From: Sporopachydermia quercuum
Lineage: Eukaryota
Assembly: GCA_001599295.1 (NCBI GenBank)
Contig: BCGN01000005.1
Coordinates: 1,054,001 to 1,118,000, forward strand
DNA: 64,000 nucleotides
Direction: 5' to 3'
This document shows, one piece after another, positions 1 through 64,000 of the stretch. Below the pieces are notes generated by a model that was given only the letters and a program-made list of their open reading frames with translations, did not search any database and was not told the origin of the DNA. Each line of letters starts with the position of its first letter. Positions within the stretch are counted from its first letter, which is position 1. The position numbers and the translations under genes are program-made.

Positions 1-1024
1 TAATATGATTATAGAAAGCCAGTTCAAACTCTTCGGATGAATCATCAATCAATCTATCTAATATCAAAGCAAATGATTTCAATGGTGGGTAGAAGTGCGC
101 GCTAAGCAATTCAAATAGTGCAACAAAACACTCTTTATTACTCAGGAGTAGTGATTGAATCGACATTCGAAGATGTTCCTGTGTGCTGTAACCATATGTT
201 GATGAAAAGTTTGCTAATAATATACTTGTTGCTAATTTTGCATTCTTGAGGATTGTGAGTTTGGACTCGCTTGGTGGAGCTTCTATCGCTGGTGATACAT
301 CTTGAGATGTAAGAGGATTAATTGAATTACTTGACCAGCTAGGATCGTATTCCAGCTCCACATCACTGTCATAATTATTAGAAGTGTTCAGACTATCATT
401 GACGGTACCTTCTTTGTGCGCTTTCTCTTCATGTGCATTTTCTTTAAGCCCATTGAATCTATATTCAATTTCGTCATTGTCAATATCCGGCTCTGAGATC
501 CGTTCAAGTCCATTCTCATCTTTTAGTTGAAATATCTTTTCAGAATCACCGTTACTCTCTTCGTTCTCATTTTCATTCTTAAATTCGTCTGGAAATGATT
601 CTAGATGGTTATAAGCATAATGATCGATGTCAAAATCAGCTTTTTTTATAATATTCAACAAGTGCATAATAGTATTTGGATCTGAAATTAACTCTTCTAA
701 TTGAGTCTTTTCATATAAAACTTCTCTGCTTTTAGCTGGCAATTGACTCAAGCTGGAACTAGAGTAATTTTTCTGGCTATTAGTACTAAATGCAGCACCA
801 AAATTAGAGCTTATGTGTTCATTCAATATATTTGGCGATGAAAAATCATAGCTCAGCTCTTCGTCTTCATCATCATAGTTTTCATTTTCAGTTTCTTGAA
901 ACTCCTTGGGACAAGGTAACAACGCCTGTTGTATGTTTAAGAGCTTGCATACTGTTTGAAGATCTACTTCTTGTGAGTCAAACAGCTTTCTTACTCTTGC
1001 TATACTGAATATTCGAGATTGCAT
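1..1024 (-). CDS. Hypothetical protein, N-terminal part only (ORF runs off the left window edge)
   Basis: Manual translation of the minus strand from ATG at 1024 gives MQSRIFSIARVRKLFDSQEVDLQTVCKLL..., open for about 340 codons to the window edge with an acidic/Asn-rich central part. It is absent from the ORF track because it has no stop in the window. Confidence 0.75.
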   Translation of the reverse strand, partial: MQSRIFSIARVRKLFDSQEVDLQTVCKLLNIQQALLPCPKEFQETENENYDDEDEELSYDFSSPNILNEHISSNFGAAFSTNSQKNYSSSSLSQLPAKSREVLYEKTQLEELISDPNTIMHLLNIIKKADFDIDHYAYNHLESFPDEFKNENENEESNGDSEKIFQLKDENGLERISEPDIDNDEIEYRFNGLKENAHEEKAHKEGTVNDSLNTSNNYDSDVELEYDPSWSSNSINPLTSQDVSPAIEAPPSESKLTILKNAKLATSILLANFSSTYGYSTQEHLRMSIQSLLLSNKECFVALFELLSAHFYPPLKSFALILDRLIDDSSEEFELAFYNHI

Positions 1025-2958
1025 TGTGAGTAGAATATTTTGAGAACGGAAAGATTGTTCGAATGTGCCTTATGATATAGATGTCTATGAAGTTGCAACA
1101 GAGAATACAATTATAATTTGACTGTGAGCTTGAGATCTGAGAAAGCTAATGAAATCATAATACGAGGTTAAACGCTAATCGCCAAACTATCTCCAAGAAA
1201 ATTAACAACAAAGTAATAACTAATTTCTGCTTGATTTCTGATTATGAAAAGCAAAACAAGAATTGCACATAAAAAGTGATACGACGACGGCGGAAGAAAA
1301 TCAGGCGTGAGAGTTGTTGGTTCAGGCGTTAGTTAATTCATTGGCTGGCATCATACTAAACAAATCGATGGTATGAATGAAACAAGATACCTTATGATGA
1401 CTAGTTGATATAACGAACATACAATGTCCTGAACAGTAGAGTTGATTGTCAAACTAGATAAAAATTATAAGTCTTGAGGTGTTTATTTTGATCTGCACGA
1501 CGATCCAGCGTTATGTGAGCGGTAATATGTGGTTATTGTTAGAACTTCCGTTCTTGATTGTACAGCATCGCCTGGTTGTTGGTGTTGGTTGATATGTGCT
1601 GTGACGTTCCCAAAGAAAATTATTGGCTCAAGCAGCTATGAAGCAGGACTAGATATATCTAGATACAATATTAGTAACAAAATCGAATACTGGCCACTAA
1701 AAATAGCGTATCCAAATAACAAATCAACGTATTTATGTGAACCAGTCTAGTACTCGTTGATGAGGTGAGGAGGAAAAATATAGAATGTGAAGAACGAAAA
1801 AATAATATAAAGTTAAAATTGAAAACACCTACATATTTGCGCACATCAATGCATTCCACAGTTGAAGTGGTTCAATGTGATCGGTATTATTTTAGTATGA
1901 TGTCGTTAAAAGTCGTTTTGATTATGAAACACATAACGAGATAAATTGTAGTAGAGCTATCCTTAAAATTTTAATTTAATGTATTGAAAGTCCACTTTTA
2001 TTTTGAAGAATGTGAAGCAAAGAGAGGAATTAGATCAAAGGAAGCTGGCCCAAAATACTGACTATATGATATGAGTCGTGATCACATGATATTAATCATT
2101 ACTTTGGTCATCATGAGAAGCTACCTTAGAATAATCAGCGGACTATTACGTGAATTAATTGCTGATATTATGCCATTGACTAAATCAAGACTGTATCCAA
2201 TTAATAGCTGGTCTTTTTGGTTGTTATAAGGTCCACACAAGCCAATCCCGTTAAACATAATAGAATACAATTTGAGTAACTTTCTAATTTCTCAGATTTG
2301 TCTCAATAGATGTCACAAGACACGAAGATGCATGAGTTTGCATTTCCTCTGTACGTTAAATATTAATAGCCATTCAACGGTTTGTTCTTTACACACTTGA
2401 AAATCTCAGCTATATCAACCTACCATCTAATCTCAACGAGATGTTGAAAGAGTTTGAAACAAGTTCCACAGTTACAATTTTTTGAAACCAATTGCATACG
2501 CTATTATTTATTTATTTAACGTCGTTCCAGTCTACATATGATATCATAAACGGCAATTTTCGGCTGTAAATTCAAGAGAGAGAACGAGTATATTTTGTTG
2601 AAACGGTTGTATTGTACACAGGAATATAATGGCGGAAAACCTTTAGAAGCTGGAAATTAAAATAATGAATCTTTTGCGATGAATGTCTCATTCTGGTGAC
2701 AGATTTATTTGGATTCGGCATTTCTATTCTTTCTTATCGTAGTCCCCTTCCGTCCAGATCGTACAATGGAAACTAACTTAAAAGTTGTATCCTTCCTTAT
2801 TTGCAGATGGAAAGAATCATTTAAACTTGTAGAGTTGAACAATAATACCTGAAGCGGTTTCTTCTTGAAAAGTACAATCATTGTTCAAGATGACTTATTG
2901 ATTCAATAGGTATTTCTTCGCTTTGAGTTGTCGAGTTGCGATGGCTCAAAACTTAAAT

Positions 2959-2982
2959 CCCAAACGTTAATTAACGTTTGGG
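2959..2982. repeat. Perfect 24-bp palindrome CCCAAACGTTAATTAACGTTTGGG
   Basis: Read directly from the sequence; it is its own reverse complement. Confidence 0.95.
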
Positions 2983-3330
2983 GAACCTAAAAACTGACCG
3001 AATAATACTTATTTCACCAAATTACTAAGTGATTCGTGAGAAGCTCAAGTAAGATAGATCTTCTTTGTCAGAAACATTCTACCTGCCCTTTTCATAATTG
3101 TTAATTTTATTGAAATAAAGATCGAAAGAAATAGTACTTATTAGGTTCAAAATACTTAAAAATAAATGCCGAAGGACCTATTTCTTCTTATAAATCAATA
3201 AGAATTTTTTCTATTTCTTGTAATGTTTTGATCTGTAGTTCTATTATTCAACTGCTTTATGAATGTAAAAGTTGATTATCATTTAATGGTCCAAAAGTGT
3301 AAATATTTCATATCGTGCTAACAACTAGAA

Positions 3331-3720
3331 ATGAAGAATCATGCTTTTCACTACACAAGCTCTTCTGATCTTATGATAACATTGCTTATTGAGATGAAGC
3401 GTAAGAACAGATCAGTTAGTGTGAAGGCCAAAAGGCAAAACACCAGCCGAATTATTGAGAAGATTTAGCGCCTTATACGTTCTGGAACAGTAACAGTCAT
3501 TCAAACGCGTAACCATCATCAGAGTTTAAAACGAACTTATAATGTAATTCAACAAGGTGTATATTACTTCTGGAGCAGGCTTGGACGCAGCGGTATGCAC
3601 TTCTTCCTTCTCTGAGGAAGGAGAGCACGTGTTTTCGAATTCAAATATATAGGATTTCCAAACTATAAACTGATATTCTGTTCGACAGGATAAAGAAAAT
3701 TTAAGATTATTCTTCTGGTA
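3331..3720 (+). pseudogene. Degenerate Myb/SANT-like DNA-binding ORF (Harbinger ORF1-like)
   Basis: Translation from ATG 3331: MKNHAFHYTSSSDLMITLLIEMKRKNRSVSVKAKRQNTSRIIEKI*RLIRSGTVTVIQTRNHHQSLKRTYNVIQQ, then a frameshift to TSGAGLDAAV. This fits the Myb/SANT-like pattern LLxE...QxKNxxxxLKxxY...SGFGWD, and it lies next to a Harbinger transposase relic. Confidence 0.55.
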
Positions 3721-4329
3721 GATGATACATCAGTAAGTGGTGTTTTATCTGACGACAGTTGAATATGTATCAGCTTCTACACCAATTCCAAAACAGGAAG
3801 TGATACCTAGAAATGTGCCGTGAACGAATCTGACAACAATAGCATTGATGCAACCTCAAGAAAAAAGAAAAAAGAAAAGAAGAAAAATAAAAAGAATGAC
3901 CTTAGACGAAGAAGTGACGGATGCGATATGCCTGAGAACAAAAAGTATCTTCGAAAGATCCTTTAAAATTGATATCTTCATAGGTAGTGTCAAGGGAATG
4001 CTATATGATACAATTCCACTGAGTGAGAAATTATAGGCTCGCGGTCAGTTTTTTTCAGACGAAGAATTGGTCAGAATCTCCTCAGTAAAGGTTCCAGCCT
4101 GAGAACTGAATATGATAGATTGAAAAACAAAGATACCAACTCCATTTCAAGCAATCAATAAATTTGAATAAGATATTGAAAATAGGATTAAACTTAATTA
4201 GATAGCCCTACTTCTTTTGAATTGCTAATTGGCTTATAGTCTTTCAGTCAATGGCCCTCCACAACAGTATATCCTCCTTATTTCAATGCATTACTTCTAT
4301 CTCTTGAAATCATATTGATTTGTGAACCA

Positions 4330-5140
4330 AGCTCACATTCCCTTACCTCTTTTTCTTATCCATATCATCTCCTTCACCATTATCTTCCTCTTCTTGATAT
4401 TCACATTCACCTATACCACGTCCACAGACATCATGATGTTGTGCAAAGCACATGCTCCGATTGTGATGTCTCTTGTGATACCAGGACCACAGTAGTTCCC
4501 CTTTGTAAACAAAGGAGATTGTATTGTTAAAACTTCTATGGATCTCTGGACGGTCATTCTACATCTGGAATGGATCAAATTGAAGTATTCTCTTCGTTTG
4601 CAGGTTTATCAGATCTTTTCGACCATTAAAGTGATTTTGGTTTCCCGATATGGGGAAAGCTCTTTGGTCGAAAGATCATAACGTGCATCTCTTAACTAAA
4701 AATAGTTGCTAGGAACATGTAATCGCTTACTATATGAATATTCTAGTATACCGTTGTCGTGGGCTGAACCTTCCCAACCAGCATTGACGTACAGAAACCG
4801 TTGAATGAAATCGACAACCACCAGAACATTTGGAGACCCGAATTACCTTCTCTTCCTAAAGGCTTCAATATTGCCTTTGACTGGAACATTGGTTCGTCAA
4901 GTGCACCCCAAATGCACCCCAAACAATTAAGCAGTAAGCATGTTCTTTTTTACCAAACTATTGACACCTGAAACGGATAATCTATTCCATTTTGTTACAA
5001 GTTCTCCAAAACACTTACACACTTCCGGAAAAAGAGGCGAATAGTATCACCACTTCGTATCATTCCTTTAACATCTTATTTGAATACCCAAATAAAATAA
5101 TATAAACAAATAAATAATTAGTTCTCACACTCAGATACAG
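4330..5140 (-). pseudogene. Degenerate PIF/Harbinger (HARBI1/DDE_Tnp_4-like) transposase
   Basis: Minus-strand motifs in the expected order: RSGDTIRLFF; NCLG..GALD; FRKRR*..PNVLVVVDFIQRFLYVNAGWEGSAHDNGIL (GWEGSAHD at about 4756-4779); YF*LRDARY..LSPYR; EYFNLIHSRCRMTVQRSIEVL; IGACALHNIM. Multiple stops and frameshifts are present. Confidence 0.9.
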
Positions 5141-7635
5141 ATTTCGAATCTGGAAGACCGAAATTATATATTCCTTTTCTAAAACATAAATGTTCTCCTC
5201 CTATTCATCTATGCCTCAAGTGACTACCATACGATAGCTTGAAAAAGAAAGTACACCAAGTATTACCAGATATGCAGTTCTAAGATTCCCCTTTTCCCGC
5301 TCGATGGCAAGTTCAATGATTTTAACTATCCTGGCATATGGAATATAGGACTCAATAATGTCGTTGCTATTATGTTGATCAATATCATCCTCCAGACATC
5401 ATCATCCGACGAGGCATCACTTTCCGAACCGCAAATTTCACTCCTTAGATATTGTATTTGCTTTCAATTTAACAAGTACCTTCTAATATGAATGCAATAA
5501 AAATTATGATGTATTAGACTATATAATAATAAATTGAAATATGTACTGGGTGGCCCCTTTATGCCCTAATATCTAACTTTCGTGAGTGCGTTGATGCTAA
5601 TNTATAAAGATTCCAAATAGATCCTGAATTGAGACTTGATGTAATAATAGTAGTTGCCTGTCCCTTGTAAAAATTGATTAATAAACAGGNAAACTCTGAG
5701 AATAATAAAATGCGCAGTTAGAAAGTAAATGGCATCCTTCTTGTTAAACCAGAAAAAGAGAAGAGTCTCTAAATGCTTTAGTATAGCAATAGTACGATAA
5801 CACTAATGAGTAGGATGGAAAGAAAGCAAACCGATCTTTGCATAGCTTCGGTTTCTTTCTTCTTTTTTGGCTAAAATGTTTGTAATGAGTAAAATCGCAT
5901 TGCTTTGATTTCTAACGAAGGGTATTTTTTGATTTGTTAGAAAAATTGCTAAGACGGAAAAATAGATCTAGGTTGCCCAGATTATACCAAGAGATCCTGC
6001 ATTACGATGAGCTAATTTGGCCCTTTTAAGTGAACAACCTAACTAAATAAATCGAAAACCACTAAAATGGATATATCCCAAAAGGGATTTAAGAATAAAA
6101 TATATGTTTGTCATGAAATTATTTCTATTGAAATTGTTCATGTCTTAATTGATCACAGAGCCTTCATTTCTTAAAATCCAAAAGGCCGATACTTCGCTGT
6201 GAAGATGTTCTGCTTCTCTTGTTGAATTCATGATTGTTTTTTCCTTCCCATGATCTCTGAAAGTTTTATTGCTATTTCAAGAAAAAAGTATCAGGCAGTA
6301 CAAGCTTTGCCAAGGTTGAAGGGTCCGAGATAGAAGCATTTTGATTGGATCTAGTTTGTTCTGAGGGTAGAAGAAGCAAAACTTACTTGAATCAGAAAAT
6401 ATGAAGTTGAGGTTACTCGTTCATCTTCGTTCGTTGGATCAGAGTATATCCCAACTGAAACATTATCTGATGAAGGAAATCTTTCGTTTTCCTTTTTTGG
6501 TCTACGATTTCCGTTCTGTCGTGGTACATAAAGTTAGTAACTTAGTGTTAAACCTTAAAATCTTTAAGAAGATTTCACCGAGACGATAAAATAGAAAACC
6601 CCGATTTGTTTTGAACTATGAAAGCTTACTTGTTTCAAGTCGATCACTTGTTCGCTATTACATGATTCGTTGACTGCATGGAACAAATCTTAAGAGCAAA
6701 GTGTAATTGTGATTCAACTACTCGCATGCTTGTGTATCTCATGTCTTAGTCCCAGCCTGAACGAAAACTTCTGAAAAAATATTATACTCCAAAAATCTTA
6801 TTTCTCAAACCAAAAGTCAACGGTTTCATGAAGGTATTTAATGATGCCTGCATACATACCTTCATTGTTCTTTTAACACGACGGGTGCTGTTGCATTTGC
6901 TCGTTCACTCCTTAATTCAAAGTTCATTTGATTCCCAGCCTCGAAACCTAAATTGGAGCAAAAAATTCCTTATATGAGATCTTTCCAAGATATACTTTCG
7001 GCTTAAGGTTTAACCTTAAGTTCATATTTAAAGCTTAACGTTAAATCTCTATCCTGAGTTTTTCTTCCTCATTTTTCTGAACCTTAATTACGGATAGATC
7101 ACTGACTTGCTAAGCCTAACTGTTCGTCATATTTTGAGCACCTTCTACGCCTTCTAAATACTTGTTATGTCTTTTCTAGTTCTTTCTCTTACTCATTTTT
7201 TCAAAATGATTCGTCTACAAAGCTGAATGGATGACTTGGAGGGAGAAATTCTCGATTCATTCCTGTTGTACATTTTTTGGATGGTGGTTCGTTCAAGCTT
7301 TATGCCTAATAGCAGGTAAAATCGAAACAATCCAGCCTACTGAGTATTGGGGAAGTCAAGGCAATAAGAAAAGGAGATAACAATTAAATTTAAAAGGGAC
7401 ATTAGGCAGAAGAACGGGAGTCGATTTTGGGAAGAAGAAGAGGTCAGGTTCCAAAAGAAATTAATGGAGAAAATATCAATCTTCTCTCCCAAAGAATAGT
7501 GAAGTTTGAGTATTTGATTTATATTCCATTATTGTACCAATTTCAGAGAAATATCCCCAGAAATTTATCGAAGAAAATAATCAACTTTTACGGAGAGAAA
7601 CTGCATTTGAATTGCGATCTTTCAAAGAACTTATT

Positions 7636-9183
7636 ATGGGAGATGCTAATACAACATTCACAAAAGATGACAATCCAAACGGATATTCAGCCAACGATCA
7701 GTATCGGAGCTCAAAGGTAGGATCAGTACCTGTTGATACCATAAATGTACCTCAGACATTTAGCTATACAATGCCACATGAACCANCTACGGCACATCCT
7801 CCAGTACCAATACTTCAACCAACATTAAACTCTCACAATCATGCGGAGACGACTTATCCAGTGGAAGGGTATGATANCTTTTCTCCGTTACAAGGTCCCT
7901 TGGTAATTAACAATCTGAACAATCACTATGAATTGCAACATCCTTCAATACAGTATGCAGATTCAAATATACCACAACCTTCGACAGCACACCATCAATC
8001 TAACAACTATGAAGATAATATTTCCCCAAACGAATATCATTATCGAGCATCTGACAATCATTATTATCCTTCACAAGAAAATTTAGGGGTCTACTCTGAG
8101 GAACCAATATATCGTCGTAATCAAAGTATTTCTTGCCTAGGTCATCCACATCATACCCACAATCGGGGAGTTTGGAGTGCTGACGGTTATCAACAGCCAA
8201 CTGGCCAAAACCTACAGGCATATCTCTCACCGCATATTAGCCATCAGCAATTTTCAATGAATCACCAAACAGTGGATTTACAAGGACCACATAGAACAAC
8301 AGATGTGCAGCAATCAGTAAGACCAAGTAAGGATATGGCCGAAATACATAACTCTTTAATCGGCCCATCACAGTATGCCGATGTAAACACTGAAACTCTC
8401 TATTTATCGTCTCGAAAGCCTAGAGATCAGGAGGAAGAACAGCATTCATTTATGGATCAAAGCCATTTACAGTCACAACTGCATCCCCAACTGCATCCCC
8501 AACTGCATCCCCAACTGTATCCCCAACTTCATCCTCAACTACCGTTCCAAGCAAAGCCTTCCATAGCATATCCTTCTGATCTGCCAAATTATTCGGAAAG
8601 AGCGTATTCAGATATCTCTGGTTTACATTATGGAGAAACTCCTCAAGAGGAGTTAGTTGTATATAATACTGCTAGGGGGAAATCCAATTCGGATGTCCCG
8701 TTTCTAGAAGCATCTTCTAATTCAATAGAACCAGAATTGAATCGCCTTTTGCTGGAATCCAAAAGACTAAATGCATTAAAAGAGCCCAATCAATATTTGC
8801 AGTGTCCCCAATGCTCTAAAACATTCTCCAGAACATATAATCTCAAATCACATTTGAGAACTCATACAAATGAGAAATATCATAGATGTTTAGTCTGCAA
8901 CAAAGCATTCGCGAGGTTGCACGACAAGCGCCGTCATGAACTATTGCATTCTGGTCAAAAAAAGTTTCAATGTAGTGGATATTTTACTGATAAGTCCAAA
9001 CCAGATACTCCGATTCAATGGGGTTGTAGCAGAAGATTTGCAAGAGCTGATGCACTTGGAAGACATTTTANAACAGAATCAGGTAGATCTTGTTTAAGAC
9101 CTTTATTGATCAGCAAAGGATTACAAGATCTAGAAGTAGAAGAGGCAATTTCGCGATTACGAAAAGAAGGACTCATTGAATAA
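7636..9183 (+). CDS. Crz1/CrzA-family C2H2 zinc-finger transcription factor
   Basis: C-terminal [59 protein letters not shown] matches the Crz1-type finger array. The N-terminus is low-complexity and rich in Q/H/N/S/P. The first in-frame ATG is at 7636. Confidence 0.9.
8476..8541 (+). repeat. Coding 12-bp tandem repeat (CAACTGCATCCC)n encoding (QLHP)5
   Basis: Visible in the DNA and in the protein as [22 protein letters not shown]. Confidence 0.9.
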
Positions 9184-9835
9184 CACCGACTGGGGATCAT
9201 ATAAAGTAGAATTTTTTATCATTTAACTAATCAACATTTCAATACATAACCTAATTAAAATCTTTCTATCGTTTTTCGAGTTATATTTTACTTCCAATTT
9301 ATGTAGGAAGGACCTATTAACAACAATCCCATTATAAAGAATATTACAAATCAACTTCCTGAAAGAACAAACAATTCAATTTGGTTACTTAAAACATCAA
9401 CGAATAAAGAATGAAGTTATCAATACCTTATCGTTCTATATCACTTTAGAAAATGACAAATAATCACCCTACTGTAAGACCCTCTAGCAAGCGCCTATTG
9501 GCATTCGCAATATTTCAACGCTAGCGTCTACCTCCTCCTATTTTCCAAACTGTACCACCTTCATTCTATGATAAAGTACTTAGGAAGTATCACTAGCCAA
9601 AATTATGAATTTAATTGTCTGGTATAAACTGTATATAAAAGAATGAATGTCATGATTCAAACTTGATATTAAACTTTAAATTTAGTTAGTATTATTCAAG
9701 TATTTAAGATTAACGTTTCGTTTAGTACTTAGCTGGTATAAGAGATGGCCGAGCAATTAAGTATTATTTTCGGGTATCGACAATAACCTTGAGCTTATTA
9801 TTTCCCGATCTTTACCATAATTCCAGTAATTGATA

Positions 9836-9854
9836 TTATATATATATATATATA
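9836..9854. repeat. (TA)n microsatellite
   Basis: The run tatatatatatatatata is read directly from the sequence. Confidence 0.9.
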
Positions 9855-9951
9855 AATATTTATTAATGTGAAAATAAGAATTTAAAAAACATAAAAATTA
9901 AAAAAAAAATTTAAATTTATAAGTAAGAAAAGTGTTCATAAAAATGTTGAA

Positions 9952-10665
9952 TCAAGGCAAGGAAGGGAACGGAGAGGGTATGGAGAAATTCAAAAGTTTT
10001 ATGAGATAACAGTAATTGGAGTTTATTGCCTTAAAACATTTATAAGCTGCAGGTGCGAATAAGTCTCTTATGTGTTTGATGTGTATGTAGTATGTTCCAT
10101 TGTCATACATTAACAATTTTTGTGGAATCTTCAATTCATCCTTTTTATTAGTTTCGAGAGATCTTGCTTCGGAGTCCCACCATTTTGGTTCGGAAACTCT
10201 CATTAAAACTAGTTTGAAGGTATTAGTGAAACAATGAATAACCAAACCTAATTAACTCAAATGGTCAATATTTAGTGTTTCAGTGTATATATTTTTATAA
10301 CCATGTTCATGGTTTGTTAACCTTTTTCGTTCTTCTCATTACTTTGTTTGGTTTCAAGATATATCCAAACCTTTATTTAGTCTAGATTTGGCAACAATAT
10401 CGTACCAATATATTCAATGAAGTTTAACCTTATATGGAAAGGAATAGAAAAATTCGAATAATAGCTTTGTCTCATTAGTCCTGTGTCCTAAGAGTGTCTG
10501 AAACGACATGCAGGACTACTGGACCTGAATATATTCCCTTTCCTTTTCCCCTTCAACAAATGATACAGCAACCTCATTATCATTGATTCGTTTTTCAATG
10601 GCTATATATCTCTTTTCTTCTTCAAATCCATAAATTTTGTCTCGGTAAAAGCAAGCGAAAATTCA
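9952..10665 (-). pseudogene. Decayed reading frame of unknown origin
   Basis: One minus-strand frame gives about 235 codons of protein-like sequence (IFACFYRDKIYGFEEEKRYIAIEKR...SEPKWWDSEAR...RDLFAPAAYKCFK) interrupted by about 6 stops. Confidence 0.35.
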
Positions 10666-12175
10666 ATTTTAGATAAGAAATGTACTTGTCATTCAGGGTA
10701 TAGTATCCTATCTGAAACTTATTTCATCCTGTAATCATCGGTTTGAATATTTACTCCTCTGAAAAATGAAAGGTTTCCCGGTCCCAAATATTATTGAATC
10801 ATTGTTCTCAACTACAAATGGTTCCTGTTATTTTATGTTTATTTACTTACTTTAAGCAATGATCTTAAACTATTCGTTCGACTTACTCATCAAATTACTC
10901 TCCAAGTTGTTTCAAGTATAAGCAGTTCGATTTTCAAACATGTGAGATTCTTCATGATCACTGAAACATTATCGCTCGCATTATGCCGAATGAAAACCAA
11001 TCTTTATGGATAGTATTTATATGTAAAGTAAACCACTGCTTCATCCAACAATATTTTTATGTATATGTACTGTGTTATTTTTTTTCTTCATATAATTGAT
11101 GCATTTTTCCTCGTTCGAATCATTTTCACAGTCTCTCGTTTCATTAGAGTTTGAATAGAACGGTAAAGTTCTGAGTTAAAACTAGTAATCCCAAAATGAA
11201 ACTTAGAAACATTTCAAAGAAATTTTGTAAAATACTTTTACTGATAAAGTAGAACTTGTACAATGTTTGATCCAAACTATTTGATTGTAAGTTATTTGAG
11301 TCTAACACATGAAACAAAAGCTATAGTCTTTTCATGGAAGAAAAAACAAAGAGAAAGCCGTTTCGGTTTACACGACATTATATTCAATCTAGAATCAGAC
11401 TCGAAGGTTATATTAGAAGAGATTAAAAATGGACTCTTGAACCAAAACTTACCAAAATATGTTTGGATAATGCCCGAAAAGAGGCAAAAAAAAAAGGAGA
11501 AGAATAAGTAAAAGTATGAGAGCAAGAGGTGCAATTTTATTTTTAGTACTTCTAATCTGATGGATATACCGAATGTACAGAAGACTATTGAATGGAACTC
11601 TTAATGTTTCGAAGTTTAGGTTTTTTGCAAGATGAACTTCGCATTTGGCATTTCTAGACTTCGTAAACTTCTTGCGTCAATCTTGCATCTAATAGGACAA
11701 CTTTAAAGTATACTCCAATACTCTCACATGTTGAGACATAATGTGAGCACCTTTTTCATTTTTTTTCTTGATTTTTGATTTTCGATTTGATTTCTGACAA
11801 TATTATGATATAATCGACTTTTGAATTTGATGTTTGAACTGATAAAAACAATAAATACTCATCAACAGAAATACCGGAAAAATATCATTAAGAAATAGAT
11901 GAAGTAAGTTATGAAGTATTTTATGGAGACAGCTACTGAACAAATAGCAAAAGCTCCATCAGTAATAACAAGATTTTCTTTGGCTTTCTCGGCGCTGTGA
12001 AGAAAGATAAATTGAGTATTAATGTTGTGTCACATTCATTCATTAGTATTAGAGATATGATTTTATGACAAGAACAACTCTTCGTCAACATAGAGTTATT
12101 CGTGCATCGGAAATGACTTTTGTGGTTATTTGTTGATTAGTTTGAAAGAGAACTTATGAAGTTATAGTGAACAAC

Positions 12176-13492
12176 ATGTTCAAATCGATAGCTGGATCAA
12201 AACGCACTTTCTCTTCGTTTGTATGTAGGGAAAGCTTTAAGATAGTCAATAATTATCATACTCCAGATTATACAGTAACGCAGCTAAGATTTTTATTGCC
12301 TTTGGATTATCACAAGCCAAAAAGTAGTGAAAGGATTTCACTACCGGGACTTTTAATACGCAGAGGAACATTTAAAGAGGACACTCCAATCAATATTGAC
12401 GCATCAGATCTGTTTCTCTATATTGACACAGGTCCTGGATATAAATCATCCTCATCTTTAGATGATATAAGTCAAATTAGGGATTTATTTTCTGCAAATT
12501 ACGATGTTTTACTTCTGAAGCAAAGAGGATTATATGAAGAATCGCTTTTGAATTTGGAGAATTTGAGCCGCTTACCCTTAGAATCTAGTATCAAACATTT
12601 AAAAGATTTCACACCAAAATCAATTATCAAAGATTGCGAAACAATCAGACAGCTTTTAGTTGGTGATAAACGATGGTCGTTCTATGGAGCGGGGTTTGGC
12701 AGCTTTATTGGCCTTTTATATCTACACTTACACCCGGATAAATTGATAAGAACCATACTTGATGGACATGCACCACATTTTACAGTTCTACCGGAGAAAT
12801 TTTACGAAGCAGCTTTAGAACGTTTATCTGCTCAAAATAAGGAGTATTTCAATAAGTACCCAGGATCAATTCCAAGGGTGAAAGAAATATGCGAATATTT
12901 GGCCCGTAATGAGGTCAAGCTAAGTGATGGGGGTATAATGTCTATTCAAAGGTTTCAAACTATTGGAAGATTACTAGATAAGCAATATGGAGATCAGGTA
13001 TTAGATTTATTTATTGAAAGGATGAAATATGATTTAGAAACTAAAAGGAAGTTAGGTGAAAAAACCCTAGAGAGTATTCGACGCTACACATCAATAGATT
13101 CGTATATGACTGATTTAATAGCAACGGAAGCCATATATGCTGAACTACAAGAGGCTGATCATTTTCTCATGGACAAAGTGAAACGGGAGAATAAGGCATT
13201 CGGTCAGTTCAATTTTAGTTATTTTTCTGAGGGTTTTGAAACGCTTCCCAAAAGACTCCAACCATTATACCTTACAAGAGGAGTTTTGTATGAGGATATG
13301 TTCAAAGATTATGCCGAATTACAGAAAATAAAAGAATTCGCTCAAAGTGAGTTTGGCAGACCAAATTGGTCTTCAATTATGATGTTTTTGCTTTACATGA
13401 TGGAAACAGGAGAAATACAGAAACATAAAATGAGCTTAGGTCGCTTAAACTACAAACGATACGAGTTGAAGAGACGACACAAGAGGTATTAG
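12176..13492 (+). CDS. Proline iminopeptidase-like alpha/beta hydrolase, probably catalytically inactive, with a possible mitochondrial presequence
   Basis: Motifs RFLLPLDY, YIDTGPG, QRG, SIIKDCETIRQLL, WSFYGAGFG, N..YF.KYP, LSDGG.MS.QRFQ.IG and LYLTRG.LYEDMF.DY.EL follow the fungal/bacterial PIP family. The nucleophile motif reads GAGFG instead of GxSxG. The N-terminus (MFKSIAGSKRTFSSF) is Ser/Arg-rich. Confidence 0.75.
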   Translation: MFKSIAGSKRTFSSFVCRESFKIVNNYHTPDYTVTQLRFLLPLDYHKPKSSERISLPGLLIRRGTFKEDTPINIDASDLFLYIDTGPGYKSSSSLDDISQIRDLFSANYDVLLLKQRGLYEESLLNLENLSRLPLESSIKHLKDFTPKSIIKDCETIRQLLVGDKRWSFYGAGFGSFIGLLYLHLHPDKLIRTILDGHAPHFTVLPEKFYEAALERLSAQNKEYFNKYPGSIPRVKEICEYLARNEVKLSDGGIMSIQRFQTIGRLLDKQYGDQVLDLFIERMKYDLETKRKLGEKTLESIRRYTSIDSYMTDLIATEAIYAELQEADHFLMDKVKRENKAFGQFNFSYFSEGFETLPKRLQPLYLTRGVLYEDMFKDYAELQKIKEFAQSEFGRPNWSSIMMFLLYMMETGEIQKHKMSLGRLNYKRYELKRRHKRY

Positions 13493-13777
13493 TTTTTAAT
13501 CTAGCAGCTGTTCTTAATTTCATTATATTATTCAGATTCTCCTCTCATCAGATATCAACTGAAGGTGATTTCCGTCCAGAATCACAACAAACATTTCTGC
13601 GATTCTTTGATAGAAAGAAGTCTCAAACGCAGCTTGATTGCACAAACCATTCGAGCGTATCTATTCATCATCGTTTTGAGTGACTGATATTATACTTTTT
13701 GCTCCAGCAAGTAACAATAACGAAGTCTAAACAATACTCGCAAGTACTACCTTGTATATATGTATATAATAAGATCT

Positions 13778-15309
13778 TTATTTTATTTGAAACCCTTCAG
13801 TCATATCATCGAGATCATCATCACTTTCAAAAACAAAATCTTCAGGGTCCAAATCATCATCCATTTCATCACCAGGAATACGAATGACTTGCCCTAATGA
13901 TCTGGATTGTGATAGTATATCGGTTGAACTACCTAATTGTCGTAGTAGATTCTGATTGTACAACTGGAAGTCCTCATCATCAGAATAATATTCAGGTTTC
14001 ACGAATTCTGGATTATTTAATATGTACTTATTTTTAAAAGCTTCGTCATCTCCTTCGTTAGCCTCTTTTACTAGATCCTCTATTTCCTGTTCCAATCCTT
14101 CTAAAATTGAGTCATTGTCCGATACGTCTTCGTTCTCGGGATAATCGTTTTGATAATAATCCTCCGCTATTCAGAAGTTAGTATTTACTGATTGGTTAAC
14201 GGGTTGGCTAATTTTATGTCCCATACAGATGAATTCATTACTTACCGTTTGAGTCATCATTGTCGGTCCCAGTATAATTTTCGTCTTCAATCTCATTCAG
14301 TAAAGGATACTCGTCATCGTTGTCAATTAAGCTATTGATATTGTCTGTTAGTATATTGTCTAAAGTCAATGAACTAATAACTTCCCGAGCATCGTATTCG
14401 CAATACCTGTTTCATGTCTTAACTTACATATAACCAACAGCACCAACAAGGGAACTGGAGGGAGAAAGATTCTGCCGATAATACACATCATAAACATATT
14501 CTGACTCATCAGCAAAGTCCGAAATAGCAGATTCATTTGTTTGATCCAATACTGTCACACTAGATACTGAAATATCATTATTAGAAATATTAGGCCTTGG
14601 AGCTGTTCCTGATGACTTTCTTTTCTTTCTCTTTGTCGGCTCATGTATTTCCGGTGAAACAGGAGTCAATTCGTCCTCATCTATCAATCCAATATCTTGT
14701 AAGCGTCGTAACATCTTGGCATAATCTTCATCAGTAGTCCCCCCGATATAACTTTCAGCTATCGATTGACTACTGCTTTTCACGCCAGGGGCCTCATTCT
14801 TAGTACTAATAAGCTCAATTGGCGGTTGTAGTTTGTCTTTCCTTGATGTTGGAAATTTGAATAATTTTCGGGATGATTCTTCTTCATTTATAGGTTCATT
14901 TATCTTGGCTGCCTCAAGCACCAAACCTTCTGAAGGTGGCAATCGTTGGTCTGTCCTCGCAAGTTTGAATACTATAGAATGTTAGTACAAGAAAGAAAAC
15001 TGCTCGATACTATCCAAAAGACAAATACAACAAATAAATCATTCTTACCAATTCCTGCTATTTTCTGTTTCTTCGCAAGATCATTGCTCCTTTCTAGGTC
15101 TGTTATAACTGTTAGTAGCTAATAACTTTGAGGCTCATTTTGTTCTGTAACAGAAGTGAAGTCCAAAGCTCTGGATTGACAATAATAGTACAACAGCAGT
15201 GAGTACCTAACTATTAATCTTAAAACATACACAGCGCCGTAAGGGGATCCTGCTCCCTCTTTCTTTTAATTCTCAAAACCTCAGGAGGCTCTTTGGTTCT
15301 CGTGTTCAT
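13778..15309 (-). CDS. IWR1: RNA polymerase II nuclear import protein Iwr1 (5 exons)
   Basis: Exons 15309-15231, 15099-15049, 14971-14428, 14331-14246 and 14166-13778 join in frame. Motifs PEVLRIKRKREQDPL, EYVYDVYYR and DSNAEDYYQNDYPE are present. All four introns have GTAWG donors and TACTAAC branch points. Confidence 0.92.
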
Positions 15310-16082
15310 AGCTAGAGTCATTATAATTCAATTGTCTATGTTTTCCGTTTGTATTGATGGTAATGATGTCAATAGACCGACTAACTTAACTTGTCAAGGT
15401 TATCTTCTCAGAGATATCTGCAATCAAAAAACTGGAATTCCTTATCAAACTTGTCCGTCAATTCACACATGAATTTCGTTAAATGTAAAGCCAATTTCAC
15501 CTATAAACAAGCANTCAGTGTCTGTCTTCCAGTGGAAATGTTCCATTTTGCCAACTTGTTGATCCAATTGATTCTCTACATAGACATATTAGAACATGTG
15601 ATGAACACATCAAGTTTCGTTCTAGTATCATTTAGGAAGAAGAAAGATGTGGTTTGTACTGAAATCGGAAATTATGGTTGAATATTAAGGTTGGCGTTCG
15701 TTTCCGTTATAGTATTGTATCACAAATCTTAACTAGCTCATCACAACAGCAAGAAACGGAAGATCACATTGGAAATTCGGATAAACAACAGGTATTGATC
15801 AGTATTTGAAAGAATGGCACCTGTATTCTGAGCCCTATAACTGTAACAGTAAACTGAAAGTACTATCATTCATTTATATAGAAAAGGATTACACGCTAGC
15901 TTGTACTAGAATCAGGTCTCGATTCTAAAAAGCCCGTGAATAAACAGTAGTAGTAGCTATACATAATTCGCTAATTCATTTTGCTAGATAGACTTCTTAC
16001 ACTTTTATTGCTAACAAATGACAATAAAAATAGGTATCCTTAGCATAAAAGCTGGCTTTGAAAACATAGATACTGAGGAAGA

Positions 16083-17880
16083 ATGACAAAAATGAAATCA
16101 AACACCATATCGCCATATGCCAACTATTTACTTAGCCTGTTCTTTCGAGATCACAGTGATGAACCTGAGCAGAGCCATTCGGAATGGGATACTTCAGCTT
16201 ATCAAGAACAAGTAAGCCAACGTATGACATTGCAAAATTACAGCAGAATGAATAATAGTCGAAATAATGCAAGTAGTTCAAATACAGTCTTTGACCACAG
16301 AAGGCATCGCACAAGACTGATTAGACGTTGTGAGTACATAAAAATACCATCAACAACCTTTAATTACGTAACAGTTGATAGAAATCCTAACTAATATTCA
16401 AAGCATTAGTCAGTCAGCAAGATGGCTCTGATGCACACCCAGTAATTACAGCAACTGAGCAATCTCAATACAACACACCNTTGATGTCAGGTGCACCTTT
16501 CAATTCAGATTCTCATATCAGCACTAAACTTGCCTCGAAACTCAAGAATATGCTTCCAGAAAACTACTGTTTCCTCAGTCAGCGCTCCTTACCATCACCT
16601 AAACAATTTAATGGGAAAAATGATTCTGTTGTAAATGATAACGCTTCTAATTCACCTTCCATTTGGGGTGAGGAGGGATACGGGGAAATAGCGGAAAACA
16701 TGTTAGAATCGAAAATTACGGAAACAAAAAAAAGTAATGATTTCCTAAATTCTCGTTTCCTTTCTAAAACTGCAAAAGCCAAGCAAAAGACCAAAGCGAC
16801 ACTTGAGAAAGGGGAACGATTATCCAGAGTAGAAGCTTTTGAAGTTGCATGCAAGTATATAGCAGAAAATATATTTCTAGAAAGTGAGATGTCATCAGAT
16901 AGTAATAGTATGATTCAAGAGGAAGGTGTGCAAGACGTCCGACGAAGAGAGGATCAGTATCAGAATAATCACAACCAGCAACAGCATCATCAGCGGAATC
17001 TTCATCAGAATCACCGTTATCATCATCGGCAGCAACAACAGAATTCTAATAATCAAATGGTCTACACTAGAAAAAACAATAGCAGATTTCTGGATACCAG
17101 AAAAGATATTCCTGGGTTTTTTAGAGAGGCCATCAAAGAGAAAAACCTAATACGAAAGCCACACGAGGAATCCGTCATAGTATCAATACCAGGCATACCT
17201 CAAGACGAAGTGCATAGGATATCAAAGGCCATCTCAGAAATAGGAGATAAGAAAATAGAAACAAACGCAGCTAATAGTCAGCAAGAACAAAATACTGATC
17301 TAAACAGGGCAGAAAGAGAAAAACGACAGAAATTCTCAAGACCTATCTCGTCCACGTTTAGGAATAAACAAACGGGTCTTTCAATGCTAAACAGGAGGCT
17401 CAACTTTGGCATAAGTAATCTTGGTAGTAAATCTAAAGCCAGCAATAGACTGGATGAAGAGTTGGTGAATAGTGCTACTACAAGGGTTAACAACACTGGT
17501 TATTCGCCAACAAGCTCCAGCAATATGCTGTCGGGCTTGAGCGACAGTGTAGACCTTGGCCATTATAGGTATTATGATGGCTCCCGGCAGGATGGTGAAG
17601 ACAAAACCCAGTTTGACCAACTAAATGCCGAATTAGAGGATAGTTTGAAACAAATAAATGAGAAGCATAGTAAGTACAATCATTTGATGTTTTTTCAATA
17701 TTGGCCTAAGGCATATCGTTTATATGTATTTACTAACGTGAAATTCAAACAGATGAAACACCTTATGGTAGCAACGAACTGATACGAAAAGCATATACTG
17801 ATAAGAAGCTTATGGGAAACGATGGAATAAGAGAAATGGTCCAGGTATCATTGAAGAAGCTTGTTAGAAACTCTACCTGA
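16083..17880 (+). CDS. Hypothetical low-complexity (N/Q/S/H-rich) protein, 3 exons
   Basis: ORFs 16083.. and 16481.. join in frame via an intron from GTGAGT 16330 to AG 16403 or 16409 (CTAAC branch). A second intron from GTAAGT 17670 to CAG 17752 (TACTAAC) gives a final exon ending at TGA 17880. No domain was recognised. Confidence 0.7.
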
Positions 17881-19058
17881 GCAAAGAAACGCCATCAATA
17901 AGAAGTCGCCGGAACGAGATTTTAAGATAGAACTGTTCATCACGGTGAGGATATGATCTGTGAAGACTAATTACTTTACTCATGAAACAAATATAGGTTG
18001 GAATGCGTGATCTGAGCATTCTTACTTGATCATTTCATGTTATACCATGAAGCATTAGAACCAGCAAATGAGATCATTGACAGTTCTAAATNGACGCTCG
18101 AGGGCTCTCTAGTCAGAAGGCTCTCTCTAGTCAGTTGCCTCTCCATTCTATTTACGACAGAGACTGTGTTATTCACCCTGAAAAACCTAGGAGTCCAAAA
18201 GTAATTCAATAAGAGACATCTTTTCGACTACTCATTTAATGACGTAGTTACCATGTTGATTCTTTAATTTGATTGGGAACGAATATAGGCAATACTGTGA
18301 TGATGATTTCCCTAGTATCGTTCACCTGGAATTATCTTTCTTGTTCCAATATATACATACGTGGCCTTTGTCTCTCGGTTTTCATCAATATTCCATCGAT
18401 CCTTTTCTTTTTATTACTACATCCCACTATTTCTCTACTTTGTACTATGTAGCGCTGTATTTATATAAAATAATCGATATGCAAATATAATATCTCATCC
18501 TTACTCTATTATTTGCCTATCTTATGTGAGCTCATCACTTTTCCTTCTTATCATGATTACCTGATCGATTATTTCAATATCACATGACTAATAAATACCA
18601 AATTGATACAACTCAGTCCCCCTTTATTCAGATAATAACGGAAATGATTCTCCTTTTCTCTCTTATCAGCTCATCCATCCCATCTTTTGATGATTGCCTA
18701 ACTAACCTAAACTATCTCTCCTTGTATTTCTCCTGATGATTTCATTAGCTCAAGTATAAAATATGCCATTATTCTTTGGTCTTCCTTAAAGTTATTAACA
18801 GATTCTGATTATCGTGTCAGTGCTTGTATCGACTGATTGTTTACTTTACCCTAACGTAAAGCTCGACTCTTTGTTGTGTGATTTATGTCCTGGCGATAAG
18901 GATCACGTCAAGCGTTTATTAATACTAACTGCTTTCATTGCATTCTTTCTGGTTTGGAGAGTTGGCTGAAAAGGTCGAAATCTACGGCAGTAACTGTTTT
19001 AAGTTGAGTTATTCATTTCTCTCAATCGATCATAGCGAAACCCGAAAGTACAGTTACA

Positions 19059-19661
19059 ATGCTCAGCAGAAGAAGTATCTACATGCTTTCTAGCGTCCGA
19101 CTATGTAACAAATCCAGTCGCACATTCTACAATAGTAGTTTTAACATGGCCCAGTTTTCAGACGACAAAATGGTCAAATTATCAGCCCCATTTTTTGCTG
19201 ACCCTTCAAGGACAGTAGATGGAGAAGAAGCTCCATTAACTGCCGGTAAAATCAGAGATGAGCCTACGCCTGTGTTAGACTACTTTGTTCATAGGAACTC
19301 TGGTAACTTGGAATTGGAGCCTGAAGAAAGAGAGACGTACCAGCAATTACCTGATGATAACAGATTTCTGGATCAGCATTATGATGAGCTAATTTATTAT
19401 AAGAAGAAGCTTGGTAATAAGAAGTATGGTGATTTTAAAACTGGTAAACAGTTGCTACAAGCTTTGGAACAGTTCAGACCTGATTCTTCAAAAGAAATAA
19501 CTAGTGAAGGCATCAAGTTCGAATTGTTCCTAAGAGATTTGAAAAAGATGGTGATTCTTAATGGTGGTCATGTATTTATTTTAGATGTTTTGATTCACAG
19601 TAAATCAGTATTCGAATCATTTGAACAATCTAAAAGACAGAAGAAAGAGCAATCCTCATAA
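19059..19661 (+). CDS. Hypothetical protein with a probable mitochondrial presequence
   Basis: 200-aa ORF; the N-terminus MLSRRSIYMLSSVRLCNKSSRTFY is Arg/Ser-rich and has no acidic residues. Confidence 0.75.
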   Translation: MLSRRSIYMLSSVRLCNKSSRTFYNSSFNMAQFSDDKMVKLSAPFFADPSRTVDGEEAPLTAGKIRDEPTPVLDYFVHRNSGNLELEPEERETYQQLPDDNRFLDQHYDELIYYKKKLGNKKYGDFKTGKQLLQALEQFRPDSSKEITSEGIKFELFLRDLKKMVILNGGHVFILDVLIHSKSVFESFEQSKRQKKEQSS

Positions 19662-19879
19662 AGTTTATTTGGGTAGGTCAGGCTATATACAAGTAGCCAT
19701 AGGTTGATGATATATCGAATATACAATATCACAACGTTTTCACTATATATCACGATCAACGAATAGCTACAGTATTGTATGATGCATTCTCGTATTTATT
19801 CAAGTGGATAATAATTACTCCCCTATTTCCACTGAGCAGCATTCTTTTTTAAATATGTATTTTATTTTATCCAGCAGTC

Positions 19880-22800
19880 TTACTCGTTGGGTAAATCCTT
19901 CAAATCTTCGAAACAGCGGAAATTCACTTGTGAGGAAAAGATTGCCTTTTCCACTGCGTCGCCAATAAAATTTTCCATGTTCTTCTGTTTCCAATTCTCA
20001 CTAATGGTTTTCTCTACTAACCCAATTGTTGACTCTGTAACACTAGGTAGTTCAACCAATCCGCCAGCACTAAGAACACGACTAATAAACTCGACATCAA
20101 TTCTGCTTTGGGCACATGCCAATGGCGTCAGGCGAGGTAAACTGCGCAAACCATCCAAGTATACTTTTGTAAGGTGATCTTCCAGCTCGTAGACAATCTT
20201 ACGTACTAACTGTATAGACAATTGAGACACGAGTCCAAAAGATGATACAATGACCATTAACCCATGATATACGAAGGCTGATACATCTGTTGGTAGTTCT
20301 GCATCGTCAGAGGCGCTGAGCCAAAATGATTTCACTGCTGCTAAACCAGATTTCACAATACGTGTTATGACAGCCTTTGTCTTCTTCGTATAATTTTCAA
20401 ACAATGTCAAATCAATTTGATCCAATACTGCATCGACCCTCAATCGTTGGCCTCTAAAAGAAACATTAAAGCTGGTCTCAACATGATCCAGTAGTTGGGG
20501 ATATATTTTGTTTTTTAGAAGATAGATATTCGACAAGGTAAGCAAAATATAACGATCCAATTGGTCTAATTCGGACTGTCGGGATTCGTACTGCGCAACG
20601 GTTCGGAACGGCACGGAAAGCTCAACTTCTGTTGGTTCGGAGATCTTCTCTTGTTCGCGAGCGACTACCTGCATTAGAGACTCGAGAATGATTTCCAGGG
20701 TTCTAACAAACTGCATCTGCACAGCCACAAGCAATTGTTTAGAAGCCACCGGAATAACGAGTGCCACTGTGTGTTCAGGATTCGCATTCGAACTTGGTTC
20801 CGAGTCTGTTTTGCTCAAAGTTTTTCCATATTGTAGCATTTCACTTAGGGCATCTATAACCATAATTTCATACCTTTGAATAATCTCCACTACTTTAGAA
20901 GATTCATTTTGCACTTTGCCCGCCATACCAAATTCTTCTAAACGACCAAGAAACTGCGAATCATGTAACCAACTAGCACTTATAGCTCCTACGCATCTAT
21001 CAAGTACCATTTGACTTCCTGCTCGAAGAGTATCAACCATTGTGGAATCAACATTTAATATGCCTAAGTTATAAAACATGTTAACGGTTTTAGTATAAAA
21101 CTGAGTAACATATCGGATAGTTCCTAAAGAGTTTGCTCCGATAGGAATAAACCCAAAACTAACTAAATCGGTTCCGTTCCGTTCCGCAGTTTTTTTACGT
21201 TTTACTCCGTCTTCCTGTTGGCCGTATGTTTCGAGTGATTTCTGGGTTAGAGAGAAAAATTCAATTATCCGTGTTGTGAGCATCTCGCTAGTAGATAACA
21301 TTATTTCTCGAATTCGTTTTTTCTCTAGTTCCGAGAACCTCAAATGCACTACTGACTCATCATTATAACCTCTAGGAAGTGTTTCCTGCAGTTTCCCTGG
21401 AAGCATTTCAAAACACTGACGGAGAAACAGAAATACTTGAGGGCCTAGATTTTCAGTCAGCTCTTCCATTAATTTCTTTTCCATGATCCATTGCTCGATA
21501 ATATCAGAGACATCTACCAATGACCCGAACTCTGCCTTGGTTGGATCCTTCAAAGTTGAAATAAACGATCTACCAGCTGCTCCGAAATACCCTGACTCAG
21601 ATTTAGACATAGCAGAAAGTGTCAAATGGAGCACCTGAACTCTTCTCACCAGTTTCTCGTATGTTTCTGAAATGGTGCGTTGTAAATACTTTCCCCGGAA
21701 TTCAACCCATTTCAACAGTGGATTATCATCAACTCCTAGTTCTATTAACCTTGATATTGTTGTAATATGATCTTTTGCTCCTGTTCCCGACTGATTTGTG
21801 GTAGAGATACCTCTGTTGCTAGCACCTGCTTTGCTGAGGTCGTACCACAGTTCTTGTCTGTAGTTATCAATAATGCTTTCTACTTCGTCCCATATACGAT
21901 CAATGAGCATTTGAGTATGAAGAAGGTATTGCTGTTCTTCTCTGCTATTAGCCGTTGAAGTCAATAGTAGTGATTCCCCATCGATAATGCTTCTTCCCTT
22001 TCTATAGTCGTAGACCAAAGAGTCATGGTCTCTGTTCTTTACATGCTTCATAAGTGTACTTGGAAGGTTAAAGAAGTACTGATTGGACTCAATAGCATCA
22101 AGGGTTATTTTCAGTATTTGTTCTTTTATTTTGGCGTCAATTACAGGCTGGGCAATAACTGTTGTTCTGGATGTCACCTCTAAATTCCTCTGTCAGTATC
22201 GTAAGAAACAGAAAACAATAATAATATTAATTAACAGCTTTACTTCTTAGACCATAACCATGTAATGTGGTCCCTTGTAATATGACATTCTTAATCTCAT
22301 ATACGTACCATCAATGTAATTACGTAATTCCGCAATTGCAAAGCCATTCTCTTCATCAAGAAGCCCTAAAGCTTTAAATCTGTTGAAAACAGCGTCGAGG
22401 TAACTTTTGCTTCGTACAAAGTTCATGAATTCTTTTTCAACAAGAGTTTTCAATGCATGGGACTGCTGAACTAATTGAACATCTAGATCTCCTAGAGCAT
22501 TGTTTAATTGGTCAAAACTGTCTTGCGCGTGTAGATTGAGTAAATATGACTGAGGAATGAATTTTCTTGAAGATACAAGATAGTTGGATGCTAGTGATCA
22601 GTAAGTTTTATGTTAGTTGTAGTACTTTGATAAAGAAATATGATGCTATGTATTAACTGAAGAGTAGATTCGCTTTGTTCGCCATTTTTTAAGGCAATTA
22701 CATAATTCACCTTTCAATCAAACTTACCGAGTGACAGCTTTTCGTCTTCACTCATATCATCAGAAATAATTCCGCGAGCTCGTAGCTCATCATATATGCT

Positions 22801-23058
22801 ATTGAATGACCCTAAAGGATCAGCGTCATCGTGGAATTGTTTCCCCAGGTTTGGTCCTAAAGAGCCATATCTATCGTGTTCGTATACTTGTCGTAGAATT
22901 ACATATGATTGATCAATATCATGATGTGCTGAATAATCAATAGATAAAAGGTCCGGTCTCACAGACGACTCTATCCAACTAGTTGGATTGAGTGTATTGA
23001 GATTGTATACATCCAATAGCTCTTGCTGGCTTACTGGTTGAATATTGTTACTTGACAT
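19880..23058 (-). CDS. SEC5: Exocyst complex component Sec5 (3 exons)
   Basis: Exons 23058-22728, 22590-22309 and 22179-19880 join in frame (GTAAGT and GTACGT donors). Motifs YNLNTLNPTSW, DPLG, YLVSSRKF.P..YL..LH, LKTLVE..F..FVRSK and FFNLPS.L are Sec5-like. Confidence 0.92.
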
Positions 23059-23593
23059 TATGATGATGTTTCACCATATAAGTATTATTCAATCGGTAAT
23101 GGCTTTCCTGGGAAAGACTTCAAACCAATTAGTATGTATATATGTTAATAGAAGCAATTATAAATAATAGGGATAAAAGAGTAGTAGTAACAAAGAATAG
23201 GAAAAGCTATTGATTTACTTGGTTGATTTAGGATAGATTTTTAATGAATATACACTATTATTATACCCACTTGATGGTTTGTGTTAAAGAAATGTCTCAT
23301 GTTGGGAGTGGTACAAACACGTGATTCGATATGTTATGGTAACTCTTCGTGTGCAAATATGGATGGCGGATCGGATTGGGCCGGATCGGATCATGTATTC
23401 TTTCAAAGATTTTGGCGGAACGGGGAGAAATTGGAGAATATATTCTCGTTAATAACTATTATAATCATTGTATATACTCTTATGTTTAGTATGGTTCAAT
23501 TAATTCATAAATCCGATTTTATTGGTGATTAGTTGAAAACAGTTAACGCATAGTGAGTACGGAAGTAAAATATAGTACATAAATTGATACAAC

Positions 23594-24173
23594 CTATCGT
23601 TTATCCTTTCTAATAGGTTTTCCCTTAGTCACACCAGCCCTGGCTCTGACTGTATCAGCTTTTGGTTTAAACATTGGGGCATGTCTATATTGTTTGTATG
23701 TTAGTAAGACCTTCTCTGAGCAGAGCAAAAAACGAACATTAAGAAAGCGGGCAAAAGGATAAATGATAACTTACTTCAGCATATCAGGAACCATAAAAAA
23801 TCTGACATGGGACCCTCGAATGAATACTTGTTCTAAATGTGAAACACGACCTTCTGTAGCTGTAACTGTCACATCACGTAGCTGAACATTCATATTATCT
23901 TCCACTATTGATCAGTTAGTTGGTTGGTCACATTGTATACTAAGTAGTACCAGCTTAATATTTCATTCCCTGAACTCTACAACATACCTTCAATTAGTTT
24001 CCCCCTATACGTTTCTCCCGATGTGAGTTCTACCGTAACATAGTGTCCCTAATTATTACGGTTAGATTTAGCTGAATACACAATCCCTTTTCTTCTCAAA
24101 AAACATCAACAACCCTAAAAGTACTTACCTGTGATTCATTCAACAGTTTCACTGGTATTCCTACTGTAGACAT
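23594..24173 (-). CDS. SMD3: Small nuclear ribonucleoprotein Sm D3 (4 exons; not in the ORF track)
   Basis: Exons 24173-24129, 24048-23988, 23904-23775 and 23684-23594 give [84 protein letters not shown]... Confidence 0.97.
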
Positions 24174-25117
24174 TCTTAGAAAGGTTATTTAGATAAATGT
24201 CCACAGAAAGCCCTTAAATAAACTATTAAATAAAGACTCACTCTTTGTTTAATTGTATTCTCTCCATGAAAAGTCTCATTTCAGTGATTGATCGTACATA
24301 CACTAGTCTACTTCATGTCAATGATTCTATTTGGCATTCCATATTCATTCTGTTATTAACTTTGTGCTTACATGAATGCCTTGTATGTTCTGGTGTTTAT
24401 GCAAGTTCAACATGAAGTTCCCAATTGGGTAATAGTGATTACTTATATATGAAGTATCTGAATCGAGATATTATATTACTTGCTCGGATTAGCTATCATT
24501 TTTCTGGACCTGTTCTGCATCCCAGTCTTCTATCTATTCATAATGGAAGTTTCCATAAATTCCAGGCCTTCCTATTTAGGCAATTATTGACTTCCCACTT
24601 ATTATTTTCATAATGAGAATTCTCGTCTGTATTATTGTCTCTCTTTTGAGGAAGTAATGTATGTAAATATTGCATTTAATTTACTTTGTTATCTAATTGA
24701 ATTCTTTTTTTCAGCATGGAATACTCATATTTATTTATGAGGTTCTTGTATCTGAGAAGGTAGCAGATCTAAATCAAATAATGTTTACCATGTGCTAATT
24801 CTTACTAAGTTGTCTTATCTAGCCTGGAACTGGGATTTCAATATGTATCAAATAGCTCCAGAAGCCGTTCTTTACCCAATACGTACAAGGGAAGGTTCAC
24901 GTTGCGACCCTAGATTCAATTTGAGAACGTATAAATGGAGTATGTTATTATCTACTATTTGGTGAGATATCAGATCGTGTAACATATAAGGAAGAGAAGT
25001 TTCAATTTTATAATTACCAACATAGTCATCGTTCAATAGAAACAGGAGTGAATCCTTTTACTACGGTGTATAAGGAAAACTCATTCTATTTGCTCGGAAA
25101 ATAACTCTCAAGACATA

Positions 25118-25549
25118 ATGCCCTCTTATTTCACATATCATCAACCCCCAGGACCTTTGGGTGAATTCTGTCAAAACAGAGGATTCTGCAATTCCATCAT
25201 TCTCCCAAAAAATTCCCAAACAGTGGTATTAGCAGGACAAGCTGGCATGGATCCTAAAACCTGTGAAATGGTAACAGAATCAACAGAAGCTCAAATTGAG
25301 CAAGTCTTTGATAATATTGAAGACGAATTGTTGGCAATGGGTGTTAAGGATGGATTAGGTGGGGTATATAAATTTTTGACTTTCATGAAGGAACCAAAAA
25401 AAGAGTATATCATGATGGAAATCTGGAGAAGAAGACAGCCTAATCATACACCTACATGGACTTGTGTTGGTTGTCCGGACTTTGCACTTGATGGTATGAT
25501 TATTGAAATTCAAGCTGAAGCTATTCTGTTAGATCGTTATGAAAACTGA
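25118..25549 (+). CDS. Rid/YjgF/YER057c/UK114 superfamily protein
   Basis: LAGQAGMDP, EAQIEQVFDNIE..L, HTPTWTCVG and GMIIEIQAEA match the family pattern. Confidence 0.88.
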   Translation: MPSYFTYHQPPGPLGEFCQNRGFCNSIILPKNSQTVVLAGQAGMDPKTCEMVTESTEAQIEQVFDNIEDELLAMGVKDGLGGVYKFLTFMKEPKKEYIMMEIWRRRQPNHTPTWTCVGCPDFALDGMIIEIQAEAILLDRYEN

Positions 25550-26680
25550 GCTAATACACTGTATGGATTTTGGGGTACCTATGATTAAGAAAAGTTCAAA
25601 GTTCTTCAAGACACTGTACTGAATATTATCAATGTATAAATCAAGTTGCAGTTTTGGAGTAGTAAGTAAGAGTCATATGAGATTAACATACCACAGATTC
25701 GTATAGGAACTTAAATATCTCCTAGTACTTTCACTCAAAGTATGTAGTTTTCATCTGTTAAAGCCCACACTGAACAATTCAATGCAATCATCGACTATCT
25801 TTATTTTGAACTTAGGTTATTGCGATACTACTACAGCTTGCAATGAGCCAATCATGAGAAAGCCAGATGATATAACGCGAAATGAAACGTAAACTCTCAT
25901 TTGACTATCATTATCAATGATAACGTTCTCATCCATGGAGATGATGAGCCTCGACTTGAAGAAAAAGAATAAAGTTGAATGATTGGCAATAAGGTTGAGT
26001 CTTCTTTTAATAGAATAAGAGATTAGATATATTTCAGATAATTAGTGAGCTCTTATTCTGTGCGAATATTTATCTATTAGTTTGTGAGTCAATGAGTTAC
26101 CTAATAATCAACACCAAGTTAAAGTTTAGGCAGTTTTGAGCGCGTAAAGTTAATTGTGGACTACTTCGCGGCGGGGCATTCGAAATATTAGCGGTGTAGT
26201 TAGTAGCTCAAATTACAAGCTATTCGTACCATTCCAAGATCCAACACTAAATCCATCAATTCATTGCAAGAAAATTCAAATTCTGGGAGAGTTTATTGAA
26301 TTCGTACTCATTCAATAAAAGTCAACAACGGTAATTCGAACTGACATATAAGCCCACAAAGTTTGACAGATGGTAGCAAACTGTAAGCAAGTATTCTAAA
26401 ACCTTAATTTCTAGCTCGATTTACAAACGTTAATTCTAACTTTGATAGCTTGATAAAAATTGACGATTACGAATACCTTTCGTAGTGCGCAGACACCAGC
26501 TTCTTTCTTTGTATCTCTTTACTCTTTTTCTTCTTTCTATTACTTACTTTTCTTTATTCACAGACTTAACAAGGATTTTCATATCTCATGAACCCATCAG
26601 ATCATAGAAGCCACTAGTTCTACCAACATCAATAGTCCTTATTGCTTATATCGAAGCACTTTAAACACTAATTGATCGAC

Positions 26681-28708
26681 ATGGGAGCTCAAACAGCACC
26701 ATCAACTATCAACAAACTGAAACTAAGATGGCCAGATGGACCAAAAAAAAGGAAAAGAGTATATACAGTTGAAGCAAATGTTCCAAATCGTATGAAAATT
26801 CCCAAGAAGAGACTGAAGAATCTGAGGTTTATCAATAGTTCTAATGGTGATATCAGCAGTCCTGTTAAGACACCTGAATCATCAACAGACACTGAAACAA
26901 TCATTTATGAAATTAATGATGTAATTAATGATGTACAGTCTTTCCCTGCATCAAATAAACAAAATCCATCTATTCTCCTACCCGAGTTAACGGCAAGAAG
27001 TCCTAGTGGGTTACTTTCACCTCCTTTGCCTGCTGCTCACCAGTTATTATCAGTAGAAGACGCTTCAAATGCACTTACGGATGGTATTCCAGACTATTTC
27101 GATTTTGATGTTACACCCAGTGAGCTTCATCAAGCTCAATGTGCTGAATTAGCAAGATCCTCACCTTTAGAGAATATTGGAGTTCAAAATCTACATACGG
27201 AGTTTAATATCAATGATACAGCCAATAATGATGGTAGTACTATAGCTAATTCTCCAAATTCCAGAAGCAATAATATGATTGGCGAGTCTCCTCATGAACC
27301 ATCACCTTCAAGTTCACAGCTTATAAAGCAGATTTTATCATATTCTGTTGATTTCAATATTGTCAGAAACAATAGTAACAATAATGAAGACGTTCTAAGT
27401 AATAATAGCAATAGAATAACAGCATTAGATGAATCTGATTCACTCCCTTCCTCATTGCATAATTCTTTACATGTTCTCAACAACAATTCTCCCCCAAAGA
27501 CTTCCTCTAATTCATTAAGGGCTCCTTATATGACTCCTCAAAATTCTTTAGGTCATACGGACAGATTAGATGAATTAGTAGGGAAACTAGATTTTGCTGT
27601 ATGTGTTGTCTTCGGAACAAACATTTCATCCTGTTGCGATAGATTGGTGGCCAACATTTCTCAAGCTTGTAGAGGAAACAGCAAGCTTATTAATATGGTT
27701 CAAGGGATTGTTGATAAGTTAGTCTTGAAGAAAGAAACAAAAAACTATCCTTTGCCAATTGACCTAGACAAGAATGATTTGAAAATGATGGTAAATCCGA
27801 ACTCCTATCAGTTAAATGTTGTTCTTACAACAGTTTTCCTTAATTATTTCACTCAAATTGTTTCTCCTGGTTTAAGGAGAATTCAACCTATATTAAGGCA
27901 AATGCAACTNTTATACTCAACTATTGGAGATCTCGAATTATATCAGAATAACAGCGATATTATGGCGTGGACAAAATTATTTAGTTGGTATGACTCAATA
28001 TCTTCAATGATGATTGGAAGAAGGCTTCAATTACCTAGAAGATATAAAGAAATGGCATTTAATTATATGCCAAAGACCACTGATAGACATGATAGCGATT
28101 TATACGCGAATATCGGCTGTCCCGATAGTTTAGCATCAATCATTATAGATATGGCATATATTTCTGGCGAAATTGGTTTAGAAGCTTTTGAACATCGATC
28201 GAATATCTCACAGGATACTTGGAAACAAATTGAGCACATAATCTTTTTGATTTATACATGGAATGATAATGCAAGACTCGCAAAAGAACCAGATTATAAA
28301 TATGATTTAAGAATGACTATTCATAATTGTTGGAGATGGGGATCATTGATTTACATTTATACCGTGTTTTATAGAGAGAGATGTGATAGTGAGAAAGTTC
28401 GTTGGTTGAGAGATAAAATATTTGAATCTATACGAGAAAATCAAAAGTTGAAGTCTAAACAGCTATTATGGCCGTTCTTTTTGGCATCATGTCAAATTCC
28501 TAGCAATGACATGGAGATTCAAGCCTTTTGTCTGAATGTGGTTGACTCGTGGTATGTGGTGACTAACTGCGCAGATATTTTTAAGACAACAGTTGATATT
28601 CTGTTAGAAGTTTGGAATGATGATAAAGAAACAAACGGGCTGAACAGATGGTGGAGTTGTCTTCAGCAAAAATATTATTCTCTAGGCCTTGAGGTTATGT
28701 TCACTTAA
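26681..28708 (+). CDS. Fungal-specific transcription factor (Fungal_trans_2-type C-terminal domain); no Zn2Cys6 cluster seen
   Basis: C-terminal FSWYDSISS, GCPDSL..IIDM, CWR.GSLIYIY, LLWPFFLA and LLEVW motifs. KLRWP lies near the N-terminus. The first ATG is at 26681. Confidence 0.8.
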   Translation: MGAQTAPSTINKLKLRWPDGPKKRKRVYTVEANVPNRMKIPKKRLKNLRFINSSNGDISSPVKTPESSTDTETIIYEINDVINDVQSFPASNKQNPSILLPELTARSPSGLLSPPLPAAHQLLSVEDASNALTDGIPDYFDFDVTPSELHQAQCAELARSSPLENIGVQNLHTEFNINDTANNDGSTIANSPNSRSNNMIGESPHEPSPSSSQLIKQILSYSVDFNIVRNNSNNNEDVLSNNSNRITALDESDSLPSSLHNSLHVLNNNSPPKTSSNSLRAPYMTPQNSLGHTDRLDELVGKLDFAVCVVFGTNISSCCDRLVANISQACRGNSKLINMVQGIVDKLVLKKETKNYPLPIDLDKNDLKMMVNPNSYQLNVVLTTVFLNYFTQIVSPGLRRIQPILRQMQXLYSTIGDLELYQNNSDIMAWTKLFSWYDSISSMMIGRRLQLPRRYKEMAFNYMPKTTDRHDSDLYANIGCPDSLASIIIDMAYISGEIGLEAFEHRSNISQDTWKQIEHIIFLIYTWNDNARLAKEPDYKYDLRMTIHNCWRWGSLIYIYTVFYRERCDSEKVRWLRDKIFESIRENQKLKSKQLLWPFFLASCQIPSNDMEIQAFCLNVVDSWYVVTNCADIFKTTVDILLEVWNDDKETNGLNRWWSCLQQKYYSLGLEVMFT

Positions 28709-29413
28709 AAATGGGGGTGGTATAGTGTAATGAAAATAGGAAAATAGGATAGGATACATTAGTAGGTTTGGCGGAATGGTAGTAAAATGAAGTTTTTTTC
28801 TCTGGTTCATGCAGCATAACCAACCATATAGGCACATCGCAAGTATTGATTTTCTATCCATTATTAGAGACATACAGATACTGAATAACAGCTAGTTTCA
28901 ATCACATCTATGTCGTGGGCTCTTGAAGCCTCTGATTATGATATTTGTCAAACCTGCCTGTTTGGGAAGGAATTGTTCCAATTGAAAGAACGCCATCAGG
29001 ATTAAGGTTTGACAGTCTGGGTAAGCTTTTATAGAGATCCAAACTTAACCTTAAATACTAAATATAAAACTTAATTTAGACACTATTTCTTTTGCATACG
29101 CCTGCATTATATTATTCAACATCAGATCTCAATCGAGATGAATTCTTATATATGAGATGCGATGTCTGGGTGTTCCTCTTTATCAACATACTTTCACATC
29201 TCCCTCTCTAATCGGTGTATATAATGTTTCCAAAATCACAGCTCCTTCAAGAGGATAAATTAAACCGAGAACTAAAATATTTGTTACATTAGATCCCATA
29301 GAACCCAAGAACCACAGTAAGCCTTCCTGTTTCGTCCAATTGATCCGAGATTCAAGGTTTCCGCTTCCATTGTAGGCTTAACTTTCTAGGCTCAAGCCCT
29401 CCACATAAGAACA

Positions 29414-32400
29414 ATGAAAGCACAACAATCCTTATCGGCCCCAGCAACCGGCTCGGGTATTTTCAGCCTCGAAAATGTCCAATTGCAGTTTGCTCTAGCG
29501 CAAATTACCGATATGGCTGTGAAAAATAACATACTAGTTTTAGCTTGCTCTCCGAATCGGATTATACATATTGATCTGACGAGACCCCAGGATGTTGAGG
29601 AGATTAGGCTCACCAGCGGGAATAAGCAAAGTTCGGGATCTCGGAAGTCAAACTCGGATGTGCCGACCATCTCTCGCATATATCTTGATCCTACAGGTAA
29701 GCATTTGCTAGCTTGTACAATCAGAGGCGATAATTACTATGTATATTTTCATCCTCAATCATCGGAATCCGCTCGGGCCAAACCTCGGCTTCTAACTAAG
29801 TTACGAGGAGCTGTTATCTCGGCNGTTGCCTGGTCACCCGAATCGGCTTTAGATGACTCGACTGGAGAAATTCTTCTTGGAACATCATCCGGATTTATTT
29901 TGGAAACCCGTATTCAGCCCGAAGCGGAGTTATTCAAACGGAATGAGAAATATGTACGCCAAGTATGGAAAGTATCTGGAATAGTTGGGTCAACGGATGT
30001 AGCTCGACCGATTGACGGTATTTATATTGAGAACTCCGAGGCTTTTTCAGAGAAGAACAGAAAATTACAAACCTCGGAAGGCTCGCTTTTACGGAAAGTA
30101 TTAGTTAGTAGTGGGGAATCCATATACTTTTGGCATGCGCCCATTAAACCTTATGACGGAAACGCTCGGTACGGAGAGCTTTTTTCGGGAAAACCACCTG
30201 GGACTGAGTCTTTGGATCCCGCTATCTTTTCTGGTTTAGTTACGTTTCCGCATAGTATAAAAATCAGGACGGATAACGGGAAAACTCGGAAGTCTGTTCC
30301 TGCAGGATTATTCGCTTGGTTAGTAGAATCAGGAATAGTTTACGGAACACTAAAACATCTAACGCCTGAATCTCCGTTTTCGGAAGTATTCAGTCCGATG
30401 AGTTTAACACTCTTCCCTGCTTCGGATGTTTCCGGAACCATCCGTTCCGTTCTCTTATCCGAGTTTCATATACTAATTCTAACTACTAAGAACGAACTTT
30501 ATGCACTAAACAGACTCACCAAAGAACTTGTTTTCCGGACCGAGGTTCGGATCGGATCAGGGGAAGACATCCTCGGAATGACCTGTGATCCCATTAAAAG
30601 CACGTTCTGGATCTTCTGCACAAGCTCGTTGTTTGAAATTGTGATCACTAATGAGAAAAAGGATATGTGGAAAAGCATGGTTTCTGTCGGGGCATTTGAA
30701 GAAGCCCTTGATTTAGTAGAATTGGGAGATATTATAGCTCGGGACACGATTTTATGCTCGCAAGGGAAATGGATGTTCGAAAAGGGAAAATATGCCGAGG
30801 CTGCTTCCGCGTGGGGACAAAGCTCGGAATCATTTGAAGGTTGTGTGCTGCAGTTTATGCAACAAGGACAGGAGGATGCATTGCTTATATATCTGCGGAC
30901 AAAGCTTAAATCAGCATTTGCAATAGAAACTCCTTCCGCTTCAGGACCCGCTTTTGAAATCCAAGGAAAAGCCGGAGAGGAACGGAAACATAGACCCGAT
31001 TTCATGCATAAAGTTATGCTTAGCTCGCTTATCGTTGAACTTTATATGCAGAAACTCGACAAGCTGGAAGACGTGAGCAAAATAAACTCTGTTTCGGGTA
31101 ATAAAGCCGAACAATCTTCCGTCACCGATTGCCGTGCCGAATTCCAAGGCTTTATCTCGCAGTTTGCTTCTACTTTGGATGAAGAAACTATATATCAAGT
31201 GATCACTGCCCATAATAGACAAGACGAATTGTTGTTTTTTGCCCATACAATCAACGATCATGATTTTATTCTNGCGTATTGGGTGAAAATCGGTAAATGG
31301 GAGGACGCATTAAGAGAGCTGCGGAAAAAAAACGACCCGCATACGGTTTATCGATTTGCTACAGTTCTTCTTACAAATTCTCCTACTAATACGGTAGAAA
31401 CATGGAAACGATTAGATAATTTAGACCCTCGGAAGCTTATCCCGGCATTGCTTACGTATCACAGAAGTATGAGAGACCCTTCCACATGGGTATCCATTGG
31501 GGAAAACTCGGCAGTGGATTATCTGCGCTTTGCAATTCACGATCTCGGCAATAGTGATCCTGTTGTCCATAATGCATTATTGGCAATGTACATAACATAC
31601 CCAAAGATTCAAGACGAAACAGAGCTGTTAAGGTATCTAGAACAGTACGAAAATACAGAGTCTGAACCTGAGGATTATATATTTGATCAGGATTTTATTC
31701 TTCGCTTGTGCATTCAGCATAGTAAGGTTCAGTCTGCTGTGCATATCTATGCAGGATTAGGTTCATATGAAGAAGCAGTTAAGCTTGCTTTAAGTTCAGG
31801 CTTGGTGGAACTTGCAGCAGTGATTGCTGATAGACCAGTTGATGATCCCAGTTTACGGAAGCGGCTTTGGTTGGCTGTAGCTGAAGCAATAATTGCCGAA
31901 ACCGATATGAGAGTATTAACTGATACTAAGAGCAAAAAGAACGGAAAAGATAACAAGAAAAAGCTTCAAAGTGTACAGGCCACTCTAAAGTTCCTTAAAA
32001 GGTGCGAATTGTTGACAGTGAAGGATTTGCTTCCGTTGTTCCCCGATTTTGCCATAATTGATGATTTTAAGGACGAGATATGTGGGTTTCTGCGGAACCA
32101 TGCAGGACAGCTGCAACAGCTCCAACTTGAAATGGAGGAATCGGTCGGCACAGCACAGTCGATCAAAAGAGAAATCAATGCCTGTAAAAACGAAAAGAAA
32201 ATATTTGCTTTGGTTGAACCTGGTGAATCCTGTGCATTATGTGATAAGCCTTTAGTATCCAGAAGGTTTTACGTATTCCCATGTCAACATGGGATGCACT
32301 CTGACTGCTTGATCAAAGCTATTCTTGGTTCCTCTAGAGCTGAAGGATTGGATTACAGATTGCGGCAGAAACTACAGGAGATCCAAATCAGTAAAAGAAA

Positions 32401-32542
32401 TGGCAAATTGGTCGATAATGAGGCTATAGACGAGATAATATCTACAAAATGTGTTCTTTGTTCTGAGATCAAGATTGCTAGTATAGAAGATGGGTTTATC
32501 ACAGCGAAAGATCAGAAAGAAATAAGTGAGTGGGAATTATGA
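29414..32542 (+). CDS. PEP3: HOPS/CORVET subunit Vps18/Pep3
   Basis: IFSLENVQLQF, YLDPTGKHLL, VAWS, GEILLGT, a clathrin-like helical repeat region and a C-terminal RING-H2 (C..C...FYVFPCQHGMHSDCL...CVLC). Confidence 0.96.
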   Translation: MKAQQSLSAPATGSGIFSLENVQLQFALAQITDMAVKNNILVLACSPNRIIHIDLTRPQDVEEIRLTSGNKQSSGSRKSNSDVPTISRIYLDPTGKHLLACTIRGDNYYVYFHPQSSESARAKPRLLTKLRGAVISXVAWSPESALDDSTGEILLGTSSGFILETRIQPEAELFKRNEKYVRQVWKVSGIVGSTDVARPIDGIYIENSEAFSEKNRKLQTSEGSLLRKVLVSSGESIYFWHAPIKPYDGNARYGELFSGKPPGTESLDPAIFSGLVTFPHSIKIRTDNGKTRKSVPAGLFAWLVESGIVYGTLKHLTPESPFSEVFSPMSLTLFPASDVSGTIRSVLLSEFHILILTTKNELYALNRLTKELVFRTEVRIGSGEDILGMTCDPIKSTFWIFCTSSLFEIVITNEKKDMWKSMVSVGAFEEALDLVELGDIIARDTILCSQGKWMFEKGKYAEAASAWGQSSESFEGCVLQFMQQGQEDALLIYLRTKLKSAFAIETPSASGPAFEIQGKAGEERKHRPDFMHKVMLSSLIVELYMQKLDKLEDVSKINSVSGNKAEQSSVTDCRAEFQGFISQFASTLDEETIYQVITAHNRQDELLFFAHTINDHDFIXAYWVKIGKWEDALRELRKKNDPHTVYRFATVLLTNSPTNTVETWKRLDNLDPRKLIPALLTYHRSMRDPSTWVSIGENSAVDYLRFAIHDLGNSDPVVHNALLAMYITYPKIQDETELLRYLEQYENTESEPEDYIFDQDFILRLCIQHSKVQSAVHIYAGLGSYEEAVKLALSSGLVELAAVIADRPVDDPSLRKRLWLAVAEAIIAETDMRVLTDTKSKKNGKDNKKKLQSVQATLKFLKRCELLTVKDLLPLFPDFAIIDDFKDEICGFLRNHAGQLQQLQLEMEESVGTAQSIKREINACKNEKKIFALVEPGESCALCDKPLVSRRFYVFPCQHGMHSDCLIKAILGSSRAEGLDYRLRQKLQEIQISKRNGKLVDNEAIDEIISTKCVLCSEIKIASIEDGFITAKDQKEISEWEL

Positions 32543-33311
32543 GAGCGAAGAAACTGATGTTCTTCTGAATGATAGATATGATATGTTGGATGCACTGGAA
32601 GTTTGTTTGCGTGAATTTATTAGTCATTTAATTGAATAAATAAAAGCTAATGTGAAATAATGCATAGTTATGCAGTACAATGTGTCCTTCTGTATCTTGT
32701 GCGTACTTGAACAGCAGAAATATCTTAATGTATTTTGAGTTACGTTGATGTTATCTTGCATGAAACCTGCATATTTTTCTCTGAGATAATGGAGCTTTAC
32801 AGAAGCAAAATTTAACCGCTACCAAATGAAAAATAAATAATTACACTCTAATACTTCAATATATTTATTAAGCTTATATTCCTTTCTTTTATACCTATTT
32901 TCTAACTCATTGGTAAAATGAAACATGCAATGGGATGGCCTCAGAACTTTGAATCGCGACTCAACAATGTCTCTAGAGCCTTTTTATTTCAAGACCCTGG
33001 TTTAAGAATCTGATGTCACATTAAATTAATCATTTGTCGTTAATCACAATATTAATTCACCAACAACACATTGCCACCGAAAAAACACTCATCCATTAGA
33101 TCCAATGGTTTTCATACATTTCCAGGCCCATTCTTATTATAAATATTCATTTAAAATATAACTTCCACCTGAGAAATATACTACAATATCCAACGTTCAT
33201 CCTATACACTCCAATCTTACCTTTCATCCACAAGGTACATCGAGACCCTATTTCCGCTGCTTCGTGCTTTCATAAACCACTTCAGACCCCTTGGCCAGAC
33301 TCTTTCTTCCC

Positions 33312-33338
33312 TTACTAAGCACTTCTTCCATATAAATA
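33312..33338 (+). promoter_or_regulatory. Yap1-type response element (TTACTAA) plus TATA box upstream of GLR1
   Basis: TTACTAA at 33312-33318 and TATAAATA at 33331-33338. GLR1 is an established Yap1 target in S. cerevisiae. Confidence 0.6.
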
Positions 33339-33610
33339 TCTAAGAGATCTCCCCAATATGAAACTACTATTTTACAGCCAAATGACGACATAGAATATAG
33401 AACATCTGTCAAGGTAAGGGTAAATATCTAAACTTCTCAATCCGCTGCATCAATCAATCAAAATTGACGGCATAAAAGGTCCAAGACACTGTTTCCAAAT
33501 TGTACACTTTTGCTAAAACAATCACCTCAGGTACTTCGGCATTGCGGCCTAGACAATCCGAATCCTCGGTTTTAACTCGGCTCACCAATTTCACGCGACA
33601 ACTATCAAAT

Positions 33611-35017
33611 ATGGCACCAACTTCTCATTATAACTACTTGGTAATTGGTGGTGGCTCTGGTGGTGTTGCCTCTGCTAGAAGAGCTGCTTCATACGGGGCA
33701 AAGACTCTTCTCGTTGAAGGTAAAGCGTTAGGCGGCACCTGTGTCAATGTCGGATGCGTTCCTAAGAAAGTTATGTGGTATGCTTCCGATACCGCCAAAA
33801 GAATCTCGGAAGCCAGAGAATACGGATTTGATGTTGATCCTGCCTTAGCCAAAACTTTCAATTGGCCTTTTTTTAAGGAAAAACGTGATGCTTACGTCAA
33901 AAGGCTCAATGGTATCTATGAGAGAAATTTAGCCAAAGAAGGTGTAGATTTTGTCTACGGATGGGCCAAATTCAGTGAAAAGGGCGATAAGTCTGTCGAT
34001 GTTGTTTCTCATGATGGATCCGTGAAGAGTTACACCGCTGATCACATTTTGATTGCTACCGGTGGTAAACCCAAACATTTCACCTCTGAGCTGTTCCCTG
34101 GAGCAGAACTTGGCACAGATTCCGATGGATACTTCAAGCTTGAAACTCAACCAAAGCGGGTAGCCATTATGGGTGCTGGCTATATTGGAGTTGAATTTGC
34201 AGGTGTTTTCAATGGTCTTGGATCCGAAGTTCATGTTTTTATGAGACGCGATAAGGTTCTCCGGGCTTTTGATCCTATGATTCAGGAAACTATTACTCAG
34301 TACTATAAAGACCTTGGAGTTCAATTTCACGTGCCAATGGACAAGATCCAACGCGTAGAGAAGACATCGGATGGTAAATACAAAATGACATACGGAGAAG
34401 ATGCAGAAGAAAGCTGGGTTTTTGATGAAATCATTTGGACTGTTGGACGTCGTTCATACTTGGATTTTGGCCTGGAACACATTGGAATCAAACTTAATGA
34501 AAAGGAACAAATTATTACTGATGAATATCAAAATACGAACGTTCCGTATATTTATTCCTTAGGAGACGTTGTTGGTAAAGTGGAATTGACCCCTGTAGCA
34601 ATTGCTGCAGGTAGAAAGCTTTCCAATCGTGTCTTCGGTCCTGAGAAGTTCAAAGATCAGAAGCAGGATTACGAAAATGTCCCATCGGTAGTATTTGCTC
34701 ACCCAGAAGCAGGTGCAATTGGTTTAACTGAACCTGCTGCCATTAAGAAATATGGCAAGGAAAACATCAAAATCTACAACTCCAAGTTTGTTAGTATGTA
34801 TTACGCCATGCTTGAGCATAAGTCTCCTACTGTGTATAAGCTCATCTGTGCAGGACCTGAAGAGAAAGTTGTTGGTTTGCATATTGTTGGAGATGCCAGC
34901 AGTGAAATTTTGCAGGGTTTTGGTGTTGCTGTGAAGATGGGAGCTACCAAGGCAGACTTCGATGACTGTGTTGCTATCCATCCTACTTCTGCTGAAGAAT
35001 TAGTTACTTTACGTTAG
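33611..35017 (+). CDS. GLR1: Glutathione reductase (first ATG at 33611; possible UUG-initiated extension from 33500)
   Basis: FAD motif GGGSGG, redox centre [18 protein letters not shown] motif GAGYIG and C-terminal [10 protein letters not shown]. Confidence 0.98.
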
Positions 35018-36108
35018 ATATAATTTGCCTAATAGTTTTCTAGATTACAAATATAAATAACTCGCTTTTTGAGCATTACTATAGGAAAAATTAGTAATAT
35101 ATGTAGAGTTCGAGGTAGTACAAAATAGCCGACTGTAGGGCCAAATGTTAGTCTTGGGATATTTCGGAAATAATGGCTCGTGTATCGGAAACGATGCGCT
35201 AGCGCCGAATGAGACGTCATATTGTCCATAGGATCCTGGACAGTTCTTTCGCTTTTTTCTTGGCAGCTCATATGTAGGTCTAACCGTTATTCTTAATATA
35301 CAAAATTCTACCATCAAGTGCAAAATAAGACTGTGTTTCTCCTCAATCTCCTTTTTCCCCAGTAGCACTCTAGATTGATCTCCGTCTAAACTTCTAGGAC
35401 TCTGGCCATATCAACTTTCTACTTTTGTATCACGTAATCCGAAAAACAATTAGGAAAAGCATTTTAAGGTTTATGACTATTTAGGCAACTCTTGGCCAAT
35501 CTGTAGTCCCAATGCTGATGAGGTACAAATCCCCTTCACCATGCCTAAAATGGGACACAAATCTCGTTTCCACCACAGAATACAAACGACTAGCAATCGA
35601 TCAAAGGTGTCTTCGTGGTGCCTCTCATTCTTATTGTAGTGATCTCATCAATAGATAATAATAGATGTCAGTAATCACCAATAAAGCTACTAATTAGTAC
35701 GTAAAGAAGATATTTGCATATATTGGGAGTGTTTTAACGTGGTACGGTGGTTTGCAATTAGGAAACGATTGCTGATGTATTGAACTGTCAAAGTGGTGCC
35801 AACAGAGGACAGTAAATATCGCTAGAATACTATCAGGGTAGATAGATAGGAGAACAAGAGCAGCAACAACAATAGCAACCACAGTAGTAATAGCAATAGC
35901 AGAAACGATAGAATTACAGCATATTGTACGAAAGGAGCAAAATAGGAGCCACACATTAGTAGTTGGTGCACTGTGGACCAGAAATTGTCGATTCAGCCAC
36001 TTAGACTGCTGTGTTCGTTCGGGGACTCATGTTGCGTTGAAGCGCTCTGAAAGAAACCCAGACACAGCCAGAACTTTGGATCAATAAACCTTTCTCCTAT
36101 ATTCAACT

Positions 36109-38664
36109 ATGATGGACAGCCTTATCAGCGATGGCGAACTGGATTCTCCCAGTGACGCTGATACCTGTGTTTCCAACAACATCAACAACCAATCTGAATC
36201 TTCAGCATTGGCCATCACATCTATAATCTCTAAAGACAGAATCTCAGAGCTAGAACAGACGCGATTGAGAAGGAACTCTTTAGAACAATTCAACGGCAAC
36301 TCAGCTTCTAAAAGCCCCATTTCAATTCTTCCAAGCGAAATCTTACTTCATATTTTTTCCTATCTACCAGACAGAAGAGACCAACTAAGACTATTGTCTG
36401 TATGTAGATCCTGGTGCGATTTAGCTGTGGAACTTGTTTGGTTTAGGCCAAACATCACCAGACCTAACACTCTAGAGAAGATTCTACAAGTGCTTAGAAA
36501 CTGTCCTCATAACACCCGTTATAACTATTTTGATTTCATTCGCAGATTGAATCTCAGCAGTGTTGCGAAAATAATCAACGACGAAGGATTCCAGATAGTT
36601 TCTCGTTGTCGAAACCTAGAAAGATTGACGTTATCCAACTGTGTTTTGCTCTCTGATGTCTCGGTAGCAAAAGTTCTAGCCAATAGCTCTAAACTACAGT
36701 CAATTGATATGTCAAACACGACGAAGATCACGGATGGCTCAATACTTCAAATTGCTCAGCATTGCAACAGAATTCAAGGACTTTATGCAACCAATTGCTC
36801 CTCACTGACAGATACTTCCATCATTGCCTTAGCGAAATCAGCACCCATTCTCAAGCGATTGAGACTTTCTGGTTGCGAACTGGTGACGGACGAATCTGTG
36901 ATTGCCCTTGCTAGAAACTGTTCCCTGCTTGTAGAATTTGACGTTCAAAGCTGCGTTTTGGTCACTGACGATGCTATTAGAGAAGTGTTTATGAATTTGC
37001 CAGTATTGAGAGAATTTCGAGCAGGGTTTGTTCCCCAGCTCAGCGATAGGATTTTCTTTGACTCGAATAACGTCAACTTGCTGAGATCACGCGCCATGGG
37101 CATTGAACGACTACGGAACGTGGATTTCTCCGGCTGTGCTGAAATCACAGATAAATCGATTGCTTTACTAGTAGAATACGCCCCAAAGCTTCGTAATGTC
37201 ACCTTATCAAAATGCTCTAACCTCACGGACTCTGCTTTACGATCTCTAGCTAAACTACAAAGGAACCTCCATTATATACATCTAGGCCATTGCCATCTCA
37301 TCACCGACTTCGGTATCAACTATTTGCTGCGTCAATGCTCAAGAATCCACTATATTGATTTGGCATGTTGCATCAACCTTACAGACGCAACGTTGGTAGA
37401 ACTGTCACATCTACCAAAAGTAAGACGAATAGGACTAGTAAAATGCTCCAACATCTCAGACTCGGGTTTNTACTCATTTGTCATGTCAAAGGCAAACTAC
37501 AATACTTGCAATATCCTTGAAAGAGTTCATCTATCTTATTGTTCAGGATTATCACTATTCTCCATATATGTTTTACTACGATACTGCACCAAAATCACAC
37601 ATCTCAGTTTAACAGGAGTACACCAATTTCTGCGGGAGGATATCACGAGATTCTGCCGACCCGCACCTGCCGATTTCACCGTGCATCAGAAATCTGTCTT
37701 CTGCGTTTTCTCCGGCGATGGTGTTCATGAGCTCCGATCCTACCTCAACCATATATTTGAACGAGACAGTACAATGATACACGGAGATATCAGTGAAAGA
37801 CTGCGCCGAGGAGAATTAGACCGAGAAGGCGTGCAAGCTATGTTCGAAGGATCAGAGGATGAACCAGCAGACGAAAGACTAGATGCACTCACCAGCCAGA
37901 TCACCCGAGAACTGGCGTCACAAATCGGTGTCATCACTAATACCAACATTCCATACGTTCAAGGACGTCTTTTCCCAGACCAGAACGAAAACGGAAACAC
38001 CTCAAGACCCGGAATAGTGATACCTGCGCGACGAGTCACGACCCCTATTTTCACGCGAAATGGAGTACCAGTGCCAGTTATCACTGAGCCCTTCCGTCCA
38101 GCGGGAGTAGACCCAGAATTGTATGAAGAGTTTCGATGGAGGGCCAACCAGATTGCAACGATGAATCTAAGTGATGAAGAGCGAAACACCCATTATCTGC
38201 ACTTGATCTACAACACTGTTAGAAGCAATCGGTTAATAAGAAATCCTTTGACAGGATCACCAGGTAATGACCCAACGGGACAACGGCAAATGCTGCGTCG
38301 TTCAAGAGAAGCTCGTGCTGCTGTTGCAGCTGCAACAGCAAACGGCGTTACGATCAATTTGGGCCACACTCTGCAACAGGTGATACGAGATGGACCTGTT
38401 TTCCCTACAAATGAAGGAGTAGTAAACACGGCTTTCAATGCATTGGGTATTGGATTAGGTGGTGTCAATGCAAATGGCAATGGCGATACAAATAATAACG
38501 ATAATGTAAACGGTAACGACAATGGTACTGAATTTAGCGATATCAATGGCACTGAACTTGACAATAATAGTAATGGAGATGTTCTTTTGGGTGATGTTGA
38601 TATAGAAGATGATAATGTGGAGAATGAGACTCTCGAAATTGAAGATGATAGTGAAATGGCATAG
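36109..38664 (+). CDS. GRR1: SCF F-box/LRR protein Grr1
   Basis: F-box LPSEILLHIFSYL..VCRSW...LVWFRP, many LRRs, LERVHLSYC, and THLSLTGV..F....ITRFCRPAP.DFT.HQ..VFCVFSG. Confidence 0.96.
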   Translation: MMDSLISDGELDSPSDADTCVSNNINNQSESSALAITSIISKDRISELEQTRLRRNSLEQFNGNSASKSPISILPSEILLHIFSYLPDRRDQLRLLSVCRSWCDLAVELVWFRPNITRPNTLEKILQVLRNCPHNTRYNYFDFIRRLNLSSVAKIINDEGFQIVSRCRNLERLTLSNCVLLSDVSVAKVLANSSKLQSIDMSNTTKITDGSILQIAQHCNRIQGLYATNCSSLTDTSIIALAKSAPILKRLRLSGCELVTDESVIALARNCSLLVEFDVQSCVLVTDDAIREVFMNLPVLREFRAGFVPQLSDRIFFDSNNVNLLRSRAMGIERLRNVDFSGCAEITDKSIALLVEYAPKLRNVTLSKCSNLTDSALRSLAKLQRNLHYIHLGHCHLITDFGINYLLRQCSRIHYIDLACCINLTDATLVELSHLPKVRRIGLVKCSNISDSGXYSFVMSKANYNTCNILERVHLSYCSGLSLFSIYVLLRYCTKITHLSLTGVHQFLREDITRFCRPAPADFTVHQKSVFCVFSGDGVHELRSYLNHIFERDSTMIHGDISERLRRGELDREGVQAMFEGSEDEPADERLDALTSQITRELASQIGVITNTNIPYVQGRLFPDQNENGNTSRPGIVIPARRVTTPIFTRNGVPVPVITEPFRPAGVDPELYEEFRWRANQIATMNLSDEERNTHYLHLIYNTVRSNRLIRNPLTGSPGNDPTGQRQMLRRSREARAAVAAATANGVTINLGHTLQQVIRDGPVFPTNEGVVNTAFNALGIGLGGVNANGNGDTNNNDNVNGNDNGTEFSDINGTELDNNSNGDVLLGDVDIEDDNVENETLEIEDDSEMA

Positions 38665-40232
38665 TAAGGTAATGTTTTAATAAATAAATGGCAATACGAA
38701 GTACAATGGTACTTCTTTAATCGAGCGAAAGAAGAAGAACAAGAAGAAGTAGATACCCGTAATAATTAAGAGAACAAATAGCAGGAAAGGGAAGAGCAAA
38801 ATAATAGCAACTAGAAGAGTCGCTGTAACGTATAATATCCAGGCTATAATTGGCTATCGATTAAGCAGTAATTTCAAAACTCAGTATAGTTGAATCAAGT
38901 AAAAGGTATTGAGTGTTCATAATCTATGATATTTTAGTAGTAAGAAACGTTCAATTAATGGCTTTTAAAACAGCAACAGCAAGGCCTATTGTAAAACTGT
39001 TGTCTGGTGTCAATAGATACCAATCAATAGTTTTTCATACGGTAAGTCTAATTCATGATTCATGATATACATTAACTAACATGTGTTTTACATTTCAGCT
39101 AGCCATCTATCACTAAAATATGGATTCTGTATGTTCGTTTGTTCCACATTCAAACGGAAAAACTAATATTGGAATACGAAATATCTTCGGATGAAAACGA
39201 GGTTGAAAAGAAGACTAGCAGACTTTCCATATAATATCCAGATGTTTCAGATGTTTCGACAACCCCAATCTTCAATAATAACAATTTTAGTGACAATAAA
39301 GTCAAGGTACTGCCTCCAAGGGAAATTGCGGTTGAAACTTGACTTATTTAGATCTATCAGCTTATTTTGTATGTTAACCGCAGAAGCTTATAGATATGCT
39401 ACTTTCAGATGCCTTCAAGATGTATTGGAAATCACCAATCTGATGGAATTTGCATTTAGCTCTATTTACAATATCGCGAACTATGAATTAGTTATTGATG
39501 GTCAGATAGTTTAATTTTTAGAGATCGTTAAATAAATATGTTCGAACTGCGAGTCGTTGGTTGCCAACTATGGCTTACTACTCCATATTTTACAGTGCTA
39601 CACCATACATCTATAGTATATTATGCTCTAAGATATCAAACACCAAAACTAAACCTATCAGTTGATAATGCTGTTACTCTTTTTATATCATTAGTTACTA
39701 GGTTCCTAGAATTAATCAAAGTCGTACAGCAGTCACAGTGCAGTACATATATATAGGATTAATTATTTATTCTAGTATTGTTTGTAGGTTGAGCATATCT
39801 TTGCAGAGATATAACGGTTTAAGAGGTTTAAGATAATGATACTTTATCCTAATAGCACTGTTGCTGACAGTTCAGTATGTTCGTTCACTATTTTATTGTT
39901 CTTTTCATACAACAAACATCAATTAGCAATTACTTTCAAGTGATAAAAACAACAGCAAGACAAACAATTTATAAAGAGGTAACTCAAATGATCTTCAGAT
40001 TCTAATTTACCAGCTGTCATATTGTTGTCTAAATCAATTATTGTGATATCCCTTAATTCTGATGCATATCAATACAAAATATTTTAATTGGAATCATCCA
40101 CATAGTACAACAGGTATCCTGATTGTCATTCATTATTATTATGGTTTGCACTTTCTCAAGTTATTCAATGATTTTATACTCATGTTTGCTCGTCCGCTTA
40201 TTCTTACATAAAAAATCCACGAATATCCCTAT

Positions 40233-42341
40233 CTATTCCTTTGTCATTATCTCGTTCATAAACTGGTTTGCCTGATCTTTCAATACATCGACAATTCGCC
40301 GACAATCTGCATCCATTTTGGCCTCTACTTTCTCTATTTGTAGATCTATCCATTGGTTCAAAGTTATATCTAATTCCTGTTTAGGAATCAAATGGTGAAG
40401 CCTGGACGGTTCGTTTTCCTGATTTAGTAATGAGTAGATCTTTTGAACTGCCGCTTTGGGGAGCGATTGATGCTTAGCGTGTGGAGATATGGCTAAACTA
40501 GAACCCGAACTTGAATTTAAACTGGAACTTAAACTTGGGAACACTATTCCCTGTGGCTGAAGGTGCAAAGATCCTGGCGATCTGGTGAGCTGCTTCATAG
40601 GAGAAGTCGCTGTAGAAGATTTTAATTTCAGGATTGGTTGTGGAGTTGCTTGTTTGTTTGATGGTTTATTCATGAGGTTGATATGCGTTTTCATTGGTGA
40701 TTTATGAAGTTTTGATGGTGTTTTTGGTATGAAGACACTTTCGTCTGCAGGATGTTCGTCAACCTTTCTCGCGCTATTTTCTGGCTTATTAGCGGAAATA
40801 GCAGCTTTGGAAGGTATTTTAGCTCTAGAAACGGTACTAGTAGTAGTGGTAGCAATAACAGCGGCTGGTTTATGTTTCTCACTGACTGTCTCAACAGTAG
40901 CTGATTCTCCAGCGATTACGTGCTGTTCAGTTTGCTCTGTTGCTGCTTCTGCTTCTGCTGGAATTTGTTGCGGCAGTTTAGATTTAAATGAAGTGGTATT
41001 TTCAAACACTTTGGTGGCTGAAGAGGATTGAATTTGAGGCTTGTTTCCTCTTTCTAGAGATTCTTCTCCTAATTGGTCAGCATCCATGCTACTTTCAGCC
41101 ACAGTTTTCTCTGGTTTCTTCTTTTGGCCTGAACTTTTGTCCTCTTTTCCCTTTTTAGCTGTTGGCTTCCGTTCTGTCCTTGTCATCTCCTCTGTCTCTT
41201 CCGCTACGCTTTCTGTTATAAGTTGCGTTATATTTTCCGCTATAGGCTCACTCTTCTTTTCCTTTTCCTTTTCCTTCTTGCCTACTTGTTGTAACGCATC
41301 AAATAAGTCATCATTTTCATTCTGTCTATTATTGGAATCGTCTTCAGCCATAATGTTAGAGATTCGAGATTTAGGTTTCTTGCTTTTCCGAGGCCGACCT
41401 CTCGTTTTAGGTTTCTCTGGTGTTTCTTCCTTTTCGGGAATTGAAACTGGCTTACCAGACGTGCAATCGGTTGCATCAGTGCTTTGCTCAGCCAAAGTAT
41501 CGGTCTCGTCTTCGATTTCGTCTTCGGTATCAGCAGCAGTTGCAACCGCAATAATTTCATCCCTATTTTTCCCTGCCACCGAACTCTTTTTCCGTTTGAC
41601 GGATCTGGTACTTTTCCCGGCTTTTCCAACCTTGGTGGTTGAGCCCTCCCGAGCCCGTTTAGTGGACATCCTTCGGGAATCCCGCTTTCCCAATTGCTGG
41701 CAGTGTTTCGAGCTTTCCGAGGCCGTGAAAAAATAGCAATCAGGTGCTCTTCTCCGGTGTTCCTCGGTAGGATTATCTTTAACTTCCCATCCTTCTAACG
41801 ACAGTCCACAGTATAAACAACCAGCCAAGTCATCACCTTCTTGCTCGGAAGAGCAATGGAATCCTGCTTGCACAAGCCGTTTTGATGTCGGAATCCAGCC
41901 TTTTTTTCCGTCGTGAGGCCACCAGTTGCCGAAGCTTGCCGTTCGGATATCCATACACTCGAGTGACGTCGGGTCACTGAACACTCTATCCCGGCTCCAA
42001 AATGTTTCGTCCAGGCTGAAATCGGAATCCTGCCTCCGAGCTTTCTCCACTTTTGCAGCTGTGCTGATTAAAAGCGCATATGCACATTCTGGAGCCATTT
42101 TTGCGTGCACCGAGATAGGATCGTCTTCGGGAGTCCATTCATCCAATGATTGAGAGCAGAAATCGCATGTTACGTTATCTTCGGAGAGTTTGTTTGGTGT
42201 GAAATGAAAGCCAGATCTAGCCATTTGAGTGCTGCTTGGAACAGCATGTGGCCAATCAATAAGTTTGATTTTTCTGCCTCTGCCATTTCCTGTTACCTTT
42301 TGCTGACTGAATGTCGCTAGCCTCTGAGCGAATGCTTGCAT
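40233..42341 (-). CDS. BIR1: Bir1/survivin-like chromosomal passenger subunit with two BIR domains
   Basis: Two BIR repeats (RLATF...WPH...GFHF....DNVTCDFC...L.EW...DDP...H....PEC and R..SF..WWPH...AGF......D...CLYC...LEGWE..DNP..EH....PDC), then a long disordered region and a C-terminal helix. First ATG at 42341. Confidence 0.92.
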   Translation of the reverse strand: MQAFAQRLATFSQQKVTGNGRGRKIKLIDWPHAVPSSTQMARSGFHFTPNKLSEDNVTCDFCSQSLDEWTPEDDPISVHAKMAPECAYALLISTAAKVEKARRQDSDFSLDETFWSRDRVFSDPTSLECMDIRTASFGNWWPHDGKKGWIPTSKRLVQAGFHCSSEQEGDDLAGCLYCGLSLEGWEVKDNPTEEHRRRAPDCYFFTASESSKHCQQLGKRDSRRMSTKRAREGSTTKVGKAGKSTRSVKRKKSSVAGKNRDEIIAVATAADTEDEIEDETDTLAEQSTDATDCTSGKPVSIPEKEETPEKPKTRGRPRKSKKPKSRISNIMAEDDSNNRQNENDDLFDALQQVGKKEKEKEKKSEPIAENITQLITESVAEETEEMTRTERKPTAKKGKEDKSSGQKKKPEKTVAESSMDADQLGEESLERGNKPQIQSSSATKVFENTTSFKSKLPQQIPAEAEAATEQTEQHVIAGESATVETVSEKHKPAAVIATTTTSTVSRAKIPSKAAISANKPENSARKVDEHPADESVFIPKTPSKLHKSPMKTHINLMNKPSNKQATPQPILKLKSSTATSPMKQLTRSPGSLHLQPQGIVFPSLSSSLNSSSGSSLAISPHAKHQSLPKAAVQKIYSLLNQENEPSRLHHLIPKQELDITLNQWIDLQIEKVEAKMDADCRRIVDVLKDQANQFMNEIMTKE

Positions 42342-44367
42342 TGCTGATAGAGCAATGTGAGTATTTCCCGGTGGTTTCAAAAGTGACTCTTATGCTGAAG
42401 ATGATAGATATGTGAATGATTTAATGATGATGATGATAGTAGGTCTTGTAAATGGTTATAAAATGTAAACGTATGAATAATCGATATAATCGATATATGA
42501 TTAATATGCCTTATTTTATTCAAGGAAAACGTTTAAGATTCCAATCAATGTTACTAGAGCCAAACAGGAAAAACACTATTTACACACTAAGAACAATATC
42601 GACAACACTAATTACAATGGCAATAATAGTAACAAGTAACAATAATAGCAAACAGGTATTAGGAACTAATAAATGGTTGATGGAGCATAGCAATAGGAAG
42701 GAAAGAAAGGAAAACACAATTTGGAAAGAGGTGCTAATGCCTAAAAGAGGAACACATAAATAACTGAAAATGAATTGGGTGATATTTAGTCATGTGATTT
42801 AAGTTTCCAATTTTGGGACTACAAGGGGAAGAGGGAATAGAGTTCAGTGTAAAGCAAATATCTCCAGAGTTTCCCCAGGGTAGGGCTAGCTAGTGGAACG
42901 AACGGCAATGAAGGAAATCGGGAAGGACCGTCCTAGATTAGCTTGTTGATACCAAAATGAGTAGAAAGTTTTAGAAAGCCTGAAGCTGGGTAATTGACTA
43001 GGAGGGAAATCATCAATTAAGCTGAAGATCAATAGCTTCGGTTTTACCTGCCTGCTGCAATAGTACATAGCAAGTGAGCGAGAGGGCGAGGAAAATGGGA
43101 GAACTTCGATATATGTGTCGCTTAATCATCCCATTTCTCATTNCCAAGTTAAGAAGTTTTGACATTGTGTTCGTTTTTTTCTTTCTTGGCAAGAGACGAG
43201 GCTTAATTTAACGTCAATCCTCCGCGGAGTTACATTCTCTTAAAAAAGTGAATTGAGTAAATTAAGGTTTGGAGGCATTGGGTGCAGCTAAGAATTCTAA
43301 ACTAGTTGTGGAGAGCGGTGAGTCTTAGCTGTGGACAAGAGATGATTGAAAAGTGCCGACAATTTGATTATAAAAAAGATAAAAAGTAGATAAATACATC
43401 TGGGCAATGTTGTCTAAACAGACGGGCTTAGTTAGATCTTGCTTAGTTTAAATTTTCAACTCATATAACCAAAAGTCAACTTAAATAAACTTGAAACCAG
43501 AAACTAAAATCAATAAGGTTTTACTAAGAATTAAAACAAATTCTACATCATTCTACATCAAATCAACTTTTAATGAGCAAATACCAGTGGATAATACACA
43601 TTAGGAAGGTTTCATAATCATGAACTGAAAGTTACGAGACAAAGAGTAAGGTTAGAAATTGTAAATCTAATTGGAGGAGATTTGCGTTCGATATGGTGGT
43701 CCTATATGGTGAGATTTGCTTTATCTCGCCTAGAGAGAGCACCCAAGCAAAAAGTATAGTAAGCTACTTCTTGAGAGAGTTTTCTACAATTCACTTCAAA
43801 ATTTTAAAGGGTTATCTTAATAGTCTAGTTTTCATGTAATCACAGCCCTCTAAGAATTAAATCTCTCATTCCCTGCCTCTTATTACTTTTCTTATCGTTC
43901 AATTATTTATTTCCTCAACGGCAATTATCATTTTTAGCTTTTAAAACCAACAAAATTAAGTTTAAAAATGGTTTACACTTTACGTCTATTCTACAACTTT
44001 AAATATACGGGGACTGCTGGTCTATACGCAAGTTTCCCCCGAGGTTCATATTTCACCCAGTTCAGATATTCTTCTCTTTATCCTTTCTACTTTCCTTCTT
44101 TCAATTCTCATCTGAGTTGTAGTAAAAGTCGTTAGATAAGAAAATAAGTGAAAATCTAAATGCAAATTAATATATGTTTACTCTTGACTATGAGGCTGTT
44201 CTAGTTGTATCTTGAGTTGTTTCTTTCTCAGATAAATCAACTGTGGTTAATTCACCTTCTAATATTTGCCTTATTGAAACTATAGTGCGTGTGACATTAG
44301 ACGCATCAATTAACTGTCCTGATAACCAATCTGATTGCGGTTTGAATTTCATCATTTGTAATAAGCA

Positions 44368-46720
44368 ATGAATAAAGAAGAGAGTGAAAGAACTGGTCAG
44401 AAGAGAAGTAAGAAATTTACAAGATCAAACACTGGTTGTTTATCATGCAGAAGGAGAAAGTATGTTAACTTTGGTCTTTTATTTTACTTATTTTCATTTA
44501 TTTGTGATAATAAATGAATTATCACTATAGCATAGTATTATTCACTAACGGTGGAAATTAAGGAAGAAATGTGATGGAACTAAGCCAAAATGCGGTGCCT
44601 GTATCAGACTCAACAGAGATTGCATTTACCCTTTTGCCAACCTTCAATGGCAGTTTTATAATGCTCAAACTACGTCCTTAAGTGGATTATCAATACATAA
44701 TGATAAACCAGCAATATCTTCAACGATCTCCCAATCAATAGTAGAACATCCAGCTTCAGATAAAAAGGTATCTAAAACGAATCAAAAATCGAAACTTCAA
44801 ATCAGAAGACCTATATTCAAAATTCATTACCCTAATAAACAACCAACTAGAAAATATGTGTCATCATCGCCTACATTATTACCAGTATCTCCTACAACTG
44901 TTTCAGACACTGGTGTATCACCCAAACATAATACCTTCAATAATGTCAGCATCAATGGTACATCAAATCAGGTGAAAGCATTCTTGACAGTTCCTTTCGT
45001 CGAGTCAGGTCATAACGATCGTCCATTCCTTTCTGCCACCCAGTTTCCCGATACTTACAATAATATTCAAACTAGCCACATTAATAGTCAAAACCACATC
45101 AATAATCACCATTTTGATCTAATATCCAGCCGGTCGCACCTTCTTACAAAGAATAGTATTCACCACACTACGCGATTTGAAAAAGAGTTCGAGGCAGTTG
45201 AAAACTGGAAGTCTTCTTTAAGTTTTGCTGCAGATAATGTGTTTCATGACACAGATGACCTAGATGAATATTACTCATCTTCTGGCTCATCTTCTGGTAA
45301 TGAGATGTTTTCATTCATTTTTCCTGGATTTGGAGAAATCCAACAGTTACTTGATAAACAACCACCTATTGAGAGTCTAAGAAAGCAACATCTTAATAAA
45401 AACAAAAAGCAGGAAAAAGTGAATGGAAGAGATATGATAATCTTTGACAAGAGTATTGATAGTAATAATGACAATAGTAAAGAAGTTTATAATGGTTTCG
45501 ATACTGTGTCATGCTTTATACCTTCAGTTATGGATTTTTCACCGAGAAGAAAATCAGAAGAAGTCACTTATTTATTAGATCCTGAAATCATAAACAACTT
45601 ACTAGGGTCGTTTAAAAGCATAGTAACACCGAATATAAGCACATCATATAAAGCAGAAGAGAACTCATTTGTCAATGTGTATCTTCCACTAGCTTTTTCC
45701 AGTAACGTTGTACTGAAAGCTGTACTTGGGTGGACTGCAACATCGTTATCAACTCGCGGTTATCAATCAAATTTTGATCAAAAGCCAATCAGAGAACTAC
45801 TGGATAGTGTTGAAGAGGAATTAGATGAAATGTGTTTTGATACTCAAATAAGCTCAAATGTTGAGAAAACTGAAGTTTTTCTANCTATAATTTTTATTTT
45901 GGTAGCTGTTGATGTGACGCTAACTGGAAATGGGTCATGGAGAAGTTTACAGTCAATGGCAGGGAAAGTAATCGGACGGCTAAATATTGAAGAATTTTGC
46001 TTGAAACCTTCCAGGAAATGGTTGCTTCAAAATTATTTATATCATGAGCTTACAGGAACGTGTACAACCATAAAAAATTTGAACATTAGTGTGGATAATA
46101 TAAAGAAGGTGTTATCCTCCGATGACATACCAGAATCATATATGGGTATTTGCCGACCTATGTTTAGCATAATTAGTGAGATATTAATTTTATCTAATAG
46201 CAGGTTGAACAATTTATCAGAGAAGGACTTAACTGATTTATTCGCAACTGCTGTTGATATAGAATCTGATATTGAGAGAGTGAAACCTTTACCAGTACCT
46301 TCAGAGGTTTCAGAGAGTAATAATACTGTTGTTCCAGCTAGTTTGAAATTATTTGCTATTCTGAAAAAAGTTGCTTTGCTGATGTTGAGACAATTGGTAT
46401 ACCGTGATGTTTCGCATTCATTGAAAACAGTTATTTTGGTGAGACAGATCATCAACCAGTTACAATTGATTTTTGGCAAAGGTGTCGATAACATGATTCT
46501 TCTACCATTGTTTATTGTCGGGGTTGATGCAATTTCAAAGGAAGATAGATTATGGGTTACTGAGAATATTCAATCATTATATGATAGAGTGAAGGTTGGT
46601 AATGTTCAAACAGCAAAAAGATTACTTAAAGAAATATGGAATTTGAATCCATTAGGACAAAATTATGTCTTCTGGCCCGAAATTGCTGAGAAAACCTGTT
46701 TTGATATCAGTTTGGCCTAG
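44368..46720 (+). CDS. Zn(II)2Cys6 transcription factor with a Fungal_trans_2-type domain (Uga3/Arg81-like architecture), 2 exons
   Basis: Exon 1 44368-44459 and an intron from GTATGT 44460 to AAG 44562 (CACTAAC branch) reconstitute RSNTGCLSCRRRKKKCDGTKPKCGACIRLNRDCIYP, in frame with the 44858 ORF. C-terminal YLYHEL, YMGICRP, LPLFIVG, LLKEIW and FDISLA motifs. Confidence 0.92.
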
Positions 46721-48020
46721 ATTTTATTGTATGGTATAATGATTCGGATAGGAATGTGAATTTTTGGATTGTACAGGGGTTATTTGAAGTATATAGAGAA
46801 AAGCTAGAGTATGAGAATCAGTTCCAGAAATTTGATTAACATAAAAGTCCGTAAAAGCACTCCTCTGAATGCTATGTTTTACATCTACTTCTTCTTGGAA
46901 CATTAAAGGCTATGTAATCAATTTACTTCAAATATTAGTGATGAATGTATTGTTCTCTTCCAATTCAACTGGCACATGATCTAATTTACTTATGTTGATC
47001 TGTTATGCAACTCAATTGTCAATCTGTCCTTACTCTTAACACTCAATTCACTTACTTCAACAAAATCGGATTTGACTATTTTGGTATATCCCTCTCAACA
47101 GACAAGTCTTCTAAAATTAAAGCTTTCGTGAAATCTAAATACTGGAATCATCAAAGCGAAGTCAAATCCCGTAGTTAAACCTTGGGATGGGAGAAAGCAA
47201 ACAGTTTGGTCGAGATGCGTAATCCCCGAACTAAAAATGAATCCATGTTTGACTATCGAAATCAAGCAAGTCTCGGCTTTCGGTAAGTAGTAGTTTTACC
47301 TGACTCATTCGTAGCCAATATGGGGTTGCTATTATTCAGAGTTGGCTTTCCAAGTGATAATAGTATTATAAAAGGTCAATTTCGCTCGTTCTTCAATTCT
47401 GACTTTTCACATACAATAAAAATCGATTGAACGTTGAACAGTATACTGGTAATACAGTACAGGAGAATCTAAACTCCTACAAATTTAAGCTTAAAATTAA
47501 TAATCTGTACATGAGATGTATAACTTTGGTTCTAAAATTCAATTTTATTCTGCGCTTATCTAGGCCAGAAAAGGAAAGCCGCAAATCTTAGTAGGTTCAA
47601 CCGTTTTCTTTAGTATTTGTTACTGGAATTCTTAGGTATAAATCCAATCGTAATAAGTGAGATCATATTACATTTCTGCTAAATCTGCTGAAAGCTGGAG
47701 TATGATTTTGTTGAAGCCAAATATCATTTTATTTGACTTTCACCAGTACTTTTTGGCACAGTTGTCAGATACCAATTAGAATTTTATGTTAATATGAAGT
47801 ATCTATTTCTAAAAGAAATTTCTGAAGTGCAGTGATTAGGTACTAACATAGTTTACTAATATTGTTTAGGTTGGGTATCTAAACTCTAACCTAGATGTTT
47901 GATTAACTTTAATCTTGAAATATTAAGATTTGACTCTTAGATTCGTAATGAGAACTTTATTTTACTATAGACAGAAGTTTTGCAATAGTGAAAACTCAAT
48001 TGAATTGTTAAATCATTTCT

Positions 48021-48167
48021 TTATCGCATAAACCTTTTTCAGGTAAACTGATAACAGATTATGTACTACGATATGATAGTGATAAAACTAATCAGTTAAT
48101 TGAGTCAACCTGTATGTACCTGGACTTTATATATTGTTCTGATCCCTCTAAATGAACTGCCGTTATC
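48021..48167. promoter_or_regulatory. GATA-site cluster upstream of the urea-carboxylase-like gene
   Basis: GATAA/TTATC at 48021, 48050, 48081 and 48163. Confidence 0.5.
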
Positions 48168-48277
48168 AATTGTCTCCTGGTGAATAGAAAACCATGTTCT
48201 TCCAAAGTGTGGTTATGTCAAACATTGACAAACAAAATTGCCTCGATCTCAATTGATTCATAACTTCTCTTAACATC

Positions 48278-51200
48278 ATGACTATTTCTACCAGCCCTTT
48301 CAAGGCCGTTAAGACTGTCCTTATTGCCAATAGAGGTGAAATTGCATGTCGTATCATCAGAACTTGTAAACAGGTATGTCGCTGTTTTTTTACCCACTGA
48401 CTTATATTTCAATTCGAAAGCCTGAATATTAACAAACTGTAATCTTAGCATGGTCTAAAATCTGTGGTTATTTTCTCGAAAGAAGATGCTGAATCATTAC
48501 ATGTTTCAGAAGCTGATGACAGTATCTTACTGACGGGAACTGGTGTAAGTGCTTATACAGATATAGATCAAGTAGTTCAAGCAGCTAAAATCTCAAATGC
48601 AGATGCTGTCATTCCTGGTTACGGTTTCTTAAGTGAAAATAGAGATTTCGTTGCAGCATTGGAAAAAGAAGGAATTATTTTTGTGGGTCCTGATTCTTCT
48701 TCAGTAGAACAATTCGGTTTAAAGCATTTTGCTAGAGATTTGGCGGTCAATGCTGAAGTTCCGGTGGTACCAGGAAGTGGACTTTTGACCAATAGTAAGG
48801 AAGCTATAAAGTTTGCTGAAAATATTGGTTACCCGATAATCTTGAAAGCTACTGCTGGCGGTGGAGGAATGGGTATGAAAGTTTGTCGATCACCTGAAGA
48901 AGTAGAAGAGGGTGTCAAAGAAGTTCGCAGTAGAGGTTCGTCACTATTCAAAAATGACGGCCTCTTCTTAGAACGGTATGTTGAACATGGTCGTCATATC
49001 GAAGTTCAAGTGTTCGGTAATGGTAAAGGAGATGTTATTGCATTAGGTGAACGTGAATGTTCAGTTCAAAGAAGACATCAAAAGGTTATTGAAGAGACCC
49101 CTTCACCTTTCATTTCTTTACCAAATTATGGAAATGTTGATTTAAGAAGAAAGCTATGTGAATGTGCTATAAAACTTGCTTCTTCCGTTAAGTATAAGTC
49201 TGCGGGTACCATTGAATTTTTAGTTGACGACGATGATGTCTCTTTCTATTTCTTAGAAATGAATACAAGACTGCAAGTAGAGCATGGTATTACTGAAATG
49301 GTTTACAATGTTGATCTTGTGTTCTTAATGCTTTTACAAGCTGATTACGAACTTCAAAATAAAACAGGTATCCCTTTTGACTATCTCAAATCTTACGGTA
49401 AATATGAAAGAGATGGTTATGGTATTCCTGAACCAAATGGTCATAGTATCGAAGTTAGATTATATGCAGAAAATCCATTGCAAAACTTTAGACCTTGTCC
49501 TGGTACGCTTACTCATGTTGACTTTCTTAAAGAGTTATCGGTTCCAAATACAAAGCTGAGAATCGATGGTTGGGTTTCTACTGGTTCAAAGATTACTCCA
49601 TATTTTGACCCTTTGNTAGTAAAGTTGATTGTTTGGAGTGAGACAAGAGATGGTGCAATCAATGGTATGATTGAAGTGCTAACGAAAAGTCTTGTTCAAG
49701 GCCCAACAACTAATGCCGAATATCTTTCTCATATTTTGGATGCTAAGAATTTCCGTACTGGTTATACTTTAACAAGTTTCTTGAACGATTTTGAATTCCT
49801 ACCCTCATTAATGGAATTCCAAATTGCCGGCGCCTATACAACTGTTCAAGATTTACCGGGTAGAATCAAATACAATGGTGGTGTTTTGATGGGAGGACCA
49901 ATGGATAGATTTGCTTTCCAAACTGCTAATGTCATTGTTGGAAATGATTCACATACTGAGGCTTTTGAAATTGTTTTAATGGGGCCAGAGATTAAATTTC
50001 ATTCCCCCGCCACTATTTCTTTGTGTGGTGGTAATTTTGCATTCTCAATCAATGGTAAAGAAGCTCCTTTATGGTCAGCGATCAAAGTTCCAGCTGGTTC
50101 CACTGTTAAAATCGGCGATTTATTATCTGGTGTTGCAGGAAAATGTTACTTGGCAGTTAAAGGTGGTTTACCAAGTGTTGCTTACTACCTAGATTCCAAA
50201 GCCACAAGTCCAACCGTTAGTATTGGCGGTCATCAAGGAGGTCCAATTAGAGCTGGTGATTGTTTAGCACTTGCTCAACATGATCCCGTTGATAGCATCG
50301 AGGTTGATTATATTCTACCAAAGCTTGCAAGGCCAGATTACGATTTTGATGACGATACATTTATTTGGACGATTAGATGTCTCAATGGTCCACATAATAC
50401 CCCAGAAATTATGGGAGAAGAAGGACATAAAACACTATTTGAAACAATTTGGAAGATGAATATGAATTCCAATAGAGGTTCCATTACTCTGGACGGTCCA
50501 AAAGTTCCATTTGCTAGACCTGATGGTAGAGATGGTGGTAATCATCCTGCAAATATTATTGAATATGTTTATCCTCCGTATGGGGTTAGTACTGTTGGTG
50601 ATATGAATGTGATTTCCGCTGCTGATGGTATCACCTTAAGTGGATTTTTAAGTCCTATTGTTCCAATTGAAGCAGATTGGTGGAAAGTCGGTCAAGCAAA
50701 GGTAAGCTCTCAAATTAAATTTGAACATATTACTTATCATGATGCTCTTAAATTGAGAAAGAAACGTAAACAATATATTCAATTTTTGGCAACCCGTCCT
50801 TCTGAACTTGAAGCTAGGAAATCACCATTTAATGATGAGCTTGATACTTATGAAGACGTCACTTTTGACACAATTCTTTATCTCCGCGAGGCAAATGATG
50901 AATTACCATATACAATGTTCAGACAAGCCGGTGAGAAGATGATTCAAATCGACTATGATTTAGAAAAATTCAATCTGGCAAGTGTTGCAAGACAATATTT
51001 ACTGAATATTGAACTAGAGAAACTGAAGCAAAGTAATGAAACATTTGCTAAAGGTGTTTATAGAATGGAAACATCAAATGGTTGTTTGGCTATTGCATTC
51101 GAACCGGAGATCATTTCAAGACATGAATTGATAGAGATTGTGAAGCAAGTTGAAGCAACACTCCCACCAACTAATGAAATGAAAGTACCATCAAGAGTCT

Positions 51201-52174
51201 TCAGATTACCATTGTGCATTGAACATCCAGCAGTTATTGATTGCTGGGAAAGATATATGAATTCTATTAGACCAACAGCGGCATATTTGCCAAATAATCG
51301 TGAATATTTGATGAAATCCTCATTGATTGATACATTTGAAGAATTCAAATCAAGAGTTTATGGTCCAATGCAAGTTGTTACTGCAGTTTCTTTTATTTGC
51401 GCAACACCCTTACTGGTTTATAAAGATCCCAGACTTTCATTCAAGAGTGGTAAATATAATCCATCAAGACATTATACACCTGCTGGTGCCGTTGGTACTG
51501 GTAGTATATCTCAAAGTATTCATCCAATTGACACTCCTGGTGGTTACATGATTTGGGGTTTAACATTACCAAGTTTCTTATGGAACACTTTTGCAAGACT
51601 AGATCAATTCAAACAATTCGGAACTAACCCATGGTATCTCCAAACTTTTGATCAAATTCAATGGTACGAGGTAACTGCTGATGAATTAGATGATTTAGAG
51701 AATCAAATGAAAACCAATAAGTTCATTGTGAAACCTGAAGAGGTCACATTTGATTTTACTGAATATTCCCAGTTTATCGAAACAATTGTAGACGAAGTCA
51801 AAGAAATCAGAGCTAAGCAAGATATTATGGGTGCCCAACTGAAAAAGGAAGATGATTTGCTCAAAGCAGAATGGGAAGCCGAAAAGGCAGCGAGAAAAGC
51901 AGCGAAAGGTGCCGCAACTGAAGGATTAGACGATAATTATCTTAAGTGTGAATCAACAATGACAGCAACAGTTTTCAAGATTAATTTAGCAAAAGGTGAT
52001 AAGTTTAGGCCTGATGATCCTGTTATTATTCTCGAAGCCATGAAAACTGAAATTCCAATCAGAATTCAGAACGCTGATCCTGATGGTGAATATGAAGTCA
52101 AAGAGATTCTGGTTGACGAGAAGGATATTGTCAATTCTGGACAACCAATATTTGTTTATGATAAGGTAAATTGA
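48278..52174 (+). CDS. Stand-alone urea carboxylase-like (LamA-like) enzyme: biotin carboxylase + two carboxyltransferase-like (AHS2/AHS1) domains + biotinyl carrier, 2 exons
   Basis: Exon 1 48278-48373 (MTISTSPFKAVKTVLIANRGEIACRIIRTCKQ) and an intron from GTATGT 48374 to TAG 48448. BC motifs PGYGFLSEN, GGGGMGM, RECSVQRRHQKVIEE and FLEMNTRLQVEH; TTVQDLPGR..GGPMD; KYNPSR..TPAGAVG and PGGY; biotin site EAMK. There is no N-terminal amidase (allophanate hydrolase) domain. Confidence 0.95.
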
Positions 52175-53498
52175 TCAATAGTGATAATATATATTAATAA
52201 TAATTAAAGGGTTTTCAGTGAACTGTGTATTTGTTAATTAGTGATAATAGATTGTAGCGGAAGCTGTCTTTCTTTTTCAAGGTAAGTGTTAGGTCAAACT
52301 TCTAATGAGCCACATAACATATTCAGTTGTTCCAATCGTTAGCAATCATTAGCAACTCATTAGAATGATCGCAATAAATACCTGGTTCACATTTTCCTTC
52401 CGTTCAATTGTTTTTCTCCTGTCTTTGAATCATCTTCAACTGGATCTGATCTAAAATGTTGAAAATTCATCATTTTCTCATATGTTCATTCTATTGGAAT
52501 AGGTTCTATTATGGGGTATAAAAATCTATCAGGAGGTTTTCTCCTCTATTATATAATCACAGAGGAATAGATGATAGGATACCTGTTGCATTTATGGGAA
52601 GGATTATTGTTCAGAATTTATTGAAAGATATTCTTTCTATTCAATATTTCAATTGAAGCAAAAGGACTTCGGGTTAGTTCATGACTCAATTTCTACAATA
52701 TAAGAAAGACCTCCCTACATGACTCGCGCTGTTGACAAAGCAATGATTATCCAATCAGTCAATCAATCAAATGATCGAGAAGTCTCAATAGTTATTCAAA
52801 CATCGCGATTCCATTAAATATAATAATAAATAAATATCAAGAATGATTAGACTTTTCTCTCGACAAACTCAAGGAAACAACAAAGAAAAACAATGTTGAC
52901 ACTCTTGTTTTTGCAGTATTATTTTTTTCAGTGCATATGAAAGAGTGAATTTTTCACCTCACCGGTTTTTTCATCTAATAACTAAAAGTTGGAAATCAAG
53001 ATAAATCTTCATGTATTCTCACCGTAAATTCTTTAATAGTAAGTTTGTGATTTAACAATTGTAACCGCGAATCAAATCTTCGAGAAAAATAGTAATAATA
53101 TGGAATTGAAATTGTTGTCTTCTTCAGTTAGAACTAGAAATGAAAGAGGAAAATTGTCCCACTACATGCAATTCACTGGATCTGGTTGTGTTCAGAGTTC
53201 CAATGCTTTGTTTAGAAATGTTTAAAATTATTATCAAAACAATGAAAGTAAACATTCTAGCATAGTTATTTTGATATTGATGTATATAGAGCAATTAGGA
53301 ATAGTTATTGTCAAAAGGTTTTTCTATACCAACTATTCATTTCACATTACATTTCCAAGTGGAATTAATTGCCTTATTCTTGGTACGATGAGTCGGTCAA
53401 CAATAATGATGAATACNGCTGCTACAATTACAACAGAAAGAAATGATTATGATTAAATAACAATTAAATAGCAATTAAAATATTATTTATTTTGATTC

Positions 53499-54260
53499 TT
53501 ATTTCAATCCCTTCATACTATTGACTTCATCAAGTATTTTCCTTGCTGTCTTTATATTATCTAAAGCACCGGGAAGATCTGAATGAATACATAACGAGAA
53601 AGGCTTACCTTTGAAATTGAGAGAAATTTCCTTACCAGTATTACAAATGATTTTATCCTCTAAAGCACATCTTCTTAGTTGCTCTCCAATATCTTCGGGG
53701 GTTTTTGGAGTCCAATTACCAACAGGTGCTAACTCACCATTTTCTGCCCAATCAATGTCTGCATATAATTCTTCCAAGAACTCAACTCCAGCATCATCAC
53801 ATCTCTTCTTATATCTTTCGCTTCTGGCACCTACTAAAGGAACTTTTAAATCCTTTGCTGCTCTAATTGCGGCATCCATTACATCTTGATTTGTCATGAT
53901 GTAGAAGAATAATTGTCCATGAGGTTTTATAAACTCAAGTTTCATTCCTTCAATTTCTAGGAATGCCTTTAGGGCACCTGCTTGGTAGACAATCAAATCA
54001 TAGATTTCTGCCGCTGGAATTGCCATTGCCCTTCTACCAAAACCCTTGATATCAGGTAAACCAGGGTGAGCACCAACTTTCACACCGTGCTTCTTTGCCA
54101 ATTTCACTGTTTGTTTGATAATAGTGTGATCACCTGCATGAAAACCACAAGCAATATTGGCACAGTCAATGTATGGCATAATATCTTCATCAGGACCTGT
54201 CTTCCATCTTCCGAAACCTTCACCCATATCACAGTTTAACTCATACTTTGTGTAACCCAT
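53499..54260 (-). CDS. LamB/YcsF family protein (5-oxoprolinase subunit PxpA-like, lactam utilisation)
   Basis: LNCDMGEGFGRW, ANIACGFHAGD, GAHPGLPD..GFGRR, IKPHG.LF, ELYAD and SLCIHSD are hallmark LamB/YcsF motifs. First ATG at 54260. Confidence 0.96.
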   Translation of the reverse strand: MGYTKYELNCDMGEGFGRWKTGPDEDIMPYIDCANIACGFHAGDHTIIKQTVKLAKKHGVKVGAHPGLPDIKGFGRRAMAIPAAEIYDLIVYQAGALKAFLEIEGMKLEFIKPHGQLFFYIMTNQDVMDAAIRAAKDLKVPLVGARSERYKKRCDDAGVEFLEELYADIDWAENGELAPVGNWTPKTPEDIGEQLRRCALEDKIICNTGKEISLNFKGKPFSLCIHSDLPGALDNIKTARKILDEVNSMKGLK

Positions 54261-54339
54261 TTTGTTTATATTTTTATTAGAGAGCAATAATAGTTCAATT
54301 GATGTATATCAATAATCCCTTCAATGCAAATCTGAAAGC

Positions 54340-54666
54340 GATAAGATTGAATACTAAGAGAATTTGGTTAGGGTGTAACCAACAAGAACAAGAAGAGGAT
54401 TTAACAGCATTTAAATGTAATACAGTAGTTCTGAAAAGGTTTATCAAAGAAAAAGAGTATTGGTATTTCCGAACCGATAACAATTTCCTTTTGTTATCAA
54501 TCTGTTTGATAATACTGATTGCAGACTAATTTTATCCTTGGTGAGTATTCCATATCCAGTAAGCGATACAACGGCTTACAGAAAAATGAGAAGATAAAGT
54601 AGCATCAGCATTTGTTCATCGGTTCACATTGGTACAAGCTAATCTTAAGTTCCAGGATATTGATAA
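54340..54666. promoter_or_regulatory. Dense GATA-site cluster upstream of the lamB-like gene
   Basis: Eight GATAA/TTATC sites at 54340, 54441, 54476, 54494, 54508, 54532, 54593 and 54662. Confidence 0.65.
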
Positions 54667-55236
54667 TCTTGAGGGCTTACATTCAGTTGAATAATTTTGT
54701 TTAACAGCTACTAGAACCAAGTATGTAGTTGGTTCTTTCATAGAGCGATCGCTTTATTGTTCTAATATGGAAATTTGGTCTTATCAGAATGTTATTTAAG
54801 GTTTGGTTCCTTAAAGTTAATTGAACTTTATATTACTCTAATAAGGTTGTTACCAAAGAGGAATTATGTAATTACGTACAAAAGTTTATTTGAACATATA
54901 CTTATAAATCAACCACTGCTTTACCAAGCCTTTGATTTATATGGAATGTGTCATCATCATAGTAAGGACATTTGGTTATTCTATATTTTATCTTCCTTTG
55001 GAATTTCCTTGCTTTTATTTTACTAGGATTATGAACATTGAGTTCATGCAAAGAGGCCTTCAATTTTAAAATAAAACGTAAGCAGATGCATTCCAAATGA
55101 GAGGATTAATTCGAAGAGAAAATTCTGATATTTCCTTCCATCTACCTACTTGATGCAAATTATTTAGTAGCAGAACAATTTAGTATTACATATTATATAT
55201 CCAATCAACCCCAAAGCATGTGAGTAACCAAAAGAA

Positions 55237-55928
55237 CTACCTCCTCTGTAAGTTACGCTTCATTTGTAATTCATTCTTCTTAATCAGCTTCTTTCTTTCA
55301 GCTCTCTTTAATGTCCTAGGATCGATTAACTTCTCATCAACGGCTGCCTTTCGCTTCTTGGTTGACGAAGTTTCCTCATCAACTTCCACAAGCCATTGAT
55401 TATCCAAATCTTTGTTTTTACCATTAAAACCCCATTTGTTAACCCATTCACCTTTTTCTTCATCATAAACCAATTTACCTGTCTTGCCTTTAGCTTTAAT
55501 ACCCTTCTTACGAGCAAACAGCTCCCACTTCGTCGGAGGTTTGGGCTTAGGAATTGGTTTTTCTCTTGGTAGTTCAGTTGTGGGTTCTGGCAACATTATT
55601 AATGACATAGTTGAATTTTGTGTACCGGTACTATTGTTTGAATCAGTAGTCTTCTTGATAGGCAGAGACAAAATTTGATTGATTAACAACTGTGTATTAT
55701 CTCTAGCAACAACACGGAGAGTTTCTTCTTTCTTTTCTTCTTCACTGAACTCCAATGGGTTCGAGTCAAACACAGCTAAGTTTCCCAAATCATATTCGAC
55801 AGGAATAGGCTTCTCAACAGTAACTGACTTTCTACTTTTTGTTAGCGATTTGATCGTTTGAAATCCCTTCAACATACTTTCATATAGCCTATAACGCAAA
55901 CTGCCAATTCAACATACATTTCTGACAT
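55237..55928 (-). CDS. RRS1: Ribosome biogenesis protein Rrs1 (2 exons)
   Basis: Exon 1 ATG TCA GAA AT (55928-55918) and intron 55917-55832 (GTATGT..GCTAAC..TAG). Motifs VTVEKPIP..YDLGNL..FD.N, ARDN.QLLINQI, LPREKP.P..K..TKWE.FA..KGI and W...WG. Confidence 0.96.
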
Positions 55929-56411
55929 CTTGAGTCCTTGAGCATTGGTGCCTTCTTAATTAAAAACCTCAGATCTAAAGCTATCCTTTATAGATCACAA
56001 ATCAATGATGAATTGAACCAAACGTGCCAATAACTGCTACTATTTCAATAAAAGAAGATATCATCAAGTCTCACTAGTTACTATATTTTCACTCCTTACA
56101 AAATTTTTCTTTCTACATAAATGAAATAATTGTCTTATGACCAGGGCTGGAGAACCGAATCAATTAATTAGGTTTCAAGGAAATATTATTTACACCCACA
56201 ACTCAAGTAGAACATATCTCTTGTGTACCCACAACCAATAGTAAAACATCAAGTCTCATTTCAACAGACTTCAAATGGTATAGTTGTCAATCGGGAGAGA
56301 GAATCGGAGATATATATATGTAGTTACCAATTATAAGAAACAGATTAGTGAATTTGGGAAAGATCAATTGAAGCATAAATTTGGTGAGATACATATAGTA
56401 TACAGCATACA

Positions 56412-57058
56412 ATGGCAGGATCTACTAAGAATACATCAACTAAAAAACCTGTGCTTAAACAGGGGAAGGATGCTTCTTCCGACAATGGATTTGCCAAAGT
56501 CCTCAGTTCATACTTAAAGACACTTAATACTCATAGCAAGTTGATAGACTTGTATCTGGTGTTTCTGGTTCTCTTAGGAGTTTATCAGTTTGTTGTGTGT
56601 GTATTGATTGGCAATTTCGTAAGTAAATGTCTTGAAATCAAGACGATCAAAGCGGTAGAGGATCAAATAGTACTAACGCGTTCATGACAGCCTTTCAATG
56701 CATTCTTAGGAGGATTTATTTCTACAGTTGGCCAATTTGTTTTGACAGGTATGATAGATTGAGTGATTTTTGCATCCCANCAACCTTTTGGGTCAAAAAA
56801 GCCGTTCAAAGTTCTAACATTTTTGTACATTCAGTCTCACTAAGGCTACAAACGAACAGAAACAACAAAGAGGAATTCAGCACCGTAACAGAAAAAAGGT
56901 ACGTTCAAGAACAACTGGAGAGCAATCAATTTCATGATATTGCATTTTATAACTAGTGATTGGGAATACTAACATCAGATGATCTCTACAGAGCTTTGGG
57001 TGACTATATATTCGCATCACTTATTCTACATTTCATTGTACTTCATTTCATCAATTAG
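56412..57058 (+). CDS. OST2: Oligosaccharyltransferase subunit Ost2/DAD1 (4 exons)
   Basis: Exons 56412-56618, 56691-56748, 56835-56898 and 56992-57058 give [45 protein letters not shown]...RALGDYIFASLILHFIVLHFIN. Confidence 0.96.
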
Positions 57059-57106
57059 ACTTAACTTCCTACTAATACAAATTAAAATATCTATTAACCC
57101 CTTGAA

Positions 57107-58456
57107 CTACTTTTTTCCTGTTTTCTTCATTTTAGCTGTACATTCGTCACAATACCATTTGCCCTTTGGTGGTGCTGGTAGCCCAATACAAGGTAGATGA
57201 AACCATTCCCTCTTACAATCAGCTCCATCACATCCAACCATCTCACCATAAGATACTTGTTGACAGTAACAATACACCGGTTCAGATTCCATTTCTTCCT
57301 GAATATGTTTAGGAATTTCCACTTTCTCAATCTTGGTACTTGGAACAGGGGTAGAACTATCCCGACCTGACTCCTTCTTTGGACCTTTTGCTGACTTTGC
57401 TCGTCGACCTCCCGGAGTGCTGCTTCGTTCAATATCAGAACCAGCAACTGAGTTTCCTTCAGTTGATAACAGAACAGCAGCATTAGAATCCGAAGAACCA
57501 CTTCCTGCTGTTCCTGTAGTGGTATTAGTATCATTAGATTTAGTGGTAGACGAATCAGAAGCAGTTTTGTTATTTGTAGTAAATATAGCCAAAGAGCTAC
57601 TTGAGACTGTTTGTTTGGGCCTTCTTCGCTTAACTGACAGACCATTTGCAGGAGTTGATTCCTTTGCACTAGAATTGTTTCCTGTGCCAGCTGAAACTGG
57701 AGGTGTATTAGTAGATGTTGTCAGTTTATGTTTTATAGCTGTAGACGAACCAGCCCGTCCCCCATCCGTCCCAGAATCATCAGGATGGCCACGGCCTCTA
57801 GAAGGTGTTCCAGCCCGTCTAGAAGTAGATCTAGAAATTATTTGAGAGCCTGTTTCCTGTGCAGCTGCCTGGGCAGCTTTCTTTGCTGCCAAAGCTTCTC
57901 GTCTACTTTCACTGCGAGCAGCTTGCGCCGATTTGGTTTCCGGTAGTTTTGCATCCATTATCATGGCTGGGTGGTTCAAAGGACCAATTCTTATTGATTC
58001 AGGAATCTCATTAGCTACAATCAAGTCAAAGTCATGGTTAATTCTATTTAGATGCTTGGTGATCGCATCCGCAGCTACTCCAGCGACATGCATCTTCTCT
58101 TCTAAACATGGCATTAATTCACGAATTAGATCTCTGATATCTCCAAGCATACTTTCCCGAGCTTGATTGTCCTTTTCCGCCTTTTTAATTTGTTCCAGTG
58201 TTGAAGTTCTGGTTAAAGAACGTGCTGGAACCGGTAAACTGAGAAACTGTTTTATCAGGCTCAGTAACACTGGAGTAGTTCCTACACATTTAGAGTCTAT
58301 TTCATGAAGAAGTGTAAAGTATCGTACAAGATCTAAGGGAAGTGCTTCAAAGGCATCAGCTATATCGTTTAGTCCAGGATACAATTCAGCGAGCTGTTGT
58401 TGCTGCTGCTGCTGTTGTTGTTGTTTAGAGATTCTGCCCCTTGGTTTACTTGCCAT
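57107..58456 (-). CDS. PHO23: ING-family PHD protein of the Rpd3L complex
   Basis: YPGLNDIADAFEALPLDLVRYFTLLHEIDSKC, LMPCLEEKMHVA and a C-terminal PHD EPVYCYCQQVSYGEMVGCDG.DC.REWFHLPC...PKGKWYC. Likely start is ATG 58456 (MASKPRG). Confidence 0.9.
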   Translation of the reverse strand: MASKPRGRISKQQQQQQQQQQLAELYPGLNDIADAFEALPLDLVRYFTLLHEIDSKCVGTTPVLLSLIKQFLSLPVPARSLTRTSTLEQIKKAEKDNQARESMLGDIRDLIRELMPCLEEKMHVAGVAADAITKHLNRINHDFDLIVANEIPESIRIGPLNHPAMIMDAKLPETKSAQAARSESRREALAAKKAAQAAAQETGSQIISRSTSRRAGTPSRGRGHPDDSGTDGGRAGSSTAIKHKLTTSTNTPPVSAGTGNNSSAKESTPANGLSVKRRRPKQTVSSSSLAIFTTNNKTASDSSTTKSNDTNTTTGTAGSGSSDSNAAVLLSTEGNSVAGSDIERSSTPGGRRAKSAKGPKKESGRDSSTPVPSTKIEKVEIPKHIQEEMESEPVYCYCQQVSYGEMVGCDGADCKREWFHLPCIGLPAPPKGKWYCDECTAKMKKTGKK

Positions 58457-59207
58457 TGCTATTACTTGGTTGTGATTGAAGTTGTGGTTCCGAGGACAAT
58501 GATAATCGTTCACAATGATACTGGTGAATTGAAATCTTTGAGTCCAAAAAAGAAAAAGATTAATAAAATTGAGCACACTATACCTGATAGAGCAAAACAA
58601 TTGATGTACTTCAAAACTGCCAGTTGCTCTTTTTATGAATTCTAAGAAAAGAAGACAGAGCATTTATTTTATCATTGAAGCATACAAACAGGGAGATAGA
58701 TTCGAGAAAAGCAACAGAACAAAATGAAGTTAGAATCTGAGTGTGATTACATAATCATCATACCTTTCGATAGGGATCAGAAACCACATATGCATGTGGA
58801 CGTATTCTATGCATTACATTGCATAAAGTAAGTTTATGTTGATGATGCTATCAGAATAAAAAATTGATAAGGAAAGCATGAAATTGCGGAGTTTGGAGGA
58901 ATTGTATTAAACTAACGAGGATTGAGAAAAGGTTGTCGGAAGACCTTAGAAGAATCCATATAATTCGTTCAAAAAAGCTTTAACCATTGAAAATGCAAAG
59001 CGGATCTATCTGTATTCATACTTTAACGCGGACTGTTATACCTTACAACTTTTTCCCTGTCGGAGAGAATCTTAGTTTTGTTGCTCTAATGGAGAAGCTA
59101 CCTAGTACCTACATTTGTATAGTCCTTTTTATGAAAATATGATTTTAGCTGTGAAAGCATTGCAAAGTAGTATAAAAAATCTTATTTCAGAAGAATAGGT
59201 ATTTTAT

Positions 59208-59693
59208 TTACTCAGCAGCTTTAATAGCTTCAACCTGAGTAACAAGATAGTCGATATCCTTTCTCCAAAGGATCAAGCCTTCTTCTCCACCTTCCTCCCA
59301 TAATTCATACATCTCAGACTTTTTCGAGAGAACAATCTTCAGTCCACGAAGTAACTTATCTTTAGCTGCATAGACAGTTTTTGCATACTCCTTGTCTGAA
59401 GTTTTAACTTGCTCAATCCAGTCATTCAACTTCGAGTCTGTCCCTCTATAGCTAATTTCCTCTGTGGAAGACTTATCTAATACTGATAAAACCAAAAAAG
59501 GGACCACAGTTAGGTCAGCACAATCATCTAGCTCAAAATACTCCTTTGAATCGGCCGATTGATCTATTATCTTTTCCAATGATACAAACCATCCTTTCTC
59601 CCCTTCAATATCGATTTTGCTTTGGTCAATAAGACTATGAATCGAGTCTAAAGCAGCGTCGTTTTCAAATAATCCATANCCCCAGGCTCCCAT
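59208..59693 (-). CDS. DUF4259-like protein
   Basis: N-terminal MGAW(G)YGLFENDAALD and C-terminal SEMYELWEE....W...I..L match my recollection of the DUF4259 signature; the gene is intronless. Confidence 0.8.
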   Translation of the reverse strand: MGAWXYGLFENDAALDSIHSLIDQSKIDIEGEKGWFVSLEKIIDQSADSKEYFELDDCADLTVVPFLVLSVLDKSSTEEISYRGTDSKLNDWIEQVKTSDKEYAKTVYAAKDKLLRGLKIVLSKKSEMYELWEEGGEEGLILWRKDIDYLVTQVEAIKAAE

Positions 59694-60225
59694 GATGAAT
59701 AATATATCGAGTATCGGTATACAACTTTTTTTGCTTTCAAAACTTTAACGTCTTTAATTAATTGTTGCTAAACCAGTATGTCCCACTTGAAGTGCTCCAT
59801 TGAAACAATCCTGTTCCAATTACTCTACAATGGCGTATGAAACAGAAAAGAAGAGGCAAAGTAGGTACAACAGTAAAACTTTTGTGGCCATCAATCAGTT
59901 CAGAATCCCAATTCAATTGATGATTATTTCAATAACCTTTTTAGGTCTTTCCCCTGTTCCTGTTGAACTTTAACTCTAACACCACAACTTTATTTACTTA
60001 GTATCTCATCTCGTGTCTTGAGGATTTTCAGCACCGTTGCCAGACAGTACTCCAGCTACCGGACACCTAGAAGTATTGGTAGGCAAGAAGTGAAAGTATC
60101 AAAGAAGAAACAAAATGGAGACTTAAAAGAGCCAATAGAGAGATACTGATTGATAGAAAGAATGAGGAGCAAACTTGAGAATTATCTATAGAAAGAAAAG
60201 AATATACATAAATTGTGCTTTGAGA

Positions 60226-60755
60226 ATGAAGGCTACTAGATTGCTATTTGTAAGGCCCAGAAGGCCAGGGCGAGAGACATCACCCTTGCTTCCCCCACTT
60301 CAGCTGTTTCGAAGAATCCTTCGTGCTCATAGGAAATATCTGGATCCCGAGCAAAGGAAACTGGGAGACTTATATGTGAAATCGGAATTCAAGCTTCATA
60401 AAAGTACGGAAAATCCTTTATATATAGTTGGCTTTTTAAGCTCGTGGCAAAAGTATGTGGAGAACGTCGAGGGTAGTAATTGGACAGAGGAGAAGCTGGA
60501 TATGAACACATTGAACAAAATGAGTGATGAACAAATAGTTCAGGTAAGTATATTGTTAGGTTGTTTTGCTTTTTAAAAGTTTACTTTATTAAAGCAGTCA
60601 AATGCTGACATCTATGGATATTATAGTTGTACGAGTTAATGAAGGCCTCCAAGGGATTACCTGAAGATGCGGAGATCGATGATTTAGAAACTTCAGGGCA
60701 ACAGAAAGCAGGAAACAGTGGTAATAATAGTCAAGGGAAAGGCTCGTCAGACTAA
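60226..60755 (+). CDS. SDH7: Succinate dehydrogenase assembly factor 3 (Sdh7/Acn9, LYR family), 2 exons
   Basis: LLPPLQLFRRILRAHR..L...QR.LGD.YVKSEFKLHK..ENP.YIVGFL.SWQ.Y. An intron from GTAAGT 60544 to TAG 60626 restores MSDEQIVQ|LYELM. Confidence 0.94.
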
Positions 60756-60882
60756 TTCTACTACTGGATCAGACAAAAATTGAGTGTTTGATATCATAAT
60801 TCATCTTGTATAGAACATTAAACATAACATAACATGTCACAACATAAACGTTTTTAGTTAGTTTTCCAGTTAGGCATATAAA

Positions 60883-61719
60883 CTAGAAATAATCCTTCAA
60901 TCCTGACCACGTATCACTATCCACATAAATGAACTTCATTGAATGTTCAAGACTGCTTTGTAGTATACCGGGATGGGTACGATATAGCCACATGACAAGA
61001 CCCCAACTTAAAGAACTAAAGATAGCCCAGGAGGCATTCTCAATGCTCAATTTCTTGTTGTTAATCTTATGGAATATTGATGACCCTTTACTGGGTTTAC
61101 CAATGAAATCCTTAATTTCTACTTGTGAGTGTTTCCTATGTCCAAATTCTCGATATTTTCTCCACCCTTCAACAAATATCCTTGCTATTTTGATTGCCAA
61201 TAGTTTACCAAAAGCAAGGATTACTCGTGAAAACACGTACAACACAACTTGTGATGTAATTCCATTGTATGCTTTCCCTCTATCTCTGCCAAAAACAAGA
61301 TACCCTCCGGCCATCCCTGCCACCAGTGCATCTATACCATTAGATCTGTTATCCACATCTAGTTTGAACTTTGGGGTAAGAATTGCCTCACGATCTATCT
61401 TTATGTCCGGTATATTTCTTTGAAACTGAATATCTATGGCTCTTAGACTTTTCATTATCAATAATACAAGTTTATATATCATAGCAAAGCTAGCCAGAGC
61501 TCCTGCATGTGTTTTTGTAGCTGTTATGACACTTTCCAGTCTACTCATCCATGGTCCAGATTTAAACAGCAAACTCATCACTAGAGCATGCGACAATCTG
61601 ATTTTTCCTCCATAGACCAAGCCATTTCGACCAGCTTTAAAAATTGAAAGAAAATCATGAAGAACTGGCGATTGCACCAATTTATCTAGCGAATTATACA
61701 CCACTTTTCTACTATCCAT
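60883..61719 (-). CDS. Peroxisomal membrane protein 4 (PXMP4/PMP24, Tim17-like family)
   Basis: HD.LSI.K..RNGLVYG.KIR..HALVM, AT.THA..LA.FA.IYK, AG..GGY.VFG, QVVLYVFSRV and LQSSL..SM.FIY..SD.W. Confidence 0.92.
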   Translation of the reverse strand: MDSRKVVYNSLDKLVQSPVLHDFLSIFKAGRNGLVYGGKIRLSHALVMSLLFKSGPWMSRLESVITATKTHAGALASFAMIYKLVLLIMKSLRAIDIQFQRNIPDIKIDREAILTPKFKLDVDNRSNGIDALVAGMAGGYLVFGRDRGKAYNGITSQVVLYVFSRVILAFGKLLAIKIARIFVEGWRKYREFGHRKHSQVEIKDFIGKPSKGSSIFHKINNKKLSIENASWAIFSSLSWGLVMWLYRTHPGILQSSLEHSMKFIYVDSDTWSGLKDYF

Positions 61720-62605
61720 TATAAACAAGCTTGTTGATTGAAATTCGTTTTTTATGTGCCTCTAACAACTGTAATTATAACAAAGTGATGAACGAAAATA
61801 ATGATCATGCTATGCGTGTATATCCTGTTCCTGGAACCCCTCTTAAATCATACACAAAACTGTACTTCATAGACATAAATCAAGAAGATTACTGTAATTT
61901 TGAACTGAACTATTCGTTGTAGAAATATTATTCGTTTTCACTTGCTAATCAACCTTTTATTCAAGTAATTGATTGACAAAAGCTGGGGAGGAACTGCCTG
62001 AATAAACTATTTTTTGTATTGAGAGATAAAATTAAGTTTATGCCGAGGTTTCAGATGCAGGAGGGTATTTAATGATGATGTCATAAAAATATTCGGGGAA
62101 TAAGAATTATGGAGCGGTTCTAGAGATAAGAGCGATACACATAAACTCTGGAATTTTATAACTTTTGAGTTATGTAATATAAGTATACTATTGTTTTAGA
62201 CTACAGATTGACAGTTATACAATTTATTAACTCTCTCGGACACCTTAGGAAAAGTTGTAATTCAAACCATACATTCTGGCTCACTTCCATACTCACCATA
62301 CATAATCGATCCCAATAGCAGGAAAACGTGATTTCCAAAGCACCAGATATTTTCCGAATTCCGGAACCTATTTAGCACCATCTTTTCCGAACATGTTTTC
62401 GTTTCATCTCATCTCATCTTGCTCATACAGCATTTACACCGTTCCTTCTCTGTTGATTATAGTCATTTGAATATAAACTACATGAAGCTAATCAAATTGA
62501 ATCATATCAGGTTGCCAATTTGGCCAATTTGTTATTACAAAAGACTCATGTACAATTTGAACCTTTTGTCGTCTGCATTTGGTAGTTCATATTTTTGTTC
62601 GTATC

Positions 62606-64000
62606 ATGTCTCCAAGTTCTCGAAGTCCTCAAGGGTATGAGCCCTTGCCCGAAACCAACTCAGAAACATCAATTCTACAATACCAAACAACTATTCCTGA
62701 CTTGGAGCTTGAGGAAAATATATCTCCAGAGTCTATTACTTCTAAATGGGAGCTTTTTGGCTGGTACCTTACAAGTTGGGCTTCTGAACCTTTCATAGTT
62801 TCTGCAGTTGGTACGTATGTTCCATTGTTATTAGAACAGTTCGCAAGGGAGAACGGTGTTAAACTTGGTGATCATACTGTCAGATGTATTTTACCACCAT
62901 CGGAAAAACTGCCACCAGGAGATATTGGTGGTGATCCCGGAAGTATACCACCAGGTACTGGTGGAGATCAAGATCCTTCCAGAGAATGTGTGGTAATGAT
63001 TCTAGGGTCCTATATTGACACATCAAGCTTTGCTTTATACACATTCTCATTTTCAGTACTAGTGCAGACAATTGTGGTGATAAGTATGAGTGGAGCTGCT
63101 GATAAAGGTCATTATAGAAAAACTCTATTAATCACTTTTGGTGTGATTGGTGCTTTAACAACGATGATGTTCCTTACGCTTGATACGTCTCACTACTATT
63201 TTGCCTCGTTATTTGCTATACTATCTAATGCTAGCTATGGAGCAGTATCCGTATGTGCAAATTCTTATCTACCTATTTTAACAGGCCATCATCAACAAGT
63301 TTATTTGAATCAGCAACGATTGAGAACCGATTCTTCTTACTCATTATATAAGTACTTGGTTGATTTCAATAACTTAACATCACGCATATCTGGCACGGGT
63401 GCTTCATTAGGTTATTTGTCAGCTCTAATAGTTCAAGTGTCAACCATATACCTAGTAGTAAGATCAGGTAAGCAAGCATCATCTCTCCAGTTGGCAATAT
63501 TTGTTGTAGGCTTCTGGTGGCTAATATTTCAATTACCTCTGCCATGGTTGCTTAAGTCAAGATCTAAAGATCCAAATCTCAATGCAAACGGTATACCGTC
63601 CAACAAGTCTTCAAGGTTTGAGAATTTCATGAACAAAATAACAATGGGAGGTTGGGGCTATATAACCTTTGGCTGGAAGACACTTGAGGCTACTTTTCAT
63701 CAAGCAAGAAACATGAAGGATGTTGGTCTGTTTTTACTTGGCTGGTTTATTATCTCGGATGCTTTTACAACTATTAATTCTGCGGCAGTTTTATTTGCTA
63801 GAACTCAGCTGAAAATGTCAACTCCATCATTAGCTTTTGTGGGCGTACTTGTTGTGTTTTCTGGAATTCTTGGCTCAATTATTACACCAAGAATAATACT
63901 TCCTGGATTGAAACTAGGCCCTGTAGGTGGTATAATCTTTGTTATACTTTGGGCTGCTGTTGTACCTTTGTATGGTATTCTAGGATTCTACACACAAGCT
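62606..64000 (+). CDS. ATG22: Vacuolar amino acid efflux permease Atg22 (partial, runs off the right edge)
   Basis: Manual translation from ATG 62606: ...WELFGWYLTSWASEPFIVSAVGTYVPLLLEQFARENG...IDTSSFALYTFSFSVLVQ...SGAAD...FLLGWFIISDAFTTINSAAVLFA. Confidence 0.95.
   Translation, partial: MSPSSRSPQGYEPLPETNSETSILQYQTTIPDLELEENISPESITSKWELFGWYLTSWASEPFIVSAVGTYVPLLLEQFARENGVKLGDHTVRCILPPSEKLPPGDIGGDPGSIPPGTGGDQDPSRECVVMILGSYIDTSSFALYTFSFSVLVQTIVVISMSGAADKGHYRKTLLITFGVIGALTTMMFLTLDTSHYYFASLFAILSNASYGAVSVCANSYLPILTGHHQQVYLNQQRLRTDSSYSLYKYLVDFNNLTSRISGTGASLGYLSALIVQVSTIYLVVRSGKQASSLQLAIFVVGFWWLIFQLPLPWLLKSRSKDPNLNANGIPSNKSSRFENFMNKITMGGWGYITFGWKTLEATFHQARNMKDVGLFLLGWFIISDAFTTINSAAVLFARTQLKMSTPSLAFVGVLVVFSGILGSIITPRIILPGLKLGPVGGIIFVILWAAVVPLYGILGFYTQA

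Follow-up and report, generated by a model that had tools for sequence, protein, structure and literature searches.

Sporopachydermia quercuum carries, side by side, a gene for a biotin-dependent carboxylase, a gene of the LamB/PxpA family and a gene for a Zn2Cys6 regulator. The question raised by this locus is whether these genes act together and, if so, on which substrate. The best explanation, for which belief and doubt are evenly balanced, is that the carboxylase and LamB would be the budding-yeast counterpart of fungal LamA/LamB and would open a cyclic amide, in an ATP- and biotin-dependent way, for nitrogen use. The genes and their catalytic motifs are intact, the carboxylase is separate from the carboxylases linked to allophanate hydrolase, and linkage or fusion to LamB is recurrent.

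Three intact genes among housekeeping genes

The window, i.e. the whole 64-kb stretch of DNA analysed, harbours the three intact genes (Table 1) between unrelated housekeeping genes (BIR1-like, RRS1), with the carboxylase and LamB genes converging on a spacer of 1324 bp between stops. All three genes announced by an earlier note (a spliced zinc-cluster transcription factor, a carboxylase and a LamB/YcsF protein) are therefore present and intact. They lie within the span that it gave, 44368..54666, but LamB starts at 54260, so that the sequence up to 54666 belongs to the LamB upstream region. The term 'self-contained' was an overstatement, as the trio has next to it in the window neither a transporter gene nor a catabolic gene of the GABA or glutamate side.

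Table 1. Coordinates of the genes, domains and sites of the locus (positions in the window)
Feature	Position	Strand	Remarks
Regulator exon 1	44368-44459	+	30 codons + 2 nt; first two cysteines, CLSC; splice frame checked
Regulator intron (predicted)	44460-44562	+	103 nt; GTATGT 5' site, CACTAAC branch-like site, AAG 3' site
Regulator exon 2	44563-46720	+	Remaining zinc cluster and Fungal_trans_2; whole protein 749 aa
Intergenic and carboxylase upstream region	46721-48277		No ORF of note
Carboxylase exon 1	48278-48373	+	32 aa, BC domain N-terminus with VLIANRGEIA
Carboxylase intron (predicted)	48374-48448	+	75 nt, GTATGT ... TAG
Carboxylase exon 2	48449-52174	+	1241 aa + stop; whole protein 1273 aa
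BC domain	to about 49790	+	Domain search
CT A/B (former AHS2, PxpC-like)	49880-50725	+	Domain search
CT C/D (former AHS1, PxpB-like)	50918-51571	+	Domain search
Lys codon of KYNPSR	51452-51454	+	Aligns with K. lactis K1605
BCCP	51965-52156	+	Domain search
Biotinyl Lys codon of EAMK	52043-52045	+	Biotin site, sequence motif
Carboxylase-LamB spacer	52175-53498		Between convergent genes; no CGG pairs
LamB/YcsF (PxpA-type) gene	53499-54260	-	253 aa, single exon
LamB upstream region	54261-55236		Rich in GATAA cores

The Zn2Cys6 motif of the regulator, CX2CX6CX6CX2CX6C, is interrupted by the intron, and the acceptor at the intron end alone restores both the reading frame and the motif. Pfam searches detect Fungal_trans_2 (PF11951, 2.4e-49) and a partial Zn_clus (PF00172), the latter just below its cut-off on exon 2 alone (20 versus 21 bits) because the first cysteines sit in exon 1. 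The regulator contains one N (45884) and the carboxylase another (49616), each translated as a single X. CTG encodes leucine: of the 10 CTG codons in carboxylase exon 2, 8 fall at positions where Leu is the most frequent residue among 59 homologues, and these include the invariant Leu of EMNTRLQVEH.

The carboxylase and its relatives

The exon-2 product contains Biotin_carb_N, CPSase_L_D2, Biotin_carb_C, CT_A_B (8.6e-61), CT_C_D (6e-09) and Biotin_lipoyl, i.e. a BC-CT(A/B)-CT(C/D)-BCCP architecture in which the Pfam scan found no amidase domain. The earlier description of a BC-AHS2-AHS1-BCCP protein of about 1270 residues with an intact EAMK is thereby borne out. Motifs of the BC domain are kept, EMNTRLQVEH among them, and the lysine of KYNPSR corresponds to K1605 of Kluyveromyces lactis, which probably serves as general base in carboxyltransfer (PMC5770610). 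DUR1,2 and the K. lactis urea carboxylase (PDB 3va7, 5i8i) share this BC-CT(A-D)-BCCP order, this lysine and the biotin site.

The protein could therefore be regarded as a true urea carboxylase, whose allophanate would be hydrolysed by an enzyme encoded elsewhere (e.g. the amidase half of DUR1,2) and to which LamB would be unrelated. Indeed, TIGR02712 (urea_carbox) is its best family match, over the full length, the K. lactis enzyme is the best solved structure (E 6e-215, full-length alignment), the catalytic lysine is kept, and public sources label both the yeast and the Pezizomycotina homologues 'urea carboxylase'. However, the TIGR02712 score of 1073.5 bits is under the NCBI curated cut-off of 1303.85, a comparison limited by the calibration of NCBIfam cut-offs on prokaryotes and by the absence of the first 32 residues from the protein scored. 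Furthermore, unlike DUR1,2, the protein lacks a fused amidase or allophanate hydrolase, and tblastn found no allophanate hydrolase anywhere in the window; its partner there is LamB.

Phylogeny also argues against a urea carboxylase. In trees of the CT domain (FastTree, 127 rows; IQ-TREE quick, 54 rows; no named LamA sequence included), the yeast carboxylases form a single clade (support 100) with a long stem (0.73-0.92), and their sister group (98) is a clade containing a Capronia protein. Across a 99-supported branch from both lie the five amidase-N fusions present in the tree, all of DUR1,2 type, along with the three carboxylase-amidase fusions and the bacterial-like carboxylases; the comparison with DUR1,2 and bacterial types envisaged earlier thus puts the yeast clade outside them. 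As judged from these trees, the carboxylase does not derive from DUR1,2 and belongs to a long-branched budding-yeast clade within a fungal stand-alone 'urea carboxylase' group, itself separate from every carboxylase fused or adjacent to allophanate hydrolase. The yeast proteins are only 31-35% identical to their Pezizomycotina homologues in the CT domain. The pair is not peculiar to S. quercuum, named homologues of one or both genes occurring in other yeasts (Pachysolen, Yamadazyma, Scheffersomyces, Wickerhamomyces, Brettanomyces, Candida boidinii, Ogataea, Pichia, Cyberlindnera and Lachancea).

Partner genes sort two kinds of carboxylases: six of the seven bacterial full-length carboxylase loci with downstream sequence adjoin an allophanate hydrolase and none adjoins LamB, the partner in the S. 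quercuum window. Motifs kept in the hydrolase-linked group are altered and re-fixed in the yeast clade (DGPSLGGF to DG.TLSGF, PGGYQ..GRT to PGGYMIWG..LP, GLGV to AVSF). Urea carboxylation, which would also leave the recurrent LamB linkage and fusion unexplained, is therefore improbable.

These replaced motifs, the long stem and the unusually low CT_C_D Pfam score of the yeast clade (36-48 bits versus 65-138 in the other scanned carboxylases) suggest a changed pocket. They could also mean that the enzyme acts on another nitrogen substrate, such as guanidine, a hydantoin or imide, a larger lactam or some ureide, whose carboxylated product LamB would hydrolyse. Bacterial 'urea carboxylases' that prefer guanidine do exist, but guanidine carboxylases partner carboxyguanidine deiminase and allophanate hydrolase and are not known to partner LamB. 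As nothing positive points to any particular alternative and the long branch may merely reflect fast evolution, such a substrate seems quite improbable.

LamB as a recurrent partner

The LamB protein matches PF03746 (1.2e-78), has relatives in PDB (1v6t, 2dfa, 2xu2, 1xw8), conforms to every one of the 21 invariant columns in an alignment of 71 sequences and is 45-57% identical to homologues annotated as 'lactam utilization protein lamB'. Two fusion proteins (P0046 and P0060) carry LamB at residues 8-240 and a BC domain from residue 258. Both FastTree and IQ-TREE place these fusions across the tree from the yeast clade; therefore, carboxylases of more than one lineage partner LamB, and no substrate can be assigned from the tree by itself.

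LamB also adjoins a carboxylase-like gene at 4 of 11 distinct metagenome loci (L085/L086, L088, L089 and L091; L085 and L086, with identical scores, were counted once among 12), the genes being divergent at L085/L086, L088 and L091, and the adjacency recurs in both orientations. In six other yeasts, the carboxylase (6 of the 26 of the yeast clade) is on a contig apparently shared with a LamB homologue; sharing, judged by exactly equal length of the longest contig, shows linkage within 12-44 kb (the size range of five of the six contigs) and not adjacency. In bacteria, the modules of LamA and LamB occur as separate genes in operons of Ammoniphilus sp. (L024; PxpB-like, PxpC-like, BCCP, BC, PxpA) and Thermomicrobium roseum (NC_011961.1; BCCP, PxpB-like, PxpC-like, PxpA, BioY). 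These operons differ from the yeast pair in being split prokaryotic genes, with BC in Ammoniphilus only and a sigma-54 activator or a biotin transporter as neighbour; literature searches found no paper on the function of these two inspected examples. Comparative data of these four types support a functional tie between carboxylase and LamB, as the earlier note had supposed.

It is highly improbable that the three genes adjoin by chance and do not work together. Such an accident would fit the unrelated housekeeping neighbours, promoters with no motif in common and two short contigs that carry the carboxylase without LamB: L082 and L081, the sole yeast-clade metagenome contig, on which no LamB lies within 2.2 kb downstream of the carboxylase. 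For carboxylase and LamB, chance is contradicted by the fusion proteins, the repeated adjacency in both orientations and the bacterial operons; the adjacency of the regulator could be fortuitous. No relative of the regulator was found beside any homologue on the loci inspected.

From its adjacency, the Zn2Cys6 gene may be the pathway regulator. That the pair is 'under its own regulator' was too strong: no CGG-type site common to the two promoters was found, one CGG-N4-CGG lying at 47274, upstream of the carboxylase. The regulator matches only generic Fungal_trans_2 clusters in the protein atlas. Against a window mean of 3.45 GATAA cores per kb (95th percentile 7.4, coding DNA included), there are 10 in 976 bp upstream of LamB (54261-55236), 11 per kb upstream of the regulator and 6 in 1000 bp upstream of the carboxylase ATG (47278-48277), the last not above background. 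The enrichment upstream of LamB and of the regulator would fit the pattern of nitrogen-regulated genes.

A possible route for lactam opening

In the route that we infer, the BC domain would use ATP and bicarbonate to carboxylate the biotin of the C-terminal BCCP, and the CT module (fused PxpC-like and PxpB-like parts) would move the carboxyl to the ring nitrogen of the lactam, or to the lactim oxygen, yielding an activated, imide-like N-carboxy-lactam. LamB, a PxpA-type metal hydrolase, would then cleave the ring of this intermediate, and the resulting carbamate would lose CO2. The net reaction would be lactam + ATP + H2O to omega-amino acid + ADP + Pi, converting 2-pyrrolidinone to GABA or 5-oxoproline to glutamate. 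This scheme would parallel that of urea amidolyase, with LamB in place of allophanate hydrolase. For 5-oxoproline, opening needs coupling to ATP, because the equilibrium ratio [Glu]/[5-oxoproline] is about 0.035 (PMC13274462).

Bacterial PxpABC, to which the proposed ATP-dependent opening of a five-membered lactam would be alike, has counterparts of both yeast proteins: LamB is the equivalent of PxpA, and CT A/B and CT C/D are those of PxpC and PxpB, respectively (TIGR00724, 172 bits; NF045499, 103 bits; YbgK 5dud as structural match). In PxpABC, ring opening is thought to be due to PxpA and activation to PxpB/C (PMC13274462, PMC8453981), activation being assumed to be a phosphorylation (PMC13274462). 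Unlike in PxpABC, the yeast PxpC and PxpB parts are fused together and to BC and BCCP, so that energy would enter via carboxybiotin. In mycobacteria, the long-chain acyl-CoA carboxylase binds PxpC/PxpB homologues (MSMEG_0435-0436), and a PxpC-type protein holds the biotin of a BCCP domain in an orientation suited to carboxyl transfer (PMC13012033), which shows that the module is a biotin-binding carboxyltransferase fold even when unfused. No urea carboxylase activity was detected and the authors propose a regulatory role; the available part of this source describes no LamB partner (PMC13012033), whereas the yeast carboxylase adjoins LamB.

These likenesses also lend themselves to a biotin-dependent PxpABC-type 5-oxoprolinase, in which the substrate would be 5-oxo-L-proline (giving glutamate) and not 2-pyrrolidinone, for metabolite repair or for use of the pyroglutamate of plant or fermented material. 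In favour of this reading, LamB exceeds the cut-off of NF003816, the PxpA subfamily model of NCBIfam (224.7 bits versus 213), the CT domain shares homology with PxpC plus PxpB, and 5-oxoproline is much more abundant in nature than 2-pyrrolidinone. However, the equivalog cut-offs of PxpA (203.5 versus 392) and PxpC (102.8 versus 500) are missed. Budding yeasts usually have an OXP1-type 5-oxoprolinase (cited in PMC7067042, PMC6277891), and fungal genetics link lamA/lamB to lactams of the omega-amino-acid regulon (PMC8016842). Moreover, the PxpABC paralogues of Pseudomonas putida are each specific to one lactam, 5-oxoproline or butyrolactam, PP_2920-2 being required for growth on the latter, i.e. 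2-pyrrolidinone itself (bioRxiv 10.1101/2021.12.09.472016); family membership therefore does not fix the substrate. A 5-oxoprolinase remains a contender, albeit an unlikely one.

The lamA/lamB locus of Aspergillus nidulans, which serves in the use of lactams such as 2-pyrrolidinone, is the closest parallel for the proposed lactam opening by the yeast pair. There too, LamB/YcsF is linked to a large protein, LamA, which we take to be urea-carboxylase-like, and the two genes are presumably divergent, unlike the convergent genes of S. quercuum. In A. nidulans, 'lactam (lamA and lamB) catabolism' is under the control of AmdR (PMC8016842), and these are nitrogen-source genes there, a role predicted for S. 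quercuum. The yeast carboxylases differ in forming their own long-branched clade, and the putative regulator adjoining the pair has a Fungal_trans_2 domain.

Literature searches found no paper on the biochemistry of a carboxylase-LamB pair in any organism, which agrees with the earlier remark on budding yeasts. As far as these searches show, the chemistry of the Aspergillus lamA/lamB locus is unsolved in any organism, and it is to this known kind of locus that the S. quercuum pair would belong.

Gene content of the locus and its regulator

The locus proved to be real and well formed. The earlier note had described a trio made of a Zn2Cys6 regulator, a carboxylase resembling urea carboxylases and a LamB/PxpA-type protein (hereafter LamB), and both this gene content and the intactness of the genes were confirmed, the sole correction being the start of LamB, which lies at 54260 and not at 54666. 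The window is AT-rich (G+C 0.31–0.43), with introns of the budding-yeast type, and since CTG is read as leucine, the standard code applies. The trio, flanked by a BIR-domain gene and RRS1, has the same G+C as its surroundings (0.33–0.37) and therefore bears no sign of recent horizontal transfer, which was rejected. LamB and the carboxylase are convergent neighbours separated by a gap of 1324 bp.

Features of the window discussed in the text
Feature	Position	Strand	Product and remarks
Second Fungal_trans_2 gene	26681–28705	+	675 aa; 16 kb upstream of the trio
BIR-domain gene	40236–42341	−	
Regulator	start 44368	+	749 aa spliced; 103-nt predicted intron (GTATGT ... CACTAAC ... AAG) splits the zinc cluster
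Carboxylase	exon 1, 48278–48373; exon 2 ends at 52174	+	1273 aa; exon 1 (32 aa), 75-nt predicted intron, exon 2 (1241 codons)
LamB	53499–54260	−	253 aa; one exon; PF03746 at 1.2e-78
RRS1	55240–55875	−	
DUF4259 ORF	59211–59693	−	161 aa; PF14078 at 1.4e-18

A single N is present in each of the two long genes (regulator and carboxylase). Across the window, 18 isolated single Ns are scattered from 5602 to 59679, several of them within ORFs; they appear to be masked or ambiguous positions, possibly heterozygous, rather than assembly gaps. Over the BIR-domain gene, the interval 40001–42000 has an AT skew (−0.268) much stronger than anywhere else in the window. DUF4259, found in a small ORF, is a mostly bacterial family and is unusual on a yeast chromosome. 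No tRNA gene was found in the 64-kb window.

The regulator displays the features of a Zn2Cys6 fungal transcription factor: its spliced zinc cluster, CLSCRRRKKKCDGTKPKCGACIRLNRDC, fits the consensus CX2CX6CX5-12CX2CX6-8C, and its second exon encodes a Fungal_trans_2 domain (PF11951, 2.4e-49). The earlier claim that the enzyme genes are under their own regulator was not borne out, adjacency alone tying this gene to them. A word-based search retrieved no relative of the regulator at E ≤ 0.001, the protein atlas returned generic Fungal_trans_2 clusters only, and tblastn gave no match to it on 12 metagenome loci carrying carboxylase-like genes. Furthermore, the two enzyme promoters have no CGG-Nx-CCG or CGG site in common, and the 10–12-mers that they share are AT-rich and unconvincing. 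GATAA cores number 10 in the 976 bp upstream of LamB, 11 per kb for the regulator and 6 per kb for the carboxylase, where the mean of the window is 3.45 and its 95th percentile 7.4 per kb; this enrichment is a weak hint of possible nitrogen control by GATA factors. The second gene of the Fungal_trans_2 family was considered as a paralogue of the regulator and rejected, as the two have no detectable similarity. On one metagenome contig (L082, G+C 0.52), a Fungal_trans (PF04082) protein is encoded at 4221–6191 on the minus strand, convergent with and just downstream of the carboxylase-like gene; it is possibly another regulator-carboxylase pairing, but with a transcription factor of another family.

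Relationship of the carboxylase to urea carboxylases and amidolyases

The exon-2 product of the carboxylase carries, according to Pfam, Biotin_carb_N, an ATP-grasp domain, Biotin_carb_C, CT_A_B (former AHS2), CT_C_D (former AHS1) and Biotin_lipoyl, so that biotin carboxylase (BC), carboxyltransferase (CT, subdomains A–D) and biotin carrier (BCCP) follow each other on a single chain, as in urea carboxylase. Its best family is the urea carboxylase equivalog of NCBIfam (TIGR02712 urea_carbox, EC 6.3.4.6), with 1073.5 bits, below a curated cut-off of 1303.85 that was calibrated on prokaryotes; the query lacked the 32-aa first exon, which is too short to supply the missing 230 bits. The best solved relative is the urea carboxylase/amidolyase of Kluyveromyces lactis (3va7 and 5i8i, E about 1e-214), the alignment with 3va7 being full length. 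The lysine of the KYNPSR motif aligns with K1605 of this enzyme, the likely general base according to PMC5770610, and the biotin site EAMK is intact (residues 1196–1199 of the exon-2 product). Judged from these residues, the carboxylase looks catalytically competent.

An identity as the urea amidolyase DUR1,2 was rejected, because the chain begins directly with the BC domain and has no N-terminal allophanate hydrolase (AH) of the amidase-signature type. Pfam detected no amidase or AH_C domain in the exon-2 product and tblastn found no AH elsewhere in the 64-kb window. The carboxylase therefore has neither a fused nor an adjacent AH partner, and in trees it is separated from all the AH-linked forms.

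A word-based search with the CT part retrieved 62 homologues among 7999 candidates scored. In this part, 26 of them are 42–50% identical to the window protein, the six with names being from Pachysolen tannophilus, Scheffersomyces amazonensis, Wickerhamomyces ciferrii, Yamadazyma tenuis, [Candida] boidinii and Brettanomyces naardenensis. The remaining ones are 30–35% identical and, where named, mostly come from Pezizomycotina, a good many being proteins of lichen-forming species. An exhaustive profile search gave 6771 proteins at E ≤ 0.001, with 211 at E ≤ 1e-30. Of the 54 representatives listed with at least 1000 aa, 33 were scanned with Pfam, which revealed complete DUR1,2-type fusions of amidase, AH_C and carboxylase (P0196, P0212 and P0220), N-truncated forms of the same type (P0237, P0250 and P0258) and fusions in the reverse order, with the amidase at the C-terminus of the carboxylase (P0218, P0224, P0253 and P0266). 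The reverse-order proteins occupy two separate positions in the trees, which suggests that carboxylase-amidase fusions may have arisen independently.

Two trees were built, one with FastTree from 127 rows (the window protein and 126 homologues aligned over at least 600 of 656 query residues) and one with IQ-TREE in 'quick' mode from 54 hand-picked rows. In both trees, which are unrooted and whose SH-like supports, being those of quick methods, can run too generous with long branches, the budding-yeast carboxylases related to the window protein form one clade with support 100, whose stem is long (0.73 changes per column in FastTree and 0.92 in IQ-TREE). Its sister (support 98) is a small clade with a protein from Capronia epimyces among its members. 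The two clades fall within a group of stand-alone fungal proteins, and a branch with support 99 divides this group from every amidase-fused form, from the bacterial-like carboxylases and from the fusions of LamB with a carboxylase. Several CT motifs conserved among the amidase-linked proteins have given way to others in the yeast clade (DGPSLGGF by DG.TLSGF, PGGYQ..GRT by PGGYMIWG..LP and GLGV by AVSF), and the replacement residues are themselves conserved across this clade.

Association of the carboxylases with LamB in fungi and bacteria

Several lines of comparative evidence link urea-carboxylase-like enzymes with LamB. One is the existence of single chains that include both: P0046 and P0060 (1512 and 1516 aa) carry LamB at residues 8–240 and BC from residue 258 and, together with P0205, make up a clade of LamB-BC-CT-BCCP fusions of about 1515 aa. 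The prokaryotic relatives of P0046 and P0060 are at most 40% identical over full-length matches and at most 45% on two short contigs, among the 80 of 590 confirmed loci examined.

Among yeasts, 6 of the 26 clade members have a longest contig equal in size to that of a LamB homologue (41280, 19121, 44356, 13550, 12486 and a 2.5-Mb Pachysolen scaffold). This places, indirectly, the carboxylase and LamB within 12–44 kb of each other in five of these six yeasts. LamB homologues to which sources give the name 'lactam utilization protein' come from Pichia, Ogataea, Pachysolen, Cyberlindnera, Lachancea, Scheffersomyces, Brettanomyces and Yamadazyma. The LamB of the window groups with fungal proteins source-named lamB. 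The carboxylase and LamB genes are candidate orthologues of lamA and lamB of Aspergillus nidulans, whose LamA has a database entry as a urea-carboxylase-like protein.

The JGI metagenome contigs scanned with an alignment of a block specific to the yeast clade (A3) yielded 12 loci, which were then analysed by tblastn. LamB adjoins the carboxylase-like gene in divergent orientation on L085/L086 (counted once because their scores are identical), L088 and L091, unlike in the window, whose convergent arrangement recurs on L089 with a distant LamB (25% identity). On L083 and L087 the gene after the carboxylase encodes an AH, and neither LamB nor AH was found on L081, L082, L084, L090 and L092, whose contigs reach about 10 kb at most. 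Of the 12 loci, L081 alone carries a yeast-clade carboxylase (46–63% identity), with no LamB within the 2.2 kb after this gene.

In prokaryotic genomes, ten of the 80 loci examined have a carboxyltransferase, LamB or AH match. In six of them (L001, L002, L004, L006, L007 and L008), a full-length carboxylase is directly followed by AH; AH is absent from the roughly 6 kb downstream of the carboxylase on L009, and L003 and L005 are too short to reveal this neighbourhood. The locus of Ammoniphilus sp. YIM 78166 (L024, 6334–14582) encodes successively a PxpB-like protein, a PxpC-like protein, BCCP, BC and LamB/PxpA; it amounts to LamA plus LamB in a split, biotin-dependent form. After PxpA come a sigma-54 activator and another PxpB/PxpC pair, and molybdenum-cofactor and xanthine-dehydrogenase-type genes lie ahead of the operon. 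A plasmid search with its PxpA led to an operon of Thermomicrobium roseum (NC_011961.1; L093, 3687–7417) annotated as encoding BCCP ('acetyl-CoA carboxylase', 82 aa), a carboxyltransferase-domain protein (PxpB-like), a biotin-dependent carboxyltransferase family protein (PxpC-like), PxpA and the biotin transporter BioY. Bacillus badius carries a classical biotin-free pxpBC/pxpA locus. Pseudomonas matches, checked on L023, are methylcrotonyl/geranyl-type acyl-CoA carboxylase loci and were set aside as irrelevant.

Globally, a partnership between carboxylase and LamB is a prediction well supported by this comparative evidence. The prediction of a complex between the CT domain (residues 455–1110) and LamB gave no verdict, with a score of 0.00.

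A putative biotin-dependent lactamase

The PxpABC 5-oxoprolinase has separate PxpB and PxpC proteins without biotin domains, whereas in the window both modules are fused within a BC/BCCP protein. LamB scores 203.5 against the PxpA equivalog NF003813 (cut-off 392), and the carboxylase 102.8 against the PxpC equivalog NF045499 (cut-off 500). LamB scores above the cut-off of subfamily NF003816 (224.7 for 213) and just below that of NF003814 (222.7 for 226).

The locus probably belongs to a known kind, that of lamA/lamB, which in A. nidulans are AmdR-controlled genes of lactam catabolism (PMC8016842). The equilibrium ratio [Glu]/[5-oxoproline] is about 0.035 (PMC13274462), so that hydrolysis must be driven. 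The most economical reading, in which we infer everything beyond gene presence and linkage, is that energy would enter as carboxybiotin, the fused PxpC/PxpB module would carboxylate the lactam, LamB would open the activated ring and CO2 would leave after ring opening. Three other sources describe related proteins: PxpA as a probable metal-dependent lactamase (PMC8453981); mycobacterial PxpC/PxpB homologues as holding the BCCP biotin in a position suited to carboxyl transfer and as having no urea carboxylase activity (PMC13012033); and the Pseudomonas putida PxpABC paralogues as each substrate-specific, growth on butyrolactam requiring one of them and growth on 5-oxoproline another (bioRxiv 10.1101/2021.12.09.472016).

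A broader proposal, held tentatively and with clearly less than even confidence, is that LamA-type carboxylases and LamB make up an enzyme class of their own, so far undescribed: a biotin-dependent lactamase of the 'carboxylate-then-hydrolyse' type, which would parallel urea amidolyase. Conservation of this class would reach from bacteria, where PxpB, PxpC, BCCP, BC and PxpA form split operons, to fungi, where fused LamA comes with LamB, sometimes as a single LamB-carboxylase chain. The budding-yeast enzymes, whose clade has a long stem and re-fixed CT motifs, would have shifted to a substrate other than that of the Pezizomycotina enzymes.

The stand-alone carboxylase is no discovery in itself, since public databases now hold stand-alone urea carboxylase for several yeasts; its presence would update a 2011 statement (PMC3073912) that this enzyme is 'completely absent' from Saccharomycotina, of which seven species were sampled. 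In the literature searched, whose coverage leaves out most subscription journals, no paper was found on the biochemistry of a carboxylase-LamB pair or on its role in budding yeast, in agreement with the earlier note. The fungal lam locus has been known genetically for decades, and no description of the chemistry of either protein was found in this literature. Being compact and almost free of introns, the yeast locus lends itself to tests of this chemistry, and the lactams 2-pyrrolidinone, valerolactam and caprolactam, as industrial chemicals, add a practical interest. If the proposal is true, activation of a stable amide by N-carboxylation before PxpA-type opening would extend the biotin-carboxylase family by a type of reaction, would hint at how PxpA-type proteins cooperate with their PxpB/PxpC partners and would correct the 'urea carboxylase' label routinely given to many fungal genes.
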